Source: Bacteroidota bacterium
Lineage (GTDB): Bacteria > Bacteroidota > Bacteroidia > Flavobacteriales_D > Parvicellaceae
Reading direction: 5' to 3'
Length of the DNA: 64,000 bases
Assembly (NCBI GenBank): GCA_036123135.1
Contig: JAZADZ010000102.1
Location: 7,767-71,766, forward strand
Part shown: one piece after another, positions 1-64,000 of the stretch
How the letters are laid out: every line of letters begins with the position of its first letter
How positions within the stretch are numbered: position 1 is the first letter of the stretch
The notes under the pieces: generated by a model
Told to the model about the DNA's origin: nothing
Databases searched by the model: none
What the model saw: the letters and a program-made list of their open reading frames with translations, nothing else
Translations under genes and position numbers: made by a program

Positions 1-1242
1 AGAATTCAATTCATTAGAAACATCAAAAGAAATATTTTTGTTCTTTAAAACAATTTTTTTAGACAACTGATTGTAATCAACGAATAAGTCATTGTCTGCT
101 AAATGATTTGTTCTCCACCATTCTAAATCTTTCTTTTTTATCCAAGCAAAACTATTTCTCAATACTACAAAAGGGTAATCAATTTTAGCATATTCAAATG
201 CATCTTTTAGTTGACTCCAATATTCAACTTCTGCTGGGCCACCAACATAAGCAAGATTTGGTAAAATACATTCTTGGTATAGTGGTCTTAGTAGTACATT
301 AGGACTAAAATTCTCTGGATTTTGCTCAATCATTTGAAGAATTTCTGCTTTTGAATGGTTCTTATCCTCAATAAAGTAGCGCCCATCTGCAACAACTATT
401 CTATCTCGGCTATTATTATTCAAGTAAAATAAATTTAAAGGTCTGGGATTAATTTTAGGAGTATATCCAGCGTTAGTAATTTCTTTATTGGATTTTATGA
501 CACATTTTTGAACAAATTGTTTGTTGACTTCCAAAGCAATTGTTTCTTTAAATAGGTTTTTAAATTCTTTAGAATCGGCATCAATAACAATTAAACCATA
601 CTCTCTAAAAAGATGGTCTACCCAAAACCTTGTACAATCCGACCAGTATTTCATGGAAAACGCCTTTTCGAAAATTGAAATAAGCTGATTTCCCCTTGAA
701 TCATTTTCGAATAAATCCCTTAATTCATCGAGGGCAGATAAAAAATATTCCGTTTTTATTCTGCCAACTTGTTTAGTATTTACACCGTTAACTTTGATTT
801 CTTTATCAAACAAAAAAACAGAGGATATTTCGTCAAAATCGTGATCTTCCGTGGCCATCCAAAAAGTTGGAATAAAATTGTGTTTAGGATAAGATTCTTT
901 GAGCTTTTCAGCAAGTGAAATTGTTGAAATAATTTTATGAATGAAAAATTGAGGACCCCCAAATAAACAAAGCTGATGGCCAGTAGTTACCGTAAAGGAA
1001 TTGGATTCACTAAGTAAATTGAGATTTTTTGGCACTGGAAGACCAATTGTTAAATATTGTTCTGAAATTACTTGTGTTAAAACATTTCTTTTAGCAGAGA
1101 GAAATTTTTTTTGATCAATCACTTTTTTGAAATTTCCAATTGTATTTGACATTGGATGAAATCCAGACATAGTTGATGTACGTGAAATGAAATCTAAAAG
1201 AAATTTAGATGAATAAATATTTTCTAGTGAAATATTGATCAT
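1..1242 (-). CDS. bshC: Bacillithiol biosynthesis cysteine-adding enzyme BshC, N-terminal 414 codons; C-terminus lies beyond the left edge
   Basis: Not in the ORF track because it is truncated. My translation from ATG (complement of 1240-1242) reads MINISLENIYSSKF...TTGHQLCLFGGPQFFIHKIISTISLAEKL...IPTFWMATEDHDFDEI and later AYVGGPAEVEYW. These match the BshC signature blocks (GxQxxLxxGPxYxxxK, FWxAxEDHDxxE, GPGExxYW). The frame stays open to position 1. Confidence 0.8.
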   Translation of the reverse strand, partial: MINISLENIYSSKFLLDFISRTSTMSGFHPMSNTIGNFKKVIDQKKFLSAKRNVLTQVISEQYLTIGLPVPKNLNLLSESNSFTVTTGHQLCLFGGPQFFIHKIISTISLAEKLKESYPKHNFIPTFWMATEDHDFDEISSVFLFDKEIKVNGVNTKQVGRIKTEYFLSALDELRDLFENDSRGNQLISIFEKAFSMKYWSDCTRFWVDHLFREYGLIVIDADSKEFKNLFKETIALEVNKQFVQKCVIKSNKEITNAGYTPKINPRPLNLFYLNNNSRDRIVVADGRYFIEDKNHSKAEILQMIEQNPENFSPNVLLRPLYQECILPNLAYVGGPAEVEYWSQLKDAFEYAKIDYPFVVLRNSFAWIKKKDLEWWRTNHLADNDLFVDYNQLSKKIVLKNKNISFDVSNELNS

Positions 1243-1408
1243 ACAGTTGCAAATTTAAACGAAAGAACCAACTTGAAAAAGGGATTTTTACAACAACTTT
1301 TATTTGACAAATAGGTTTAGAATTAACATAAAAGTTATTTTAATGATTATTATTTAGAATTATTATAAATACCACTTTTGTGGTATTGTACAGCGATACA
1401 TTCAAAAG

Positions 1409-1416
1409 TAAATTTG
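1409..1416 (+). promoter_or_regulatory. Candidate Bacteroidota -7 promoter box TAAATTTG (TAnnTTTG) for the DUF4856-like operon
   Basis: Exact TAnnTTTG match 40 nt upstream of the ATG at 1456. An ATTG ending at 1388 lies about 20 nt upstream as a possible -33 element. Confidence 0.35.
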
Positions 1417-1455
1417 CACAAAATTTAACACCAAATACTAATTATTACTAAAACT

Positions 1456-2646
1456 ATGAAATTTTCAAAAAACACAATTTTAGTTGCTACAGGTTTACTA
1501 TTTGTACTCTCTGGATGTAAAAAAGAAGGATGTACTGATCCACTTGCAGACAACTACAATGAAGATGCAAAAACTGATGACGGTTCTTGTGAGTATTCTT
1601 ATAATGTTCCTTCAACATATGAGTTTACTGATGCAGATGGCAACAATACCGTATCTTACAGTGGACAAACGGCAAGAATGGATATGCTTTCTGAAATGAC
1701 TTCTTACCTAAAAACTGCCAACAACAACGGAACAGCTTTAGATGCTGCAACATTACTTGCTATGTACGATAATTCTTACACAGGATGGTCAGATGCAGGT
1801 CTTGTTGGAAATGGTAAGCAATTAAAAAGTAAAACTGCTTTAGGAGATGCTGCTATTCAAGCTCAATTTGAAACATGGATGAATGATGCTGCTGCAGCTT
1901 CACCAGATCAAACTGGAGGATATCTTCAAAACGCTGACGGAGTTGAATGGACGCAACTTATCGAAAAAGGATTAATGAGTGCTTGTTTTATCAGCCAAAT
2001 GACTGGAAACTACCTAGCTGGTATTGCTTCAGATGACAACACAACTGCTTCTGATCCTGACAACGGCAAATACTATACTTCAATGGAGCATCACTGGGAT
2101 GAAGCATATGGATATTTTACTGATGCAACTGATTATCCAACTAATGGTACCAACAGATTTTGGGGTAAATATGCAAACAATACGTTAGAGTCTGTAATTG
2201 GTTCTGCTACAAATATTGCTAACGCATTCAGAACTGGTAGAGCTGCCATTGCCGCTGACAGAATTAATCCAGGTGCTGGATTTACTGAAGATGCAATTGC
2301 TCAAGCTGCAATTATTACAACTGAAGCTCAGAGAATGGTTGCTGGAATGGCAATTCATTACTTGAACGCTACAAAGCAAAAAGTTGCTGACGGAGAATCT
2401 CAAAACAAAGTATGTCACTACCTTTCTGAGGCTTGGGCATTTATTTACGGTATTCAATTTGTTGAAGGATCACCAATGACTTCTACAGAAATTATGGGAA
2501 TTCTTGTTGATGGAATGCCAGGTGGATACCCAGCGATTAATGACAACTTCTACGGATTTGCACAAAGCACAATGTCTGTAAATGCAGTTATCGATGTTAT
2601 CGCAAATGCGCACGGATTCACTCAATCAGAAAGAGAGAACCTTTAA
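1456..2646 (+). CDS. Lipoprotein, DUF4856-like, first gene of an imelysin-associated cluster
   Basis: Signal peptide with lipobox (LSGC). Carries a Cys-rich GCTDPLADNYNEDAKTDDGSCEY module. Gene context is imelysin-like, HTTM and TonB receptor downstream. The family name is from memory of this conserved Bacteroidota cluster. Confidence 0.55.
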   Translation: MKFSKNTILVATGLLFVLSGCKKEGCTDPLADNYNEDAKTDDGSCEYSYNVPSTYEFTDADGNNTVSYSGQTARMDMLSEMTSYLKTANNNGTALDAATLLAMYDNSYTGWSDAGLVGNGKQLKSKTALGDAAIQAQFETWMNDAAAASPDQTGGYLQNADGVEWTQLIEKGLMSACFISQMTGNYLAGIASDDNTTASDPDNGKYYTSMEHHWDEAYGYFTDATDYPTNGTNRFWGKYANNTLESVIGSATNIANAFRTGRAAIAADRINPGAGFTEDAIAQAAIITTEAQRMVAGMAIHYLNATKQKVADGESQNKVCHYLSEAWAFIYGIQFVEGSPMTSTEIMGILVDGMPGGYPAINDNFYGFAQSTMSVNAVIDVIANAHGFTQSERENL

Positions 2647-2671
2647 TATCAACCTAATATTAGTTAATTTT

Positions 2672-2698
2672 ACACCTGTGGGAGATGCCCACAGGTGT
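2672..2698 (+). terminator. Perfect 11-bp hairpin (acacctgtggg / cccacaggtgt) between the first two operon genes; attenuator or terminator-like
   Basis: Inverted repeat read directly in the sequence. It is followed by an AT-rich stretch (atttaaatttta) rather than a clean T-run. Confidence 0.4.
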
Positions 2699-2714
2699 AT
2701 TTAAATTTTAAATC

Positions 2715-3905
2715 ATGTTAAAGCTTATATCACTGTTCAAAAAAAACGTAGTCATCAAATCTTCAATTGTTTTGGTGATTTTTGCATTTAATGGATGTAA
2801 AAAAGGATGTACGGACCCATTGGCATTAAACTACGACCCAAATGCTAAAAAAGAAGATCAATCCTGTGAATATGAAAGCTTTAATAAACAAGGTCTTTTA
2901 GACAACCTCGCGAACTCCTTTATCTTACCATCAGTTGAAGCCTACAAAACAAACGTAGATAACCTACATACAGCCTCAACTTCATTTACTACAACACCCT
3001 CAGCATCAAACTTAACCACACTTAAAACAGCTTGGGAAACAGCATTATTAACATGGCAAGACATTGCTTTTCTAGATTTTGGACCAGCTGCTTACATTGT
3101 ATTAAAAAGTCAGACCAACACTTATCCAACAGATACTGCGGGGATCAATTTAAATATAAGCTCTGGAAATTGGTTGCTTACAAGTGCAAGCTTCAACGAC
3201 CAAAAAGGGTTTCAGGCACTAGATTATCTTTTACACATGCCTGGAAAAACAGATCAGCAAATTGTTGATTATTACACTACAACATCTAATGCTTCCTCTT
3301 ACCTAAATGAAGTAACACAAGACCTAGTTACCAATGCAACCTACATTCACAATCAATGGAATTCCTCTTACAAAGACGACTTTATCAACAATAATGAGTC
3401 TAATGCTCAAGGAAGCTCTGTTAGTGATGTGGTAAATGCACTTAATCTTCATTATGAATATTATCTTCGAAGAGGAAAGATTGGTCTTCCTTTAGGAGTA
3501 TTCAATGGTTTTACTCAGCAACCTATGCCCGAATTGGTAGAATGTTACTATTATGGTCAATCACTTCCATTTGCCATAAGAGCTGTAGAATCTTTACAAA
3601 AATTCATGAACGGTTGTAATTATTTAATTCCAGAAGAAAATAACCTTGGACTTGACGATTACATGAATTTTACCAATGCACAACAGGCAGGTTCTCCCCT
3701 TTCTGAAGTCATCGATAACCAATTTTCCGAAATCATTGCTGGTTTAAATGGACTAAGCGATCCACTCAGCAACGAAGTTGTTGTTAACAATGCTCAAGGA
3801 AATGTTGTTTACGACAAACTTCAACAGCTTGTTCCACTAATTAAAGTGGATATGACTTCCGCATTAGGTGTCCTAATTACGTATCAAGATAATGATGGGG
3901 ATTAA
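2715..3905 (+). CDS. Imelysin-like (peptidase M75 family-like) lipoprotein
   Basis: Lipobox (FNGC). Has the same GCTDPLALNYDPNAKKEDQSCEY module as the upstream gene. Size and context are typical of imelysin-family proteins next to HTTM and TonB-receptor genes. Confidence 0.5.
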   Translation: MLKLISLFKKNVVIKSSIVLVIFAFNGCKKGCTDPLALNYDPNAKKEDQSCEYESFNKQGLLDNLANSFILPSVEAYKTNVDNLHTASTSFTTTPSASNLTTLKTAWETALLTWQDIAFLDFGPAAYIVLKSQTNTYPTDTAGINLNISSGNWLLTSASFNDQKGFQALDYLLHMPGKTDQQIVDYYTTTSNASSYLNEVTQDLVTNATYIHNQWNSSYKDDFINNNESNAQGSSVSDVVNALNLHYEYYLRRGKIGLPLGVFNGFTQQPMPELVECYYYGQSLPFAIRAVESLQKFMNGCNYLIPEENNLGLDDYMNFTNAQQAGSPLSEVIDNQFSEIIAGLNGLSDPLSNEVVVNNAQGNVVYDKLQQLVPLIKVDMTSALGVLITYQDNDGD

Positions 3906-5277
3906 TAGGTGGTTTCATCTTTTAATTAACCAACAAAGCAATATAGCTCCTCTTGTTGTCTTCAGAATAATTTTTGGAGCAATGATGTTTGGTAGCACGC
4001 TAAGATTCATTCTCAAGGGATGGGTAGAAGAACTATACATTAATCCAACTTATTTTTTCACGTATTATGGTTTCGATTGGATAAAACCATTGAACGAAAA
4101 TGGCATGTATGCTATTTTCGGGCTCATGTTGATTAGCTCTATTTTTATTCTCTTTGGATTTTTATATAGAATCAATATTCTTGTTTTCTTTATTGTATTC
4201 ACTTATGTAGAGCTAATCGACAAAACCAATTATTTAAACCACTACTATTTTGTAAGCTTAATTGCCTTTATATTAATTTTTCTTCCAGCACACCGCTTAT
4301 TCTCATTGGATGTATTTTTTGGTATTTGCAAAAAAAAATTCTCAGTCCCAATATGGTCAATAAATGTGATTAAACTTCAAATTGGATTGGTCTATTTTTT
4401 TGCAGGAATTGCTAAACTGAATTATCACTGGTTAATAGAGGCACAACCATTGACTAATTGGCTAAAACACCAATGGGAATTCCCACTAATTGGTGAATTT
4501 TTAACCCAAGACTATGTTGCCTTTTTGTTCAGTTGGGGTGGTGCTCTATTTGACTTAACAATCTTTTTTATTTTGATAAATAGTAGTCTACGGATCTATG
4601 GTTATGTTCTTGTAGTACTATTTCATTTGATGACCTCAATTATGTTTCCAATTGGAGTATTTCCACTTGTTATGATTTGTAGTACTTTAATTTTCTTTTC
4701 TGCCGAATTTCATTCAAAAATTATTGCTTTCATTTCAGCAGCTATTTTTCAGAAAGAACTTACACCAACTAGTAAGACAATTCATTCCCCCTATCAAAAT
4801 CAAACTTTCCTCAAAGTTTTGTTCACCTGCTTTATATGTGTTCAATTACTTTTACCATTGAGATACCTACTTTACCCAGGTAAACTTTTCTGGACAGAGC
4901 AAGGATATAGATTTAGTTGGCGAGTAATGTTAATTGAAAAAGCAGGATACACACAATTTTACATCCATGAACCAGTGAAAAATAGAAAAATGCTTGTTCA
5001 AAATTGTGATTACTTAACTCCGCAACAGGAAAAAATGATGTCTACACAGCCAGATATGATTCTTCAATTTGCAAAGTACCTGAATAAAGTTTATAGTGAT
5101 ACTATTATTATTGAGGGTAATGAAAGAATACAACTTCAAAATCCTAAAGTAACTGCAGATGTAAGAGTTAGTTTGTTTAATAAAGGAAATAGAGTATTTA
5201 TTGATCCAACTGTAGATTTATCTAAGCAACAAAGGGGTTTCAGTCACAAAGAATGGATAGTAAATTATGAGAATTAA
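3892..5277 (+). CDS. HTTM domain (vitamin K-dependent gamma-carboxylase-like) polytopic membrane protein
   Basis: N-terminus IAPLVVFRIIFGAMMFGSTLRF followed by multiple hydrophobic helices, typical of HTTM proteins. Overlaps both neighbours (14 nt and 11 nt), suggesting translational coupling. Confidence 0.6.
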   Translation: MMGINRWFHLLINQQSNIAPLVVFRIIFGAMMFGSTLRFILKGWVEELYINPTYFFTYYGFDWIKPLNENGMYAIFGLMLISSIFILFGFLYRINILVFFIVFTYVELIDKTNYLNHYYFVSLIAFILIFLPAHRLFSLDVFFGICKKKFSVPIWSINVIKLQIGLVYFFAGIAKLNYHWLIEAQPLTNWLKHQWEFPLIGEFLTQDYVAFLFSWGGALFDLTIFFILINSSLRIYGYVLVVLFHLMTSIMFPIGVFPLVMICSTLIFFSAEFHSKIIAFISAAIFQKELTPTSKTIHSPYQNQTFLKVLFTCFICVQLLLPLRYLLYPGKLFWTEQGYRFSWRVMLIEKAGYTQFYIHEPVKNRKMLVQNCDYLTPQQEKMMSTQPDMILQFAKYLNKVYSDTIIIEGNERIQLQNPKVTADVRVSLFNKGNRVFIDPTVDLSKQQRGFSHKEWIVNYEN

Positions 5278-7735
5278 TCTTACCATACTTTTATCGCTGT
5301 TAATTTCGATTGGTTTGTATGCTCAAGAAACAGGCAAAATTTCTGGATATATATTTAACAATGATCAAAAGAAACTTTCCTATTCAAGCATCACAGTCTT
5401 TGATGTCGAAACAAAAAAATCGTTTACAATATATTCCAATGAAAATGGATATTTTTTAACTCCCAGCATAAAACATGGATTATACAAATTAACCTATTTC
5501 GCATACGGATACGATAAAAAAATTGATACTGTAGAGCTTAAATCAAAGCTTGTTAACCTAAACATAAGTCTATCAACCATTTCATATGATTTAAATGAAG
5601 TTGTTGTTAAAAATTCAGACTATAGCAACTTTCAAACCAGAAAATTAAAAGCTATTGAGGGAGTAATGATAACTCAAGGCAAAAAATCAGAGGCTATTGA
5701 TGTTGAAAATACAGATGCCAATAAGGCTACTAATTTAAGTCGGCAAATTTATGGTAAAATACCTGGACTGAACATTTGGGAAAGCGATGGAGCTGGAATC
5801 CAAATAGGACTAGGTGGAAGAGGTCTAAATCCAAGTCGGAATTCCAATTTTAATACGCGTCAGAACGGTTACGATATCAGTGCAGATGCATTGGGTTATC
5901 CAGAAAGTTATTACACTCCTCCATCTGAGGCAGTGGAAGAAATTCAGCTAATAAGAGGCGCCGCTTCTCTTCAGTTTGGACCTCAGTTTGGTGGTCTAAT
6001 TAATTTCAAACTGAAAGAAGCTAATCCGAATAAACCAATCGAGCTAATTGCCAGGCACACTGTAGGTTCATTCGGCTTAAACAACTCTTTTGTTAGTCTT
6101 GGAGGAACAAATTCGAGGTGGAAATATTACGGATATTGTAATTACAAATTCGGCAACGATTTCAGACCAAATTCTGATTTTGAAGCCATTCATGGGCACA
6201 TTAACATCAAAAGACAACTCAATGAACGAACTTCCGTTAGCTTTGAATTTACTAAAATGTATTATCTAGCTCATCAGCCTGGAGGATTAACCGATAATGC
6301 ATTTTTGAGCGATCCAGATTCTTCTGTTCGCAGCAGAAATTGGTTTCAAATTGATTGGAACCTTGCTGCATTGCAATTCGATTATGAAATTAATTCCAAC
6401 ACTAAGGTAAACTCAAGAACTTTTGGACTAATTGCAACAAGAAACTCATTGGGTTATTTAGACAATATTAGCAGGATTGATCCTTATGATATTGGTGATA
6501 CAGCAGCAGCAAGAGACCTAATTTTCAGTGACTTTCAAAATATTGGAAATGAGACCCGTTTAGTTCACTTGTATGAGCCATTCAAACTTCCATGGGCTTT
6601 TGTGGTTGGAGTGCGTGCATACAGGGGTCAAAACAACAGTATTCAGGGAGATGGAAATACGGATACAGGTCCTGATTTTTATTTTATTGAAAATGCAGAA
6701 AATATGGATTCTTCCTATTCTGTAGAAAGTAATTACCGATTTCCCAGCTTTAACTTGTCAGCCTTTGCTGAACATATTTTTAACATCACTAGTAAATTAA
6801 GCATTACTCCAGGTATTCGATACGAATACATCTCAACATCTGCTAATGGAAAATATAGAGAACAACAAGCAGATTTGGCTGGAAATATTATTTACGATAC
6901 AGTTTATAGTGTACAAAAAAATCAAAATCGAGGATTTATAATTGGTGGAATTGGGTTGAATTATAAGCTAAAAGATTACATAGAGCTGTACGCTAATTTA
7001 TCTCAAAACTACAGAAGCATCAATTTTGCAGATATGCAGATTACCAACCCAAATTTTAAAATTGACCCAATTCTTCAAGACGAAAGAGGTTTCAATGCAG
7101 ATTTGGGTATACGAGGACAAATTGAAAACAAACTTTATTTTGATGCATCCATTTTCACTCTTTTTTACAATAATAGAATTGGAACTACGCTTCAAATTGA
7201 CACCAGTTTATTTCGCCCTTTTCAGTATAGAACGAACATTTCACAGTCAAGAACATATGGTTTTGAAATGATGATTGAAGCAGATTGGCTAAAAATCTTT
7301 TTAAAAAATAACGCTGATAAAAAATTTAGCACTTTTGTTAACTTTTCCTACAACGATGCCAAATACATTAACTCGGACGAACCAGCATTTGAAAACAAAC
7401 TTGTTGAACTTGTTCCACCTGTTGTTCTAAGAGCAGGATTTACATTTGGAATTAACACTTTTTCAATTTCGTTTCAATATAGCTACACCGACGAACACTT
7501 TTCAGATGCTACCAATGCAATAAGCGTATCGAACGCAGTGATAGGTATTATTCCATCTTACACAACCATGGATGTTTCTGCAAAATATTCCTTCAAAAAA
7601 TTTCAACTAGAAGCAGGACTTAATAACCTCACCAATGAAAGTTATTTTACAAGAAGAGCAAGTGGTTATCCAGGGCCTGGAATTCTACCTTCGCCTCCAA
7701 GAAATTTTTACATTGGAATTCAACTTAAACTTTAG
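5267..7735 (+). CDS. TonB-dependent outer-membrane receptor with N-terminal carboxypeptidase-regulatory-like domain
   Basis: Signal peptide, CarbopepD_reg-like start (GKISGYIFNNDQKK..), plug-region motifs (IEEIQLIRGAASLQFGPQFGG), then a long beta-barrel with alternating hydrophobicity. Confidence 0.85.
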   Translation: MRINLTILLSLLISIGLYAQETGKISGYIFNNDQKKLSYSSITVFDVETKKSFTIYSNENGYFLTPSIKHGLYKLTYFAYGYDKKIDTVELKSKLVNLNISLSTISYDLNEVVVKNSDYSNFQTRKLKAIEGVMITQGKKSEAIDVENTDANKATNLSRQIYGKIPGLNIWESDGAGIQIGLGGRGLNPSRNSNFNTRQNGYDISADALGYPESYYTPPSEAVEEIQLIRGAASLQFGPQFGGLINFKLKEANPNKPIELIARHTVGSFGLNNSFVSLGGTNSRWKYYGYCNYKFGNDFRPNSDFEAIHGHINIKRQLNERTSVSFEFTKMYYLAHQPGGLTDNAFLSDPDSSVRSRNWFQIDWNLAALQFDYEINSNTKVNSRTFGLIATRNSLGYLDNISRIDPYDIGDTAAARDLIFSDFQNIGNETRLVHLYEPFKLPWAFVVGVRAYRGQNNSIQGDGNTDTGPDFYFIENAENMDSSYSVESNYRFPSFNLSAFAEHIFNITSKLSITPGIRYEYISTSANGKYREQQADLAGNIIYDTVYSVQKNQNRGFIIGGIGLNYKLKDYIELYANLSQNYRSINFADMQITNPNFKIDPILQDERGFNADLGIRGQIENKLYFDASIFTLFYNNRIGTTLQIDTSLFRPFQYRTNISQSRTYGFEMMIEADWLKIFLKNNADKKFSTFVNFSYNDAKYINSDEPAFENKLVELVPPVVLRAGFTFGINTFSISFQYSYTDEHFSDATNAISVSNAVIGIIPSYTTMDVSAKYSFKKFQLEAGLNNLTNESYFTRRASGYPGPGILPSPPRNFYIGIQLKL

Positions 7736-7771
7736 ATTATACCCTATTTAAGGTATTGTCAAAAACTGGTA

Positions 7772-8542
7772 GTGATTCTAAATTTGTTATCTAGAAATAT
7801 TCTAAATAACACCTTGCAAGTAATGATAAGCATTAAGAATAGTCCTACTGAAATTCTAAAAATTAATAAACAAAACGAACACATCCTCAATCGTTATGAT
7901 ATTCCTCATAAGTCAAAAAAATCGATTGAAAAAACAAGCTATAAAAAAGACATCAACCCAAATTTTATTGTAGATGTTCTAAATTCTTTTGAAAACACTG
8001 AGTCCATAGATCACAAGGTTTTCATTAAATATAGAGTTCCTCTTATTATAGACTATCTTGAAAAGTCACATTTTTACTACAGAACCAAACGTTTACCAGA
8101 AATTGAACAAAACATTTACAACCTAATAACAAAATTTGAAGATAAAAAACCTTTGTTGTATCTCTTTCATTATTTTTTTAAAGTCTATCAAAACGAGCTA
8201 TGTAAGCATTTTAAGGAGGAAGAGCAAAAGGTATTCCCTTATGCACTTAATTTATACAATGCTGTATATTTTAAATCTAGAGCTGAACGAAACTTACTTA
8301 AAATTCAAAAGAAAAATGCCATTGCATTTATGAAAAATCACAGAAAACAAGAGAGTGACCTCAGGGTTCTGCACAAAGCAATTCTGAAATATTCACCTCC
8401 TGCCAATAACTTGTCTATTTATCAAATTATTCTCTCTCAACTAAAAAGCTTTCAGCAAGATTTAAATCTTCATGCAAGCATTGAAGAAAACGTATTAGAA
8501 ACTAAATTAATATCATTAGAATCCTATTTGAATTTAAAATGA
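7772..8542 (+). CDS. Hemerythrin-like (HHE cation-binding) protein, RIC/ScdA-like
   Basis: HHE-type motifs (EKSHFYYRTKRLPEIE and HFKEEEQKVFPY). The track start is GTG; the ATG at 7823 (MISIKNS...) is an equally plausible start. Confidence 0.45.
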   Translation: MILNLLSRNILNNTLQVMISIKNSPTEILKINKQNEHILNRYDIPHKSKKSIEKTSYKKDINPNFIVDVLNSFENTESIDHKVFIKYRVPLIIDYLEKSHFYYRTKRLPEIEQNIYNLITKFEDKKPLLYLFHYFFKVYQNELCKHFKEEEQKVFPYALNLYNAVYFKSRAERNLLKIQKKNAIAFMKNHRKQESDLRVLHKAILKYSPPANNLSIYQIILSQLKSFQQDLNLHASIEENVLETKLISLESYLNLK

Positions 8543-8886
8543 AAGATTTGAGAGAACACACGGAAAATCCGAACATTGTTTTGCATGAAAACAGCAGTGG
8601 ATACATTGTTCAATGCCCTGAATGTGGAGAAATTTTAATTTCTTTTGGGAATGTCCTAACAAGTGTAAATGAAAACGGATTTAAAAACCTTCACAATGCA
8701 CTAAACAACATTTTGAAAGAATTAGAGCTTCACACTGTAGAAATGCACAGAGGAGAAAAAAAAGTTATTGTAGCCACGCCACTTGAAAATCTTAATCTTT
8801 CGTTTAACCCAGGTGATTTCGAAAATGTCATTGAACTTTTTGACCAAGCAAAACTAATGCTAGAAATAAAAAATATCATAATCTAG
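8539..8886 (+). CDS. Small hypothetical protein with a single CPEC motif
   Basis: ATGA start/stop overlap with the upstream gene. I do not recognise a family. Confidence 0.4.
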   Translation: MKDLREHTENPNIVLHENSSGYIVQCPECGEILISFGNVLTSVNENGFKNLHNALNNILKELELHTVEMHRGEKKVIVATPLENLNLSFNPGDFENVIELFDQAKLMLEIKNIII

Positions 8887-8924
8887 TAATCTTTCTATTT
8901 TTGGATAAATGGTAAATTAGCTGA

Positions 8925-10175
8925 GTGATTTTAAAGCATAATTTACTCAAAACGCTTGGTCCTGGAATTCTTTTCGCAAGCACTGCAATTGGTGTATCTC
9001 ATCTAGTTCAATCAACAAGAGCAGGAGCAGATTATTCTTTTGGATTGTTGATTGCAATTGTTCTCGCAAATGTACTGAAGTACCCTTTTTTCGAATATGG
9101 TTCAAGATATGCCAATGATACAAAAACAAGTCTCATTGACGGATATATGAAAATTGGAAAGTGGATGTTGGCGCTCTACTTTATCCTTACAGTTGGAACA
9201 ATGTTTTTTGTCACTGCCGCTGTAGGTATGGTTACTGCAGGTTTTATGGAAAATCTTTTTGGTATTCAAATTCCAATGCTAATGACCACTATTCTATTTT
9301 TGCTCTGTCTTACAATTTTAGTTGTTGGGAAATACAGCGTTTTAGACAGTTTGATTAAAATCGTAGGTGCAGTTTTGTTATTATCCACAGTAGTTGCATT
9401 CATACTTACTTTAATTCATGGTCCTGTTAATGAACAAGCTTTTTCTCTTACTTCAGGTTTTTGGACCAATAAAAAAGACATTGGCTTCTTAATAGCTCTA
9501 ATGGGTTGGATGCCTACTGCAATTGACCTATCCACTTGGAATAGTTTGTGGACTCTGGAAAGAATAAAACAAACTAAGTACACTCCAACTATGAAAGAAA
9601 CCCTATTTGATTTTAACCTTGGATATATTCTATCAGCCGTTTTATCAATATGTTTTGTAACTCTAGGAGCTTATATCATTTATGGTAGCGATGTTCCCAT
9701 TTCCAATAATAAGGCGGAATTTGCCAATGATGTTGTCAACCTCTACTCCTACACCATAGGCAGCTGGAGCTACTTCATAATTGCTGCAGCGGCATTTTCG
9801 ATAATGTTTGGAACCTGCATCGCTGTTTTTGATGGCTATGCAAGAAGTTTAAACAGAAGTATTGAACTGTTATTTTTAAATGAATCAATAAGAAATAATG
9901 CGAAAAAAACTCAATTAATCACACTAACTATACTTTCTTTGGGAGCTTTTCTAATCATACTTTATTTTAGCAATAATCCAACTGGATTTAAAAAGCTGAT
10001 TGACTTGGCTACCACCCTATCTTTCTTAGTTGCACCCTTAGTTGCAATAGTCAATTTTAAATTAGTAATGCAATACATTTCCAAAAAGAATCGTCCGAAA
10101 CCTTGGCTGCAAATTTTAAGCTATTTGGGAATAATTTTTTTAGTTGGGTTCAGCATTTACTTTTTTACAATTTAA
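8925..10175 (+). CDS. Nramp-family divalent metal (Mn2+/Fe2+) transporter
   Basis: N-terminus LGPGILFASTAIGVSHLVQSTRAGADYSFGLL matches the Nramp consensus. About 11 hydrophobic helices. Confidence 0.75.
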   Translation: MILKHNLLKTLGPGILFASTAIGVSHLVQSTRAGADYSFGLLIAIVLANVLKYPFFEYGSRYANDTKTSLIDGYMKIGKWMLALYFILTVGTMFFVTAAVGMVTAGFMENLFGIQIPMLMTTILFLLCLTILVVGKYSVLDSLIKIVGAVLLLSTVVAFILTLIHGPVNEQAFSLTSGFWTNKKDIGFLIALMGWMPTAIDLSTWNSLWTLERIKQTKYTPTMKETLFDFNLGYILSAVLSICFVTLGAYIIYGSDVPISNNKAEFANDVVNLYSYTIGSWSYFIIAAAAFSIMFGTCIAVFDGYARSLNRSIELLFLNESIRNNAKKTQLITLTILSLGAFLIILYFSNNPTGFKKLIDLATTLSFLVAPLVAIVNFKLVMQYISKKNRPKPWLQILSYLGIIFLVGFSIYFFTI

Positions 10176-12082
10176 TCATTGTATATTTAACTTTTATTAA
10201 CTACAACCGTACCTTGAGATACCCAATTACACTTAGTATATTATTCATTTCTGTCAGCTTTTTCCCCCAGAAGAAAATTAAATTAAGTTCAATTGCTTAC
10301 AGTACTGTCAATCCTGTTCAATTACAAGACATATGGGAGATTAATCTTCAAAGTAAGGAAATGCCCAATCCTGACGGTAATTCTGAAAAAGATCAACTGC
10401 TCAGATTAAAAAATAAGTTAGCTCTTGTGTATCCAAGAAAAAATACTGGTAATAAGTCAATAATTAGCAATGACTCAATTATACAAGATCTAATTATTGA
10501 AGAGGGCTTTGATGGTAATCCATATAACAACAGAGTTCCCAATGATAATACATTAGCCATATCCAAGGATGGAATTTTGATTTTAGGAATCAACTCTAGG
10601 TATTTATTCTACGATACAAATGACGACTCTTTCCTTGGAGCGGGAAGCCTTCATTTATTTACCACTGGTTTTCCGCAATTTAATACCGTTAGCAAATACG
10701 ATCCAAAATTCATTTATGATCCAAATGAAGACCGATTTATAATCACTTTTCTAATCGGAACATCGCATCAAAATAGTAATATTTGTGTAGCTTTTTCCTC
10801 CACCAACGATCCCTCCGATGATTGGAACGTTTATCTCTTGAGTGGTGATCCACTTGAAACTGAACATTGGACAGACTATCCTGCAATTTCACTTTCGGAG
10901 GACGAACTATTCATCACAGGAAATCTATTGGCGAATGGAGTTAGCTGGCAGCTTGGATTTCAACAATCATTAATCTGGCAAATAGATAAATTCGATGGAT
11001 ACAACGGAGAAACAGATTTAGATTTTCAAGTCTGGAGTGACATTAAAGACGATACTATTTCTGTAAGAAATATTCATCCTGTTAGAGGAGCTAGAGCCCT
11101 AAGAGGACCCAACCAATTTCTACTGAGCAACAAAAACTTTTCAGCTGAAAGTGACACTGTTTATCTCATAGAAATAACTAATACACTTAATAGTGGAAAC
11201 GCACAATTAAACCTTACAAAACTTTCTTTGGAAGAGCACTACTTTTTAAGTCCTAATGGAAAACAGTCAATTGCAAAAGAACTTTCAACCAATGATTCTA
11301 GAATGCTTGGTGCTATTGTCGATGACAATTGGATTCAGTATGTACATCATTCAATGGATACTGCATATGGAACTTCTGGTATTTTCCATGGCATTATAGA
11401 AAATTATTCAACTGAACCGGTAATTAGCGGTAAAATTATTTCGGACAGTATCATGGATTATGGGTATCCAAATATCGCTTCTACTGGAATAAATCCAAAT
11501 GAAAAGGAATGTGTTATTGGCTTTAATTACACTTCCCCAGTAGATACTAATGGTGTTGCTTGTTGTTATATGGATAACTCTTCAAACTACAGCGATAGAA
11601 TAATACTCAAAAGAGGAGATGCTCCCATAAATTCATTCGTCTCAGGTTCAATCGACAGATGGGGAGATTATTTTGGAATTCAGCGAATGTACAGCGAACC
11701 GTGTAAAGTATGGATGTCCGGAATGTATGGTAAAATTAGCAGTAACGCGAGTTGGGTTAGTAAGGTCGCTGTCTCAGATACTTGTAGAAATCCAGATCCA
11801 ATTGTTTCCTTTGATCCTCCATACAACAACGGAACACTTTTTCCTAACCCTGCCGTTGACTGGATGATTTACGATTTTTCTGTTGATGAAATACAAATGG
11901 TTTCTATAGGACTTTTTGACATTAAAGGAAAACTCATCAAAGTTCTTTTCGAAGATGCAATTAGCGCTGGTGAAAATAGACTAACATTCAATACATTCTT
12001 TCTAGAAAAGGGGATGTATATTCTTAGGGTAACTTCAGGAAATAAGATTTTATCTTCAAAGAAATTCGTAAAAGCTTACTAA
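10103..12082 (+). CDS. Secreted hypothetical protein with T9SS C-terminal sorting domain
   Basis: C-terminus FPNPAVDWMIYDFSV...GMYILRVTSGNKILSSKKFVKAY is Por/T9SS CTD-like. The track start (TTG 10103) overlaps the Nramp gene. TTG at 10214 would give MRYPITLSILFISVSFF, a better signal peptide. Confidence 0.6.
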   Translation: MAANFKLFGNNFFSWVQHLLFYNLIIVYLTFINYNRTLRYPITLSILFISVSFFPQKKIKLSSIAYSTVNPVQLQDIWEINLQSKEMPNPDGNSEKDQLLRLKNKLALVYPRKNTGNKSIISNDSIIQDLIIEEGFDGNPYNNRVPNDNTLAISKDGILILGINSRYLFYDTNDDSFLGAGSLHLFTTGFPQFNTVSKYDPKFIYDPNEDRFIITFLIGTSHQNSNICVAFSSTNDPSDDWNVYLLSGDPLETEHWTDYPAISLSEDELFITGNLLANGVSWQLGFQQSLIWQIDKFDGYNGETDLDFQVWSDIKDDTISVRNIHPVRGARALRGPNQFLLSNKNFSAESDTVYLIEITNTLNSGNAQLNLTKLSLEEHYFLSPNGKQSIAKELSTNDSRMLGAIVDDNWIQYVHHSMDTAYGTSGIFHGIIENYSTEPVISGKIISDSIMDYGYPNIASTGINPNEKECVIGFNYTSPVDTNGVACCYMDNSSNYSDRIILKRGDAPINSFVSGSIDRWGDYFGIQRMYSEPCKVWMSGMYGKISSNASWVSKVAVSDTCRNPDPIVSFDPPYNNGTLFPNPAVDWMIYDFSVDEIQMVSIGLFDIKGKLIKVLFEDAISAGENRLTFNTFFLEKGMYILRVTSGNKILSSKKFVKAY

Positions 12083-12103
12083 TATCAATCCAACAACTTG
12101 GAT

Positions 12104-12889
12104 TTAGCGAACTAGTTTGGGAAAGAAATTAGAAAAATATGCTGCAGATTTTTGTAGTCTAGATCCGTACCAAGAAAAAAATTCTCCATTTACCAAAACA
12201 ACTTCAGCTTTCGGACAAATTTCTTTGTAAAAATCAATGTGTTTTTGTTTGAACGGAAAAGGTTCTGAAGAAAGTAAAATAAGAGAGGGATTCGCATATT
12301 TTAATTGGTTTTTGGTAATTTTTGGATATTCATTTTCAGCATCTGCGAAAACATTGACCAATCCTATTCTCTGCAACATGTCATGAATAAAACGTGTATT
12401 GTTTACCGTCATAATAGGCTTATTCCAAATAATGTAAGCGGCCGAAGTTCTCAACAGCTGTGGTAAATTATTAAAACTAGCCTCGATTTTTTTAGAAATG
12501 GTTGTCGCCTTTTTAGTGCTATTAGTAAGTTTACCAATTGAATCAATCATTGTTAAAGCATCCTCTAAATTTCTAATATCACTTACCCAAACAGGGTAAT
12601 GGTTCATGAGCTGTTGGACTTCTTCTTTAGTATTTTCTTCTTTGTTGGCAATAATTAAGTCAGGACGAAGGTTTTCAATCACATCAAAATTGATTTTTTT
12701 TGTCCCTCCTACTCTTTTTTTTTCGTTGAACCATATCTCTGGATGTATACAAAATTTAGTGATTCCTACCACTTTTTCTGAGAGACCTAAATCATACAAC
12801 AGTTCTGTTTGAGAAGGAACTAAAGAGATGATTCTCTTAGGAAATTTCTCAAGGGAAATTTTTCTACCTAGCTGATCAGTAAATAGCAT
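12104..12889 (-). CDS. Periplasmic-binding-protein-like (BtuF/TroA-type, cobalamin/siderophore-binding fold) protein
   Basis: RIISLVPSQTELLYDLGL..VVGIT...PDLIIAN pattern typical of PF01497-type binding proteins. No N-terminal signal peptide is visible. Confidence 0.55.
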   Translation of the reverse strand: MLFTDQLGRKISLEKFPKRIISLVPSQTELLYDLGLSEKVVGITKFCIHPEIWFNEKKRVGGTKKINFDVIENLRPDLIIANKEENTKEEVQQLMNHYPVWVSDIRNLEDALTMIDSIGKLTNSTKKATTISKKIEASFNNLPQLLRTSAAYIIWNKPIMTVNNTRFIHDMLQRIGLVNVFADAENEYPKITKNQLKYANPSLILLSSEPFPFKQKHIDFYKEICPKAEVVLVNGEFFSWYGSRLQKSAAYFSNFFPKLVR

Positions 12890-12898
12890 AGTGAAAAA

Positions 12899-15800
12899 TC
12901 AATTGGTCTCAGAATCCCAAATGTATTCAGAAATGACAAGATTGTTTTTAAAGTAATAAGAACCCCATTTAGAAGTCACTTTCTTGTACTCGTCTCCATG
13001 ACTTCCTCTAACAACGATTCGAATAATAGTTACCTCAATCACATCTCCCCTAGTATTTTTACGCTGATACATTTTTTCAGTAATACCCTCCGGATATTCA
13101 AGAGCAAGTTGTTGTTTGTATTTTTCTGATTCGGCTTTTGGGTCAAATGCCTTGTATAAATCTAATTCACTATTGGACTGATAGTCGTTCAAAATGTCTT
13201 GTTCATATGCATTCTTTGAATTGTCAGAATTCATGTCCTGTAAAGCTTCTAATTCAGAAGATTTCATCTCTCTAGAAATATCTTTTTCCATACGTTCAGC
13301 ATAACGTTGGTTGTCTAGGGTTTCCTTAGAAGTGTACTGATTATAGGATTTATCTGCTCCAATTTCTGACCACACCGATTGAACATTAGACTCTTTATCC
13401 AAGTAACGATCCAGTTCAGGGATAACTTCCTGTCGCTGAACATCTGCATTTTGAGCAAATTCAGAGATACGATTGTCAAGGTTTTCTTTTGATTCAAAAT
13501 TTGAATAGGTCGTATTTTGACTATTTTGCTCGATTATGGATAAATCATTGGAAACAACATCTTTATAATTTTCAAGTTTAGGAATTGTTTCTTGTCTATT
13601 TTCGTCTGCCTCAGAAGAAAGAGTTGAAATGCGCTGATCTAATGCCTCCTTAGAATCATAATTTGAATATGTAACCACTTTAAATTGATCTGTAATAACC
13701 TCATTTGACATGGATAATTCGTCTTTGTAAATGTCGATTTGAGGAACAGTATTTTGCCTGATTTTATCTTTCTCCACTTCCATGGATGTTCGATTTTCAG
13801 TCATTAAGTCCATGGTTGTATTGTTGTCATAGGTCTGGTCTTTTCCAGATTGAGCTCTTATTTCATCAACAGAATACATGTTGTCTTTGTAAAACTCGGT
13901 ATTGGGAATATTATTTTGTTGTCTTATTAGATCAGCATCTTGAGAGTTCAATGCCTTTTCTGAAATCATCTGCTCGTTGGATACCGCATTGTCGTAAGCA
14001 GACTGTTTTCCATAGCTGATTCTTTGATCTAAAGCTTGTGACTCCATTTCTTTAAAGTGATCAATTTGAGGAATGTTATCCAAACGGATGTTGTCATCGC
14101 CAATTTGACTGTTTAAACGTTCATCATCAATGATATCCAATTGCTTGTAACGGTTATCAGTTTCTGCTCGTTGTTGATCAAGTTTTTGTTCGTTTGCACT
14201 GATGAGCTCATCTTTCTCATTAACCATCCTTTTTTGAAGATAATCGTTGTCATCAACCCTGTTCTTATGAATGAGCTGATCAATTTGACTTTCACTGTAC
14301 TGGCCAGTAACTTCCTCACCATACAAGACTTGGTAATTGTCTACAAAATCGGTTGGTAAGTCTTTATTGGCTGTTTTGGAGAGCTTTCTTGCTGCAATAG
14401 CGTCAAGAATATCATTAATGGCTCTAATTTTTTCTGCTGGATAAGGAGCTTCTGGACGAATACTTAAGGCATCTTGAAACTTACGAAGAGCCAATTTATA
14501 CTTTTTATTTTCAAGAGCAGCATTACCTAATTTTATGTGGGTATTGAATAATTCTGTTTTTTTCTGCTTATTTAACGCTGAGGATCTTGCATCTTCTGCT
14601 TTCAAAATTTGAGCTGGAGGATATGGATCGGTAGGCTTTATTCCACGAGCTCTCTTATACAGCTCAATGGCTTTAGCATAATTTTCTTGTGCAAACTGAT
14701 TGTCAGCAACTTCAATTATTTTTACATATTGTGTTTCGACTTCCTCATTTGCAAGCTCTCCCATTTTATTGTTTATCCAATCGATTTGTTCTTGAGGATA
14801 GCTTTCAGTGTTTTTCACATCAAATGCCTGCTTGTAATAAGATTTTGCTTTTACCCATTGTTGACTGTCTCTTGAACCATCAGCCAGTCTTATTAGATTA
14901 TCGTACTTTTCTTGTTGGGCTTTTTGATTTTGTTCGAGAAGCTTATTTTCAGCCATTTCACGGATTAATTTCTCGATTTCATTAATTCTTTGAACAGGAT
15001 ATCCATCTTCGGGATTCATTCTTTTGGCTCTTTCGTACAACTCTTTTGATTTCGCATATGATTTGGATGTAAATTGATTGTCGGCTGCATCCAAAAGTTT
15101 TTGATATTGAGCTTTAAACTCATTCTCAGTTTCTTTTTTCATCTGCTCATTGATCCAATTGATTTGATCTTGTGGATAGGTTGGTTTAGAATCGATAGCG
15201 TTGGCTTTCCTGTAAAGGTCTTTTGCAGAACTCCAGTTCTTTGCATCTCTTGCAGCATCCGCAGATGAAATAACTTGATCGTATTGAGATTTAAGGGCAT
15301 TTTCAGCTTCAATTTCGGCTAACTTTTTATCAATTTTGGACAATTGCTGTTTCGGATAATACTCATCTTGAAAGAGCTGTAATGCAGCTTCAAAGGTTAC
15401 TTTCGCTTCGCTATACTTGTTAGTTGAATATTCATTATCACCCTTTGCAATAAGTTCATCGTATTGTTTCTTTTTTTGAGCAAATTGAGCTTGCTGGTCC
15501 TTAATTTTCTTTAACTCCTGTTCAATTAAAGCAATTTGTTTCTTCGGATACTCTCTATCAAAAAATGAAATAGCTTGATTGTAAGCATCAAATGATTCCT
15601 GCCATTTTTTAGCACTAAAAAAATTATCACCCTGAGCAATGGCAGTTTTGTATTGGTTTTCAAAATCTTCATTTTGTGATATCAATCTTCGTATCTCACG
15701 AATTTTTTCTATAGGATATGCTTCAGTTGGAAAGATTTTTTTAGCTTCTTCAAATTTTTGTAATGAAACAGTATAATTTTTCTCCGAAAAAAGTTGATCG

Positions 15801-17989
15801 CCAGCATCAATAAATTGTTGATATGTATTCTGTTTTTCGAGTCTGTTGAATTCTTCGATTTTAGAATTAATTAACTCAATTTGTTTCTTTGGATACGTTT
15901 TTTCAGAAAAAATAGATAGTGCATTTTGATAATCTTCTTTGGATTTACTCCACTCTTTTGCATCTCTAAGCTGATCTGCACTCGAAATAAAAGAATCGTA
16001 CTTGGATTGTTTGTCAGCTAGATCCTGAGATTCCTTTAGTTTCTGTTTTGCACGATCAATTTTTCTTAAAACTGACTCATTTTCTGGAAAAATAGCCTTG
16101 GCCTGATTGTAATAATCAATTGACTTTTCATAATTCAATTTGGAAAACTCAGCATCACCATCAGAAATTAATTTGTTGAAATCTGCAATTTTAGCATCCT
16201 CAATTTTCTTTTGCTCTTGCTCTTTTATGATTTCTTGTTCTATTTTAGAAAGCTGCTCTTTGGGATGTGTTTCGTTAGGATAAATGGCGAGAGCACTGTT
16301 GTAAATTCTGCTTGACTCTTTCCAGTTTTTATTAGAAAAATATTCATCTGCTGAGGAAATTAATTTATCATACTGGGTTTTTCTTGCAAGTTTATCTCTT
16401 TCAATTTGAGCAATTTTCGCGTTTATCTGCTCAATTTTCTGCTGTGGATATTTTTCATTGGGCAAAATGATGAGAGATTGAGAGTAAATATCTTTAGAAT
16501 TTTCCCATTCTTCTTTATAAAAAGCATCATCTGCTTTAACAATAAGCTCATCAAATTTTCTTTTATTTTCTTCTTGTTGAATTCTATTGTCCTCAATCTC
16601 TTTGAGCTTTGCAGCAATGGCAATTAGTTGATCATTGGGGTACTGCTCATTGGATTTTATTTTAAGTGCCTGTTGGTATTCATTTTTAGCCTCATTGTAC
16701 AATGCGTCGTTGAAAAATTTATCCGCCTTTGAAATTATGCTATTGTATTGGTTGTCTAACTGTGCCAACCGTTCAGCTTCAGCTTTTAATTCTTGAGCTT
16801 TTTTAATTTGTTGCTTAGGAAGTTGCTCTAATGGTTTTATTTGAAGAGCGGCATTGTATTTAACAATAGCCTTGTCGTAATCTTTAGAAGTCAATGACTC
16901 TTCACCCTCTTTTATTAAGTTGGCGTAATTTTCTTCTGCAGATTTTTCATTTGCAACAATACCATCAATCTGAATTATCCTGTCTTTCGGATCTCGCTCG
17001 CTTGGTTTAATATCGGAGGCCTCTTGGTAAAGCTTTTTTGCTATATCCCAAGTTTTTTGATCAAATGCTTTTTTAGCCTCAGCCATTTTGGCTTGATATT
17101 TTTTATTGATTTCTGCATTGGCTAGCTCTTGCTTTTTATTTTCAGCTTCTTCAATCTTAGTGTAAGGAAGACGATCGCCAGGCTTAATCTCCTTAGCTTC
17201 GTTAAAGATGCCTATGGCCTCGTCAAATTTTTGAGACAATATTAAATTCTCACCTTTCTGAATTAATGCAAGAAATTCAGCATCTTTCTCTTTGTCCTTT
17301 TCCAATTGAGCAATTTTATCCTCAGCATCCTTAATTTTTTGTACAACAGCAGGTGAGGATTTAATCTTTAATGCTTCTTTGTATTTTAAAATAGCAATGC
17401 TGTAGTTTGTTTTGGTAAAAGCCAAATTACCCTCCTTCACCATTTTATTAAACAGCTCCTCTTGTTGTCTTGCATTTTCAGCAACAGATTTGATGTAACT
17501 TTCAATTTCTTTCTTTCGCTGATTTACATAATTAAAATCCCAGTCAAGCTTGCTGTCTGTTGGATTGATTCTTGCCTTTCCGACAGGTCTATCGGTAACT
17601 ATTGAATAATCAACATCTGATTGTTTTTTAAACAATTGAACACTCGACTCAATGTAGGATTTCTTTTCAACTTCCTCAGGATAGTACCCTTTTTTAGTAT
17701 CAAGTAATAATGTTTTTGAAACATATCCAGACTTACTGAAAGTAAGCTCATAAATGTGACCAAAATCACATTTAATTTCTTTGTATTTTCCGTTTGAAGC
17801 TGTTGTTTCAGTTTTAATGACCGAGCCATCTTGCTTAACAGAAATTTTAGCACCTTCAATTTTAATTCCAGAAACATCCGAAACTTTTCCTTCAAAAATT
17901 AGGATAGGATCATCCTGACCAAAAATTAAAACTGGCAAAAGCAGTAAAACTGCAATGATAACAGATGAACTAGTTTTATAATACATCAT
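12899..17989 (-). CDS. Giant (1696 aa) secreted repeat protein: signal peptide, CarbopepD_reg-like domain, 17 TPR-like units, 5 units of a second repeat, compact C-terminal domain
   Basis: One uninterrupted ORF. Signal peptide AVLLLLPVLIFGQ; N-terminal FEGKVSDVSGIKIEGAKISVKQDG beta-sandwich-like start. The repeat structure was read from the translation. Confidence 0.8.
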   Translation of the reverse strand: MMYYKTSSSVIIAVLLLLPVLIFGQDDPILIFEGKVSDVSGIKIEGAKISVKQDGSVIKTETTASNGKYKEIKCDFGHIYELTFSKSGYVSKTLLLDTKKGYYPEEVEKKSYIESSVQLFKKQSDVDYSIVTDRPVGKARINPTDSKLDWDFNYVNQRKKEIESYIKSVAENARQQEELFNKMVKEGNLAFTKTNYSIAILKYKEALKIKSSPAVVQKIKDAEDKIAQLEKDKEKDAEFLALIQKGENLILSQKFDEAIGIFNEAKEIKPGDRLPYTKIEEAENKKQELANAEINKKYQAKMAEAKKAFDQKTWDIAKKLYQEASDIKPSERDPKDRIIQIDGIVANEKSAEENYANLIKEGEESLTSKDYDKAIVKYNAALQIKPLEQLPKQQIKKAQELKAEAERLAQLDNQYNSIISKADKFFNDALYNEAKNEYQQALKIKSNEQYPNDQLIAIAAKLKEIEDNRIQQEENKRKFDELIVKADDAFYKEEWENSKDIYSQSLIILPNEKYPQQKIEQINAKIAQIERDKLARKTQYDKLISSADEYFSNKNWKESSRIYNSALAIYPNETHPKEQLSKIEQEIIKEQEQKKIEDAKIADFNKLISDGDAEFSKLNYEKSIDYYNQAKAIFPENESVLRKIDRAKQKLKESQDLADKQSKYDSFISSADQLRDAKEWSKSKEDYQNALSIFSEKTYPKKQIELINSKIEEFNRLEKQNTYQQFIDAGDQLFSEKNYTVSLQKFEEAKKIFPTEAYPIEKIREIRRLISQNEDFENQYKTAIAQGDNFFSAKKWQESFDAYNQAISFFDREYPKKQIALIEQELKKIKDQQAQFAQKKKQYDELIAKGDNEYSTNKYSEAKVTFEAALQLFQDEYYPKQQLSKIDKKLAEIEAENALKSQYDQVISSADAARDAKNWSSAKDLYRKANAIDSKPTYPQDQINWINEQMKKETENEFKAQYQKLLDAADNQFTSKSYAKSKELYERAKRMNPEDGYPVQRINEIEKLIREMAENKLLEQNQKAQQEKYDNLIRLADGSRDSQQWVKAKSYYKQAFDVKNTESYPQEQIDWINNKMGELANEEVETQYVKIIEVADNQFAQENYAKAIELYKRARGIKPTDPYPPAQILKAEDARSSALNKQKKTELFNTHIKLGNAALENKKYKLALRKFQDALSIRPEAPYPAEKIRAINDILDAIAARKLSKTANKDLPTDFVDNYQVLYGEEVTGQYSESQIDQLIHKNRVDDNDYLQKRMVNEKDELISANEQKLDQQRAETDNRYKQLDIIDDERLNSQIGDDNIRLDNIPQIDHFKEMESQALDQRISYGKQSAYDNAVSNEQMISEKALNSQDADLIRQQNNIPNTEFYKDNMYSVDEIRAQSGKDQTYDNNTTMDLMTENRTSMEVEKDKIRQNTVPQIDIYKDELSMSNEVITDQFKVVTYSNYDSKEALDQRISTLSSEADENRQETIPKLENYKDVVSNDLSIIEQNSQNTTYSNFESKENLDNRISEFAQNADVQRQEVIPELDRYLDKESNVQSVWSEIGADKSYNQYTSKETLDNQRYAERMEKDISREMKSSELEALQDMNSDNSKNAYEQDILNDYQSNSELDLYKAFDPKAESEKYKQQLALEYPEGITEKMYQRKNTRGDVIEVTIIRIVVRGSHGDEYKKVTSKWGSYYFKNNLVISEYIWDSETN
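13274..14089 (-). repeat. 5 tandem units of about 54 aa of a second repeat family (IRQxxIPxxxxYKD ... TYSN(Y/F)xSKExLDxRIS)
   Basis: aa 1301-1572 of the giant protein, read from the translation. Confidence 0.6.
14384..17455 (-). repeat. 17 tandem protein-level units of 55-67 aa, consensus Y-x-x-L-I-x-x-(A/G)-D-x-x-F-x-x-x-x-(Y/W)-x-x-(A/S)-x-x-x-Y-x-x-A-x-x-I-x-P-x-E-x-YP-x-x-Q-I-x-x-I
   Basis: I delimited the units by hand as aa 179-1202. Units 13+14 resemble units 15+16 pairwise, suggesting a two-unit super-repeat duplication. Confidence 0.7.
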
Positions 17990-18226
17990 TCAATAATCTA
18001 AGGCAAATATCAGCTATTTTGTTGATAATTAACCATATTTAAATCAAACCTTTAAACGTGGAAATTAACATTTCGTTACCAATTTTACTTTTTAGGGTTT
18101 AAAATCAAAAAAAATGTTAAAATATGAATTGAAATGTACCATTTCTAAAAATTCTCGTTATTACTATATAACTGGTTAATTAGTACTTGTACTATCTCGG
18201 AAAACTGGTTATTTCTGTAAGGTGGT

Positions 18227-18265
18227 GAATACCGCTTCTCTGTTTGAGTGGCGGTATTCTTTTTT
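18227..18265 (+). terminator. Strong intrinsic-terminator-like hairpin (gaataccgc / gcggtattc, 9 bp) followed by TTTTTT on the + strand
   Basis: Read directly in the sequence. It lies between two minus-strand genes, so it has no annotated + strand gene to terminate. Confidence 0.55.
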
Positions 18266-18306
18266 AAATATAACTATGTTGCACATTAATTCCAATACTA
18301 TTCAAT

Positions 18307-19164
18307 CTACCTATATGAACCAAAAAGTGATGTTGCTTTTACAATTGATCGATTTAAAGCGTGTTGGTCAAGGTTGTGCTTTATCTTATTTTTATTGAAA
18401 AATGACACCACGTTTTCGGTGGCCATATTTCCTGTAAGTTCATCTTTTGCCATAGGACAACCACCTAATCCACCAATTGCGCTATCGAATCGAATGCATT
18501 TACTATCAACAGCACTTTTAATTTTCTCTTCCCAAGTTTTTGGCGTAGTATGCAAATGAGCACCAAATTCAACAGATGGAAATTCATCAATTAGTTTTTT
18601 AAATAGCCAAGAAATATTTTCTTTGGTACTCGTTCCAATGGTATCACTTAAGGAAAGAATACTTATTCCAAATTCACTAAGTAATTTTTCAGACCAATGC
18701 GCAACAATATATGGACTCCATTCATCACCATATGGATTTCCAAATGCCATTGAAAAATATGTCACCAATTTTTTATTACTGTTGATGCAAATTGACTGTA
18801 CCTCCTCAAGTCTTTTTAAAGAGTTTTTAATGTCAGAGTTGATATTTTTTCGCTGGAATGTTTCAGAAATTGAAAAAGGAAAACCCAAATAGGAAATCTC
18901 ATCATAGCTTGCTGCCTGTTTAGCACCTCTTTTATTTGCAACAATGACCAATAATTTAGATACTGAATCTAAAATTCGAAGCTTAGGAATAATTTCGGGA
19001 GTGTCTGCCATTTGAGGAATGACTTTTGAAGAAACAAAGCTACCAACATCAATAGTGTCGAAACCAACTTCAAGCAGAGAGTTGATGTAATCGATTTTAA
19101 GCTCAGTTGGAATAAAGCTCTTAATTCCTTGCATAGCATCTCTTGGACACTCAACTAACTTCAT
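18307..19164 (-). CDS. Hydroxymethylglutaryl-CoA lyase (HMGL-like, pyruvate carboxyltransferase fold)
   Basis: MKLVECPRDAMQG...IDYINSLLEVGFDTIDVGSFVS.KVIPQMADT and GAHLHTT...GGLGGCP motifs. Confidence 0.85.
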   Translation of the reverse strand: MKLVECPRDAMQGIKSFIPTELKIDYINSLLEVGFDTIDVGSFVSSKVIPQMADTPEIIPKLRILDSVSKLLVIVANKRGAKQAASYDEISYLGFPFSISETFQRKNINSDIKNSLKRLEEVQSICINSNKKLVTYFSMAFGNPYGDEWSPYIVAHWSEKLLSEFGISILSLSDTIGTSTKENISWLFKKLIDEFPSVEFGAHLHTTPKTWEEKIKSAVDSKCIRFDSAIGGLGGCPMAKDELTGNMATENVVSFFNKNKIKHNLDQHALNRSIVKATSLFGSYR

Positions 19165-19202
19165 GAATTTTTTTAAGTAAAATTAACTATATATTGACAA
19201 CT

Positions 19203-21458
19203 TTACTTCACCATAAATTTTGAAACAACCTTATCTCCATTAATGGTAGCAGCAATTTTGTAAATTCCTGTTCTATATCCGGAAATAGAAATGATTTCTT
19301 GATGTGTTCCAGCATTAAGGCCACTGAGCTCAACTTGTTGAACAAGTTGTCCAATTCCATTTAAAATTGAAAATGTGACATCAGCATCTTCATTTAAGTT
19401 GAATGATACTGTAAGAGCTTCATTTGTGGATATTGGATTTGGAAAGACTGTAAAGGTAGGTTCAACATCGACACCTGGCTCAATAACTTTAACATTTCCT
19501 TGATATGGACGGAAGTTGTAGTTGGTTCCAACAACAGTTAAATCTACAATGGAATCCAACGCAGGGAATGAAATGGTAACCTCGCCATTTGCATCAACAA
19601 GGCCAGTTCCAAGCTGATTATTGCCTTGTGTCAGACAAATTAATGCACCTTCAGCATTACAATTGCTAATGGTAAGGGAGGAAGATCCAAGCTCAAGTTC
19701 AGTTGCATGGGAAGCAATCAAATCTGTAGGATTTAACGTTCTAATTTTGACAGAGGGGTCACCAAAAAATATCCAGGTTTCAACAACCTCCCTACCGGAA
19801 TTGTTGTAAGCATCCATCATATCCATTTGTCCGTTATAAAACAACCCACCTAAAGTAAACTTTTTGTTTTGCGCATAGCTCTCAACGAGAATATCAACAA
19901 CTTCATCTTGAGATGCCATTGGAGGAGCCCATGACATAAGGATAGATGAACCACAGACTGAAATAGCACCAGTAGGAGATCCAGACTGCTCGGCCAACAT
20001 AAACTGCTCAGAGAGGCATGTACCATTGGTAAAAGTTCCATTATTGCAAGCCACAGAAATTACAAATGGATACTTTCCTTGATTGTTACATTGATTAATG
20101 TGAGTAGAGCTAAAGTTTCCAGTTGCACAGCTATTCTGAGCACCGTGACCTGTATAATTAAACAAAGTGACTCCAGCATTTACAGCATTTTTTATCATAT
20201 TACTGTTGGGGCTTCCGTTTGCATCTTGCCCACCATGAGACCCATCATAAAACTCAAAAACTTCAGTGAAACCATAATTCATAAGATCTGTTCTTATGTT
20301 TCTAAGGTGCTGCCAATCAGCTTCACCGTTGTCGCCATAACCCTGCCCTTCATCAGAACCAATTCCTAGGGCTTTTTGATACCAATCGCCAGAAACTGGA
20401 GATATTTCGTATTCCATATTTCTTGAAAGTATTGTTTGTAAATCGGTAGAGTTTGATGCACTAAATCTTCCAACAAAAACATCAGGATACCAGTCGTTAT
20501 TTCCAGCTAGAAGACCATATTTAGAATCAGACCATTTTATTTCCTGACCAGTACTTCCAGCATTGTATGACTTAACATCAGCATGATCACCAACAATCAA
20601 TAAATACACCAAATCAGGGTTTGATGTGTAATAATTTTTAACATAATTGTAAATTGAGGATTGATTATTTCCAATCGATGATATTGGCACAAGTTCAGTA
20701 GTCATTCCCTTTGAAAACTTCCAATTTAAAAATCCTTCCATATCATCCATTAAATCGTCTTTACAAATTACGAGCATTGAACCATCTTCTTCAACAGGTG
20801 TATATTTTTCGGATTTGTAATTGATAAATCTTCTAGAATTTATATTGTTTATGTGCCTATTGAGGACATTTGAAGAATTGATTTCATTAATACCAGATTT
20901 CTTCTCGTTGAATTGTACTTTTAACTCAATATTTGTATAGACTCTAAGCACATTGGTTACTGGATTGTATTGGAAAGGTATAATCTCGATAGATTGTCCT
21001 CTAACCGAACGAAAAATAAAAGGATTGTTCAGCGAAATCATATTTTCAGGATAGAATGCGTCAGAATTGTATGTATTCGATTTGGTAAAAGGAACTAAAG
21101 AAGGATCAACGTTTCTTTTCAAATTTCCTTTGGAAGGAGCTATGAAAATATTTTCGTATTCCTTGAAAGAGGATGAGATTATGGTATAGGAAGAAGAACC
21201 GGTTGCAGGTAATTCTATGGCACAAGTCAGCCTAGGAAGATTTGGATTTCCAAGAGAAAGCGATGGATAGGTATTCTGAGCAATAATTTTGGAATGCATT
21301 ACACCACTTATTTCTTCAAAAGGAACTATGGAATATTCATTAAAATCAACGGAAATTGTCAAAGAATTTTGATTTTCGTTAACAAGCTTGACTTCGTTGG
21401 AAGCAAATAATTGAAAAGAAGTTAAAAAAAGAAGAAAAAGGGTAATTATTTTTTTCAT
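19203..21458 (-). CDS. Peptidase C25 (gingipain-like cysteine protease) with T9SS C-terminal domain
   Basis: Signal peptide and propeptide-like N-terminus. YLLIVGDHADV, catalytic-His context NYTGHG, catalytic-Cys context VISVACNNG. C-terminal FPNPISTNEALTVSFNL...GIYKIAATINGDKVVSKFMVK sorting domain. Confidence 0.8.
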   Translation of the reverse strand: MKKIITLFLLFLTSFQLFASNEVKLVNENQNSLTISVDFNEYSIVPFEEISGVMHSKIIAQNTYPSLSLGNPNLPRLTCAIELPATGSSSYTIISSSFKEYENIFIAPSKGNLKRNVDPSLVPFTKSNTYNSDAFYPENMISLNNPFIFRSVRGQSIEIIPFQYNPVTNVLRVYTNIELKVQFNEKKSGINEINSSNVLNRHINNINSRRFINYKSEKYTPVEEDGSMLVICKDDLMDDMEGFLNWKFSKGMTTELVPISSIGNNQSSIYNYVKNYYTSNPDLVYLLIVGDHADVKSYNAGSTGQEIKWSDSKYGLLAGNNDWYPDVFVGRFSASNSTDLQTILSRNMEYEISPVSGDWYQKALGIGSDEGQGYGDNGEADWQHLRNIRTDLMNYGFTEVFEFYDGSHGGQDANGSPNSNMIKNAVNAGVTLFNYTGHGAQNSCATGNFSSTHINQCNNQGKYPFVISVACNNGTFTNGTCLSEQFMLAEQSGSPTGAISVCGSSILMSWAPPMASQDEVVDILVESYAQNKKFTLGGLFYNGQMDMMDAYNNSGREVVETWIFFGDPSVKIRTLNPTDLIASHATELELGSSSLTISNCNAEGALICLTQGNNQLGTGLVDANGEVTISFPALDSIVDLTVVGTNYNFRPYQGNVKVIEPGVDVEPTFTVFPNPISTNEALTVSFNLNEDADVTFSILNGIGQLVQQVELSGLNAGTHQEIISISGYRTGIYKIAATINGDKVVSKFMVK

Positions 21459-21634
21459 AGCATATTTTTAAAAGGAATTTAAATATACAAAAGCATTTGT
21501 ATTGTATTGGTTGCCTGTTGAACAAACAATTAACAAGAATAATTTCAAAAAATATTTGCACCTACAAATCTCTAAGCTTTCGTCGAAATATCTTCTTATA
21601 ATAGTATATTCGCAACTGAGCTAATTCAATACAC

Positions 21635-23230
21635 ATGAGCACCATTTCAGAAACTGAAAAAAGAAGAACTTTTGGAATTATTTCTCATCCTGATGCTGGT
21701 AAAACCACGCTAACAGAAAAGTTATTGCTCTTTGGAGGTGCAATTCAATCTGCAGGAGCAGTTAAAAGCAATAAAATAAAAAAGTCTGCTACGTCAGATT
21801 TTATGGAAATTGAAAAACAAAGAGGAATTTCAGTTGCTACTTCAGTAATGGCTTTTAACTACCTAAACAAGCAAATTAATATTCTAGACACACCCGGTCA
21901 CAAAGATTTTGCTGAAGACACCTACAGAACGCTTACAGCAGTAGATAGTGTAATTATGGTTATTGATTGTGCTAATGGGGTTGAAGCTCAAACGGAAAAA
22001 TTGATGGAGGTTTGTAGGATGAGGGATACTCCAGTAATTGTCTTTATCAATAAAATGGACAGAGAAGGCAAAGATGCCTTTGATTTACTTGACGAAATTG
22101 AAGAAAAGCTATCAATAAACGTAAAACCTATGAGTTGGCCAATAGGTATTGGCGCTACTTTTAAAGGGGTGTACAACATGCACAAAACCAATTTAAATCT
22201 ATTTGATGGAAATAAAACAGGAATTGAAAAAAACGTAATATCTATTGATAATTTAAGAGATTCCAATCTAGATAGTATTATTGGCCAGGAGGAAGCAAAT
22301 GTATTGAGAGATGAGGTTGAATTGATTGAAGAGGTATATGGAGATTTTGATTCCGAAAGTTATCTTGCTGGAAAAGTTGCTCCTGTTTTCTTTGGATCAG
22401 CACTTAATAATTTTGGAGTTCAGGAACTTTTGGAAACTTTCATTGAAATATCTCCGACTCCAAGAGGAAGATTAACGGATCAAAGAATCATTCTTCCAGA
22501 TGAACAAAAATTTAGTGGTTTCGTTTTTAAAATACATGCTAACATAGATCCCAAACATAGAGATAGAATAGCATTTTTACGAATCGTTTCTGGAAAATTT
22601 CAGCGCAATACATTTTACAAACACATAAGACTCAACAAAAAATTAAAATTTCCCAACCCAACAAGTTTCATGGCCTCCAGCAAAGAGGTGGTTGATGAAG
22701 CTTATCCAGGTGATGTTATCGGTCTCTACGATTCTGGTAATTTCAAAATTGGTGATACGCTCACTGAGGGAGAAAATTTCAATTTCAAGGGGATTCCTAG
22801 TTTTTCGCCCGAATTATTCAAAGAAATTCAAAACGAAAATCCAATGAAGACAAAGCAACTTGAAAAAGGGGTTGCCCAACTAACAGACGAAGGGGTTGCT
22901 CAACTTTTTACACTGCAACCAGGAAACAGAAAAGTTATTGGAACTGTTGGTGAATTACAATTTGAAGTAATTCAATATCGATTAGAGCATGAATACGGTG
23001 CCTCGTGTAGTTTTACTGCAAAAAACTTCCATAAAGCATGCTGGATGACGTCTGAAGACTCATCAAAAATTGATGACTTTATAAAAAGAAAAGTAGGTAA
23101 TATTGGATACGATAAAGATCAAAATCCAGTGTTTTTAGCTCCATCCGTTTTTCTACTCAACCAAGCAGAAAGTGACTATCCCGAAATTACTTTTCATAAG
23201 AATTCTGAATTCAAATTAGATGAAAATTAA
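21635..23230 (+). CDS. prfC: Peptide chain release factor 3
   Basis: [37 protein letters not shown] and NKMDR GTPase motifs. Length 531 aa. Confidence 0.95.
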
Positions 23231-23657
23231 AGTTGACAACTTTAACATAAGAGTTTATGCACTTATTCAAAATGGTCGAAAAATTTTGTTGAGTCACGAG
23301 CTCATCAACAACAAAAGAGTACAAAAATTTCCAGGTGGAGGAGTTGAATACGGAGAAGGAATTGTTGAAGCTCTTCAACGAGAAGCGATTGAGGAAATGA
23401 ATTTAACACTTAAAGAAATAAAACACTTTTACACCACTGATTTCTTCCAACAAAGTTCTTTCAATAAAAACGATCAACTTATATCAATTTATTATACCGC
23501 AAATCTTAGTAAAAATATTTTTGGAAGTAAGCTCACAAAAAATCCAAGTAAAAACCATCCTGCTTTCTGTTGGCATAATCTTAACGAAATAAGCGATAAA
23601 GATTTTCATTTTCCAATTGATAAGTACGTTTATTCAATGCTTAAAAAAAACTATTGA
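23220..23657 (+). CDS. NUDIX hydrolase
   Basis: Nudix box [24 protein letters not shown]. Confidence 0.85.
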
Positions 23658-23712
23658 GGCAAAAATTAATACTTTTAATAAGTTTAAATTTTATTCAAAT
23701 TTTTTAAGTACC

Positions 23713-24477
23713 ATGTTTTTCAGAAAAATAATTCTGCTTTTTTGTTCTACATTTTTATTTTTTTGGATGTCCGCCCAAGATCAAAATGATTTTGAATCTT
23801 GGACTTCTGTTGGAATTGAAAAAAAGTTATTTGACAAAACTTTAACCCTTTCTTTATCTGAACAAGTTAGATTAGAAAACAACAGTTCGAATATGGATCT
23901 GTTTTTTACTCAATTAGGCGTTAAATATCAATTTTTTAAGAACTGGAGTATAGCATTTGGATACAGATTAATGAGAGAAAATGAAGGCAATAAAGACTTA
24001 TCCAAACATTCTAGATGGCATACAGATCTTTCGTTCAAACATAAAATGAACCGTTTTGGAATTTCATATCGATTTAGATTCCAACAGAAAAGTTCAATTT
24101 CAGAAAATTACCTGCCAATAAACAAAATGAGATTTAGATTAAAAACTTCATACAACATTAAGGATTGGAAATGGGACCCCTATTTTACGAGCGAGCTGTT
24201 CCACATCCAAAAACGAATTTCCATAGAAAATTATGTTCCATCCGTAGCACAAAGTAACTTTTCAATTGTTGGTTTCGAAAAGATTAGATTTAGTTTTGGA
24301 ACTTCAAAAAAAGTTAAAAATTTGGGGAAACTTAATCTTTTTTACAGATTTGAACACGAATTTAATGGGTACCCCTATTCCATTTCTGGTATGGAAGATT
24401 GGTCCTCCTCTACCCACGCTTTAACAGGGTTTAAAAATTGGCACATTATTGGCTTAAATTTCAACTTCAACATATGA
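23713..24477 (+). CDS. DUF2490-like outer-membrane beta-barrel protein
   Basis: I prefer the ATG at 23713 (MFFRKIILLFCSTFLFFWMSAQ signal peptide) to the track start 23617. Alternating aromatic beta-strand pattern; ends in F-N-I. Confidence 0.45.
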   Translation: MFFRKIILLFCSTFLFFWMSAQDQNDFESWTSVGIEKKLFDKTLTLSLSEQVRLENNSSNMDLFFTQLGVKYQFFKNWSIAFGYRLMRENEGNKDLSKHSRWHTDLSFKHKMNRFGISYRFRFQQKSSISENYLPINKMRFRLKTSYNIKDWKWDPYFTSELFHIQKRISIENYVPSVAQSNFSIVGFEKIRFSFGTSKKVKNLGKLNLFYRFEHEFNGYPYSISGMEDWSSSTHALTGFKNWHIIGLNFNFNI

Positions 24478-25880
24478 GAACTTCTCACACAATTTTAACT
24501 ATTGCTATCGGGATATCAATTTTGACAGGATGCAATAAAAACAATTCCCTAAACATTGAAGAAAGTCCAAATTATGCTTTCGTTTTCAATGACAATGAAG
24601 TACAACGAATTGACATCAAAATAAGTTCTGAATATTGGACTGTAATGCAAGAAGATCTTGTTGAAGTGTTAAGCTCTTCTGGGGGATCATTTGGTTTTTC
24701 AGACCAAACTCCTGTTTATGTTCCATGTCAGGTATTTCACAATCAGAGACAATGGTATGATGTTGGAATTCGATATAAAGGAAACTCGAGTTTGAATTTT
24801 GCCTACAACGACAACATTAATAAATTACCATTCAGATTAGAATTCAACCATTTTGAGGACGAGAATCCATTACTAAACAACCAATCTTTCTACGGATTTA
24901 AACAACTATCATTTGGAAATAATTTTAAAGATGAATCATTCATTCACGAAAAATTAGCTTCAGATATATATCGTGAATTTGGAGTTCCTTGCTCAAAAAC
25001 AGCATTTTGCAGAGTATATATCGACCATGGTGATGGACCAGTTTATTATGGTATGTACACAATGATTGAAGTAGTTTTTGACACGATGCTTTCAGATTAT
25101 TTTAACAATAATGACGGGAATTGCTACAAGCCAGATGGTGACGGAGCAAAATTAAATGATCCAGGTTTAATAAGCTCAGAATTTTTTATCAATAAAGCAA
25201 AAAATCCTGGATCTTTATTAGACGTTACAAATTTTGTTAGTGCTCTTCTTTCAAACCAGCGAACATCTAACCCATCACTTTGGAGATCTAATCTAGAATC
25301 CACATTCAATGTATCACTATTTTTAAAATGGCTAGCGGCAAATACAACTATGCAAAATTGGGATACGTATGGAAAAATGACCCACAACTATTACATGTAC
25401 AACAATTCTTCTACTGGAAAGCTTTGCTGGATCCCATGGGACAATAATGAAACTTTTATTGGAACTTCAACTGGTGGCGGTGGTGGTGGTCCCGGAGGTG
25501 GCGGACCTGGTGGCGGCGGACCTGGTGGCGGCGGACCAGAAGTTTTAGCATTTGATTTTTCAAATTTAGATCAGTTTCCACTTAGTCCAACTGGAGACGT
25601 TGCTTGGCCTTTGATTGAGTATTTGTACGAAGATTCTGAATACAAATCCATGTACGACGCATACATCGACGAATTTATTTCTAGTGCTTTTGAACCTGGA
25701 AAAGTAACTTCAAAAATTTCAACTTATCATAACCTAATTTCACCTTATATAATTGGGGAAAATGGTGAGCAGCAGGGATACACATTTTTAAATTCAAGCA
25801 ATCAATTTACTAGTTCAGAAGCCTCAATGATTTCGTTTGTTCAAAATAGAGTTGTTGAAGCAGCAAATTATACTCCCTAG
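24474..25880 (+). CDS. CotH kinase-family lipoprotein with internal Gly/Pro-rich insert
   Basis: The ATG at 24474 overlaps the upstream stop (ATGA) and gives MRTSHTILTIAIGISILTGC (lipobox). CotH-like blocks (CYKPDGDGA, NWDTYGKMTHNYYMYNN). Confidence 0.65.
   Translation: MRTSHTILTIAIGISILTGCNKNNSLNIEESPNYAFVFNDNEVQRIDIKISSEYWTVMQEDLVEVLSSSGGSFGFSDQTPVYVPCQVFHNQRQWYDVGIRYKGNSSLNFAYNDNINKLPFRLEFNHFEDENPLLNNQSFYGFKQLSFGNNFKDESFIHEKLASDIYREFGVPCSKTAFCRVYIDHGDGPVYYGMYTMIEVVFDTMLSDYFNNNDGNCYKPDGDGAKLNDPGLISSEFFINKAKNPGSLLDVTNFVSALLSNQRTSNPSLWRSNLESTFNVSLFLKWLAANTTMQNWDTYGKMTHNYYMYNNSSTGKLCWIPWDNNETFIGTSTGGGGGGPGGGGPGGGGPGGGGPEVLAFDFSNLDQFPLSPTGDVAWPLIEYLYEDSEYKSMYDAYIDEFISSAFEPGKVTSKISTYHNLISPYIIGENGEQQGYTFLNSSNQFTSSEASMISFVQNRVVEAANYTP
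25503..25532 (+). repeat. Perfect 15-nt tandem duplication (ggacctggtggcggc x2, plus a partial third) inside a 65-nt G+C-rich tract that encodes GGGGGGPGGGGPGGGGPGGGGP
   Basis: Read directly from the sequence. In frame (5 codons per unit). Confidence 0.9.
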
Positions 25881-25881
25881 C

Positions 25882-27945
25882 TTGAAAAAATTTGCATATA
25901 TAATTCCATTTTTTACCACTATAGTTTGTGCTCAACCGGGTGGAGAAAATTGTGCAACGGCAACAACTATTCCATCTATTCCATTTATTGGAATAGGCAA
26001 TACAGCGTCGGCCGATGATGATTATTTCGAGATATGTCCAGACGTGGGAAATTTGGCAGGAGCACCTGACCATGTTTATGTTTATTCAACTGGAAATAAT
26101 GTTGAATATATTGATGTAAGTTTATGTAAAAATGTTACCAATTATGACTCTCAGCTGATAGTTTATGAGAACAATTGCATAACTGCACCTTTTGCATGTC
26201 AGGAAGATGGTTGCCAATCTCCCTTCTTTTCAGCACCATACAACTCAGAGCTAGTTGGCCTTCAACTTCAACCCAACAGCGATTACTATATTGTTGTAGA
26301 CGGTTATGACGCAAATTCAACTGGAAACTATCAGCTTAATGTTGACTCAAGTAGTGCTTTTTTGCTTCCCGATTCATCAAAACTTCCCTTAATATTTATC
26401 AACACTCTTGGTCAAGAAATTGTTGATGAACCCAAAATCAATGCTCACATGGGAATTGTCTATGACACCAATGGAGGATACAACAAACCTTCAGATGCTC
26501 TAAATCATTACAACGGAGATATTGGTATTGAAATTAGAGGTTCATCTTCTACAAGTTTTCCTAAAAAAGGATATGCTGTTGAAACCCGAGATGTTTTTGG
26601 AGCCAATAATAATGTTTCACTATTTGGCATGCCAAAAGAGAATGACTGGGTATTACACGGACCATATAGTGACAAATCTTTACTGCGCAATTTTCTAAGC
26701 TACAGCTTGGGTAGAAAAATGTACAACTACTCTCCAAGAACAATATTTTGTGAACTAATTGTAAACAACCAATACCTTGGTGTATATCTTTTTACTGAAA
26801 AGATTAAAAGAGATAAAGGCAGGATAAATATCTCTACCATTGATTTAGACGATAATAGCGGAGATTCGATTACAGGTGGATACATTTTCAAGATAGATAA
26901 ATTCACAGGAGGAAATAATGACCACTGGACATCTTCATTTTTGACCAATTCTACCAACCCACAAACCATTGATTTTTTATATCACTATCCGAAAGCCGAT
27001 GAAATTAATTTCTTTCAAAAAAATTACATTCAATCGTTTGTATATGCATTTGAAAGTGCTTTATACGGCCCAAATTTCACGGATACTTTGTTGGGATACA
27101 GACAGTATGCAGACATCAATTCCTTTGTTGATTATTTCCTTTTAACAGAGTCAACCAAAGATGTTGATGGATATCGAATTAGTACCTATTTATACAAATA
27201 CAGAGACAGTAAAGGAGGAAAACTTTTTGTTGGTCCACCATGGGACTATAATCTTGGGTGGGGAAATGCGGATTATTGTGAAGGTGGGTTAACTAGCGGT
27301 TGGGCCTATGAAATCAACTCAATATGTACTGGACAATGGCAGGTTCCTTTTTGGTGGGAAAGATTGATGGAAGATCCAGAGTTTCTAAATAGAATAAATT
27401 GCAGATGGGAAGAGTTAAGAATTGGTCCATTTCACAATGACTCCATCATGCAATTCATTGATGAAAATGTATCTTTAATGGGAAATGCAATTTCAAGAAA
27501 TTTTGTAAGGTGGGATATATTAGACACCTATGTTTGGCCAAACAACTTTATAGGAACAAACTATGCTCAAGAATTGTATTACCTAAAAACATGGATTACA
27601 GATAGACTCAACTGGATGGATGATAATCTTCCTGGATCTTCAATTGACTGTACGTTTTTGAGTGAAAATGAATTCGAGTTAAATCCTACGATTTCTGTTT
27701 TCCCCAATCCATTTAGAGATCATTTTTTTATTGATATTCAACTTTCAAAACCAAGTTCTAATATTCTAATTGAGCTTTTTGATATAAATGGTAAAAAACT
27801 TCTGTCTAAAAAATTTAGCGCAATCAATAATATGGTTTTTAGCTCAGTAAAAAATCAAGAAATAGCACTCCTCCCAAGAGGTTTATTTCTAATCACAGTT
27901 TCAATTGACGATTTTCAAAGTACCTATAAGTTAATTAAACTTTAA
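25882..27945 (+). CDS. CotH kinase-family protein with N-terminal PPC-like domain and T9SS C-terminal sorting domain
   Basis: TTG at 25882 is in frame and gives MKKFAYIIPFFTTIVCAQ as a signal peptide. CotH blocks (VDGYRISTYLYKYRD, GPPWDYNLGWGNADY). C-terminal FPNPFRDHFFIDIQL...GLFLITVSIDDFQSTYKLIKL. Confidence 0.65.
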   Translation: MKKFAYIIPFFTTIVCAQPGGENCATATTIPSIPFIGIGNTASADDDYFEICPDVGNLAGAPDHVYVYSTGNNVEYIDVSLCKNVTNYDSQLIVYENNCITAPFACQEDGCQSPFFSAPYNSELVGLQLQPNSDYYIVVDGYDANSTGNYQLNVDSSSAFLLPDSSKLPLIFINTLGQEIVDEPKINAHMGIVYDTNGGYNKPSDALNHYNGDIGIEIRGSSSTSFPKKGYAVETRDVFGANNNVSLFGMPKENDWVLHGPYSDKSLLRNFLSYSLGRKMYNYSPRTIFCELIVNNQYLGVYLFTEKIKRDKGRINISTIDLDDNSGDSITGGYIFKIDKFTGGNNDHWTSSFLTNSTNPQTIDFLYHYPKADEINFFQKNYIQSFVYAFESALYGPNFTDTLLGYRQYADINSFVDYFLLTESTKDVDGYRISTYLYKYRDSKGGKLFVGPPWDYNLGWGNADYCEGGLTSGWAYEINSICTGQWQVPFWWERLMEDPEFLNRINCRWEELRIGPFHNDSIMQFIDENVSLMGNAISRNFVRWDILDTYVWPNNFIGTNYAQELYYLKTWITDRLNWMDDNLPGSSIDCTFLSENEFELNPTISVFPNPFRDHFFIDIQLSKPSSNILIELFDINGKKLLSKKFSAINNMVFSSVKNQEIALLPRGLFLITVSIDDFQSTYKLIKL

Positions 27946-27946
27946 A

Positions 27947-28375
27947 CTACTTTTCAAACAACATGTCTAGGTCTTTAAATGCTTTAAATTCCAACGCATT
28001 TCCAGATGGATCTAAAAAAAACATTGTAGCTTGCTCTCCTGGTTCCCCTTTAAATCTTACGTAAGGTTCAATCACAAACTTTATATTATAATTTCTTAGG
28101 TTTGAAGCTAATCCTTCCCATTCAGACATGGATAAAACTACACCAAAATGAGGTATAGGTACTCCATGTCCATCAACTAAATTGGTTGATACATCCGATT
28201 TTTTACCTGTCTGATGTATAACAAATTGATGACCAAAAAAATTAAAATCTACCCAAGATTCGCTCGACCTACCTTCCTTCATTTTTAAAACATCTTTGTA
28301 AAAAGATCTACACTCAGACAAGTTATGGACAGGAACTGCTAAATGGAATGGCTTTAATGGTATATCTTTTGTCAT
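27947..28375 (-). CDS. VOC family (glyoxalase/bleomycin-resistance/dioxygenase fold) protein
   Basis: PFHLAVPVHNLSECRSFY...LEFKAF pattern typical of VOC proteins. Confidence 0.6.
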   Translation of the reverse strand: MTKDIPLKPFHLAVPVHNLSECRSFYKDVLKMKEGRSSESWVDFNFFGHQFVIHQTGKKSDVSTNLVDGHGVPIPHFGVVLSMSEWEGLASNLRNYNIKFVIEPYVRFKGEPGEQATMFFLDPSGNALEFKAFKDLDMLFEK

Positions 28376-28458
28376 CTAGTTTAAAATTTGTTAACAATTG
28401 ACACTATAAATCAAAGTGTGCTTATATTAGCGCCTCATAATCAATAAATATAAAAAAT

Positions 28459-29100
28459 ATGTCAACTTTTGTAGGAAAAAAATTCCCAAATATGAGTGTT
28501 GATGCCATGGATGAAATGGGCGACACCATTCAAGTAAATGTTTTCGAAGAAGCAACAAAAAACAATAAAAAAGTAGTTTTATTTTGGTACCCTAAAGACT
28601 TCACATATGTATGTCCAACAGAGCTTCATGCTTTTCAAGAAGCTTTGCCTGAGTTTGAAAAAAGGAATACTGTTGTTATTGGTGCTTCATGCGACACTGC
28701 TGAGGTTCATTTTGCATGGCTGAATACTTCAAAAGACAATGGAGGAATTGAAGGAGTAACATACCCAATTCTTGCAGACACCAACAGAAACTTAGCCAAT
28801 ATTTTAGGAGTTCTTGATGTTTCCAGTGAAAGATACGACGAAGATTACGATGCAATTCAACTTGAAGGAGGAAACATTCCTTACAGAGCAACATTTATTC
28901 TCGATGAGCAAGGAATGGTATTTCATCAGGGAATAAATTTCTTTCCTGTTGGAAGAAATGTGAATGAAATTTTAAGACTAGTTGATGCATATGCTCACAA
29001 TCAAAAATTTGGTGAGGTTTGTCCTGCAAATTGGGAAGAGGGAAAAGACGCTATGAAAGAAAACAGAGATGGTGTTGCCGATTACCTTTCAAAACACTAA
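28459..29100 (+). CDS. Typical 2-Cys peroxiredoxin (AhpC/Prx1 type)
   Basis: FWYPKDFTYVCPTE peroxidatic-Cys motif and resolving Cys in GEVCPANW. Confidence 0.9.
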   Translation: MSTFVGKKFPNMSVDAMDEMGDTIQVNVFEEATKNNKKVVLFWYPKDFTYVCPTELHAFQEALPEFEKRNTVVIGASCDTAEVHFAWLNTSKDNGGIEGVTYPILADTNRNLANILGVLDVSSERYDEDYDAIQLEGGNIPYRATFILDEQGMVFHQGINFFPVGRNVNEILRLVDAYAHNQKFGEVCPANWEEGKDAMKENRDGVADYLSKH

Positions 29101-29101
29101 A

Positions 29102-29416
29102 ATGCTTGTTGATTTAACCACCGATACATTACAAAATGAAATTGACCAACACGAAAAAGTGTTGGTTCAATTTTCAGCTGGTTGGTGTGGAAATTGTAGG
29201 ATAATGAAACCCAAATTGAAAAAATTTGCCACGCAATTCGATTCCATTAAATTTTTCGTCATTGACGCAGAAAAAAATCCCATTTCAAGAAAACTAGCAA
29301 ATGTTGACAACTTACCTACGTTTGCTTTTTTTAAAAACGGGAAATTGGAAAATCAAGTTCAAACCAATAAAACTGATGTTTTATTAAATTTCGTTAATGA
29401 GGCTACCAATAATTAA
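29102..29416 (+). CDS. Thioredoxin-family protein
   Basis: WCGNCR active site. The ATG at 29102 is preferred, because the track start 29069 overlaps the peroxiredoxin gene. Confidence 0.8.
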   Translation: MLVDLTTDTLQNEIDQHEKVLVQFSAGWCGNCRIMKPKLKKFATQFDSIKFFVIDAEKNPISRKLANVDNLPTFAFFKNGKLENQVQTNKTDVLLNFVNEATNN

Positions 29417-29651
29417 ACACACCCTAAACTTCATTCAAGAAAATGACTCTGATTATATTGAAGAGTGTATTCAAGTACTAGAGCATTTAACGGACTCATC
29501 AAATATTAAAGACGAGGAAATTGACGTAATTGGAGAGCTGCTTTCTAATCTGTACGGAGCAATTGAAGTGAATCAGGCAATTGAGAATGGATCAAAACAG
29601 AAAGATGCCTTGAATGAATTTATGAAAAGAGTCCAAGGATCAATTGATTAA
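29397..29651 (+). CDS. Small acidic hypothetical protein
   Basis: 84-aa ORF overlapping the thioredoxin 3' end by 20 nt. No family recognised. Confidence 0.35.
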   Translation: MRLPIIKHTLNFIQENDSDYIEECIQVLEHLTDSSNIKDEEIDVIGELLSNLYGAIEVNQAIENGSKQKDALNEFMKRVQGSID

Positions 29652-29662
29652 GCTTTTTGTTA

Positions 29663-30745
29663 ATGAAAAAAGCACTAGTAATCTCTATTTTTTTCATTGA
29701 CCTCCTATCGTTTGCTCAAAATACGAAACCAATCTTTGCTCTGCTTGAGGACGAAAAATATCTAAAAAATGATGTTTTTATCGGGGCAAGCCTAAACCAT
29801 TTTCAGCTAAATGGCCCTATTGAAAATATTTTTCTCTCTGAGTTTCGATATCTTACACCTGCTAATGCATTTAAACAAACAAGAATACACCCAAAACCAA
29901 ATGTCTGGAAATGGGATAAATGTAACGATTTTTTAGAGTTCGCAAACAAACATAAATTAACCCTACGTATTCACGGTCCAATTAGTCCACAAGCATCAAA
30001 ATGGGCGAAAGATGACTCTAGGACTAAAGAGGAATTGAAAAGTGTTATGGAAGATTATTTCACAGCTCTTTGCAAAAGAATAAACAAGGAAAATACTGTC
30101 CGATGGATGGATGTTGTTAATGAAACTATCTTAAGAGATGGAAGATGGTTCAAAGAAAAACCTGGAATATCTAATTGGGAAAATCCATGGACTCAAATTG
30201 GTTTAACTGCTGAAGAAATACCCATTTATATTTTGCGTGCTTTCGAAATTGCAACTCAATATGCTCCAAATGTAAAATTGGTCTATAATCAAAATGGAGG
30301 GATGGAAAAAATAATGTGGGATAAAGTTATCTCTACCATAAAACTTCTAAAGTCAAAAGGGCTAAGAGTTGATGCTATTGGCTGGCAAGCACACCTTAGA
30401 TATGATAAGTTTAGTGATGATGATTTAAATCAACTTTCCTCTTTAATAGATTGGGCGCACGAAAACAATATGGAATTTCACATTACAGAGCTTAATTTAT
30501 GGGTGAAAGAAGAAAATTTTGATAAAAATGAAGTTAAAAATTGGCAAGCTGACACTTATTCGGAAATTTATGAACTTGCTCTTTCAAAAAAACAAAATGG
30601 TCCGGTAGTAATCAATCATTGGGGGCTTTTGGATAGAAAAGGAAACAATCAGCTGAATAAAAATATCTTAAGTCTTTATGACAATCAGTTTAACCCAAAT
30701 TTAGTGCTTGAACGGCTGAGGAATGTATTAGAAAATCAAAAGTAA
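29663..30745 (+). CDS. Glycoside hydrolase family 10-like (endo-beta-1,4-xylanase fold) secreted protein
   Basis: Signal peptide MKKALVISIFFIDLLSFAQ. WMDVVNE (acid/base Glu) and HITELN (nucleophile Glu) blocks. Confidence 0.65.
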   Translation: MKKALVISIFFIDLLSFAQNTKPIFALLEDEKYLKNDVFIGASLNHFQLNGPIENIFLSEFRYLTPANAFKQTRIHPKPNVWKWDKCNDFLEFANKHKLTLRIHGPISPQASKWAKDDSRTKEELKSVMEDYFTALCKRINKENTVRWMDVVNETILRDGRWFKEKPGISNWENPWTQIGLTAEEIPIYILRAFEIATQYAPNVKLVYNQNGGMEKIMWDKVISTIKLLKSKGLRVDAIGWQAHLRYDKFSDDDLNQLSSLIDWAHENNMEFHITELNLWVKEENFDKNEVKNWQADTYSEIYELALSKKQNGPVVINHWGLLDRKGNNQLNKNILSLYDNQFNPNLVLERLRNVLENQK

Positions 30746-30771
30746 ACACTACAATAGCATTCCAATACAAA

Positions 30772-32826
30772 CTATACCCTTACTCCCATGACACAAACAT
30801 CATCAAGCTGTTCATTATCCCCTTTCCAGTTTAAAAATTCTTTCTCAACAAGCTTTCCTTGTTGCTCGATTTCTTGAGAGCTAATTTCAAGAAGGAAATT
30901 TTTAAAATTGCTGTTTTTGTATTTTCGATTCCTATCTCCTCCAAATTGGTCCGCAAAACCATCGGTATATAAATAAATAACGTCCTTCTTTTTCAATTGT
31001 ATAATTTTTGAAGAAAATAAAATTCCCTTTCCTAAATAAAAACCAACTGGTCTTCGGTCACCTTTGTATTCATGAAGCTTACCCTCGCTTGCAATAACCA
31101 TTGAATTGTGAGCGCCTGAATACATCAGTTCGTTATTTGAAATGTTTAGTCTACACAAGATCATATCCATTCCATCTCTTTGAGAGTTCTCACCATTTAA
31201 AGATGAAAAAGAACTTTTGAGTTTTTCGCTCACTGCATCTAGAATTTTATTTGTTTTTATTAGCCCTTTTTCAACAATCATTTCATTTAGTAGTGAATTA
31301 CCGATCATACTCATCAAAGCACCAGGAACCCCATGACCAGTACAATCAATAACTGAAAAGTAAATGAAGTTTTCTTTAACATGCATCCAATAAAAATCTC
31401 CACTAACAAGTTCTTTGGGATTGTAATAAATAAAATTATTTGGAAGATGTGAAGAAATAAATTCTTTGGATGTTAAAACTGCCTCTTGTATTTTTTTTGC
31501 ATAGGAAATACTATCGGTGATTTCATTGTTCTTCTGCTCAACCAATTGTTTTTGTTTTTCCACAAGTTGCTTTTGCTCTCGTATGAATTTCAATCTTCTT
31601 AAGAGCAAAAATGACAAAACCAAAGCCAGAAATAAAATTCCAGAAATTAAATAATTGACAACATCTGAAGTCTTTTTCTCTTTAAGAATAATTTGTTGAT
31701 CGTATTTATTTTGAAGCATTGAAATGTTAGAGACTTTTTTTCTATTGTAAAGAGAGTCTTTATAGTGTGAATAAAGTTTGAAATACTTGAAAGATTTTTC
31801 AATCGAATCCCATTCTTGATATACTTTTGAAATTAGCTCATAGGAATTCATCAAACCCTCCTTGTCGTTAATGGTGTAAGCAGATTGAACGGAATTTTTT
31901 AAAAAGCGTATAGCATCTGAATAGTCTTTTTTTAAATAGAAATTATTTCCAATGCCCTGTTGATTTCTAATTTTTCCCCATGTATTAGAATGTAGTTTTG
32001 TAATTTCAAGCGATTTCATGTAATTATCAATCGATTTATCGTAATCTTTAAGGTTAAAATAAAAATCACCAAGCTTTGTCAATACATATGATTCTGCATT
32101 CAGATTGAACGTAACCTTACTTAATCGCAAGGCTTCATTAAAATTTTTTCGAGCTTCATCGAAATTTCCTAGATGATTGTATACATTTCCCAAGTAAGCG
32201 TAAGATCTTGATAATTCTAAAAAGTCTTTATTTTCTTCTTTAATCTGAACTGAATTAGTGAGATTTTCTAACGCAGAATTATAATCTCCAAAAATATCGT
32301 TGATGTCTCCAATGGTCTCGTATACTCTTCCTATACCAATGGAAAAATTCTCCTTCTCAAAAATAGTTTTTGCTTTCAATAGTAAATTCATACTATGCTC
32401 GTAATTCCCTCTACCATTTGATGTTCTTGCCATGAGCCGATAACATGACCCTAATCCAATCTGATTGTTTGCTTTTTCAAAATAATTTATAGCGCTGTCA
32501 TAATACGCTTCGGAAGCTAAATAATTGTCAACTCGAAAAGAATAATATCCTAAATTTAAATAGCTCTGAGCTACACCATCCAAATAGTTACTTTCAAGTG
32601 CTAGTTGTAATGCTTGTTTTGAATAAGTGGAAGAATTTTGAGGTAAATAGTAAATGTAAAATCTGCTCAATTTATTTAGTTCGTTTACCTTATTTTGGAT
32701 TGATTTTGGTGAATGTATAATTTCATCTGCTGAATGGTTGGTTGGGCCTTGAGAAGAAACGAAACTTAAGTAAAGAGAAAAACTAAAAAGGAGAACATAA
32801 TTTTTCATTACATCCAATTTAAACAT
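30772..32826 (-). CDS. TPR-repeat sensor with one transmembrane helix and C-terminal PP2C/SpoIIE-type phosphatase domain
   Basis: Signal peptide, about 8 TPR-like units, TM helix (ISGILFLALVLSFLLL), coiled coil, then YAKKIQEAVL...SGDFYWM...DCTGHGVPGALMS...TDGFADQFGG...DDVCVMGVRV. Confidence 0.8.
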   Translation of the reverse strand: MFKLDVMKNYVLLFSFSLYLSFVSSQGPTNHSADEIIHSPKSIQNKVNELNKLSRFYIYYLPQNSSTYSKQALQLALESNYLDGVAQSYLNLGYYSFRVDNYLASEAYYDSAINYFEKANNQIGLGSCYRLMARTSNGRGNYEHSMNLLLKAKTIFEKENFSIGIGRVYETIGDINDIFGDYNSALENLTNSVQIKEENKDFLELSRSYAYLGNVYNHLGNFDEARKNFNEALRLSKVTFNLNAESYVLTKLGDFYFNLKDYDKSIDNYMKSLEITKLHSNTWGKIRNQQGIGNNFYLKKDYSDAIRFLKNSVQSAYTINDKEGLMNSYELISKVYQEWDSIEKSFKYFKLYSHYKDSLYNRKKVSNISMLQNKYDQQIILKEKKTSDVVNYLISGILFLALVLSFLLLRRLKFIREQKQLVEKQKQLVEQKNNEITDSISYAKKIQEAVLTSKEFISSHLPNNFIYYNPKELVSGDFYWMHVKENFIYFSVIDCTGHGVPGALMSMIGNSLLNEMIVEKGLIKTNKILDAVSEKLKSSFSSLNGENSQRDGMDMILCRLNISNNELMYSGAHNSMVIASEGKLHEYKGDRRPVGFYLGKGILFSSKIIQLKKKDVIYLYTDGFADQFGGDRNRKYKNSNFKNFLLEISSQEIEQQGKLVEKEFLNWKGDNEQLDDVCVMGVRV

Positions 32827-32862
32827 TAAAAAAGTATTCTAGAAAATATTATTCAAATAATA

Positions 32863-32890
32863 CAAAAAAGCCACCCAATCGGATGGCTTT
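32863..32890 (-). terminator. Intrinsic terminator downstream of tRNA-Ser (aagccatcc / gggtggctt followed by a T-run on the minus strand)
   Basis: Hairpin plus TTTTTT read on the minus strand, 6 nt after the tRNA 3' end. Confidence 0.6.
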
Positions 32891-32895
32891 CTGAG

Positions 32896-32979
32896 CGGAG
32901 AGACTGGGACTCGAACCCAGGCAACGATTGCTCGTTGACAGCTTAGCAGGCTGTTGCATTACCACTCTGCCACCTCTCC
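32896..32979 (-). tRNA. tRNA-Ser (anticodon GCT)
   Basis: Hand-folded cloverleaf. Acceptor GGAGAGG/TCTCTCC, anticodon stem ACAGC/GCTGT with loop CTGCTAA, long variable arm CAACGAGCAATCGTTGC, T-arm CTGGG-TTCGAGT-CCCAG, discriminator G. No CCA is encoded. Confidence 0.9.
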
Positions 32980-33101
32980 CTATAAAAATCAATTGAGTGC
33001 AAAAATAACACAGTTTTTGAATTCAACAACAAGTCTTTTTTGCTTATGGATAAAAAAAGACAAATTTTAAAAAATCTCAAACTTTAAATGCAACTATTAA
33101 T

Positions 33102-33109
33102 TAAATTTG
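33102..33109 (+). promoter_or_regulatory. Candidate -7 box TAAATTTG upstream of the thiolase gene
   Basis: Exact TAnnTTTG match 38 nt upstream of the ATG at 33147. Confidence 0.35.
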
Positions 33110-33146
33110 CTTTTCAATAAAATCAAAAAAACATAAGTTAAATTCT

Positions 33147-34322
33147 ATGAGAGAAGTTGTAATTATCTCTGCAGTAAGAACACCAATGGGTAGCTTTGGA
33201 GGAGGTTTATCCTCTGTCAATGCACCAACCCTTGGTGCCACAGCTATTAAAGGAGCCATACAAAAAGCAAACATTAGTCCTGAAATAATTGAAGAAGTTT
33301 TTATGGGAAATGTGTTGCAAGCCAATCTTGGACAAGCCCCTGCTAGACAAGCTGCAATGTATGCTGGAATCGGTAAAAACGTTCCATGTACAACTGTAAA
33401 TAAAGTATGTGCATCTGGGATGAAAGCAATTAGTCTTGCAGTTCAAGCTATCAAATGTTCTGATGCTGATGTTGTTGTTGCTGGAGGAATGGAAAATATG
33501 TCTATGGTTCCTCACTATTACTCTGCAAGAAATGCTACTAAATTGGGCGACACCAAAATGACCGATGGAATGGTTAAAGATGGACTTACTGATGCTTATC
33601 ATAAAACCCATATGGGCGTTTCTGCCGATAAATGCGCTGTAGATCACAACATCTCAAGAGAAGACCAGGATAACTTTGCTATAGAATCTTACCAAAGAGC
33701 AGCCAATGCATGGGAGCAGGGTAAGTTTGATAATGAAGTTATCCCAGTTGAAGTTCCTCAGCGAAGAGGAGAACCAATAATAATTCAAAAAGATGAGGAA
33801 TACTCAAACGTTAAAATGGATAAGCTTCCTAAGCTTCGCGCTGTATTTTCTAAAGAAGGGACTGTGACTGCTGCCAATGCATCAACACTAAATGATGGAG
33901 CCTCCGCACTCATTTTAATGAGCAAAGAAAAAGCTGAAAAGCTCGGTCTTCAACCCATTGCTAAAATTTTGAGTTACGCAGATGCGGCTCAAGAACCTGA
34001 ACTATTTACCACTTCCCCATCTGTTGCTATTCCAAAAGCACTTAAAAAAGCGAATCTTAGTATAGATGACATAGACTATTGGGAACTCAATCAAGCTTTT
34101 TCTGTTGTGGGTTTAGCAAACTGCAAAAAACTTGGCTTAAATCCATCTAAAGTTGACGTTAATGGAGGAGCTGTAGCACTTGGTCACCCTTTAGGAAGTA
34201 GTGGATCAAGGATTATTGTAACATTAATCAATGTATTGAAACAGAATAAAGGAAAATTCGGTGCAGCTGGAATCTGTAATGGTGGTGGTGGCGCTTCTGC
34301 AATGGTTATTGAAAATTTATAA
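33147..34322 (+). CDS. Acetyl-CoA C-acetyltransferase (thiolase II)
   Basis: VVIISAVRTPMGSFGG, active-site NKVCASGMKA, C-terminal GICNGGGGASAMVIE. Confidence 0.95.
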   Translation: MREVVIISAVRTPMGSFGGGLSSVNAPTLGATAIKGAIQKANISPEIIEEVFMGNVLQANLGQAPARQAAMYAGIGKNVPCTTVNKVCASGMKAISLAVQAIKCSDADVVVAGGMENMSMVPHYYSARNATKLGDTKMTDGMVKDGLTDAYHKTHMGVSADKCAVDHNISREDQDNFAIESYQRAANAWEQGKFDNEVIPVEVPQRRGEPIIIQKDEEYSNVKMDKLPKLRAVFSKEGTVTAANASTLNDGASALILMSKEKAEKLGLQPIAKILSYADAAQEPELFTTSPSVAIPKALKKANLSIDDIDYWELNQAFSVVGLANCKKLGLNPSKVDVNGGAVALGHPLGSSGSRIIVTLINVLKQNKGKFGAAGICNGGGGASAMVIENL

Positions 34323-34331
34323 CCCTAATTT

Positions 34332-34817
34332 TTGAAACAACTTTGTATTATTCGTCATGGAAAATCTGACTGGGGAAATCCCTTTTTAGACGACTTTGAT
34401 AGGCCTTTAAACAATAGGGGACATTTAGATGCCAAAAAAATCGGAACTTTTTTAGCCAACAACTGCATTGCTGAAAAAATTATTTCATCTTCTGCAAAAA
34501 GAGCTATCAATACTGCATACTTAATTGCAACTCAGCTGAATTACGACAAAAAAGATATTGTTCAAACCAAAACACTTTATCATGCTTCACTTGAAGTTCT
34601 TATTAAAACCATTCATAGCACAGATGATGATGTAAATACATTATACATTATAGGACATAATCCTGGACTATCAAGTTTATGTGGGTATTTAACAGACGAA
34701 TATTTGGAGCTTAAAACGTGTTGTGTAGCAGTGTTACAATCGGATCTAAGTTCATGGAAAAATTGGGTTCGAGGGGTGGCCATCTTACACCAATACATTT
34801 CGCCAAAGGACATGTAA
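34332..34817 (+). CDS. Histidine phosphatase family protein (SixA-like)
   Basis: RHG motif (CIIRHGKS) and later GHNP. Confidence 0.7.
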   Translation: MKQLCIIRHGKSDWGNPFLDDFDRPLNNRGHLDAKKIGTFLANNCIAEKIISSSAKRAINTAYLIATQLNYDKKDIVQTKTLYHASLEVLIKTIHSTDDDVNTLYIIGHNPGLSSLCGYLTDEYLELKTCCVAVLQSDLSSWKNWVRGVAILHQYISPKDM

Positions 34818-34833
34818 ACTAAAAAAATCGAGC

Positions 34834-35901
34834 CTAAACAGATTCTATCCAGCCAAAAGTGTCTTCAGTAGCACCTTTCTTGTAGTCAATAAGATGTTTT
34901 AAAATTTTAGAGGAAAAACTTTCTTGATCTGAAGTTGGAAGAATGTAGTCCTGACCATTGAAATGAATTTTATTAATTGGAGCAATGGTAGCAGCAGTTC
35001 CAGCACCGAAAGCTTCTTGCATTGTTCCATTTTCAAAAGAGCTGATGATTTCCTGCACTGAAATCCGACGTTCTTCAACTTCAACTCCCCAAGAGCGAGC
35101 GATGTCAAGAATACTTCTTTTAGTAATTCCGTCCAGAATAGTATCGCCAGACATTGGACTTAATAATTTTCCATTTACCATGAAGATAATATTCATTGTC
35201 CCAGACTCTTCAATGTATTTGTGTTCTTTAGCATCGGTCCATATGAGCTGAGTAAACCCTTGGTCTTGTCCCAACTTTGCAGGAAACAATGCTGCAGCAT
35301 AATTACCAGCAGCTTTTGCAAATCCTGTCCCACCACTAACTGCTCTTGAGTATTTTGTTTCAATTTTTACAGGAACAGAAGAACTGTAATATGCACCCAC
35401 AGGACAGGTGAAAATCATGAACTTGTAGGTAACAGAGGGACGAATTCCTACATACGGGTCAGTAGCAAATAAAAAAGGTCGTATGTATAAAGAATACCCT
35501 TCCAAAGAAGGTACCCATCCGCGATCAACGTTTAATAAAGATTTTAATGCTTCCAAAAACAAGTCTTCGGGCACATCAGGCATACACATTCTGTTGGCAG
35601 AAATATTAAGTCGTTTTATGTTGTCGTTGGCTCTGAAAAGTAATACGTTTCCTGAAGAATCCTTGTGAGCTTTCATTCCTTCAAAACAACTTTGTCCATA
35701 ATGCAATACAGAAGTTGCTGGGGAAATTGATATATCTCCATACGGGATAATTTCAGGATTCTGCCATTGACCATTGCTGTATTCCATTGTAAACATATGA
35801 TCTGAAAAAACCTTTCCAAAAGGTAGGTTTTCCAAATCGACATTGGGTAATCTAGAATGAGCTACTTTATGAATATTGATTTTAGCAATGTCTTCCACCA
35901 T
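34834..35901 (-). CDS. ilvE: Branched-chain amino acid aminotransferase (class IV)
   Basis: Length and blocks (LHYGQSCFEGMKA, YIRPF, GTGFAKAAGNYAA, EESGTMNIF, GTAATIAPI). Confidence 0.9.
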   Translation of the reverse strand: MVEDIAKINIHKVAHSRLPNVDLENLPFGKVFSDHMFTMEYSNGQWQNPEIIPYGDISISPATSVLHYGQSCFEGMKAHKDSSGNVLLFRANDNIKRLNISANRMCMPDVPEDLFLEALKSLLNVDRGWVPSLEGYSLYIRPFLFATDPYVGIRPSVTYKFMIFTCPVGAYYSSSVPVKIETKYSRAVSGGTGFAKAAGNYAAALFPAKLGQDQGFTQLIWTDAKEHKYIEESGTMNIIFMVNGKLLSPMSGDTILDGITKRSILDIARSWGVEVEERRISVQEIISSFENGTMQEAFGAGTAATIAPINKIHFNGQDYILPTSDQESFSSKILKHLIDYKKGATEDTFGWIESV

Positions 35902-36014
35902 TGAGCCTGATTTTAGAGCACGAATTTAATAAATTTAAGCAGACTATTAACTTAATTTTAACGTAAATTAAATGTTTAAAATAAATCACTCCTTTTATAT
36001 AGAAAAATATCAAA

Positions 36015-37922
36015 TTGAGTAAGTCTTACACGCAAATATTGAATGATTATTGGGGGTTCAAGACGTTTAGAGGCAGCCAACAATTAATTATTGAAAATAT
36101 CATCGCTAGCAAAGATACACTTGCTCTTCTTCCAACTGGAGGAGGAAAGTCTATTTGCTTTCAAGTACCAGCTATTGTTCGGGATGGGATTTGTATTGTA
36201 ATATCTCCTTTGATTGCACTAATGATAGACCAAGTAAAAGGCCTAAAAAAAAGAAAAATAAAAGCAGAGTGCATTCATGCAGATTTAAACAATAATGAAA
36301 TTGATAGAATTTTAGACAACTGCATTTTTGGGAACGTTAAGCTCTTGTATTTATCACCTGAAAGAATTTCAAGTCAACTTTTTTTGGAACGATTCAAAAG
36401 AATGAATGTTAGCTTCATTGCGGTTGATGAAGCTCATTGTATATCGCAATGGGGATATGATTTCAGACCTTCTTATTTAAAGATCAAAGACTTAAAAAAG
36501 ATATTTCCCAGTTTAGCTTTTCTTGCTCTAACAGCAACAGCTACTCCAAAGGTTTGTGAAGACATTCAACAACAACTTGAATTTAAAGAAAATAACATAG
36601 TTCAAGATTCTTTTAAAAGACAAAATTTATCCTACAATGTTATTTTCCCTAAAGATAAATATTTGTATACCCTAAAACTGATTAATAAACATAAAAAGCA
36701 ATCTACGATTATTTACGTTCGAACTAGAAAAGCATGTAAGGTTCTATTTAACCTTTTGAGAAAAAACAACATAGATTGCACGTATTACCATGCTGGGCTT
36801 GAACCAACAAGAAAAACAGCTGCTCAAAATAATTGGTCTTCTGGAAAAGTTAATGTTATGATAGCAACAAGTGCTTTTGGAATGGGAATTGATAAAGAGG
36901 ATGTTCGAGCAGTAATAAATTTTGATGTACCTGAATCTATTGAAGCATACTTTCAAGAAGCGGGAAGAGCTGGAAGGGACTCTAAGAAAGCTTTTTCATA
37001 TTTATTGGTTCAAAAAAAAGACGAGCAGAACTTAGTAAACAGAATCCATTCTAGTTACCCTAGCGAAACTAAAATTAAAAATACATACCAAAAATTTTGT
37101 AACATTCATCAGATTGCTTTGGGAAGTGGGCAAAATCACTTCTATGAATTAAGCTACTCTGATATTTCAGCTAAAACAGACTTAAGTAATTTGGAAGTCT
37201 ACCATGCTTTTAGGCTACTTGAACGTTCAGGATATGTTCAACTCAATAGCACTTCATATAATTCAAGTACAGTGATGATCATTTGCTCAAGAGATACGCT
37301 ACTTAATTTTACAAAATTAAATCCCAGTAGTTCTCTTATTCTAGAATGTCTGATCCGTTCATACTCTGGTTTATTCAACAGCTCAACTAAAATTAGCGAA
37401 GTTCAAATTGCTAAAAGAGTAAATAAAAGCGTCGAACAAATTACCAAGCAATTAGCAGAGCTAAACAAATTAAAAATAATTTCTTACGAGAAAAGTTCTA
37501 GTAATTTAAAATTAATGCTTGCGCTTCCCAGAGTAAAAAGTGAATCGATTGTACTTTCTCCTGAAGTATATACCAATCGCAAAAAAGCTGACCTTAAAAG
37601 AGTAAATAGAATTCTTGACTTCGGATTTAATGCTTCCGAGTGCAGAGAAAGACTCATTTTAAACTATTTTGGCGAAAAGACTGAGCACAACTGCAACAAC
37701 TGCGACAATTGTATTAAAAACAAGAACTCATCTAGGAAAAATAATTTATTGAATCATGTTGAACAACTAACAGAATCGCCAATCGAAGCAGATGCACTGT
37801 ATGAAGAACTATCGACACAGTTTCATAAAAAAGATATAGACCAAATTGTAAGACGAATGCTAGAGCACGATAAACTAAAAATAAATGCGCTTAATTTGAT
37901 TGTAAAAAATCCTACTTACTAA
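36015..37922 (+). CDS. recQ: RecQ-family ATP-dependent DNA helicase
   Basis: LLPTGGGKSICFQVPA (Walker A), DEAHCISQWGYDFRPSY (DEAH), TATAT, IATSAFGMGIDK, and a C-terminal Cys cluster (CNNCDNC). Confidence 0.85.
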   Translation: MSKSYTQILNDYWGFKTFRGSQQLIIENIIASKDTLALLPTGGGKSICFQVPAIVRDGICIVISPLIALMIDQVKGLKKRKIKAECIHADLNNNEIDRILDNCIFGNVKLLYLSPERISSQLFLERFKRMNVSFIAVDEAHCISQWGYDFRPSYLKIKDLKKIFPSLAFLALTATATPKVCEDIQQQLEFKENNIVQDSFKRQNLSYNVIFPKDKYLYTLKLINKHKKQSTIIYVRTRKACKVLFNLLRKNNIDCTYYHAGLEPTRKTAAQNNWSSGKVNVMIATSAFGMGIDKEDVRAVINFDVPESIEAYFQEAGRAGRDSKKAFSYLLVQKKDEQNLVNRIHSSYPSETKIKNTYQKFCNIHQIALGSGQNHFYELSYSDISAKTDLSNLEVYHAFRLLERSGYVQLNSTSYNSSTVMIICSRDTLLNFTKLNPSSSLILECLIRSYSGLFNSSTKISEVQIAKRVNKSVEQITKQLAELNKLKIISYEKSSSNLKLMLALPRVKSESIVLSPEVYTNRKKADLKRVNRILDFGFNASECRERLILNYFGEKTEHNCNNCDNCIKNKNSSRKNNLLNHVEQLTESPIEADALYEELSTQFHKKDIDQIVRRMLEHDKLKINALNLIVKNPTY

Positions 37923-40900
37923 CTTCTTTGCACTGTCTTCTACCCTCTTTGTTTTGGCAGCTTTGACATTCCTTACTTTTAGCTTTAAATAAATTCCCTA
38001 GTTCACAAAAGAGCTCACCAAAATTATTAAAGCTCTGCTTGTAAAAGACACCCAATCCCTGAGTGTAAGCAGATTGTTCTATGTTGGTAAAATCATAAGC
38101 ATTGGATTGATTGAAAGCATGCACCCTTAAATTACCCTCAGAATTGAGCTTATACTCTACATCAACATCTCCTATGAAACTTGAAGGGTTTTTATTTAGG
38201 CTATTCCCTTGAGAAACTCCTAAATTGGTTTCGAACGTTAACCTGTTGTTGAATTGTTGAGTTGACATTGCTACCGAAACCTCATCGTTACTTATGTTAT
38301 CGCCAGGACTGTAGTTGAATCCAATATCAAAATCATCTGAGAATTTTGAGATCATATTACTCAATTGACTTGATAACATTTCACTTGTAGTGGATAGTGA
38401 TAAATCTAGCGTAGCATTAGAAATTTCCGGTCTGTCGGTCATAAATTTATTTAAGATCAACAATGAAAATACTTGTTGATTCATTTCTTGTTCTGAGCTA
38501 ACTAGGCTTCGAATTGCAGTTTTAGCTGATTCTGTTCCTCTGGGCATTTCAATATCAAAATCAATTTCGGGATTAAATAAATTTTCTGTTAAATGCATCA
38601 GCACATTAATGTCTTTTTTTTGTTTCCAATCCTCTTTTTCGTTAGGTGGCATAATGTCGTATAAACTTGTTTTCAAGGGATAATAGGTAATTAAATCCAA
38701 CTCAGCATTGTATGGGTCTCCATACCAACTTATAGAGCCCCCGGATTGAAGCTTGAATTTTTTATTTATAAAATCTTTCAATGTGAATAAATAACTTCCT
38801 TGTGAAACATTAAACTGGCCAAACATTGAAAAATCATTGAACTGGTCTATGACCATATCCAAATGCCCTTTACCATTTCCAATCATTGCATCACCCACAA
38901 TCTCATCGAAAACAAGCTGAAATTGAGCATCTTCCGTTAAATCAATTCCAAGATTCATTTTAATACCCTCAAGAGAAACCTCATAATTTCCTTCTTGATT
39001 TTCAGTGCCTTCAAAAGAAATAAAATCTTGAAGAACAACATCCTCAGATCCATACAAAGGGAGTGTTAAATTAGTGCCTTTTTCAGTTTTTGCATCCACA
39101 TTAATTCTGAGTAAGTTAATGCTATCATACTCCATCATTACATCTCCAGTTATAAAAGCGTCTCCATAGTACAATGGATTCATTTTATAAGAAGTATTCA
39201 TTGCCATAAATGGTTGATTAAAAGATGCGAAAAAATCATAGCTGTAACGCGAAAAGTTGTGGTGATAAAATGACCCAACTGCAATTCCTTGAGTTCCAAA
39301 TTTGTCTTCAACTTTAATTCCATTGAACTCCACCATGTCAGGTAGAACATTAATTTCGCCTTCAGCTAAATACATTGTATTTAAAATATCTAAGTTGATG
39401 GAGGACTCTTTTAAAGAAAGGGTTCCATTCAATTCAGGAACAGTAAATGTTCCTTCAAGATTGAGCTCTCCATCCAATTTTCCACTAAAATTTGAAAGAA
39501 CATCTTTTGGTAAGAAAGGATCTATAAATCCAATGTTAAAATCGTTTAGCTCAAATCTAACGTTAAGAGAACTGTCCATCTTAAGCGGATAATAATAACT
39601 TTCTTTAAAGTTGATTCCTCTTGAATCTTCTCCATTAGATTCCAATAAACCACCAATTAGCTCAATTCTATTTTCTTTGGGATTCCATTTTGATTCAGAA
39701 AAGAAATCACCCAAAAGCAGATTGTTAACTATCAAAGAATCTACAGTTGTGACTGCATCAAAGTATACTGCTCCATACAAATCTGAGATGTTTCCTTTGG
39801 AGTTTAATAAACCAGAAAAACCAAGTTCATCAACTGAAAGAAGCTTTTCAAAATCATTTAGCTCGATATTTTGAATGTTAAAATTTAGTAGATCAAGGGG
39901 ATTTTCAGAGATTTTACCATCCAATAAAGCCATTTGATTTTCATTGGAAATTACAACATCGTGAAATTCAATTGAAGATGAATCGACTTTTAAAAACATA
40001 CTGTCTCCAAAACTCCAGTAACCTGCTTTCTCGGAGCGAATTGAAGAGGGTAAAAATTGAACTTCAAACTCATCAGGACCATGAATACGCATTCCACCCA
40101 AAAGTTGTCCGCTATATGTGGAATCATCATCTTTCCATGTTAAATCAAAATCAATACTATCATTATAAGCACTTGATGATAAGTTGATGTTTTGAAGAAA
40201 AAATTTATCTCTTAAAATAATGGAGTCAATAGAAAATTCTATGTTGTAGCTGGAATCTGAAAGCTCAAGAGTAGTTGAAGTATCCAGTTCAATGCTCGAA
40301 AATCGGATTCCATTGTACTCAATCCAATCCGATGTTGTATACAATTCTAGCATTTCATCATCACTATTGAACGAGCATTTAACTTTTGAATCTTTAGAAA
40401 CACTGAGCTTTGGAAAAAAAAGTTCTGTCAATTTGGTTAGATCATTAATTTTTAAGTCCATCAAAAAATCATCGTGAGCCACAAATGATTCATTTTTTTG
40501 AGGCAAAATGCTTGGGAATACTTTGGAACCAAGCTGATATAGATTAACAGCCAGAGTGTCAAAGTCAAAAGAACCTCCCATTTTAAACTCGGCAAATTTA
40601 GAATACAGCTCAAGATTATGACTGTATGCATTGCTTTGTGAATCAAAAAGGATTGAATCAAAATAGTAGTCTCTACCCTCTTCATAATACCCAATATTGC
40701 GCACTTCAACCATTCCAGAAAAATCATCAAAAGTATTTCCGAATCCAGAGGCAAATAGGTTAAAACACAAAGAGGAAGATTCTCTAGAGTCAATTACATT
40801 TAATTCATACAGATGCGCTTTTTGAACGTCGACATTAAAATAGAATTGAATTGGATTTTGAGACAAATCAAATTCTCCAGTAAAAAACAAATCAATGTTG

Positions 40901-42420
40901 TCGTCTAGTATAGTTAATTCACCATCGAACGAATTGTCACTTAAATCTCCTTTAACTGAAATGTTATCATACCCATAGCCCATCACATTAAAGTCTGTAA
41001 ATTCACCATTAAGCTCAACCTCCATTTCTTTCAGCTTTACTCCTTTTCCTACAACCTTAAAATCAGAACTAAACATTCCTAAATTTTCATTATCTAAAAC
41101 ATACCCTGCATTAAAATTTGCTGTACTTAATGTTCCAGAATAAACAAATTGTTTATTGTTGATTGAACATCTAAAATCTCCAGAGATATCTCCATTGTCA
41201 CTAGAAATATCAAAATTGGTAGAAAAATCATCGTAAAATCCATCTACTACGCCCTCAAGCTTAACTACACCCAAACGTTCTAGTTCGACGGGAAGAGATA
41301 GTTTTTTACCAAATCCAAATTTATCAAGCCTTATGGTTTCTAAATCGATCTTGGAGGTCTGACAATTTTTAATATTTACTAGGATTAAACAATTTTCCAA
41401 ATCACTAAGCCCTTTAAAATTGACATCTCCTTCAAAACTTGAAATATCCGAAACTGCAAGCTTTAAATTATTGATATTTAAGTCATTTGCAGTACCGTTT
41501 ACTTCACCAGAAATATTAATTGTTCTATCAATCGATTTTAGAGAGGGCACAAAATAGCTTAAATCTTTAAAATCTAAATAAGAGGGCAATAAAGCTCCTT
41601 CCATATGAACTGCATGTACAAAATCCTTTAAATCACCTAAATCTCTGTAATTAAAGGCAATTCCTTTTGATTTGATTGAGGATTTTGATGTCTGAATAGA
41701 AAACTTTTCAAGCTTAATTTTATTTGGATGATATACAAAATGTCCATTGAGCTCTTTCACATTAAATCCAGAGGATTCATTAAAACTAATATCTGCTAAA
41801 TCTACAGCTGTTATGCCATTTCTATTTCTTAGCTCTAATATATTTCCGTTTAAATTTTTGACCTCAAGATGAGCATAATCTATTCCATACTCCATTTTGG
41901 ATTCATTCCAATTGTGATAGGAAAAATGAGTGTTTTGTAAGCCTATCTTTTCAATCTTTACAGTGAATTCGGATCCAGCACTAGAGTCTCTTTTGAAATA
42001 ATCAACTAAAAATTGCAGATTAAGTTCAGAAACTGCTTTGTTTTGCTGAATTTTTATTCTAGTATTTTCGACATTTACAAAATCAAATACAGCAAACTTA
42101 TTTTCAAAACTAAAATCTTTTAGGGTGCCCTTTACAACTGGAGCATGAAGTATTGTATCTCCAGCTAAATCAGCAATAAAAAGATTGTGCAACTCAATGT
42201 ATTCAAAACCATTTATCTTAACTCGGTCAATTAGAAAATCTGTGTCTAACACAATGGAATAATAGCTGGTGACTTTTGCAGCAAGAAATGTTTGAAAGCT
42301 GTGAGATCTAAAAAGGAAAACAAGTAAGATCAGTACAATTACAGCTAGCTCTGCTGTTCTCCAAGATAACTTGAGAAAGTTGTAAAGGATTTTTTTGATA
42401 ATTTCACTTAATATTTTCAT
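37912..42420 (-). CDS. tamB: Translocation and assembly module protein TamB-like (DUF490 C-terminus)
   Basis: 1502 aa with an N-terminal membrane anchor, a long beta-rich body, and a C-terminal block (RLTFETNLGV...GDVDVEYKLNSEGNLRVHAFNQSN). Confidence 0.7.
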   Translation of the reverse strand: MKILSEIIKKILYNFLKLSWRTAELAVIVLILLVFLFRSHSFQTFLAAKVTSYYSIVLDTDFLIDRVKINGFEYIELHNLFIADLAGDTILHAPVVKGTLKDFSFENKFAVFDFVNVENTRIKIQQNKAVSELNLQFLVDYFKRDSSAGSEFTVKIEKIGLQNTHFSYHNWNESKMEYGIDYAHLEVKNLNGNILELRNRNGITAVDLADISFNESSGFNVKELNGHFVYHPNKIKLEKFSIQTSKSSIKSKGIAFNYRDLGDLKDFVHAVHMEGALLPSYLDFKDLSYFVPSLKSIDRTINISGEVNGTANDLNINNLKLAVSDISSFEGDVNFKGLSDLENCLILVNIKNCQTSKIDLETIRLDKFGFGKKLSLPVELERLGVVKLEGVVDGFYDDFSTNFDISSDNGDISGDFRCSINNKQFVYSGTLSTANFNAGYVLDNENLGMFSSDFKVVGKGVKLKEMEVELNGEFTDFNVMGYGYDNISVKGDLSDNSFDGELTILDDNIDLFFTGEFDLSQNPIQFYFNVDVQKAHLYELNVIDSRESSSLCFNLFASGFGNTFDDFSGMVEVRNIGYYEEGRDYYFDSILFDSQSNAYSHNLELYSKFAEFKMGGSFDFDTLAVNLYQLGSKVFPSILPQKNESFVAHDDFLMDLKINDLTKLTELFFPKLSVSKDSKVKCSFNSDDEMLELYTTSDWIEYNGIRFSSIELDTSTTLELSDSSYNIEFSIDSIILRDKFFLQNINLSSSAYNDSIDFDLTWKDDDSTYSGQLLGGMRIHGPDEFEVQFLPSSIRSEKAGYWSFGDSMFLKVDSSSIEFHDVVISNENQMALLDGKISENPLDLLNFNIQNIELNDFEKLLSVDELGFSGLLNSKGNISDLYGAVYFDAVTTVDSLIVNNLLLGDFFSESKWNPKENRIELIGGLLESNGEDSRGINFKESYYYPLKMDSSLNVRFELNDFNIGFIDPFLPKDVLSNFSGKLDGELNLEGTFTVPELNGTLSLKESSINLDILNTMYLAEGEINVLPDMVEFNGIKVEDKFGTQGIAVGSFYHHNFSRYSYDFFASFNQPFMAMNTSYKMNPLYYGDAFITGDVMMEYDSINLLRINVDAKTEKGTNLTLPLYGSEDVVLQDFISFEGTENQEGNYEVSLEGIKMNLGIDLTEDAQFQLVFDEIVGDAMIGNGKGHLDMVIDQFNDFSMFGQFNVSQGSYLFTLKDFINKKFKLQSGGSISWYGDPYNAELDLITYYPLKTSLYDIMPPNEKEDWKQKKDINVLMHLTENLFNPEIDFDIEMPRGTESAKTAIRSLVSSEQEMNQQVFSLLILNKFMTDRPEISNATLDLSLSTTSEMLSSQLSNMISKFSDDFDIGFNYSPGDNISNDEVSVAMSTQQFNNRLTFETNLGVSQGNSLNKNPSSFIGDVDVEYKLNSEGNLRVHAFNQSNAYDFTNIEQSAYTQGLGVFYKQSFNNFGELFCELGNLFKAKSKECQSCQNKEGRRQCKEVSK

Positions 42421-42425
42421 TAAAA

Positions 42426-43472
42426 ATGAAAGGCTTAGTCAAAGATAACATCATTCTTGGTATTGAATCCAGCTGTGACGATACTTCAGCAGCTGTACTT
42501 ATTAACGGAAGAGTACATTCAAACGTTATTGCAAATCAAGAAGTTCACGCTGCATATGGAGGAGTTGTTCCAGAACTTGCATCAAGAGCACATCAACAGA
42601 ACATCGTTCCTGTTGTTGACAGAGCACTTAAGCTTGCAAAAGTCAGCCCTGAAGATCTTTCAGCAATTGCTTTTACGAAGGGACCGGGTTTACTTGGTTC
42701 ACTTATGGTTGGAACTTCTTTTGCAAAGGCCCTTGGGCTAGGATTAAACATTCCAATTATTGATGTTCATCATATGAAAGCACATGTTCAAGCTCATTTT
42801 ATTCAATACAATGGTAAAGATCACCCCGTTCCAAAATTTCCATTTTTATGCTTGACCGTTTCTGGTGGTCACACTCAAATTGTATTGGTTGAAAATCACA
42901 CATCAATGAAGGTAATTGGAGAAACCATTGATGATGCTGCTGGCGAAGCTTTTGATAAAGCTGCCAAACAACTTGGAATAGATTATCCGGGAGGTCCAGT
43001 CATTGATCAATTGGCAAAAAAAGGAAATTCAGAAAAATATACATTCACATTTCCGAAAGTAGATGGTTTAAATTACAGTTTTAGTGGACTTAAGACACAA
43101 TTCATGTATTTCTTGCGCGAAAATTCTATTAAGGACACTAATTTTATCAAACACAACATGAATGACATCTGTGCATCTTATCAGCAACACATTATCAATT
43201 ATTTGCTTATAAAGCTGAAAAAGGCCATCAAAACCACAAATTGTAAAGCCATAGCAATTGCTGGTGGTGTCTCAGCAAATTCAAAACTCAGATTTGAAGT
43301 AAATAGGTTGGGAAAAGAACAAGGTTGTGAAGTGTTTATTCCAAGTTTTGAGTTTTGTACAGACAATGCAGCCATGATTGCGATGAGCGGATATTTTATG
43401 TACCAAAAACAACTTTTTGCCAAGCAGAGTGTTACTCCAATGGCAAGAATCAATTTAAACTCACACCATTGA
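42426..43472 (+). CDS. tsaD: tRNA N6-adenosine threonylcarbamoyltransferase
   Basis: ILGIESSCDDTSAAV, GVVPELASRAH, LCLTVSGGHTQ, GGVSANS. Confidence 0.95.
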   Translation: MKGLVKDNIILGIESSCDDTSAAVLINGRVHSNVIANQEVHAAYGGVVPELASRAHQQNIVPVVDRALKLAKVSPEDLSAIAFTKGPGLLGSLMVGTSFAKALGLGLNIPIIDVHHMKAHVQAHFIQYNGKDHPVPKFPFLCLTVSGGHTQIVLVENHTSMKVIGETIDDAAGEAFDKAAKQLGIDYPGGPVIDQLAKKGNSEKYTFTFPKVDGLNYSFSGLKTQFMYFLRENSIKDTNFIKHNMNDICASYQQHIINYLLIKLKKAIKTTNCKAIAIAGGVSANSKLRFEVNRLGKEQGCEVFIPSFEFCTDNAAMIAMSGYFMYQKQLFAKQSVTPMARINLNSHH

Positions 43473-45568
43473 AAGTAACTCTTAAAATTGAAGGTATTTC
43501 TTGTAACAGTTGCGCTAAGACCATTGAAAATCATCTTATAAATAAACAGTGTAGCAAAATTAATGTAAGCAGTGTTTTAGGTGAGGCTTCATTTGAAATA
43601 AAACAAGACTTCCCTGTAAAGGAAATTACAGATTCTCTTTCAAAATTGGGGTACCCTTCAAAAGAAAAAAATAAGAATGAAACCAAAGAAGATAAACCTT
43701 GGGATTTACTATTGATAAAGCTGATTATATGTACTCTATTTACTATTCCTCTCCTATTGCATATGGTTGTCCACAACCAATCGATACTTAACAATCCAAT
43801 TGTTCAGCTTGGATTGTGTATTCCAGTTTTCATTATTGGCATTCTTCATTTTGGTAAAAGTGCTTTGAATTCAATTCAGCAAAAATCTGCCAATATGGAT
43901 GTTCTAATTTTCATTGGAAGTAGTTCAGCATTTATTTACAGTTTTTTTGGAACATTTATCCTACAAGCTGTTGATTACCACCATTATTTATTTTTCGAAA
44001 CATCTGCAAGTATTATTACTCTAGTTCTTCTTGGAAATTATCTTGAAAAAAAAGCGGTGAAAAACACTACCTCCTCCTTAAGGGATCTACAGAATTTACA
44101 AGTTAAAACTGCACTACTTGTTCGTCAAGACGGTACTACTCAAATAATTGAATCAGCCAGCATCAAAAAAGACGATTGTTTGTTAATAAAACAAGGAGAT
44201 TGCATCCCTACTGATGGGCTCATTATTAAAGGAAATGGAAGTTTAAACGAATCTCTTATCACTGGAGAGTCATCACCAGTTGCTAAAAGTACCTCATCGA
44301 AGGTAATCGCAGGAAGTATTTTAGTTGATGGAATCCTAGAAATTAAAGCGCTCAATACCACAGCGAACAATACCATAAGTCAAATAGAAAAATTAGTTGT
44401 TCAGGCTCAGCAGAATCAACCTGATGTTCAGAAAATTGGTGATAAAGTAAGCAGTGTGTTCGTTCCTGTTGTTGTTTGTATCTCACTATTTACTTTTTTA
44501 GCTAGTTGGCAGTTTGCTTCACTTGGAATTCAACAGTCTTTACTTTCTGCAATTGCTGTTTTGGTAATCAGCTGCCCTTGCGCTATGGGATTAGCAACTC
44601 CTACTGCTGTAATGGTTGGAATTGGGAAACTAGCAAAACAAGGGGCTTTGATAAAAAGTGGAAAATCGCTTGAAAAAATTGCTTCAGCAGAAACGTTTAT
44701 TTTTGACAAAACTGGCACTCTCACCACTGGTAAGTTTAAAATATCCAAAATTGCCCCTCAACTTGAGTTAAGTATTGAGGAATGTGAATCAATTTTGAAA
44801 AGCCTAGAGCTACACTCCAACCACCCAATTGCCCAATCCATTGTTGCTGAACTAGAGCATTCAAAAATAATTCAGCTCAAAAATATTGAGGAGCAAAAAG
44901 GAATTTCAATTTCTGGAAATGATGAAAACAATTCTATTTGGAAAATTGGATCCGAAAGAATTCTACCTTCAAAAAGTGAATCAAATGCAACTCTATTCTT
45001 ACTGAAAAATGATACAATTGCCGCTGAAATTTGGATGGAAGATGAGCTAAAAAGTGAGGCTCACCTTCTTGTAAAATATCTAAAAACCGTTGGCAAAAGA
45101 ACAATTCTTTTATCTGGAGACAAAAAAGAGAAATGCTTAGCTGTAGCAAATGCTTTAGAAATTGATGAATGCCATTATGAAATGCTTCCTAGCGAAAAGA
45201 TGGCTTTGGTTCAAAAAATTTCAAAAACTGAAAATACGGTTATGCTAGGAGATGGCATAAATGATGCTCCTGCTCTATCTACAGCTCACGTTGGAATCTC
45301 CTTTGGTAAAGCTACTGAAATAGCACAAAATTCATCGGAAGTAATCATTTTAGGAAAAGAAGAATTAAAAAAGGTTATTTGTGTGGTTAAAGGAAGTAAG
45401 GAAACGCTTAAGACCATACACCAAAATCTATTTTGGGCACTTGCTTACAACATCTTTGCTATTCCAATTGCTGCAATTGGTCTACTCTCTCCAATTATAG
45501 CCGCAGGATCTATGGCCTTTTCAGATTTAATCGTTATTGGAAATTCACTTCGAATTAGGTTCAAGTAA
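43469..45568 (+). CDS. Heavy-metal (Cu+-type) translocating P1B-type ATPase with one N-terminal HMA domain
   Basis: TTG at 43469 overlaps the tsaD stop (TTGA) and gives MKVTLKIEGISCNSCAKTIENH (HMA CxxC). CPC (SCPCAMGLATP), DKTGT (FDKTGTLT), GDGINDAP. Confidence 0.85.
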   Translation: MKVTLKIEGISCNSCAKTIENHLINKQCSKINVSSVLGEASFEIKQDFPVKEITDSLSKLGYPSKEKNKNETKEDKPWDLLLIKLIICTLFTIPLLLHMVVHNQSILNNPIVQLGLCIPVFIIGILHFGKSALNSIQQKSANMDVLIFIGSSSAFIYSFFGTFILQAVDYHHYLFFETSASIITLVLLGNYLEKKAVKNTTSSLRDLQNLQVKTALLVRQDGTTQIIESASIKKDDCLLIKQGDCIPTDGLIIKGNGSLNESLITGESSPVAKSTSSKVIAGSILVDGILEIKALNTTANNTISQIEKLVVQAQQNQPDVQKIGDKVSSVFVPVVVCISLFTFLASWQFASLGIQQSLLSAIAVLVISCPCAMGLATPTAVMVGIGKLAKQGALIKSGKSLEKIASAETFIFDKTGTLTTGKFKISKIAPQLELSIEECESILKSLELHSNHPIAQSIVAELEHSKIIQLKNIEEQKGISISGNDENNSIWKIGSERILPSKSESNATLFLLKNDTIAAEIWMEDELKSEAHLLVKYLKTVGKRTILLSGDKKEKCLAVANALEIDECHYEMLPSEKMALVQKISKTENTVMLGDGINDAPALSTAHVGISFGKATEIAQNSSEVIILGKEELKKVICVVKGSKETLKTIHQNLFWALAYNIFAIPIAAIGLLSPIIAAGSMAFSDLIVIGNSLRIRFK

Positions 45569-45569
45569 G

Positions 45570-48500
45570 TCAACTAACGGAACTTTTTTTAATGCGTTTT
45601 TGTCTAATGCCTGATGCAATTATCAGTAGAAAAATTGAACCTATGGTAACCCAAGCCCACATTGGAAAAATTGGTGTTTCTCCTCTAGCGTAGCTGTGTA
45701 GTCCTTTGGATAAGTAGTAATTTACTCCTATGAAGGTCATTAGTACACTTGAGAAGCCAAGAACAGCAGCAACGTTAAAAATATACCTACTACGCATTCC
45801 AGGGATAAGTCTAAAATGTAAAATTACTGCGTAAGTAAGCACAATCACAAGTGCCCAAGTTTCTTTTGCATCCCATCCCCAATATCTTCCCCAAGATTCA
45901 TTGGCCCAAATTCCTCCTAGAAAAGTACCTATAGTAGCTAAAATTAAACCAATTGTTAAGGTTAGTTCATTGATGTAGGTAAGCTCGCTAATTACGCCAC
46001 CTAAACGAACTGCATTTGTTTTACTTTTAAATAAATAAGTAGTTAAGTTAATTAATCCAAGAATGAAACCAAGTCCAAGAAATCCATAGCTTATGGTTAT
46101 GCACGCCACATGAATCATTAGCCAATACGATTTTAAAACAGGTTGTAAGTTAGTAAGCTGTGGATCAAAACTACTGTGCCCTGCAGTCATTAAAATGAAA
46201 AAAGCCAATAGAGAAGTTGCAGCTAACGTAATTTTAGAGTTTCGAATAAAAAACATACCAGCAAGCACACTTCCCCAAGCAATAAAAGTAAGTGCTTCAT
46301 ATCCATTACTCCATGGGGCATGGCCAGTAATTTTCCATCTCAGACCTAATCCATAGGTATGATAAATAAAAGTGATTCCCAAACAAAAAATCAGTACCCA
46401 CAAAATTCCATTTAGAGTTTTAAACCAAATACCTTTCCTATTGGCAACAAGAGCATCGATAAAACTAAACAGTAATAAAAAGATTGCCAATACTCCATAA
46501 TAGTTTTTAAGACTATTGAAAATATTTTTTTGATTGTAATAAATTTCTAAATCAACTAAATCCTCTTCAGGCAAAATGCTTTTATCGGCCAAAAGTTTCT
46601 GTATGGATTTCATTGTCTTTAGCATTGAATTTGCAGCAGTGTAGTCGCCATTTTTTTTGGCTTCTGAAACGTCATTAAGATAGGTCAACCATATCTTTGA
46701 GAGAGTGATTCCGCTCTCTTGATGACTTCCCATAGCGATGGGAAGATTGGCATTTTTATCGCTCCAGTTGATCCACTTATTAGAAGGATCATCCTTGATT
46801 GGGAAAATGTTGATTAAGTCGCCATACATTAATTGTATGAGTATGTTAAACCGCTCGTTGGCCTTTATGAGCTCTTTGTCAAAAACATTTTTGTTGATGT
46901 CTTTTTTGTTGAAACTCTTTTGCAGTTGGGTAAGTAGCTTCTCTTGTCCGTTAGAATCCAGAAAATCTTTAACACTTGCGTATTTTCCTTCAATGCCTAA
47001 AGAGTCGGATACTCCAGTCCCGCCTTTTACATATATGATTTTTTGATTGGTCCAAAAATCGGAATCAATCATGAAGTCAATAAAAACTTGCATCGCATCA
47101 ACATCGATTGAATCATTGACTGTAAAACGATCTTTCTTACTTACTTTATGAAAAACATCATATGCTAAAGTATGAAGGGGTTGAATTCTACCTTCATAGG
47201 ATTGAACAAGAAGTTTACCTAAACTATCGGAATGGTCAACTAAAACTGGATTGTAGTTTTGGGCGGTTGTAGAAAATGCAATTAGTAATGGGATGAAAGC
47301 CAGTTGCTTGTATCTGTTTTTTCGGATTTTGACAATTTTTTTTCTGACCTGTAAAAATCTAGAATTCTTGTTTAAAAGCGTTCCAACAAAACCTATTGCC
47401 AATAATAAATATCCAAGATAGGAAAGCCATGTTCCCCAAAAGTCGTGGTTGACTGAAAGAATAGTGATGTCTGGGTCTAAACCAGCACTCTTTGCTTGGT
47501 CACTGGACCAATCATAGCTAGATTGAAAAAAACGATACCCATCGTAATCAACCACATGATTCATAAATAAATTATAATCGTCTTCTTTTTCTTTCAGTGT
47601 GTCAACTATTGTAAGGTCACTTTCATAACTACTTGGACTTTCAGAACCAGGATATTTCAATAACCTAAAATCTTGCAGTTTAATCTCAAAAGGAAGTTCT
47701 ATTTTTTTTGCTCCATAAGCCAACTGAAAAAACCATCCTCCTAATTGCTCCATGTGAGGTTTAGGTTGCAATCCAGCACCTCCATAAACTACGAAATCTT
47801 TGGATTCTCCACCATAGGATAAGTTAATTTTGAAGGCATCAGGAAGTTCAGTATCGTCTGTTGAAACAATTTCCATCTTTGCTTTTGGATGTATGGTGCT
47901 GACCATTATTTGCGTTCCACCAATGTTAACAAGATTTCTTAATCCGATTGAGTGTAAACTATCTCTTGAAAGCGTATCCATGGGAATCTCAGAAAATGAT
48001 TTTTGTCTATCCTCAATGGAAAGGCTAGCCATATCGGTTCTTAGCAGGTCATAAGGAGAGAATATAAAAAAACCTGACTCATCTTCGAAAAACTTAATGG
48101 CATCCGTTCTTTCGTTCGTATTAAATGATATCCAGGTTTGACCCTTTTTTAATGACTCACCTTCCTTAATGTAAACATTTTCTCTGCCTGGAAATACTAG
48201 TTCTAGAAGACGTGAACCATCTGCAACATTTGTTCTGAGTTCCTCTTTTGCATTAGGAATTCGATCGATACAATCCAACGCTAATGAAGTGTTGTTGGGA
48301 AATTCAAATCGGTAATCGAATTCATCTTCTGTTACAGGTGTAAAAAAACGTTTTTCTGAAAAATTAAACTGCTGGTTTTCGTTGTGTGCAAAAATCTGAA
48401 AGTAAGGATCTGCAGTGAATATTTCATTCACAGACTGTTTTTCTGGGATAATCATTACACCTTCATATCCAAGGTATCTTGTTATTCCAGCACCAAGAAT

Positions 48501-48761
48501 TACAATGATGAATCCAAAGTGAATCAATAACATACTTAATTTTTCACGAGAGAAAAGAGCATATCTTTTGATGTTGTAAACAAAATTTATCATCAATAGA
48601 AGAAGAATGAGCTCGAACCATTTGGCATTAAAAATTAGCACACGCGCAGTGATGGTATCAAAGCTATTTTCGATGAATGTTGCAGCACCTATGGCAATAG
48701 AAAAGAGGAGCAAAAGAATTGCCATTGCTCTAGTAGAAATAAGAAATTTTAAAAATTTCAC
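45570..48761 (-). CDS. ccsBA: Fused cytochrome c biogenesis protein CcsBA (ResB-like N-terminus + CcsA C-terminus)
   Basis: 1063 aa. ResB-like N-terminal half. C-terminal W-rich heme-handling motif WGRYWGWDAKETW with flanking TM helices. Confidence 0.8.
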   Translation of the reverse strand: MKFLKFLISTRAMAILLLLFSIAIGAATFIENSFDTITARVLIFNAKWFELILLLLMINFVYNIKRYALFSREKLSMLLIHFGFIIVILGAGITRYLGYEGVMIIPEKQSVNEIFTADPYFQIFAHNENQQFNFSEKRFFTPVTEDEFDYRFEFPNNTSLALDCIDRIPNAKEELRTNVADGSRLLELVFPGRENVYIKEGESLKKGQTWISFNTNERTDAIKFFEDESGFFIFSPYDLLRTDMASLSIEDRQKSFSEIPMDTLSRDSLHSIGLRNLVNIGGTQIMVSTIHPKAKMEIVSTDDTELPDAFKINLSYGGESKDFVVYGGAGLQPKPHMEQLGGWFFQLAYGAKKIELPFEIKLQDFRLLKYPGSESPSSYESDLTIVDTLKEKEDDYNLFMNHVVDYDGYRFFQSSYDWSSDQAKSAGLDPDITILSVNHDFWGTWLSYLGYLLLAIGFVGTLLNKNSRFLQVRKKIVKIRKNRYKQLAFIPLLIAFSTTAQNYNPVLVDHSDSLGKLLVQSYEGRIQPLHTLAYDVFHKVSKKDRFTVNDSIDVDAMQVFIDFMIDSDFWTNQKIIYVKGGTGVSDSLGIEGKYASVKDFLDSNGQEKLLTQLQKSFNKKDINKNVFDKELIKANERFNILIQLMYGDLINIFPIKDDPSNKWINWSDKNANLPIAMGSHQESGITLSKIWLTYLNDVSEAKKNGDYTAANSMLKTMKSIQKLLADKSILPEEDLVDLEIYYNQKNIFNSLKNYYGVLAIFLLLFSFIDALVANRKGIWFKTLNGILWVLIFCLGITFIYHTYGLGLRWKITGHAPWSNGYEALTFIAWGSVLAGMFFIRNSKITLAATSLLAFFILMTAGHSSFDPQLTNLQPVLKSYWLMIHVACITISYGFLGLGFILGLINLTTYLFKSKTNAVRLGGVISELTYINELTLTIGLILATIGTFLGGIWANESWGRYWGWDAKETWALVIVLTYAVILHFRLIPGMRSRYIFNVAAVLGFSSVLMTFIGVNYYLSKGLHSYARGETPIFPMWAWVTIGSIFLLIIASGIRQKRIKKSSVS

Positions 48762-48891
48762 TTACTAATTTTGGTACGAAAATAAAAAAATTGAAATTTG
48801 ATGCTTACGCAGTTTAGTTGAAATAAAGCAATTCTTTGTTTCTCAGGGGTGAAATTATTTAAACAAAACTATATTTAAGAAATTTTAACAA

Positions 48892-49818
48892 ATGAACTAT
48901 GTAAATACTGAGATAAGATCGTTTGACCTTATTCCATTGACTCTATATCATTGGGAATGCGAAAATCCTAAAGCAATTGTTCATATAGTACATGGAATGA
49001 GCGAACATGCTGCAAGGTATGACCATTTTGCAAGCTGGCTAAATGAAAATGATATTTCTGTAGTATCCTCAGATTTAAGAGGTCATGGTAAAACTGCTGG
49101 TGAGCTGAGAAATGTTGGACATTTCGCAACTAGAAACGGTTGGGAAAAAGTATGCAAAGATATTTGTCTAATTACTGAAGAAACCATCAAAAAACATCCG
49201 AACCTTCCTATCATTTTTTTGGGTCATAGTATGGGTTCTTTTTTAATTCGTAAAATCAGCTATTCATTTGGAAATTTCGGAAGTGGTTACATATTTTCAT
49301 CTACAGCAGGTCATCCAGGACTTATCGGAATTGCTGGTGTTCGTATTGCAAAACTTAATGTTAAACTCATGGGCAGAAGAAATAAATCTCAGCTTATGAC
49401 CCAATTAACTTTTGGAGATTTTAACAAAAAATACAAAAACAAAAAAACAAAAAAAGATTGGTTGACAAAAGACGAAAGTATTGTAAATCAGTATATTAAT
49501 GACCCTTACTGCATGCAAACATTTAGCTCACAATTTTACAACGACCTTGTTGAGGGCGTACTTGAAATAAACGAAATATCCAACATAAATAAAATGGTTA
49601 AGAACCTACCTGTTTTATTGTTCGCTGGAGATATGGATCCTGTTGGAAATTATGGAAAGGGAACTAAAGAGGTGTACGAGAAAATGAAAAAATGTGGAGT
49701 TAAAGATATAGAACTTGTTCTGTATGAAGATGGAAGACATGAAATGTTAAATGAAACCAATAAAATGGATGTTTATCAGATGATTTTAAATTGGATAACT
49801 TCTAAATTCAATGTATGA
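48892..49818 (+). CDS. Alpha/beta hydrolase (lysophospholipase/monoacylglycerol-lipase-like)
   Basis: HGMSEH..., nucleophile elbow GHSMGS, C-terminal DGRHE. Confidence 0.7.
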   Translation: MNYVNTEIRSFDLIPLTLYHWECENPKAIVHIVHGMSEHAARYDHFASWLNENDISVVSSDLRGHGKTAGELRNVGHFATRNGWEKVCKDICLITEETIKKHPNLPIIFLGHSMGSFLIRKISYSFGNFGSGYIFSSTAGHPGLIGIAGVRIAKLNVKLMGRRNKSQLMTQLTFGDFNKKYKNKKTKKDWLTKDESIVNQYINDPYCMQTFSSQFYNDLVEGVLEINEISNINKMVKNLPVLLFAGDMDPVGNYGKGTKEVYEKMKKCGVKDIELVLYEDGRHEMLNETNKMDVYQMILNWITSKFNV

Positions 49819-50471
49819 TTCGAGAAAATTTACAACATATTCTAAGCGACATACCATCTAACGTTCAGTTGGTGGCTGTTTCTAAAACCAAACCAAATGA
49901 AGATATACTAATTGCCTACGATAGTGGACAACGACATTTTGGGGAAAATAAGGTCCAAGAACTGAATCAAAAGCAACAACAGCTTCCAAAGGATATCAAA
50001 TGGCACATGATTGGTCACTTGCAAACCAACAAAGTAAAATACATTGCTCCTTTCATTCACCTCATCCATGGGGTTGATAGCATTAAACTGCTAAAGGAAA
50101 TTAACAAGCAGGCAAAAAAAAACAATAGAACAATCGAATGTCTCCTTCAATTTCACATTGCAAGTGAACAAAGTAAATTTGGATTAAGCCGAGCTCAAGC
50201 AATAGAAATCATCCTTTCTGATGAATTTAATGCTCTAAATAATATTTGTATAAAAGGAGTCATGGGAATGGCAAGTTTTACATCTGACCACAATAAGATT
50301 GAAGAAGAATTTTCAGTATTAAAAGCTATATTTGATGAACTGAAAAATATAACCCCTTATCCGAATTCATTTGATTGTATTTCAATGGGAATGAGTGGAG
50401 ATTATAAAATTGCCATAAAAAAGGGATCAAATATGATTAGAATTGGTAGCACTATTTTCGGTTCTAGATAA
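49815..50471 (+). CDS. yggS: YggS-family pyridoxal-phosphate homeostasis protein
   Basis: VAVSKTKP, FGENKVQE, WHMIGHLQTNKVKY, MGMSGD, IRIGSTIFG. Confidence 0.9.
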   Translation: MIRENLQHILSDIPSNVQLVAVSKTKPNEDILIAYDSGQRHFGENKVQELNQKQQQLPKDIKWHMIGHLQTNKVKYIAPFIHLIHGVDSIKLLKEINKQAKKNNRTIECLLQFHIASEQSKFGLSRAQAIEIILSDEFNALNNICIKGVMGMASFTSDHNKIEEEFSVLKAIFDELKNITPYPNSFDCISMGMSGDYKIAIKKGSNMIRIGSTIFGSR

Positions 50472-50625
50472 GTTAGTTGTCAACTTGTCAAGTTGGCACC
50501 CTTTATTTAGCAATTCATGGCTAAAAAAATACAATCCATCTAAAAAATGAATCACCGACGAAAAACCCCTATATATTTGTATTAGGGGTAGTCAAATATA
50601 TGTTGCTTAATGCAACTTATTTGAG

Positions 50626-50655
50626 GGGAGCTTTTCTTAAGCTCCCTTTTTTTTT
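50626..50655 (+). terminator. Intrinsic terminator (gggagctt / aagctccc, 8 bp, followed by 9 T)
   Basis: Read directly in the sequence. It lies 155 nt downstream of the yggS stop. Confidence 0.7.
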
Positions 50656-50699
50656 GTCCAAACTTCTTCACAATCTAGACTACTTTTCTTTGTTAATTG

Positions 50700-50707
50700 T
50701 ACATTTG
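50700..50707 (+). promoter_or_regulatory. Candidate -7 box TACATTTG for the downstream operon
   Basis: Exact TAnnTTTG match 19 nt upstream of the ATG at 50726 and downstream of the terminator. Confidence 0.4.
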
Positions 50708-50725
50708 CCAAAATGATTTTTTAAA

Positions 50726-51271
50726 ATGAATAAAGCTGAAAAAAATAAAACCAATTTCAACAATTCAATTCTTGAAGATTTAAAATCCTCAGATAAAACA
50801 AGAGTCAATAATGCTGTTAAAAAACTTTCTAATAAAGCTGATGCATCCATAATCAAAGCTCTATTAGACTTGTATTCTACTCTCAAAGAGGACAGTTATG
50901 TCAAAAAACAGCTTAAAGACGTGTTTAGTCAACTTAAAATTTCCAAAGCAGTTCCTGTTTTGATTGAAGGTTTATCGCACCAAGATGATAAAATCAAAGA
51001 GCTTTGTCTTTTTTCGCTTTGGAGCTCTAGTCTTGATGCCGCTGACTATTTACCCCCAATTGTTCAATGTGCCTGTAAAGGTGATTACATGGTTGCTTTG
51101 GAGGCTCTAACCCTTGTGGAAAATCTAGAAGGTCCGTTCAGCGAACAAGATTTAATTGAAAGCATGATTTTCATTAACGAGTACCTTTCGGAGGGTGGAG
51201 ACGACAAAGTAGATTTGATTAAGTCCATTCTGGATACCATCAAGGTATACGAACAACAAATACAAATTTAA
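50726..51271 (+). CDS. Hypothetical helical (HEAT-repeat-like) protein
   Basis: 181-aa ORF with predicted helical repeats (AVPVLIEGLSHQDDKIKELCL...). No catalytic motif seen. Confidence 0.4.
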   Translation: MNKAEKNKTNFNNSILEDLKSSDKTRVNNAVKKLSNKADASIIKALLDLYSTLKEDSYVKKQLKDVFSQLKISKAVPVLIEGLSHQDDKIKELCLFSLWSSSLDAADYLPPIVQCACKGDYMVALEALTLVENLEGPFSEQDLIESMIFINEYLSEGGDDKVDLIKSILDTIKVYEQQIQI

Positions 51272-52054
51272 TTGAGTTCTATCAAAAGTGTTTCGATTAT
51301 TGGTAGCGGAAATGTTGCCACCCACCTTGGTGAAAATTTATATGCTAAAGGAATTTCTATTGACGTAATATTTAATCATAAATTAGAAAATGCCAAAAAA
51401 CTAGCTACTAGACTAAAGTGCGACTGCACAGACGACCCTTTGAAGATTCCTGCAAATTCAGATTTGTACATAGTGGCTTTAAAGGACAATTTCATACAAA
51501 GTACGCTTTCAAAAATAAATTTTACCACCCAGTTTGTTGTGCATACATCTGGTAGTTTTGATTCTTCTAAATTGAATCAATTTACCTCTAAGTGGGGGTG
51601 TTTTTACCCTATGCAAACGTTTAAAAAAAAACAAGCGGTAAATTTACAAGGAACCTCAATATTTATAGAAAGCAACCATGAGCAGGAGTTGAACCAACTT
51701 TACAATTTGTGTTCAACAATTGACTGTAACGGATACGTACTAAGTTCAAAACAACGTAAACAGTTGCACATTGCAGCAATTGCAACTAATAATTTTACCT
51801 ATCACCTGTTTAGTCACATTCAGCAGTACTGCGACACACACCAACTTCCATACGATTCTCTTCAGCCACTTCTATTGGAAACCCTTAAGAAAATTGAGCT
51901 AAATGAGCCGTTTAAACACCAGACAGGTCCTGCTGCTCGAAACGAAAAACAAACCATCAAAAATCATTTAGAATTATTAGCAAACGAAAATTATTTAGCT
52001 GAAATTTATGGCTTATTCAGCAAACAAATCCTTGACAAACAGCATGAATTATAA
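51272..52054 (+). CDS. Rossmann-fold protein, DUF2520-like (ketopantoate-reductase-like)
   Basis: N-terminal VSIIGSGNVATHLG dinucleotide-binding motif. TTG start. Confidence 0.5.
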   Translation: MSSIKSVSIIGSGNVATHLGENLYAKGISIDVIFNHKLENAKKLATRLKCDCTDDPLKIPANSDLYIVALKDNFIQSTLSKINFTTQFVVHTSGSFDSSKLNQFTSKWGCFYPMQTFKKKQAVNLQGTSIFIESNHEQELNQLYNLCSTIDCNGYVLSSKQRKQLHIAAIATNNFTYHLFSHIQQYCDTHQLPYDSLQPLLLETLKKIELNEPFKHQTGPAARNEKQTIKNHLELLANENYLAEIYGLFSKQILDKQHEL

Positions 52055-52562
52055 AGAAGCTCTTCAACACATTACTACTTTTATTTTTGATGTAGACGGT
52101 GTACTTACTGATGGATCCGTTGTACTTGACCCATCGGGAGAAATGGTTAGGACAATGAATACCAAAGACGGATTTGCACTTCAACATGCAGTAAAAAAAG
52201 GATATAATGTGTGCATTATTACAGGTGGAAATTCTGTCATGGTCAAACAGCGCTTGAAGTATCTAGGGATTAAAGATGTGTTTCTATCTGCTCATGAAAA
52301 ACTAACCATCTTCAACGACTACCTAAAAGAAAACAACATTAATACCAACCAAGTGCTCTACATGGGCGATGATCTTCCCGACTATCCGTGTATTCAAGCA
52401 GCCGCTGTTGGCGCTTGCCCCAATGACTCTGCGGTTGAAATAAGAGAAATTTCAGATTACATATCACATGTAAAAGGTGGAAAAGGGTGTGTCAGAGATG
52501 TAATTGAACAAACGCTTAGACTTCACGGCAAATGGTTTGATAAAGACAGCTTTATATGGTAA
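52044..52562 (+). CDS. kdsC: 3-deoxy-D-manno-octulosonate 8-phosphate phosphatase (HAD superfamily)
   Basis: FIFDVDGVLTDG, TKDG, ITGG, GDDLPD motifs. The ATG at 52044 is preferred to the track start. Confidence 0.8.
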   Translation: MNYKEALQHITTFIFDVDGVLTDGSVVLDPSGEMVRTMNTKDGFALQHAVKKGYNVCIITGGNSVMVKQRLKYLGIKDVFLSAHEKLTIFNDYLKENNINTNQVLYMGDDLPDYPCIQAAAVGACPNDSAVEIREISDYISHVKGGKGCVRDVIEQTLRLHGKWFDKDSFIW

Positions 52563-53455
52563 GAGAACTTTTTAAGGCAGTTCGAATAAACAACCTTATA
52601 CTGTTGGCTTTCCTGTTTGCCAGTATTGAACTCTTCTTTCACTTTAAAACCAACACTAGCACTTTCCAAAACTACAGTTTACTGATTTACATTAACATCT
52701 TGATAACTGCAGCATTTGGATATGTAATTAACGACAGCTTCGATAAAAAAAGTGACCAGCTTAACGAAAAATTAAACAAATCCAAGCTAGACTCAAGGCA
52801 GCTAGCACAAAGCGCTGCTTTTTTTTTACTTTTTTCAATTCTGGTTTCTTTGATTTATTTCAACATAACTTTTTTCATTTTAAACCTAATTGTTTTAATT
52901 GGCTTGTTCTTGTACAGCTGGAAAATGAAACACCTTCCGCTTTTGGGGAATCTGACAATAGCTTCATTTGCGGGACTTTGCCCATTAATTGGATACATCA
53001 ATCATCCTGAATTTCAATTCCAAATATCAAGCAGTGCTCTTTCAATTAATGAAATGTACCAGCTAAGTATTCCATTTTTAATTGGAATAATGGCATTTCT
53101 TTCAACGTTAAGCAGAGAAATTGTCAAAGACCTAGAAGATATTGATGGAGATTTAGCGGTTCGTTCCAAAACACTACCAATATTATTTGGCAAATCGGCT
53201 GCAAAAATCATTGCACTTTTTGTTCTAATCTGCACTGCATCATTAACGCTGTTCGCATTGATTTGTAAAGAAAATTACTCTCTATCTTTTACAACCTGTG
53301 CCTCTATAGTAGTTCTGTTACTTGTTCCAATATTTACAGCAATCGTAAAACTTTTCCAGGCCAATAGCAAAGCCGATTTCTTTAAAGTGAGCAACCTTCA
53401 TAAATTTATTTTTCTAAGTGCTACAATTGTTTTACTAACTCACACCTTTACATAA
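52556..53455 (+). CDS. UbiA-family prenyltransferase
   Basis: Polytopic membrane protein with NDSFDKKSD (NDxxDxxxD) and a second Asp-rich loop (KDLEDIDGD). Confidence 0.7.
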   Translation: MVRELFKAVRINNLILLAFLFASIELFFHFKTNTSTFQNYSLLIYINILITAAFGYVINDSFDKKSDQLNEKLNKSKLDSRQLAQSAAFFLLFSILVSLIYFNITFFILNLIVLIGLFLYSWKMKHLPLLGNLTIASFAGLCPLIGYINHPEFQFQISSSALSINEMYQLSIPFLIGIMAFLSTLSREIVKDLEDIDGDLAVRSKTLPILFGKSAAKIIALFVLICTASLTLFALICKENYSLSFTTCASIVVLLLVPIFTAIVKLFQANSKADFFKVSNLHKFIFLSATIVLLTHTFT

Positions 53456-54030
53456 TGCCATTAAGTCCCTTGAAAAAATATGATGTTATTCTGGCCTCTA
53501 ACTCTCCTAGAAGACAGGAACTTTTAAAAAAACTCATTCCAAAATTTAAAATTCAAGTTGTTCCAATTGAAGAAAATTATCCAAAAGAATTAGCCAAAGA
53601 TCAGATTGCCAAATACTTATCCGAGCTTAAATCTGCTGCATATCAACCCACAAAAAATGAACTCATTATCACTGCAGATACCATTGTTTCAATTGGAAAT
53701 GAAGTTCTTGGAAAACCAAAAGATTCCAACGATGCTTTAGAAATGCTTATGAAGCTTTCCGGAAAATCACACTTGGTAACTACTGCAGTTTCAATAAAGA
53801 CCACTGAAAAATTAATTACGTTCAGCGATACTACTGAAGTTACTTTTTATAAGTTGACCTCACAAGAGATGGAGCAGTACATCAGGAATTGTCAACCCTT
53901 TGACAAAGCAGGATCATATGGAATCCAAGAATGGATGGGCTATTTTGGAATCAAAAAAATGAACGGTGATTACTTCAATGTAATGGGGCTGCCTCTTCAC
54001 AAGCTGTATCGAGCTTTAAAGAAGCTCTAA
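53455..54030 (+). CDS. maf: Maf-family nucleoside triphosphate pyrophosphatase
   Basis: ILASNSPRRQELLKKL, ITADTIV, KAGSYGIQ. Confidence 0.9.
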   Translation: MPLSPLKKYDVILASNSPRRQELLKKLIPKFKIQVVPIEENYPKELAKDQIAKYLSELKSAAYQPTKNELIITADTIVSIGNEVLGKPKDSNDALEMLMKLSGKSHLVTTAVSIKTTEKLITFSDTTEVTFYKLTSQEMEQYIRNCQPFDKAGSYGIQEWMGYFGIKKMNGDYFNVMGLPLHKLYRALKKL

Positions 54031-54488
54031 ATGAGCTGTTTTTCACAAAAATTAAAGCTCAAATTTTTAAACATATAATCAAAATCTTTTCCAGAATCAA
54101 TCATATCAAAGTCATCTGATTCGTACATCCATTCTACGTCAAAATCATAGCGGTCATCTTTAGCTTTTGCATCAATTATAGCAAATAGCTTGTACAACAT
54201 TCTAGCAGTTGAGGTATTGAAATAATCATAGTCAACCGTAATTTTCAAGGAAAAACCAGTGCTAATTTGGTTTAGAAAGCTTCTAATGCTATCGCATATT
54301 GGATCATAAAATTTGTCCGCGTCCTCAGGGTAAGAAACTCCTTTGATACTTAACCTATTCTCATTTAAATCCAGGAAAACATCTGGTGTATTTTTGGTTG
54401 ATTTTATTGCAAACAGAAACTCTTTCACATTATCATTGAATGATTTGGGTCCAAAATTAAATAGGATCCACAATGAGATACAATACAA
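54027..54488 (-). CDS. DUF1987 / SiaC-like protein (candidate partner-switch component)
   Basis: Pattern TPDVFLDLNENRLSIKGVSYPEDADKFYDPICDSIRSFL resembles DUF1987. The start is uncertain; GTG at 54428 would give a 133-aa product. Confidence 0.45.
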   Translation of the reverse strand: MYCISLWILFNFGPKSFNDNVKEFLFAIKSTKNTPDVFLDLNENRLSIKGVSYPEDADKFYDPICDSIRSFLNQISTGFSLKITVDYDYFNTSTARMLYKLFAIIDAKAKDDRYDFDVEWMYESDDFDMIDSGKDFDYMFKNLSFNFCEKQLI

Positions 54489-54511
54489 ACTTCCGAACGT
54501 CTAGTGCATAA

Positions 54512-54928
54512 TTACAATAGTGCTTCGACTGCCAACTTGTAAGAATTTAATCCAAATCCTGCAATAACCCCCTTACAGTTAGCTGCCATTAAAGACTGGC
54601 GCCTAAATTCCTCACGTGCATACACGTTGGAAATGTGCACTTCGATAGTTGGGGAATCTAAAGAGGCTACTGCGTCTGCTATTGCAACAGATGTATGTGT
54701 ATATCCCCCTGCGTTAAAAACAATTCCACTGTACGAAAACCCAACCTCTTGAAGTTTATTTACTAAATCACCTTCAACATTACTTTGATAATATTCTAAT
54801 TGAATAGACTCAAAACTAGATTTAAGCTCCTTAAAAAAATCTTCAAAAGTTATATTACCGTAAATTTCTGGTTGTCTTTTTCCAAGAAGATTGAGGTTAG
54901 GACCATTTATAATGATGATTTTTTTCAA
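54512..54928 (-). CDS. aroQ: Type II 3-dehydroquinate dehydratase
   Basis: IIIINGPNLNLLGKRQPEIYG, NAGGYTHTSVA, EVHISN. Confidence 0.95.
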   Translation of the reverse strand: MKKIIIINGPNLNLLGKRQPEIYGNITFEDFFKELKSSFESIQLEYYQSNVEGDLVNKLQEVGFSYSGIVFNAGGYTHTSVAIADAVASLDSPTIEVHISNVYAREEFRRQSLMAANCKGVIAGFGLNSYKLAVEALL

Positions 54929-54929
54929 A

Positions 54930-55328
54930 CTAACTGAAGAATTTTATGGATAGTGGATAGCTATATAATTCTCCATTGTTTGCCCTTATGGCCCCAATAA
55001 TAGTAAAAATCAATGAGCACAATGCTGTTGCGATTAGCGTAACAAAACCAACTATTAAAAAAGTTAAAAAAGCACTTATAATTAAATAAATGAAACAACT
55101 AATGATCCAATTCAGTACATTTTTACCATGCTCATCAACTAGTACACTTTGATCTTTATTAGTTTGCCACATAATAATTGGAAGAATCAAACCACCAAAA
55201 GGAAAAATAAATCCAGCAAATTGAGATAAGTGCATTAACAAACAAAACTGGTTAATGTTCATGCCCCAAAGTTTGAAATCTGAGGGTATTTCATTGAAAT
55301 TGGGATTAGATGTATTATCGTTGGTCAT
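54930..55328 (-). CDS. DUF4870-like small membrane protein
   Basis: Three or four TM helices and the loop MWQTNKDQSVLVDEHGKNVLNW, typical of that family. Confidence 0.5.
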   Translation of the reverse strand: MTNDNTSNPNFNEIPSDFKLWGMNINQFCLLMHLSQFAGFIFPFGGLILPIIMWQTNKDQSVLVDEHGKNVLNWIISCFIYLIISAFLTFLIVGFVTLIATALCSLIFTIIGAIRANNGELYSYPLSIKFFS

Positions 55329-55389
55329 TGTCGTTTAATAAGAATTTCACTAATGTAATAAAATACCTTAGCTTTTTTAACTCTATTAA

Positions 55390-55749
55390 CTATTTCACAT
55401 AATCTTGCTTTCTTACAAGGGCATAATTTTCATTTTCCAATTGAAGATAACCAAGCTCATAGACAAAATAATAGGTTTTTCCTTGTTTGGTTCTGTAAAT
55501 GTTGGTGTAATAATAGAAATTAAAACCGCTCAAAAGTAGTTGTTCTTTTGTGGTTTTTGCTTTTTCTCCTAGCATAAGGTTAGATAAAATTCTTCTGTTT
55601 TTTCTAAGCACAACGTTCACTTTTCGAACATAATCGTTGGCAACCTTATTTAAGTTGTTGTTGTATGTATTTCTACATTGATCGTTGCAGAACTTTTTAT
55701 CTGATCTGCCCATTAATTTAGAATCGCATTCCAAACAGAGTTTTTCCAT
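55390..55749 (-). CDS. Hypothetical protein with N-terminal zinc-ribbon (CLECDSKLMGRSDKKFCNDQC)
   Basis: 119-aa ORF, divergent from the recombinase gene. Four Cys are arranged CxxC...CxxxC. Confidence 0.45.
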   Translation of the reverse strand: MEKLCLECDSKLMGRSDKKFCNDQCRNTYNNNLNKVANDYVRKVNVVLRKNRRILSNLMLGEKAKTTKEQLLLSGFNFYYYTNIYRTKQGKTYYFVYELGYLQLENENYALVRKQDYVK

Positions 55750-55878
55750 CTATTTAATATACGACGAAAAACAAACTATTTCAAAAGATTAGTCAATTAA
55801 AAACAAGTTTATTCATTTAAAAGCGAATATAATCGTTTAAGAACCATCTAGATAAATTTCAATCTCAAATTTCGCAGT

Positions 55879-56712
55879 ATGAAACAGATCCCAAAAATAC
55901 AGCAACGGTTAATCATTAAAAGATACAGTCCATCAACAGTACGCACCTACCTTACTTGCTTGAAAAACTTCTTCGCACATTTTAAGAACCACAATACTGA
56001 AACGCTTTCCAAAGAAGAACTTCTTAACTATTTGGAACACTTAGTTCAAAAAGGGTATTCAAAGAGCACTCAAAATCAACACATTAATGCCATCAAATTT
56101 TATTATGAAAAATATTTAGAAAAAGAAAAGCAGTATTACTTTATTGATCGTCCAATAAAGGACAAAAGACTTCCAGTGGTGATGAGCAAAGAAGAAGTTC
56201 AACAGCTTTTAAATCAAGTCCACAATCTTAAACACAAAACTATTTTAATCCTCATCTATTCTTGTGGGCTAAGAATATCTGAATTGATTAATTTAAAAAT
56301 TGAAGACATCGACTCGAAAAGAATGTTAATTCAAATTCGAAATTCAAAAGGCAACAAAGACAGACAAGTTCAGCTTACCAACCAAATTCTTGTGTTAATT
56401 AAAAAGTACTACAAATCTTACTTTCCAAAAGAGTTTCTTTTTAACGGAATGCATGGAGGAAAATATTCTTCGGCTAGCATTCAAAAGATCATTAAGCGAA
56501 TGGCTCAAAGGTCAGGTATTCGAAAAAACATAACGCCACATACCTTACGACACAGCTTCGCAACTCACCTTCTTGAAGATGGTATTGACATTAGATACAT
56601 TCAAACCATTCTTGGCCACAGTAATATTCAAACTACACAGATTTACACCCACGTGTCCAGTAAACATCTTATAAACATCAAAAACCCTACTGATGACATG
56701 AATATTTTTTAA
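55879..56712 (+). CDS. Tyrosine recombinase, integron-integrase-like but compact (277 aa)
   Basis: SAM-like N-terminus (YSPSTVRTYLTCLKNFFAHF), RLPVVMSKEEV, catalytic R (CGLRISEL), HTLRHSFATHLLEDGIDIRYIQTILGHSNIQTTQIYTHV (H-x-x-R, H, Y). These blocks resemble IntI1/VchIntIA as I remember them. Only about 56 aa separate KDR from TPHTLRH. Confidence 0.8.
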   Translation: MKQIPKIQQRLIIKRYSPSTVRTYLTCLKNFFAHFKNHNTETLSKEELLNYLEHLVQKGYSKSTQNQHINAIKFYYEKYLEKEKQYYFIDRPIKDKRLPVVMSKEEVQQLLNQVHNLKHKTILILIYSCGLRISELINLKIEDIDSKRMLIQIRNSKGNKDRQVQLTNQILVLIKKYYKSYFPKEFLFNGMHGGKYSSASIQKIIKRMAQRSGIRKNITPHTLRHSFATHLLEDGIDIRYIQTILGHSNIQTTQIYTHVSSKHLINIKNPTDDMNIF

Positions 56713-56720
56713 CTTCATAC

Positions 56721-56761
56721 ATAACAAGAATAAACGTAATACGTTTATCCTATCGTTACCG
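56721..56761 (+). repeat. First recombination site (attI position), hairpin-type: ATAAC ... ataaacgt/acgtttat ... GTTACCG
   Basis: Starts 8 nt after the recombinase stop. Its GTTACCG (56755-56761) is the exact reverse complement of CGGTAAC at 57433-57439. Confidence 0.6.
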
Positions 56762-56775
56762 TACATAATTATAAA

Positions 56776-57426
56776 ATGAAAAAGACGACCTTAATATTAA
56801 TAACAATCTGTTTCGGAATTTTCATTTCATGTAATTCAAAAGATTCCAACTCTAAGACAAATTACAACAGTCAAGAAAAGTTTGAATTTCAAAATGGAGA
56901 TGTAATTTTTCAGACCTCCCAATCTAGACAAAGTAAAGCAATTCAGCTTGCTACAAACTCAAAGTATAGTCATGTTGGTATTATTTACAATAATTCAAAT
57001 AAACTATATGTTTTTGAAGCTGTTCAACCTGTTAAAATCACACCATTAGAAAGCTGGATTAAAAGAGGAAAAAATAAGCATTATGTTGTCAAAAGATTGA
57101 TTAATTCAAATGATGTTCTAGATTCAAAAACAATTTCAAAAATGAAACAAGCAGGAGAAAAATATCTAAATAAAAATTATGATATCTACTTCGAATGGAC
57201 TGATGATAAAATCTACTGCTCTGAATTAGTTTGGAAGATATATAAAGAAGCTGCAAACATTGAAATTGGTGAATTAGAAAAATTATCTGATTTTGATCTT
57301 ACAAACAATATTGTTAGAGAAATATTAAAAGAAAGATATGGCAATAATATTCCAATGGATGAAGTTGTAATTTCTCCTGAATCTATTTATAACTCAGATT
57401 TATTGGAAACAATTTATGAAAACTAA
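56776..57426 (+). CDS. Cassette 1: YiiX-family permuted papain-like (C92) lipoprotein
   Basis: Lipobox (FISC). GDVIFQTSQSRQSKAIQLATNSKYSHVGII and KIYCSELVWKIYKEA blocks typical of YiiX/YaeF. Confidence 0.7.
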   Translation: MKKTTLILITICFGIFISCNSKDSNSKTNYNSQEKFEFQNGDVIFQTSQSRQSKAIQLATNSKYSHVGIIYNNSNKLYVFEAVQPVKITPLESWIKRGKNKHYVVKRLINSNDVLDSKTISKMKQAGEKYLNKNYDIYFEWTDDKIYCSELVWKIYKEAANIEIGELEKLSDFDLTNNIVREILKERYGNNIPMDEVVISPESIYNSDLLETIYEN

Positions 57427-57432
57427 AACGCA

Positions 57433-57484
57433 CGGTAACAGTGTGTAAATTGCATAATAACGCAATTTACACGTTCCGTTGTAG
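57433..57484 (+). repeat. attC-type site B: CGGTAAC - 11-bp perfect stem (gtgtaaattgc / gcaatttacac) - GTTGTAG
   Basis: Read directly. Its left box complements site A's GTTACCG. Its GTTGTAG complements CTACAAC of site C. Confidence 0.75.
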
Positions 57485-57503
57485 AGCATTTAAAATAAAT
57501 AAA

Positions 57504-59627
57504 TTGAAAAAAATAATAATAATATTTTTTCTGACTTTAATATGTGATAATTATACAGCGCAATCAAATTATGACAGTCTTTGGAATGTATGGAATAACG
57601 TTGAAGAACCTGACTCAAATAGAATTAAATCATTATACACAATTGTAAAAGAAGTTTATTTAAATACAAATATAGATAGTGCACTTATATTAGCTAAAAA
57701 AGTCAATGGTCTTGCTCTATCTTCAAAAGTGAATCTTCACATATCAAAATCATATATTTTATTAGGTGCTATATATTTTAGAAGTAAAGATTATTCCCAA
57801 GCTATTACAAGTTATAATCAAGCTTTAGTATACGCTAAAAAAAGTAATTCTTTTGAAGAAATAATAGTATCATATACAGGTTTAGGAATAGGCTATAAAT
57901 CGATAGGAGACTTTAATAATGCATTTATTTATTTAGAAAAATCATTAGAAAAGTCAAACACTTATAAAAACTACAACAAAAATAGCATACTAAATAGTTT
58001 AGGTAACCTATTCTCCGAGCAAGAAAAATACCAAGATGGGCTAAAATATTATAAGGAAGCTTTTGATTATGCTTCAGATGAAGACAAAATAACAATTTAT
58101 TATAATATAGGAGCATGTTACATTGAACTAGAAGAGACACAAAAAGCTATAAAACAACTTAACAACGCTTTAATTCTAGCAAAACGTTTTGATGATTTAA
58201 TTTCTCAAATTTACTGTCACAGTGCTTTAAGTTCAGCATATTTAGATACTAAAGAATATACTAAAGCAAAAATAAATCTAGAATTAGAAAGCAATTTAGT
58301 TTCTAACCTTCAAAATGATTTTTATAATGCCATATTATATTTTGATTACGGAAATTATTTTTTAAGTAAGCAAGAAAATAAATCAGCTATTAATTATTTC
58401 AAAAAAGCATTTTTACTTTTTGAAAAACATGAAAGTTTTTCTGACTTATTAGCCATTTCTGAAAATTTATATGAAGCTTACGAAAAAACAAACGATTTAA
58501 GAAATGCATTAAAATATTATAAACTATTTGTTAATTATCAGAACAAAATAATCAATGATGAAATAAAAGAAAAATCTATATCCCAATTAACTAAGCATGA
58601 AATTGAAAAGAAACAACTGATAAAAGACCAAAAACAAAAAGAAGCTGCCAAGATTGCAAGAATCGAACAATTAAAAAAAGATGCTATTGCAAAAAAAGAA
58701 TCTGAAAACAAAAACTTTTTACTAATTACTAGCCTAGTAATTATAATTTTGGTAATAATATTTACCATAATTTTAATTAGCCGTTTAAGAATCACTACTA
58801 AACAAAAAGGCATTATAGAAAAGCAGAAGAAAAAGGTAGATAATGCATACAGTCAGCTTGAAGAAAAGAATCTTGAGATTCTAGACTCAATACAATATGC
58901 CAAAAGGTTACAACAAGCTATTCTTCCACCTAAAAAACTTGTAAAAGAGTGGTTGCCCAACTCATTTGTTCTATACAAACCTAAAGATATTGTAGCAGGA
59001 GACTTTTACTGGATGGAAAATATTAATGAATGGATATATTTTGCAGCAGCAGATTGCACAGGACATGGTGTACCAGGGGCTATGGTATCGGTAGTGTGTT
59101 CAAACGCACTTAGTGTCGCCTTACTTGATGAAGGTAAAACAAAACCATCAGAGATTCTCAACAGAACAAGAGAGTTAGTTATAGAACGTTTTGAAAGGTC
59201 TGAAGAAGAGATCAAAGACGGTATGGATATTTCTCTTTGTGCTCTAAATTACAAAACAGGTAAGATGCAATGGGCGGGTGCAAACAATCCTCTCTGGATA
59301 ATACGTAGTGGATCTGACGTAATAGAGGTTATTCGTGGAGATCAACAACCTATCGGCATTTATGTAACAAGTGATCCATTTCACAACCATGAAATAAAGC
59401 TTCAAAAAGGAGATTGTATCTATATTTTCACTGATGGCTATCCTGATCAATTTGGAGGAGAAAAGAACAAAAAGTATAAAACCACCACACTTAAACGATT
59501 TTTACTTACTATTCAAGATAAAGATATGGAAACTCAACGCAAGCTGCTAAGCAAAGAATTTGATAATTGGAAAGCAGACTTTGAGCAAGTTGATGATGTA
59601 TGTGTGATTGGGGTTAAAACAGTGTAA
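57504..59627 (+). CDS. Cassette 2: TPR-repeat / TM / PP2C-SpoIIE phosphatase (paralogue of 30772-32826)
   Basis: TTG at 57504 gives MKKIIIIFFLTLICDNYTAQ; the track start 57441 lies inside attC site B. TPR units, TM helix (LLITSLVIIILVIIFTIILI), YAKRLQQAILPP...AGDFYWM...DCTGHGVPGAMVS...TDGYPDQFGG...DDVCVIGVK. Confidence 0.8.
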   Translation: MKKIIIIFFLTLICDNYTAQSNYDSLWNVWNNVEEPDSNRIKSLYTIVKEVYLNTNIDSALILAKKVNGLALSSKVNLHISKSYILLGAIYFRSKDYSQAITSYNQALVYAKKSNSFEEIIVSYTGLGIGYKSIGDFNNAFIYLEKSLEKSNTYKNYNKNSILNSLGNLFSEQEKYQDGLKYYKEAFDYASDEDKITIYYNIGACYIELEETQKAIKQLNNALILAKRFDDLISQIYCHSALSSAYLDTKEYTKAKINLELESNLVSNLQNDFYNAILYFDYGNYFLSKQENKSAINYFKKAFLLFEKHESFSDLLAISENLYEAYEKTNDLRNALKYYKLFVNYQNKIINDEIKEKSISQLTKHEIEKKQLIKDQKQKEAAKIARIEQLKKDAIAKKESENKNFLLITSLVIIILVIIFTIILISRLRITTKQKGIIEKQKKKVDNAYSQLEEKNLEILDSIQYAKRLQQAILPPKKLVKEWLPNSFVLYKPKDIVAGDFYWMENINEWIYFAAADCTGHGVPGAMVSVVCSNALSVALLDEGKTKPSEILNRTRELVIERFERSEEEIKDGMDISLCALNYKTGKMQWAGANNPLWIIRSGSDVIEVIRGDQQPIGIYVTSDPFHNHEIKLQKGDCIYIFTDGYPDQFGGEKNKKYKTTTLKRFLLTIQDKDMETQRKLLSKEFDNWKADFEQVDDVCVIGVKTV

Positions 59628-59638
59628 TGTTAAACGCC

Positions 59639-59693
59639 CTACAACACAGTCTAAACCAAATTACTTAACTTGGTTTAGCCAGACCGTTAGTAG
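59639..59693 (+). repeat. attC-type site C: CTACAAC-acagtctaaacc...ggtttagcc-agacc-GTTAGTAG
   Basis: Read directly. Imperfect hairpin with a 3-4 nt bulge (gcc) on the 3' arm. Confidence 0.8.
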
Positions 59694-59713
59694 TAATTTA
59701 AATAACTTTAATT

Positions 59714-60406
59714 ATGAAAAAATTATCCTCAATTATATATATATGTCTAATATTAAGTAGCTATGGACAAAGTAAAAAGGAATTACACGCATCAATTGAA
59801 AGAATGAAAAATGATTCAATATCCATGACTAAAATAATTTCTCAACATGAATCAAGTATAACTCAACACAAATCAACCATAATTAAAAAAGATGAAATTA
59901 TATCAAAACTTAATATTGAAGCTAATTCCATTAAAAAGAAATTAGATGATCTAATTATCTTGAATCAAAATTTAGAAGAAAAAATAAACGATTTTAATAT
60001 TAAATTAATCAACACGAACGATTCATTAAAATATTTAAATGAAATTTTAAAGTCAAATAGTGAATCTATAAACACTAAAGACCTTATGAAATGGAGAATT
60101 ACCTATTTCGAAGGTGTAGTAGATTATTATGATTCATATGATGGTTTAGATGCTTTATATGTTAATCTAAAAAACGGAAACAAAATAACTTTTTACACAT
60201 CAGCTGGTGATGGATTAGAATGGGTAGAAATAAAAGATAAAAATCCCCCATATACATATAATTTAAATGGCTGTTATTTTGAAGGCGGCTGCAGAATTAG
60301 AGGGTACTATGGTAAAGGTTACTATGGTGGGTATGGATCACCATCTGGAAGTGGCGGCATATCTCCAGGAATTGTAAATAGAATTGTTTACGTTGAAAAT
60401 TATTGA
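59714..60406 (+). CDS. Cassette 3: secreted hypothetical protein (signal peptide, about 100-aa coiled-coil-like region, Gly/Tyr-rich C-terminal domain)
   Basis: MKKLSSIIYICLILSSYGQSKK..., heptad-like low-complexity stretch, C-terminus YYGKGYYGGYGSPSGSGG. Confidence 0.5.
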   Translation: MKKLSSIIYICLILSSYGQSKKELHASIERMKNDSISMTKIISQHESSITQHKSTIIKKDEIISKLNIEANSIKKKLDDLIILNQNLEEKINDFNIKLINTNDSLKYLNEILKSNSESINTKDLMKWRITYFEGVVDYYDSYDGLDALYVNLKNGNKITFYTSAGDGLEWVEIKDKNPPYTYNLNGCYFEGGCRIRGYYGKGYYGGYGSPSGSGGISPGIVNRIVYVENY

Positions 60407-60413
60407 CCCAACA

Positions 60414-60468
60414 CTACTAACACAGTCTAAACTAAATTGTATAAAATAGTTTAGCCGCAACGTTATGG
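60414..60468 (+). repeat. attC-type site D: CTACTAAC-acagtctaaact...agtttagcc-gcaac-GTTATGG
   Basis: Read directly. Its arms are nearly identical to those of site C. Confidence 0.8.
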
Positions 60469-60493
60469 TTAATTGTTGTAAAAAATAATAAAT

Positions 60494-61618
60494 ATGAAAA
60501 AACAGAATAATATATTTTTATTGATTCTTTTTATCGCTCTTTTTTCAAGTTGCAACAATGAAGAAAATAATAAAATAATAGAAGAACCCGTAGATGAACA
60601 ATCAAAAATAAATAGAGACCCGGACGATAGAAAGGATTTTGCAAATGTTTACTGGAAAAAACAATACACTTTATTTGATCTAATAACTGATGAACCAATT
60701 TTCCCTGTGAATGTAAATGGGACTCTCATTTATAAAATCTATTATTCAAGCAACGAAGATCCAAACCCATACTACAAAGAGTTTACAGCTGAACAATTAG
60801 AAAATCACCTATTCTATAAATTTAAAAACAAAGAAAATTGTATGATTTTCTGTAATAGAAAAAAGCAAAACGAAAATGGAAAAAAGCCAGATCCTAACAT
60901 AACTTATTCTTTAAAGGAAGCATTGGCAAATGATTTTATTAAAATATCAGCAGATGGTAATGGTACTTACCGTAATATTAAATTAAATTTAGAAAACAAA
61001 TCAGACGCTAGTTGTAAGCTTACACTTCCCGCCGGTTTGTATTTTGAAAACCCAGATGACAAATCACAAAGTCTTATAACCGCAAAAAAAATAGATATAA
61101 TAACGATAGATGACAAACAAAAGTTCAGCCTAGATGTACCTTCATTTTGTACCAATGTAAAGCAAAGTGTGCCCGGATTATTAAAAGATTGGAATCATAA
61201 TCCAAATTATAATGGTGGATTAGATGAGGTTATCGCTTTTTATGGTAAATATGAAAAGGGTATCAACAAATGGTTAGAGAAAAAAAATAAAGAATTTTCA
61301 GATGAAAATAAACGGATGCTATTTTTTCAAACAGTTATTTGGTATCATGAAGGTGCTCAATATCAAGAAATACTAGAAATGTTGAAAAATGATGTTTTCA
61401 AAAATGATATTGAAAAAGCTAAAGTATGGTTAGACAATATTCAGCAAGAAGCTTCTCAATTAGCGCAATTGATTAAAGAACGAGATTCAGAAAAAATTAA
61501 AACCTGGCTTAAAGAAAAAACTTTAGAATTAATCCCAACGTCTGAACAAGTCGATGAAGCAGTTGACAAAGGGAAGAAAACGCTTGATAAGTTTCGAAAC
61601 AGACTAAAGGGGAGATAA
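60494..61618 (+). CDS. Cassette 4: hypothetical lipoprotein (374 aa)
   Basis: Lipobox (LFSSC). No family recognised. Confidence 0.5.
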   Translation: MKKQNNIFLLILFIALFSSCNNEENNKIIEEPVDEQSKINRDPDDRKDFANVYWKKQYTLFDLITDEPIFPVNVNGTLIYKIYYSSNEDPNPYYKEFTAEQLENHLFYKFKNKENCMIFCNRKKQNENGKKPDPNITYSLKEALANDFIKISADGNGTYRNIKLNLENKSDASCKLTLPAGLYFENPDDKSQSLITAKKIDIITIDDKQKFSLDVPSFCTNVKQSVPGLLKDWNHNPNYNGGLDEVIAFYGKYEKGINKWLEKKNKEFSDENKRMLFFQTVIWYHEGAQYQEILEMLKNDVFKNDIEKAKVWLDNIQQEASQLAQLIKERDSEKIKTWLKEKTLELIPTSEQVDEAVDKGKKTLDKFRNRLKGR

Positions 61619-61626
61619 AAACCAGC

Positions 61627-61680
61627 CCATAACAAAAGTTAAACTGCATTAAAACGCAGCTTAGCCAAAACGTTAAAGGC
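61627..61680 (+). repeat. attC-type site E: CCATAAC-aaaagttaaact-gcattaaaacgc-agcttagcc-aaaac-GTTAAAGGC
   Basis: Read directly. Shares the TAAAC / TTAGCC arm cores with sites C and D. Confidence 0.75.
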
Positions 61681-61705
61681 AATTAAAAAGTAGAACGTTT
61701 TAAAT

Positions 61706-62344
61706 ATGAGTAATGAACGACCAACATTCAAAGAATGGGTTGCTGAGAATCCCAGAAAAAGTATCAATGACTATTACAAAATATATGGTACTGAATTTTC
61801 AGATTCAACTGCAAAAGTAAAGACAAAACCAACCCAACAGAGTTATTCAAATGATTTTAATAGTTATTCAGTTGATAGTAAAATGGCTTTCAATTCTTTA
61901 CAGATTATTTGTATGATTTTCTCTGGCATTATGACTGCATCTTATTTTTTACCTTGGCTTGAATATAATGTTATGGGCCAAAATCTTGTTAGTGTTACAG
62001 GTTTTGAAGTGCCAAAGATGATTCAAGATATTGAACAATTTAAAAACATGTTCCGTACTGATAAAACATATAATTCTCCAAATATATTTTATGTGTTGCA
62101 TTTGTTTCCAATTTGTGGTGTAGGAATATTAATTTCAGTTATTTCAAAAACAAATGTTTTCCGTTTTCTTGGAGAGTTAACAATTATCATAATTATGTGT
62201 TGGTTTATACATAAACTAGTGGCACTTCAAACAAATTCAGTTATAAAAATGTCGATATTAGATTTCGCTGGTCTTGGACTGTTTTTTTCTGTCATTTGTT
62301 CAATATATTTTCTTTTTGATTTATTGAAATTAATTACAAAATGA
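61706..62344 (+). CDS. Cassette 5: hypothetical membrane protein (about 4 TM helices)
   Basis: 212-aa ORF with a soluble N-terminal segment of about 60 aa, then hydrophobic helices. Confidence 0.5.
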   Translation: MSNERPTFKEWVAENPRKSINDYYKIYGTEFSDSTAKVKTKPTQQSYSNDFNSYSVDSKMAFNSLQIICMIFSGIMTASYFLPWLEYNVMGQNLVSVTGFEVPKMIQDIEQFKNMFRTDKTYNSPNIFYVLHLFPICGVGILISVISKTNVFRFLGELTIIIIMCWFIHKLVALQTNSVIKMSILDFAGLGLFFSVICSIYFLFDLLKLITK

Positions 62345-62347
62345 ACA

Positions 62348-62458
62348 GCCTACAACAACAAACAAGCGACATTTTTTTTATAATTGAATAGGTTCCGCTG
62401 AGGCTTCACCGGAATAATAAGGTAAAAAAACGCGTGCCTGTTTGCAGGCCGTTAACTT
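62348..62458 (+). repeat. attC-type site F (long, 111 nt): GCCTACAAC ... two internal short hairpins ... GTTAACTT
   Basis: Boxes read directly. Internal stems ttccg/cggaa and gcctg/caggc. The global arm pairing is less obvious than in sites B-E. Confidence 0.55.
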
Positions 62459-62464
62459 AATTAA

Positions 62465-63403
62465 ATGAAAATAAGTTCGATGAAAAAAACAGTTTTATGC
62501 ACTGCAATGGTTTTTTTAATATTCATTGCAAATGCTCAAAGTAAAAAGCAACAAATTGAAAGCCTCACTATTTCAATTGATAGCTTGAACCAATTAATTA
62601 CTAATGAACGTAATAATTTTAATTTTACAATAGATAGCTTAAATAAGCTTCTTAGGTACAGTCAACAAAATTTTGATTTAAAGATTACGAATTCTAATGA
62701 TAAAATTAAAAATCTGATTATAGAACAAAATAAATTAAATTCTATAAATGATTCGATTAATCGTGAGCTTAATATTATAAAAAAAGAAAAACTAATATTA
62801 AATCAAAAATTTTCTATTCTTAGCAAAAATGTTGATTCACTAAAGCAACAAATATTAGAATTTAACAAAAATACATCAATAAACTCATTTCGTAATTCTA
62901 TTAAATTTGAGAACTTTTTATTTTATTTCTTATCTACAGTTTACTCTGAAAAAAATATAGATAGCTTAATTTATGTTTCTTCTCCAATGATTTTGGACTT
63001 GATTGATAATAACATTGGCTTTGGACGGTTTTGGAATATGGGTGCTACTTGTAATTTATTCAATTCCGATGGATTTGGCTATAATTTTTATGAAGATTAC
63101 TTTGGTAAAACAGAGCCCAAAATATTAAATTATGCTTTTTTCAAAAATCAAAAACCAGAAGGTGGACTCTGTGAAGAAGCATCTACTTCAAATGGAATTT
63201 ATTACAGCCAGATCAATAAACTTCCAGAAGATTGGGATATGGAAAAAGATGAATCAATTCCTTCACCACAAAAGTTAAATTATTTAAAAAAATTTATAGT
63301 TCAAATTCAATACGATTCTTGGATAGTAAAAACTTTTTATTTTGTTGAATCAAACAATAAATGGTTTTTACTTTACATTTATGATTGCGATTGCAGTTCC
63401 TAA
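62465..63403 (+). CDS. Cassette 6 ORF a: secreted hypothetical protein (signal peptide, coiled-coil-like N-terminal region, Cys-containing C-terminal domain)
   Basis: ...FIANAQSKKQQIESL... Its architecture parallels the cassette 3 protein. Confidence 0.5.
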   Translation: MKISSMKKTVLCTAMVFLIFIANAQSKKQQIESLTISIDSLNQLITNERNNFNFTIDSLNKLLRYSQQNFDLKITNSNDKIKNLIIEQNKLNSINDSINRELNIIKKEKLILNQKFSILSKNVDSLKQQILEFNKNTSINSFRNSIKFENFLFYFLSTVYSEKNIDSLIYVSSPMILDLIDNNIGFGRFWNMGATCNLFNSDGFGYNFYEDYFGKTEPKILNYAFFKNQKPEGGLCEEASTSNGIYYSQINKLPEDWDMEKDESIPSPQKLNYLKKFIVQIQYDSWIVKTFYFVESNNKWFLLYIYDCDCSS

Positions 63404-63467
63404 AAGGAACAAACGCTCATTATAAATAAATTGAATTAAAACGTAATTTACTTCAAAATATTTAATA

Positions 63468-63995
63468 ATGAATGTATTAGATAAAATGAAAAAAGTAATG
63501 CCAATTATCGGAGTAATCCTTTTTGCTTCATTAATTCTATCAAACTGTGATTCAAACTCAGAAACCAAAGTTGTTGATACTTCTAATTCAATAAATACAT
63601 CTAAAAAATCTACAATCCCTGAACTTTCAAAAGAATTTTTAGGAAATTATCATGGTATTCAGCCCAGTTATTTTATGAAGAACCAATATGGTGACGATAT
63701 GGTAATTGCTGGAAACAAGGTTCCTGTTCCATCAAGTGATTTTAAATTTTTATTGAAAGAAAATAATGTTGTTAGTTTACAACAAACAAATTCAGAGGAT
63801 AACAGCAGATATTATTATAACGGAAATTACAAAATTTTAAGTGATGATTCAGGTTTCATTAAAACTGAGTGTTCACTGAGCGATGGACAAGGATCTTCAC
63901 CTACTTATATTTTAGAAATAAGTAAAACTGATAAAATAGGAAAGTGTATTGGCAAAACAAATGAACCTGAATTTCAAATTTCAAAAATTAAATAA
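63468..63995 (+). CDS. Cassette 6 ORF b (or a separate cassette): hypothetical lipoprotein (175 aa)
   Basis: Lipobox (ILSNC). No family recognised. Confidence 0.5.
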   Translation: MNVLDKMKKVMPIIGVILFASLILSNCDSNSETKVVDTSNSINTSKKSTIPELSKEFLGNYHGIQPSYFMKNQYGDDMVIAGNKVPVPSSDFKFLLKENNVVSLQQTNSEDNSRYYYNGNYKILSDDSGFIKTECSLSDGQGSSPTYILEISKTDKIGKCIGKTNEPEFQISKIK

Positions 63996-64000
63996 AACCG

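What the first reader, a model, noticed from the sequence alone, without database searches (positions are those of the whole stretch)
55879..64000. Integron-type gene-cassette array with cassette-specific junction complementarity
Each ORF after the recombinase gene is followed, 3-11 nt after its stop, by an imperfect palindromic site. The ORF starts are 56776, 57504, 59714, 60494, 61706 and 62465. Each site begins with a box ending in AAC and ends with a box beginning GTT. The sites are 57433-57484, 59639-59693, 60414-60468, 61627-61680 and 62348-62458, plus a first site at 56721-56761. The bases after G|TT in one site are the reverse complement of the AAC box of the next site, not of its own box. 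The pairs are GTTACCG (56755) vs CGGTAAC (57433); GTTGTAG (57478) vs CTACAAC (59639); GTTAGTAG (59686) vs CTACTAAC (60414); GTTATGG (60462) vs CCATAAC (61627); and GTTAAAGGC (61672) vs GCCTACAAC (62348, 7/9). This is the classic boundary structure of integron cassettes: a circular cassette is inserted by crossover between G and TT, so TTRRRY belongs to the following cassette and pairs with that cassette's own R''. Four exact matches at variable positions are very unlikely by chance. Only 6-25 nt separate each GTT box from the next start codon and I see no TAnnTTTG box there, so the units look promoterless. The inferred cassettes are 56756-57478 (723 bp), 57479-59686 (2208 bp), 59687-60462 (776 bp), 60463-61672 (1210 bp), 61673-62451 (779 bp) and 62452 to beyond 64000.
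Basis: partly seen in the sequence, partly recalled or inferred. Interest (0 to 1): 0.92.

Follow-up and report, generated by a model that had tools for sequence, protein, structure and literature searches.

The report
Integron-like cassette array, non-IntI recombinase
This marine Flavobacteriales chromosome carries a gene-cassette array that behaves like an integron, but the recombinase next to it lacks the extra domain that is thought to define, and be required by, every integron integrase.

Summary
Five ORFs downstream of the recombinase gene (55879-56712) are each followed by an imperfect palindrome of the form xxxxAAC...GTTxxxx. In 4 of 5 successive pairs, the bases after G|TT are the exact reverse complement of the next site's AAC box (0 of 6 for a site's own box; chance about 1e-8).

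Related metagenome and genome contigs show that these units are mobile cassettes. Five contigs of the same species share the recombinase and first site, then diverge exactly after GTT into five different first cassettes. Window cassette 1 recurs at 98.4% identity as cassette 6 in a genome whose core DNA is only 68-75% identical, with breakpoints at CGTT. In a sister lineage, identical cassettes sit at different array positions behind an identical recombinase.

The recombinase is not a canonical IntI. It is XerA-like, fails the integron-integrase model, and lacks the roughly 46-residue IntI-specific domain. A Zn-ribbon gene is its only conserved neighbour in six of the distant Bacteroidota loci. 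The same architecture occurs in other Bacteroidota and on a Chryseobacterium plasmid.

Verdict: a real integron-like platform and a new variant of a known kind. I found no description of it in the literature searched.

The parts
55390..55749 (-). 119-aa Zn-ribbon protein (CxxC...FCxxxC; some relatives are named 'DUF2116 family'). It is divergent from the recombinase and is a candidate accessory or regulatory partner.
   Evidence: In six distant loci (L008, L009, L010, L014, L015, L029; 30-45% identity) it is the only window neighbour that stays next to the recombinase, and it is always divergent upstream. aroQ, Maf, UbiA, SiaC and MamF do not stay. No Pfam family matches.
55879..56712 (+). 277-aa tyrosine recombinase, XerA-like and without the IntI-specific domain. 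It is the putative cassette integrase.
   Evidence: NF040815 scores 243.5 bits (cut-off 220). TIGR02249 scores 226 bits, below its 265 cut-off, and matches in two pieces. The protein is colinear with XerA 4a8e. Against VchIntIA 2a3v, residues about 197-242 of IntI have no counterpart. The AF2 model has only a 16-residue loop at that position. Catalytic residues R132, K160, H221, R224, H247 and Y256 are invariant in 13 relatives.
56730..56757 (+). Primary insertion site, equivalent to attI: palindrome ATAAACGTA-A-TACGTTTAT (56730-56748), spacer CCTATC, then G|TT (56755-56757). The crossover lies between G56755 and T56756.
   Evidence: The site is conserved in lineages whose recombinases are 60-99% identical. 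Sequence diverges immediately after GTT in five same-species contigs and in nine contigs of a sister lineage. The same architecture (GATAAACGCAATTGCGTTTATC + CAATT + GTT) is seen in a Flavobacteriaceae isolate at 49% identity.
56756..57478 (+). Cassette 1 (723 bp): YiiX/C92 permuted papain-like enzyme (ORF 56776-57426) plus the attC-like site 57433-57484.
   Evidence: NF007458 284.8 bits and PF05708. It is 98.4% identical over 731 nt to cassette 6 of L102/L103, with identity starting at CGTT and ending at CCGTT, while the core DNA is only 68-75% identical. The site scores 59.4 bits with model R1.
57479..59686 (+). Cassette 2 (2208 bp): TPR plus SpoIIE/PP2C phosphatase membrane protein (ORF 57504-59627) plus attC-like site 59639-59693.
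   Evidence: Pfam TPR and SpoIIE. GTTGTAG at 57478 pairs with CTACAAC at 59639. R1 scores 61.1 bits.
59687..60462 (+). Cassette 3 (776 bp): 230-aa secreted protein or lipoprotein of unknown function (59714-60406) plus attC-like site 60414-60468.
   Evidence: GTTAGTAGT pairs with ACTACTAAC over 9 nt. R1 scores 56.1 bits.
60463..61672 (+). Cassette 4 (1210 bp): 374-aa lipoprotein-like protein of unknown function (60494-61618) plus attC-like site 61627-61680.
   Evidence: GTTATGG pairs with CCATAAC. R1 scores 60.6 bits.
61673..62451 (+). Cassette 5 (779 bp): 212-aa membrane protein (61706-62344) plus a long (111-nt) attC-like site 62348-62458.
   Evidence: The R box matches only 7/9 (GTTAAAGGC against GCCTACAAC). 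The bottom strand folds at -21.9 kcal/mol. The narrow model R1 does not detect this site. It is the weakest unit.
62452..64000 (+). Cassette 6, incomplete at the window end: ORFs 62465-63403 and 63468-63995, with a decayed attC remnant (L box only) at 63427-63450.
   Evidence: R1 gives a partial hit of 18.2 bits covering model positions 14-37 only. No AAC box complementary to GTTAACTT occurs before position 64000.

Best explanation
This is a sedentary chromosomal gene-cassette platform that works like an integron. It sits in a marine Flavobacteriales (Crocinitomicaceae-type) genome.

Proposed mechanism: a XerA-like tyrosine recombinase inserts and excises circular cassettes by a crossover between G and TT. 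One partner is the primary site just after the recombinase stop codon. That site is a palindrome, then 6 nt, then G|TT. The other partner is the cassette's own attC-like hairpin: a 7-10 bp R box, an asymmetric internal loop, a 9-14 bp L stem and a small loop. Cassettes pile up in one orientation, co-directional with the recombinase.

What is shown:
- the site anatomy;
- the crossover position, to within CGTT;
- cassette mobility within and between species;
- the conserved adjacency of recombinase, first site and array;
- the absence of the IntI-specific domain.

What is inferred:
- that the adjacent recombinase is the enzyme;
- that the attC-like site reacts as a folded single (bottom) strand, with one strand exchange resolved by replication, as in integrons and in CTX-phage/XerCD integration. 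I infer this because recombining partners share only (C)GTT, with no 6-8 bp common overlap region;
- that the conserved Zn-ribbon neighbour is an accessory factor;
- that cassettes are transcribed by read-through from the recombinase side.
For: Anatomy:
- The sites and the next-site complementarity are as described.
- All 27 covariance-model hits in 216 kb lie on the recombinase strand and downstream of the recombinase.
- The L stem covaries: 94.9% of cells are paired against 78% in shuffles, and 42 cells carry double changes against 10.
- Reconstructed circular sites fold into hairpins, with the bottom strand more stable in 24 of 25.

Mobility:
- Five different first cassettes follow an identical first site in same-species contigs.
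- Window cassette 1 recurs at 98.4% identity as cassette 6 in a genome with a 78%-identical recombinase and 68-75%-identical core DNA. The breakpoints are at CGTT and CCGTT.
- Behind one identical recombinase protein (P0100), ten contigs carry at least eight different gene sets.
- A 1127-bp cassette is at position 1 in L096 and position 5 in L090 (1126/1127 identical). A 1621-bp cassette is at position 2 in L089 and position 4 in L090 (1621/1621 identical). The flanks are unrelated in both cases.
- Chains of 4-7 cassettes show 7-10 nt exact R-box complementarity.

Recombinase:
- It is XerA-like, lacks the IntI domain and keeps its catalytic residues.

Generality:
- A first-cassette link starts within 400 nt after the stop codon in Flavobacteriaceae, Aquiflexum, Alkalitalea, Lewinella and other Bacteroidota loci.
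- A Chryseobacterium plasmid carries the same architecture.
Against: - There is no direct evidence that this recombinase, rather than another enzyme in the genome, catalyses the reaction.
- The IntI-specific domain is reported to be essential for attC recombination (Messier & Roy 2001, as cited in PMC9668308; PMC8138268).
- Cury et al. [quoted passage not shown]
- The L stems show no single-base extrahelical bulges, which are a hallmark of canonical attC sites.
- The fifth junction matches only 7/9, and cassette 6 is unresolved.
- Most comparative contigs are metagenome assemblies. However, isolates (L008, L010, L017) and a complete plasmid (L106) show the same architecture.
- Strand choice and single-strand exchange are inferred, not shown.
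Confidence: 0.8

Rival explanations
1. The array is a CALIN: a classical integron array whose canonical IntI is encoded elsewhere or has been lost. On this reading the adjacent Xer-like gene is an unrelated neighbour.
For: Cury et al. 2016 found 50 domain-less recombinases next to attC sites and judged them not to be IntI. Only 64 kb of this genome can be seen, so a canonical intI elsewhere cannot be excluded.
Against: The array always begins 20-110 nt after this gene's stop codon, at a conserved site. This holds in lineages from 99% down to about 45% recombinase identity, in different synteny contexts and on a plasmid. All variation starts exactly at that site. The IntegronFinder 2.0 survey reports almost no IntI in Bacteroidetes.
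Confidence: 0.07
2. The recombinase is the housekeeping single Xer (XerA-type) of these bacteria and the palindrome after its gene is a dif-like site, as in xerS/difSL. The cassettes would then be elements that exploit Xer (IMEX-like) and accumulate at dif.
For: The protein passes the XerA equivalog model. The gene sits at a conserved chromosomal position in Crocinitomicaceae. The first site contains a perfect palindrome that looks like two inverted arms. XerCD integration of folded single-stranded CTX-phage DNA is a known precedent (general knowledge).
Against: The crossover maps 6-7 nt outside the palindrome, not in its centre. Cassettes carry long hairpin sites in direct orientation and shuffle between positions, which is integron behaviour. 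The same module is on a plasmid with an array. In distant genomes the flanking synteny is not conserved apart from the Zn-ribbon gene. This rival partly overlaps the main explanation, since both could be true.
Confidence: 0.1
3. The hairpins are ordinary intergenic terminators or REP/MITE-like repeats within a fixed block of genes.
For: The simple scan calls three of the sites terminator-like on the minus strand. The sites lie just after stop codons.
Against: Terminators and REPs do not explain the next-site complementarity, which is specific to successive sites. They do not explain restriction to one strand and to the region downstream of the recombinase. They do not explain cassette-level presence/absence and reordering with breakpoints at G|TT.
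Confidence: 0.01

Closest known systems
Sedentary chromosomal integrons (e.g. the Vibrio superintegron) and integrons in general
   Same: - One-directional array of mostly single-ORF cassettes without leader promoter boxes.
- Each cassette ends in an imperfect palindrome xxxxAAC...GTTxxxx.
- The crossover is at G|TT, so each cassette's 5' TTxxxx pairs with its own R''.
- A primary site lies beside the recombinase gene.
- Related attC sequences occur within a lineage.
- The chromosomal position is fixed while cassette content varies between strains.
- Accessory cargo in related arrays includes a DarT-domain protein, a methylase plus HpaII-type restriction enzyme, beta-lactamase-fold proteins and regulators.
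   Different: - The integrase lacks the IntI-specific domain and fails TIGR02249.
- The first site contains a perfect 9-1-9 palindrome.
- The L stems have no single-base extrahelical bulges. The asymmetry is an internal loop instead.
- The L-box motif (CTAAAC/GTTTAG) is not an inverted copy of the R box.
- Some cassettes are multi-gene, up to 3.8 kb.
- A Zn-ribbon gene is a conserved partner.
- The host phylum, Bacteroidota, was reported to be almost devoid of integrons.
Integrons with the integrase co-directional with the cassettes (typical Spirochaetota integrons) and archaeal integrons
   Same: The recombinase gene has the same orientation as the cassettes, and the primary site lies immediately downstream of the gene (PMC9668308).
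   Different: Those integrases are reported to carry the IntI-specific domain. This one does not.
XerA/dif and other single-recombinase Xer systems (XerS/difSL, XerH/difH); CTX-phage integration by XerCD
   Same: XerA is the closest sequence and fold match. A recombination site lies next to the recombinase gene, as in xerS/difSL. A Xer enzyme without any IntI domain can recombine a folded single-stranded hairpin by one strand exchange, as in CTX phage (general knowledge).
   Different: No dif-type 11-6-11 site contains the crossover. Here there are tandem cassette arrays with cassette-specific hairpin sites, and the cassettes shuffle.
pdif modules of Acinetobacter plasmids
   Same: Small gene modules are bounded by sites for Xer-family recombinases.
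   Different: pdif sites are 28-bp XerC/D sites in alternating inverted orientation. Here the sites are 50-130-nt hairpins, all in direct orientation.

Membership tests
Integron (IntegronFinder / Messier & Roy definition) | The integrase carries the IntI-specific additional domain near patch III (intI_Cterm; TIGR02249 above its cut-off). | tested here: not met
   TIGR02249 scores 226 bits, below its 265 cut-off, and the match is split. Six relatives score 192-218 bits, all below 265, and the best matched stretch stops at profile position about 177-197 in five of them. Residues about 197-242 of VchIntIA have no counterpart. The AF2 model has only a 16-residue loop there.
Integron | attC sites: imperfect palindromes R''-L''...L'-R' with conserved AAC and GTT that can fold as hairpins. 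| tested here: met
   covariation; folds.
Integron | The crossover is at G|TT, so the R'' of a cassette is complementary to that cassette's own 5' end, which follows the previous site's G. | tested here: met
   In the window, 4 of 5 links are exact. Twenty-three cassettes in relatives have 7-10 nt R boxes. Comparative breakpoints fall at CGTT.
Integron | A primary site (attI) beside the integrase gene, where cassettes are inserted. | tested here: met
   A conserved site lies after the stop codon. Five first cassettes in the window species, and at least seven in the P0100 lineage, diverge right after its GTT.
Integron | Cassettes are independently mobile: the same cassette appears at different positions or in different hosts. 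| tested here: met
Integron | Extrahelical bases in the folded L box, which set strand choice and are bound by the IntI domain. | tested here: inconclusive
   The predicted bottom-strand folds show uninterrupted L stems and an asymmetric internal loop rather than single-base bulges. This is a prediction only.
Integron | The sites are detected by the IntegronFinder attC covariance model. | not testable with these tools
   That model is not in Rfam (no hit) and is not available here.
Integron | Promoterless cassettes expressed from a common promoter on the integrase side. | tested here: inconclusive
   No plus-strand TAnnTTTG lies in any cassette leader, but window-wide the motif occurs at chance frequency. 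The sigma-70-type scan is at chance level.
Integron | Recombination of a folded single bottom strand, with replicative resolution. | not testable with these tools
   Inferred only, from the lack of any shared overlap region beyond (C)GTT between partners.
XerA-type Xer/dif dimer resolution | The protein passes the XerA equivalog model. | tested here: met
   NF040815 scores 243.5 bits against a 220 cut-off. Five full-length relatives score 221-243 bits; the truncated L105 copy scores 190.
XerA-type Xer/dif dimer resolution | The crossover lies inside a dif core: two inverted arms separated by a 6-8 bp central region. | tested here: not met
   The junctions lie 6-7 nt to the right of the palindrome.
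XerA-type Xer/dif dimer resolution | A single site at the replication terminus, and no other Xer in the genome. | not testable with these tools
   Only 64 kb is visible, and the local GC skew follows gene orientation.
pdif modules | Modules are flanked by 28-bp XerC/D sites in inverted orientation. | tested here: not met
   All sites are in direct orientation and 50-130 nt long.

The most novel reading that the evidence does not exclude
Bacteroidota harbour a second, widespread lineage of integrons. Its integrase is a XerA-like recombinase that never acquired, or has lost, the IntI-specific domain, and it works together with a Zn-ribbon partner. That would mean hairpin-site cassette recombination does not require the domain now used to define integrons. 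It would also give a living intermediate between Xer/dif systems and integrons. As an extension, the unexplained 'xerD' or 'delta-tnpF' genes next to tet(X), catB, aadS and bla genes in Flavobacteriaceae, and on Acinetobacter tet(X3) plasmids, could be remnants of such platforms.
Probability: 0.45. Interest if true: 0.92.

Novelty: new variant of a known kind. Interest (0 to 1): 0.82.

Why it matters
Integron detection and theory both rest on the IntI-specific domain:
- IntegronFinder requires it.
- Cury et al. 2016 concluded that recombinases lacking it near attC sites are not integron integrases.
- Bacteroidetes were reported to be nearly free of integrons.

A phylum-wide family of working cassette platforms with a domain-less, XerA-like integrase would have three consequences.

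1. A large reservoir of mobile cassettes in marine and environmental Bacteroidota is invisible to current surveys.
2. The origin of integrons from Xer recombinases becomes experimentally testable. One can ask what the extra domain actually adds, and whether the Zn-ribbon protein substitutes for it.
3. It offers a concrete, testable mechanism for the repeated and so far unexplained linkage of 'xerD' with tet(X), catB, aadS and bla genes in Flavobacteriaceae.

Tried and rejected
- **Rfam scan of the window.** It found only a tRNA and has no attC family.
- **Genome-contig scan with the recombinase alignment.** Close relatives had to be fetched by exact-protein look-ups instead.
- **Model R1.** It is too lineage-specific for the 130-nt sites of other genera, so I wrote a hairpin plus chain-complementarity scan. 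With relaxed settings that scan is noisy. Only links of at least 8-9 nt that start just after the recombinase gene were used. A naive 8-mer walk failed on L106, so its junctions were checked by pattern.
- **L083 (Prolixibacteraceae).** It first looked like a divergent arrangement. Its recombinase is in fact part of a different two-gene element inserted into attC-like sites, so it was dropped as evidence.
- **GC skew as a test for a terminus or dif location.** It is uninformative at this scale.
- **The tet(X3) plasmid context.** It has an attI-like site, but the hairpin after tet(X3) is not complementary to the left end. It is therefore not a clean cassette, and I keep it only as a lead.
- **Scans for the attI sequence.** The metagenome scan for the exact attI gave one contig. 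The two viral-contig hits to the palindrome are chance matches with no recombinase.
- **Literature.** Seven searches found no description of this system.

Full report
**1. Observation**

The region 55879-64000 contains a 277-aa recombinase gene (55879-56712, plus strand). Six plus-strand ORFs follow it. Each of the first five ORFs is followed, 3-11 nt after its stop codon, by an imperfect palindrome. The palindrome starts with xxxxAAC and ends with GTTxxxx. The coordinates are 57433-57484, 59639-59693, 60414-60468, 61627-61680 and 62348-62458. A first site lies at 56721-56761.

The bases after GTT in one site are the exact reverse complement of the AAC box of the next site in 4 of 5 cases. Three of these extend further, to 8 nt (GTTACCGT/ACGGTAAC) and 9 nt (GTTAGTAGT/ACTACTAAC). 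The fifth is 7/9. For the 4-nt variable part, 4 of 5 successive pairs match, against 0 of 6 own-site pairs and 1 of 31 non-successive pairs. The composition-based probability of at least 4 of 5 is about 1.3e-8.

A covariance model built from ten such sites (A2, R1) was run with filters off. In the 64-kb window it finds only these sites, plus the first site weakly (18 bits) and a partial remnant at 63427-63450.

**2. What the sites are**

Across the window and close relatives, 27 model hits in 216 kb all lie on the recombinase strand and downstream of the recombinase gene.

Their inner stem covaries. 94.9% of cells are paired, against 78% in shuffles and 9-40% when the partner is slid. Forty-two cells carry changes on both sides, against 10 expected.

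I rebuilt the site as it would exist in a circular cassette, joining each cassette's own 5' TTxxxx to its 3' G. The rebuilt site folds into a hairpin with four parts:
- a 7-10 bp R box;
- an asymmetric internal loop, longer on the R'-L' side;
- a 9-14 bp L stem;
- a small loop.

The bottom strand is the more stable in 24 of 25 sites, with a mean of -15.4 against -13.2 kcal/mol. Unlike canonical attC sites, the predicted L stems have no single-base bulges.

**3. The units are mobile cassettes**

*Same species.* Four metagenome contigs have recombinases 96-99% identical to the window's. Those four (L001, L098, L099, L107) and the window share the first site to the base. They then diverge immediately after GTT into five different sequences: ACCG..., GTAAAA..., AGCAAT..., GTGCCT... 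and GTAGAA.... The L098 cassette ends in a site whose R'' (TGCTAAC) matches its own left end.

*Between species.* Window cassette 1 is the 723-bp YiiX-like C92 enzyme cassette. It is 98.4% identical over 731 nt to cassette 6 of L102/L103. The recombinase there is only 78% identical in protein, and the neighbouring core DNA is only 68-75% identical. Identity begins at CGTT and ends at CCGTT.

*Sister lineage.* One identical recombinase protein (P0100, 60% identical to the window's) is found on many contigs with identical upstream synteny. Ten such contigs carry at least eight different downstream gene sets. All diverge right after the GTT of the conserved first site.
- A 1127-bp beta-lactamase-fold cassette is first in L096 and fifth in L090 (1126/1127 identical).
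- A 1621-bp three-ORF cassette is second in L089 and fourth in L090 (1621/1621 identical).
- The flanks are unrelated in both cases.

*Chains.* Walking from the first site by R-box complementarity recovers 4, 6 and 7 consecutive cassettes in L089, L090 and L102. Each link has 7-10 nt of exact match. In L002/L005 (84%-identical recombinase) two cassettes are shared. The contigs then diverge at ...AGAAACGTT|.

**4. The recombinase**

It is a complete tyrosine recombinase (PF13495 plus PF00589). R132, K160, H221, R224, H247 and Y256 are invariant in 13 relatives.

- Its best curated model is NF040815, a XerA-type model that NCBI names 'site-specific tyrosine recombinase/integron integrase'. The score is 243.5 bits against a cut-off of 220.
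- The integron-integrase model TIGR02249 scores 226 bits, below its 265 cut-off, and matches in two pieces.
- Against solved structures, the protein is colinear with Pyrococcus XerA (4a8e, E = 5e-50).
- Against the Vibrio integron integrase (2a3v) the alignment breaks. Query 11-195 matches IntI 13-196, and query 197-270 matches IntI 243-316. About 46 IntI residues, the IntI-specific domain, have no counterpart.
- An AlphaFold model (pLDDT 81.5) has only a 16-residue loop at that position. Its best structural matches are XerA and then IntI.
- Six relatives behave the same way. These include the ones next to arrays in a Flavobacteriaceae isolate, in Winogradskyella and on a Chryseobacterium plasmid.

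**5. The first site and a conserved partner**

The first site is a perfect palindrome ATAAACGTA-A-TACGTTTAT, followed by 6 nt and then G|TT. It is conserved from 99% down to 60% recombinase identity. A Flavobacteriaceae isolate at 49% identity has the same design: GATAAACGCAATTGCGTTTATC + CAATT + GTT. Its upstream AAC box is not conserved, so it plays the role of attI rather than being a full attC.

The 119-aa Zn-ribbon gene upstream (55390-55749, minus strand) has a special status. In six distant genomes it is the only window neighbour that remains next to the recombinase, and it is always divergent. I infer that it is a partner of the recombinase. Its function is unknown.

**6. Generality**

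Eight distant loci show a first-cassette link that starts within 400 nt of the recombinase stop codon. Six of these links span at least 9 nt. The eight are:
- a Flavobacteriaceae isolate;
- Aquiflexum;
- Alkalitalea;
- Lewinella;
- three Bacteroidota MAGs;
- one MAG labelled Spirochaetota.

Their sites are often about 130 nt long.

A complete Chryseobacterium plasmid carries the recombinase followed by a chained array. The array includes a repeated ORF-less cassette, an IS110 element and a group II intron.

**7. Mechanism**

The following points are shown:
- the crossover is at G|TT, to a resolution of CGTT;
- all units are in direct orientation;
- the units move as discrete entities.

The rest is inferred. 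Recombining partners share only (C)GTT and have no common 6-8 bp overlap region. A classical two-strand exchange is therefore unlikely. The integron route fits best: a folded single strand, one strand exchange, and resolution by replication. XerCD integration of folded CTX-phage DNA shows that a Xer enzyme without the IntI domain can do this (general knowledge).

That the adjacent recombinase is the enzyme rests on conserved adjacency, not on an experiment. Expression by read-through is suggested by the absence of TAnnTTTG boxes in the cassette leaders. That evidence is weak, because the motif occurs at chance frequency in the window.

**8. Comparison with what is known**

The array meets the integron criteria for attC structure, G|TT boundaries, a primary site and cassette mobility. 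It fails the criterion that currently defines the integrase.

- Cury et al. 2016 examined domain-less recombinases near attC sites and concluded that they are not IntI.
- IntegronFinder 2.0 reports only In0 elements and a single complete integron (Salinibacter) in Bacteroidetes.
- Archaeal integron integrases are reported to have the domain.
- Smyshlyaev et al. 2021 note that the insertion is 'not fully conserved' in their integron-like subgroup but is essential for function.
- Seven literature searches found no description of this system.
- Papers on tet(X), catB and aadS in Flavobacteriaceae repeatedly note an adjacent 'xerD' of unknown role.
- A truncated homologue 54% identical to the window's recombinase sits beside tet(X3) on many Acinetobacter plasmids. 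An attI-like site lies between the two genes. That unit is not a clean cassette.

**9. Verdict**

The system is best described as an integron-like platform with a XerA-like integrase that lacks the IntI domain, which makes it a new variant of a known kind.

The main uncertainties are:
- the identity of the enzyme;
- the strand used in recombination;
- whether the recombinase also serves as a housekeeping Xer.

Noticed in passing
L105 (NZ_CP041297.1, Acinetobacter indicus p80-1-2-tetX3) 5022-7200: A truncated homologue (54% identity, residues 50-276) of the window's recombinase lies just upstream of tet(X3) on many Acinetobacter plasmids. Between the two genes is an attI-like site: TATACGCCA-TT-TGGCGTATA + GCCACTT + GTT. 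The hairpin after tet(X3) is not complementary to the left end, so this is not a clean cassette. Published papers note 'xerD' next to tet(X), catB and aadS without giving a mechanism.
   Followed up: partly
L106 (NZ_CP041688.1, Chryseobacterium sp. SNU WT5 plasmid) 7749-16800: A plasmid-borne copy of the system. The array contains an ORF-less cassette of about 170 nt in four copies (GTTGGGAAAAATCG...CGATTTTTCCCAAC). It also holds an IS110 element and a group II intron reverse transcriptase on the opposite strand. Group II introns are also reported in association with classical integron arrays (PMC7923331, abstract).
   Followed up: partly
L083 (Prolixibacteraceae MAG) 2572-4649 and 9926-12003: Two copies of a two-gene element: a 301-aa tyrosine recombinase plus an overlapping 391-aa ORF. 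The copy at 9926-12003 starts about 80 nt downstream of ...GCTGATGTT|GAACTAA in a 130-nt attC-like site, and the same junction sequence precedes the other copy. The element appears to target such sites.
   Followed up: partly
window 55390-55749 (-): A 119-aa Zn-ribbon protein (CxxC...FCxxxC) with no Pfam hit. It is conserved next to the recombinase in distant Bacteroidota even where all other synteny is lost.
   Followed up: partly
L008 9665-10792 and L010 9668-10798; L106 7749-8792: In Flavobacteriaceae and Weeksellaceae the recombinase ORF is 347-376 aa. It has an N-terminal extension of about 70-100 aa with no Pfam match, which the window's 277-aa protein lacks.
   Followed up: no
window 56000-64000 compared with 1-54000: The cassette region has 28-30% G+C, against 33-35% in the core part of the window.
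   Followed up: no
L002 12673-15966; L101 17556-19900; L093 10925-14722: Cargo in related arrays includes an 888-aa DarT-domain protein with a second ORF in the same cassette, and a DNA methylase plus HpaII-type restriction enzyme pair. There is also a 3.8-kb multi-gene cassette (FUR, DUF6660, TonB-dependent receptor). Its left end (GTTCTCGGCAAGC) also follows the recombinase in a Saprospiraceae MAG (L014).
   Followed up: no
window 63427-63450: An L-box-only remnant of an attC-like site lies between the last two ORFs. It suggests that two former cassettes fused after the site decayed.
   Followed up: no
window 32896-32979 (-): A tRNA gene. It is the only Rfam hit in the window and is unrelated to the finding.
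   Followed up: no

What the first reader, a model, noticed from the sequence alone, without database searches (positions are those of the whole stretch)
55879..56712. The array-associated recombinase is IntI-like in motifs but seems to lack the IntI-specific insertion, and it faces the same way as the cassettes
The 277-aa protein has blocks I recognise from integron integrases: RLPVV(M/L)(S/T)xxEV, G(L/M)RISE, TPHTLRHSFATxLLxxGxDIRxxQxxLGHSxxxTTxIYTHV. Between the KDR block and TPHTLRH it has only about 56 residues (QVQLTNQILVLIKKYYKSYFPKEFLFNGMHGGKYSSASIQKIIKRMAQRSGIRKNI). As I recall, IntI1 and VchIntIA carry roughly 100 residues there. That stretch includes the additional domain regarded as diagnostic for IntI and implicated in recognising extrahelical bases of folded attC. 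The gene is also co-directional with the cassettes and its 3' end abuts the first site. Classical integrons have a divergent intI with attI at its 5' side. An inverted orientation has been described for a minority group such as Treponema denticola. If this enzyme drives the array, it would be a Xer-sized cassette recombinase. I cannot verify from here whether that is novel.
Basis: partly seen in the sequence, partly recalled or inferred. Interest (0 to 1): 0.85.

Follow-up and report, generated by a model that had tools for sequence, protein, structure and literature searches.

The report
Integron-like gene-cassette array with Xer-sized integrase
A marine Flavobacteriales genome carries a working-looking integron (a platform that captures mobile gene cassettes) whose recombinase lacks the extra domain that textbooks treat as indispensable for integron integrases, so that assumption can now be tested directly.

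Summary
ORF 55879-56712 (+) encodes a 277-aa tyrosine recombinase with a complete catalytic set. It has 58 residues between the KDR arginine and the HxLRH histidine. Fifteen integron integrases have 100-101, XerD has 66 and XerA 60-62. The IntI-specific insertion (I2 helix) is absent from the sequence, from profile matches and from the predicted structure.

Its stop codon is followed 3 nt later by a conserved hairpin site, then by at least five complete cassettes, all co-directional. Each ends in an attC-like site (R''..AAC, L'', L', GTTR..).

The cassettes behave as mobile units. The bases after GTT of one site pair with the bases before AAC of the next. Identical or 98% identical cassettes sit at different positions in related genomes, and their boundaries fall exactly at GTT. 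Contigs more than 99.6% identical through the recombinase diverge completely after the first site's GTT. Stem covariation and a 29:2 excess of bottom-strand G·T wobbles show that the bottom-strand hairpin is under selection, as in classical integrons.

Related insertion-less recombinases head attC arrays across Bacteroidota. No canonical IntI lies within 10 kb of any of them. I found no prior description. Catalysis by this enzyme is inferred, not shown.

The parts
55879..56712 (+). Gene for a 277-aa tyrosine recombinase without the IntI insertion: N-terminal SAM-like domain plus catalytic domain. Catalytic residues R132, K157, H221, R224, H247 and Y256.
56716..56765 (+). Site A, the attI-equivalent primary site. 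It has a vestigial R'' (CATAAC, 56720-56725) and a short hairpin AATAAACGT/ACGTTTAT (56729-56748). The insertion point is GTT at 56755-56757. The site is conserved in related loci, and homology between strains ends at its GTT.
   Evidence: (24 bits, not in the training set)
56756..57478 (+). Cassette 1. The ORF 56776-57426 is a Peptidase_C92 lipoprotein. It ends in attC B (57430-57488; AAC 57437-57439, GTT 57478-57480). It is 98.4% identical to a cassette at a different array position in L098/L099.
57479..59686 (+). Cassette 2. The ORF is a TPR plus SpoIIE/PP2C phosphatase. It ends in attC C (59636-59696; AAC 59643-59645, GTT 59686-59688).
59687..60462 (+). Cassette 3. The ORF 59714-60406 has no Pfam match. 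It ends in attC D (60412-60472; AAC 60419-60421, GTT 60462-60464).
60463..61672 (+). Cassette 4. The ORF 60494-61618 is a lipoprotein-like protein with no Pfam match. It ends in attC E (61624-61682; AAC 61631-61633, GTT 61672-61674).
61673..62451 (+). Cassette 5. The ORF 61706-62344 is a membrane protein with no Pfam match. It ends in the long attC F (about 62347-62460; AAC 62354-62356, GTT 62451-62453; bottom-strand fold -21.9 kcal/mol, z -4.2).
62452..64000 (+). Incomplete sixth cassette with two ORFs (62465-63403 and 63468-63995). No matching R'' occurs before the end of the window, so the array runs off the window.

Best explanation
This is a sedentary chromosomal integron in a marine Flavobacteriales genome whose integrase is a Xer-sized simple tyrosine recombinase lacking the IntI additional domain (I2 helix). 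The gene is transcribed towards the array. Three nucleotides after its stop codon lies a conserved primary site (site A). Circular cassettes are inserted at the GTT of site A (shown by comparison of strains). Each cassette carries one imperfect-palindrome attC site. In the excised circle its R'' (NNNNNNNAAC) pairs with the cassette's own first bases (GTTNNNNNNN), giving a 10-11 bp R stem, an asymmetric internal loop and an L stem with an invariant TAAA/TTTA core (shown). The bottom strand folded as a hairpin is the selected form (shown statistically). Inferred: the recombinase binds the R and L duplex parts of the folded bottom strand. It cleaves within AAC (opposite G|TT), exchanges one strand with site A or another attC, and replication resolves the product, as in classical integrons and in CTX-phage integration by XerC. 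Also inferred: polarity and avoidance of second-strand exchange come from the sequence-specific L box and the asymmetric spacer, not from extrahelical bases docked onto I2.
For: Absence of I2.
Location of sites: the covariance model gives 62 full-length hits in the window and 16 loci (14 family loci plus the more distant L009 and L034). All are on the + strand and all downstream of the recombinase stop. None lie in the 55.8 kb upstream in the window or in any upstream flank.
Cassette-circle signature: the 7 nt after GTT of site n are complementary to the 7 nt before AAC of site n+1 at a mean of 5.5/7 (n=21). The value is 2.25/7 for 579 other pairs and 2.1/7 within a site.
Folding: reconstituted attC bottom strands fold as R stem, asymmetric loop and L stem.
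Mobility: a 1,624-bp cassette is 100% identical in L005 and L006 at different positions, with identity starting at (C)GTT and ending at GTT. L004, L005 and L006 are at least 99.6% identical through the recombinase up to site A's GTT and random afterwards. Window cassette 1 is 98.4% identical to a cassette at position ~6 in L098/L099, while the recombinase 3' end and site A are ~84% identical.
Structure: 7 of 10 L-stem pairs show compensatory changes, covariation 0.38 against 0.09, 0/500 shuffles.
Strand: in 43 distinct sites there are 29 top-strand A·C (equal to bottom-strand G·T) against 2 top-strand G·T, p=5e-7. The bottom-strand fold is more stable in 36 of 43.
Linkage of enzyme and array: the same family heads arrays in at least four different chromosomal contexts and on a plasmid, and in divergent orientation in Psychroserpens. 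There is only one tyrosine recombinase within +-10 kb of every array and in the whole window.
Against: No experiment shows that this protein recombines these sites. Deleting the additional domain abolishes IntI1 activity, and the domain is held to confer single-strand recombination (PMC7790495, citing Messier & Roy 2001 and MacDonald 2006). An enzyme without it is therefore unexpected. The distal end of the array and the rest of the genome were not seen, so a canonical IntI elsewhere is not excluded. The covariance model was trained on sites from these same arrays, and the alignments used for covariation and strand tests were fitted to it. Related sites are not independent observations. The neighbour-joining tree does not resolve the backbone. 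No clearly bulged extrahelical bases were found, only a 1x1 mismatch and an asymmetric loop, so the polarity mechanism is a guess.
Confidence: 0.72

Rival explanations
1. The recombinase is the cell's chromosome-dimer resolvase, a single Xer like XerS, XerH or XerA whose dif site lies next to its gene. Site A would be dif, and the cassettes would be IMEX-like elements that exploit it. The enzyme would still move the cassettes, but that would be a by-product of a housekeeping function.
For: The best NCBIfam match is the archaeal XerA model, above its cut-off, and the best solved relatives are XerA structures. The gene keeps a fixed chromosomal position (ResB...aroQ) across relatives of 60-84% identity. 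Cumulative GC skew reaches a minimum near 56-60 kb. XerC integrates CTX-phage from a folded single strand without any I2 (PMC7790495).
Against: Family members occur in several unrelated contexts and on plasmids. In Psychroserpens the array is on the gene's 5' side. The crossover is at a GTT 6-7 nt outside site A's palindrome, not inside a dif-like core. The skew change coincides with the start of AT-rich, uniformly oriented foreign genes and is not diagnostic in 64 kb. The protein fails the XerC and XerD cut-offs. From general knowledge, Flavobacteriia carry XerC/XerD; this was not checked in these genomes.
Confidence: 0.12
2. The array is a cluster of attC sites serviced in trans by a canonical IntI encoded elsewhere, or now lost. 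The Xer-like gene would be only a neighbour whose 3' flank happens to hold the insertion site.
For: IntegronFinder-type criteria would label this a CALIN, and such clusters are common (PMC9024848). The distal end of the array and the rest of the genome were not seen.
Against: The adjacency of recombinase, site A and array recurs in many lineages and contexts down to about 44% identity. It includes an instance in the opposite arrangement. This is not expected for a passive neighbour. No IntI lies within 10 kb in any locus. Complete integrons are almost unknown in Bacteroidetes (PMC9024848). Recent cassette turnover is seen between strains with identical recombinase.
Confidence: 0.1
3. The enzyme drives the array but works on double-stranded sites with two strand exchanges, as ordinary Xer, Cre or lambda-type enzymes do. 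The palindromes would then be paired binding sites, not folded substrates.
For: The protein has no I2, the element thought to enable single-strand recombination. IntI itself retains weak double-strand activity (PMC4792948, PMC7790495).
Against: The stems are kept by compensatory changes, not by sequence. The 29:2 asymmetry of A·C against G·T and the more stable bottom-strand folds imply one particular strand folds. R'' pairs with the cassette's own 5' end, which has no role in a duplex site. The spacers next to the crossover differ between recombined partners (AAACC against GCAAC). That would block a 6-8 bp overlap exchange.
Confidence: 0.05
4. The gene belongs to an IS91-type transposable unit (tyrosine recombinase plus Y2 transposase), as in other Bacteroidota.
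For: A 36%-identical relative forms such pairs in L083. A 54%-identical truncated relative lies next to ISCR2 in tet(X3) plasmids.
Against: No Y2/IS91 transposase ORF is adjacent here or in any family locus. The downstream genes are cassettes. The gene has a fixed chromosomal position.
Confidence: 0.01

Closest known systems
Integrons of the 'inverted integrase' group (Treponema denticola type), archaeal integrons and sedentary chromosomal integrons in general
   Same: A tyrosine recombinase gene is transcribed towards a co-directional array, with the primary site at its 3' side. The attC sites have R''-L''-L'-R' architecture with AAC...GTTR. The crossover is at GTT. Cassettes are mostly of unknown function, plus toxin-antitoxin and defence genes. 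The bottom-strand hairpin is under selection. The element sits at a fixed chromosomal site with strain-specific content.
   Different: Those integrases all carry the IntI additional domain (stated for archaeal IntIs in PMC9668308). This one does not. The L box here has a conserved TAAA/TTTA core and no obvious bulged extrahelical bases. The primary site is itself a mini-hairpin resembling an attC.
IntI1 / VchIntIA (canonical integron integrases; PDB 2a3v)
   Same: Same N-terminal domain type (PF13495), same catalytic residues, 32-33% identity, and a similar C-terminal tail (K-N/S-P-T/L-D against VRSPLD). Foldseek TM-score to 2a3v is 0.72.
   Different: About 42 residues in three insert blocks are missing. 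The protein is below the TIGR02249 and NF011946 cut-offs. It lies outside the 100%-supported IntI clade in the neighbour-joining tree.
XerA of archaea (PDB 4a8e, 5hxy; NCBIfam NF040815)
   Same: It is the best sequence and profile match (40% identity; 243.5 bits against a cut-off of 220), with the same size and no insertion.
   Different: XerA resolves chromosome dimers at dif on duplex DNA. It is not linked to cassette arrays, and the host here is bacterial.
XerC-catalysed integration of single-stranded CTX-phage at dif (an IMEX)
   Same: It is a precedent for a Xer-type enzyme without I2 recombining a folded single-stranded hairpin with a duplex site by one strand exchange, resolved by replication (PMC7790495).
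   Different: It needs XerC plus XerD and the chromosomal dif. It moves whole phage genomes, not promoterless gene cassettes each carrying its own structured site.
[quoted passage not shown]
   Same: It is probably how current software would file this array, because the neighbouring recombinase fails the IntI-specific test.
   Different: Here a specific recombinase family is consistently attached to the array, so the array is not orphaned.

Membership tests
Integron integrase (IntI) | Tyrosine recombinase catalytic residues R-K-H-R-H-Y | tested here: met
   R132, K157, H221, R224, H247 and Y256 are invariant in the family and aligned with IntI1, VchIntIA, XerD and XerA.
Integron integrase (IntI) | IntI-specific additional domain (I2 helix) between the beta hairpin and HxLRH | tested here: not met
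   58 residues against 100-101 in 15 IntIs. The region profile scores 7.5 bits against 140-181. The matches to 2a3v and TIGR02249 are split. The model has no extra helix.
Integron integrase (IntI) | Score above the curated cut-off of TIGR02249 / NF011946 | tested here: not met
   226.2 bits against 265, and 142.9 against 435.
Integron integrase (IntI) | Membership of the IntI clade in a phylogeny | tested here: not met
   In the neighbour-joining tree the IntI clade has 100% bootstrap and excludes this family. The family is its own 100% clade inside a Bacteroidota radiation. The backbone is unresolved and the IntI sample is mostly proteobacterial.
Integron integrase (IntI) | Catalyses attI x attC and attC x attC recombination on folded bottom strands | not testable with these tools
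   Only comparative evidence is available.
Integron (system) | Array of cassettes, each ending in an attC site with R''-L''-L'-R' architecture and a GTTR core | tested here: met
Integron (system) | Cassettes are discrete mobile units with boundaries at G|TT | tested here: met
   Own-cassette complementarity, identical cassettes at different positions with boundaries at GTT, and a shared cassette between diverged genomes.
Integron (system) | Primary insertion site (attI) next to the integrase gene | tested here: met
   Site A is conserved, and strain-to-strain homology ends at its GTT.
Integron (system) | Divergent intI with attI at its 5' side (classical layout) | tested here: not met
   The layout here is co-directional with the site at the 3' side. 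This layout is known for the inverted group, and the relative in L021 has the classical layout.
XerC / XerD | Score above the curated equivalog cut-offs (TIGR02224, TIGR02225) | tested here: not met
   208.5 bits against 335.15, and 218.5 against 329.6. The N-terminal domain fits PF13495 better than PF02899.
XerC / XerD | Acts at a dif site at the replication terminus | tested here: inconclusive
   The GC skew in 64 kb is confounded by the foreign array. The genome is not available.
XerA (NF040815) | Score above the curated cut-off | tested here: met
   243.5 bits against 220. RefSeq names relatives 'xerA: site-specific tyrosine recombinase/integron integrase'.
XerA (NF040815) | Archaeal chromosome-dimer resolution at dif | not testable with these tools
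   The host is bacterial (Flavobacteriales / Crocinitomicaceae by nearest relatives). Function was not assayed.
IS91-associated tyrosine recombinase | Adjacent Y2 (IS91-family) transposase gene | tested here: not met
   None occurs in the window or in family loci. Compare L083, which has one.

The most novel reading that the evidence does not exclude
A large, mainly Bacteroidota lineage of simple tyrosine recombinases performs integron-type capture of single-stranded folded cassettes without the I2 domain. It would be either a surviving pre-I2 stage of integron evolution or an independent invention from a Xer-like ancestor. I2 would then not be required for attC recombination. Many orphan attC clusters would be complete integrons of a second class, and the phylum would hold a large unrecognised cassette reservoir, possibly the source context of tet(X3).
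Probability: 0.55. Interest if true: 0.92.

Novelty: new variant of a known kind. Interest (0 to 1): 0.85.

Why it matters
The IntI additional domain is used to define integron integrases and is built into detection software. It is held to be what allowed single-strand recombination. The causal link has never been tested directly, because deleting the domain kills IntI1 (PMC7790495). A natural enzyme family without it, attached to arrays that show every comparative sign of integron-type cassette traffic on the bottom strand, makes that question testable. It gives a concrete candidate for the Xer-like ancestor state. It would reclassify some 'attC clusters without integrase', and it would add Bacteroidota, where complete integrons are reported as nearly absent (PMC9024848), to the integron-bearing phyla. 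Cassettes seen here include restriction/McrBC systems, toxin-antitoxin pairs and a 9.3-kb metal-efflux module. A truncated relative sits directly upstream of the tigecycline-resistance gene tet(X3).

Tried and rejected
- An exact-match look-up of the window protein found nothing.
- The metagenome scan gave only short contigs.
- Two home-made hairpin and link detectors were far too noisy in this AT-rich DNA. I replaced them with tests anchored on model hits, on the first GTT after the stop codon and on site-to-site links. The site-to-site test is strand-symmetric and cannot give orientation.
- The narrow covariance model misses long attC sites, such as site F and most sites of L007, L010 and L017. 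Array lengths are therefore underestimated.
- GC skew could not settle the dif question.
- Eight literature searches found no description of such a system. [quoted passage not shown]
- The IS91-unit reading was rejected on gene content.
- I could not check for XerC/XerD or a canonical IntI elsewhere in the same genomes.

Full report
**1. The observation**

The ORF at 55879-56712 (+) encodes 277 aa with PF13495 (61.7 bits) and PF00589 (156.3 bits).

NCBIfam gives these scores:

| Model | Bits | Cut-off | Note |
|---|---|---|---|
| NF040815 recomb_XerA_Arch ('site-specific tyrosine recombinase/integron integrase') | 243.5 | 220 | above cut-off |
| TIGR02249 integron integrase | 226.2 | 265 | two stretches |
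| TIGR02225 XerD | 218.5 | 329.6 | |
| TIGR02224 XerC | 208.5 | 335.15 | |
| NF011946 IntI | 142.9 | 435 | two stretches |

Against solved structures the best match is P. abyssi XerA (4a8e, 5e-50). VchIntIA (2a3v) matches in two pieces that skip its residues 197-242.

I checked my typed IntI1 and VchIntIA sequences against annotated intI1 genes (100%) and against 2a3v. In the alignment, IntI1 and VchIntIA carry three insert blocks, about 42 residues in all. The window protein, its relatives, XerD and XerA all lack them.

Over 105 sequences the distance from the KDR arginine to the HxLRH histidine is as follows:

| Group | Residues |
|---|---|
| 15 IntIs | 100-101 |
| XerD | 66 |
| XerA | 60-62 |
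| Window protein and its Bacteroidota relatives | 58-59 (63 in L017) |

A profile built from that IntI region scores 140-181 bits on IntIs. It scores 7.5 bits on the window protein, over the last 22 positions only.

The AlphaFold model (pLDDT 83) goes from the beta hairpin (150-165) through helices 168-181 and 198-211 to the HxLRH helix, with no extra element. Foldseek returns XerA and VchIntIA. The insertion is therefore absent.

**2. The array**

The stop codon is at 56710-56712. Behind it lie six sites, A to F, all on the + strand and each after a + strand ORF.

A covariance model built from 12 sites was run without filters over the whole window. It hits only 56716-61682. Nothing is found in the 55.8 kb upstream. 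Site A was not in the training set and still scores 24 bits.

The sites read R'' (..YAAC), a 2-3 nt spacer, L'' (..YTAAA..), a loop, L' (..TTTAG..), a 4-6 nt spacer, and R' (GTTR...). The window holds only one tyrosine recombinase.

**3. The cassettes are mobile units of the integron kind**

- **Own-cassette pairing.** The 7 nt after GTT of site n are complementary to the 7 nt before AAC of site n+1 at a mean of 5.5/7 over 21 links. Three low values were parsing errors. The mean is 2.25/7 for 579 non-consecutive pairs and 2.1/7 within a site. This is what excision and insertion at G|TT produce.
- **Folding.** When each attC is rebuilt with its own cassette start, the bottom strand folds as a 10-11 bp R stem, an asymmetric internal loop (4-5 nt against 2 nt) and an L stem.
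- **Strain divergence at site A.** Three contigs encode the identical recombinase P0100. They are at least 99.6% identical through the gene up to site A's '...CTCGTT' and unrelated (27-31% identity) afterwards.
- **A shared cassette at different positions.** L005 and L006 share a 1,624-bp cassette with no mismatch, at different positions. Identity starts at (C)GTT and ends at GTT.
- **A shared cassette between diverged genomes.** Window cassette 1 (56754-57484) is 98.4% identical to a cassette about six positions into the arrays of L098/L099. Their recombinase 3' end and site A are only ~84% identical to the window's.
- **A large cassette.** In L004, site A's GTTCTCTGC is matched 9.3 kb downstream by GCAGAGAAC. 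The pair brackets a Fur/RND/P-type ATPase module.

**4. The site is a folded single strand, and it is the bottom strand**

In 24 aligned sites, 7 of 10 L-stem pairs show compensatory changes. There are 47 double-change cells against 14 expected. The covariation score is 0.38 against 0.09, and 0 of 500 shuffles reach it. Slid registers collapse. The AAC/GTT and TAAA/TTTA cores do not vary.

In 43 distinct sites the non-Watson-Crick stem cells are 29 A·C against 2 G·T on the top strand, which means 29 G·T wobbles on the bottom strand (p=5e-7). The bottom-strand fold is the more stable one in 36 of 43 (Wilcoxon 7e-7).

Two caveats apply. The alignments were fitted to the model, and related sites are not independent.

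The spacers next to the crossover differ between recombined partners. This argues against a homology-dependent two-strand exchange.

**5. The link between enzyme and array**

- The family (53-99% identity, all without the insertion) is common in marine Flavobacteriales metagenomes.
- In L001, L004-L006, L098/L099 and L101-L103 the gene sits in the same ResB...Maf-aroQ-DUF4870 synteny as in the window. It is followed by different co-directional arrays.
- L007 and L104 have other contexts, again with arrays.
- All 62 full-length model hits lie on the + strand downstream of the stop codon. They fall in the window, 14 family loci and the two more distant loci L009 and L034.
- More distant relatives (44-51% identity) also start perfect GTT-tail to AAC-head chains from the first GTT after their stop codon, with longer, canonical-looking attC sites. 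These are L010 (Flavobacteriaceae), L017 (Aquiflexum), L026, L022, L025 and L032.
- Controls on upstream flanks gave 0-1 links.
- In Psychroserpens (L021, 45% identity, also without the insertion) the array is divergent with the primary site at the gene's 5' side, which is the classical layout.
- Fulvitalea axinellae plasmid pFA3 carries a relative annotated 'xerA: site-specific tyrosine recombinase/integron integrase', followed by four model hits.
- No locus with an array has a second tyrosine recombinase within 10 kb.

**6. Relationship to known families**

In a neighbour-joining tree (270 columns, 100 bootstraps) the IntIs form a 100% clade. That clade includes the one true IntI among the fetched loci, L084. 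The window family is a separate 100% clade inside a Bacteroidota radiation.

The backbone joining these to the alphaproteobacterial/IS91-type, CPR and archaeal XerA groups is unresolved. E. coli XerD was the chosen outgroup. Identity is 40% to XerA, 32-33% to IntIs and 31% to XerD.

Two features are shared with IntIs. One is the PF13495-type N-terminal domain. The other is a C-terminal K(N/S)P(T/L)D tail resembling IntI's VRSPLD.

I therefore do not file the protein as an IntI, because the defining domain was tested and is absent. It is not an XerC or XerD either. It works like an integron integrase and resembles XerA in sequence.

**7. Literature**

Reviews and tools define IntI by the additional domain (PMC2426708, PMC9668308). 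PMC7790495 states that I2 is necessary for cassette capture and confers single-strand recombination. It also states that direct proof is lacking because deletion inactivates IntI1.

IntegronFinder 2.0 reports essentially no complete integrons in Bacteroidetes apart from Salinibacter (PMC9024848). [quoted passage not shown] They do not link the insertion-less members to cassettes.

Eight full-text searches found no description of such arrays. The library lacks most subscription journals, so prior work cannot be excluded.

**8. Rivals and verdict**

The main open alternative is that the enzyme is also, or primarily, a single-Xer dimer resolvase with site A as dif, and the cassettes are IMEX-like riders. 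GC skew in 64 kb cannot decide this, and I could not look for xerC/xerD in the same genomes.

A trans-acting canonical IntI is unlikely, given how the recombinase travels with arrays across contexts and orientations. It is not excluded.

The evidence is strong that this is a genuine, recently active integron-type array. It is good but indirect that the insertion-less recombinase drives it.

Noticed in passing
L106 (NZ_CP041297.1, Acinetobacter indicus p80-1-2-tetX3) 5022-7200: The truncated 'xerD'/'tpnF' gene directly upstream of tet(X3) is 54% identical to window residues 50-276. Between it and tet(X3) lies a site-A-like hairpin plus GTT (GTGGATATATACGCCATTTGGCGTATAGCCACTTGTTATGTGCC). After the tet(X3) stop comes GGCTACTAAC followed by sequence similar to the centre of an attC of L022 (score 47 against a shuffle maximum of 25). 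So tet(X3) sits in a first-cassette position. The R''/R' match is only 4/7 and the attC is cut by the res/ISCR2 junction.
   Followed up: partly
L083 (Prolixibacteraceae MAG) 2560-4649 and 9908-12003: A pair of a 301-aa tyrosine recombinase (36% identical, no IntI insertion) and a 391-aa IS91-family Y2 transposase occurs twice. Each copy is inserted right after an attC site ending GTTGAACTAA, inside a minus-strand cassette array. This suggests an IS91-type element that targets attC sites.
   Followed up: partly
L021 (Psychroserpens sp. AS72) 5234-10813: A 45%-identical recombinase without the IntI insertion has the classical divergent layout. An attI-like site lies at its 5' side (GTTGTAGGC), matched by GCCTACAAC at the end of the first minus-strand cassette. 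Long (~140 nt) attC sites follow.
   Followed up: partly
L107 (Fulvitalea axinellae DSM 100852 plasmid pFA3) 9512-20073: A cultured strain carries a relative (47% identical) that RefSeq annotates as 'xerA: site-specific tyrosine recombinase/integron integrase'. It is followed by co-directional small ORFs and four attC model hits. This is a convenient experimental host.
   Followed up: partly
L101-L103 11.4-20.9 kb; L104 11.6-18.9 kb; L004 10.9-20.3 kb: Cassette content in relatives includes McrBC and a type II/IV restriction-helicase module, SymE/HTH toxin-antitoxin pairs on the opposite strand, and one 9.3-kb cassette with Fur, an RND efflux pump and a P-type ATPase.
   Followed up: no
window 54000-64000: GC content drops from about 0.34 to 0.29 at the start of the array. 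GC skew turns from negative to positive there, and AT skew rises. This is consistent with foreign, uniformly oriented genes, but it also coincides with a cumulative-skew minimum.
   Followed up: partly
L088, L090-L093, L100: Many metagenome contigs that carry the recombinase end within about 50-500 nt after site A. This is as expected if assemblies break at a strain-variable array.
   Followed up: no
window 55390-55749 (-): A 119-aa cysteine-rich ORF (CxxC...CxxxC) with no Pfam match is transcribed divergently from the recombinase. It keeps that position in L001, L004-L006, L098 and L101, but not in L007 or L104.
   Followed up: no
window 63404-63467: An AT-rich hairpin lies between the two ORFs of the last, incomplete cassette (fold z-score -5.2). 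It has no AAC/GTT boxes and only a partial 16.9-bit model hit. It is probably a terminator or a degenerate site, not an attC.
   Followed up: no
L084 882-1817: This is the only fetched relative with a full IntI-type insertion (100 residues in the region), and it falls in the IntI clade. It shows the scan could pick up true IntIs when they were present.
   Followed up: no
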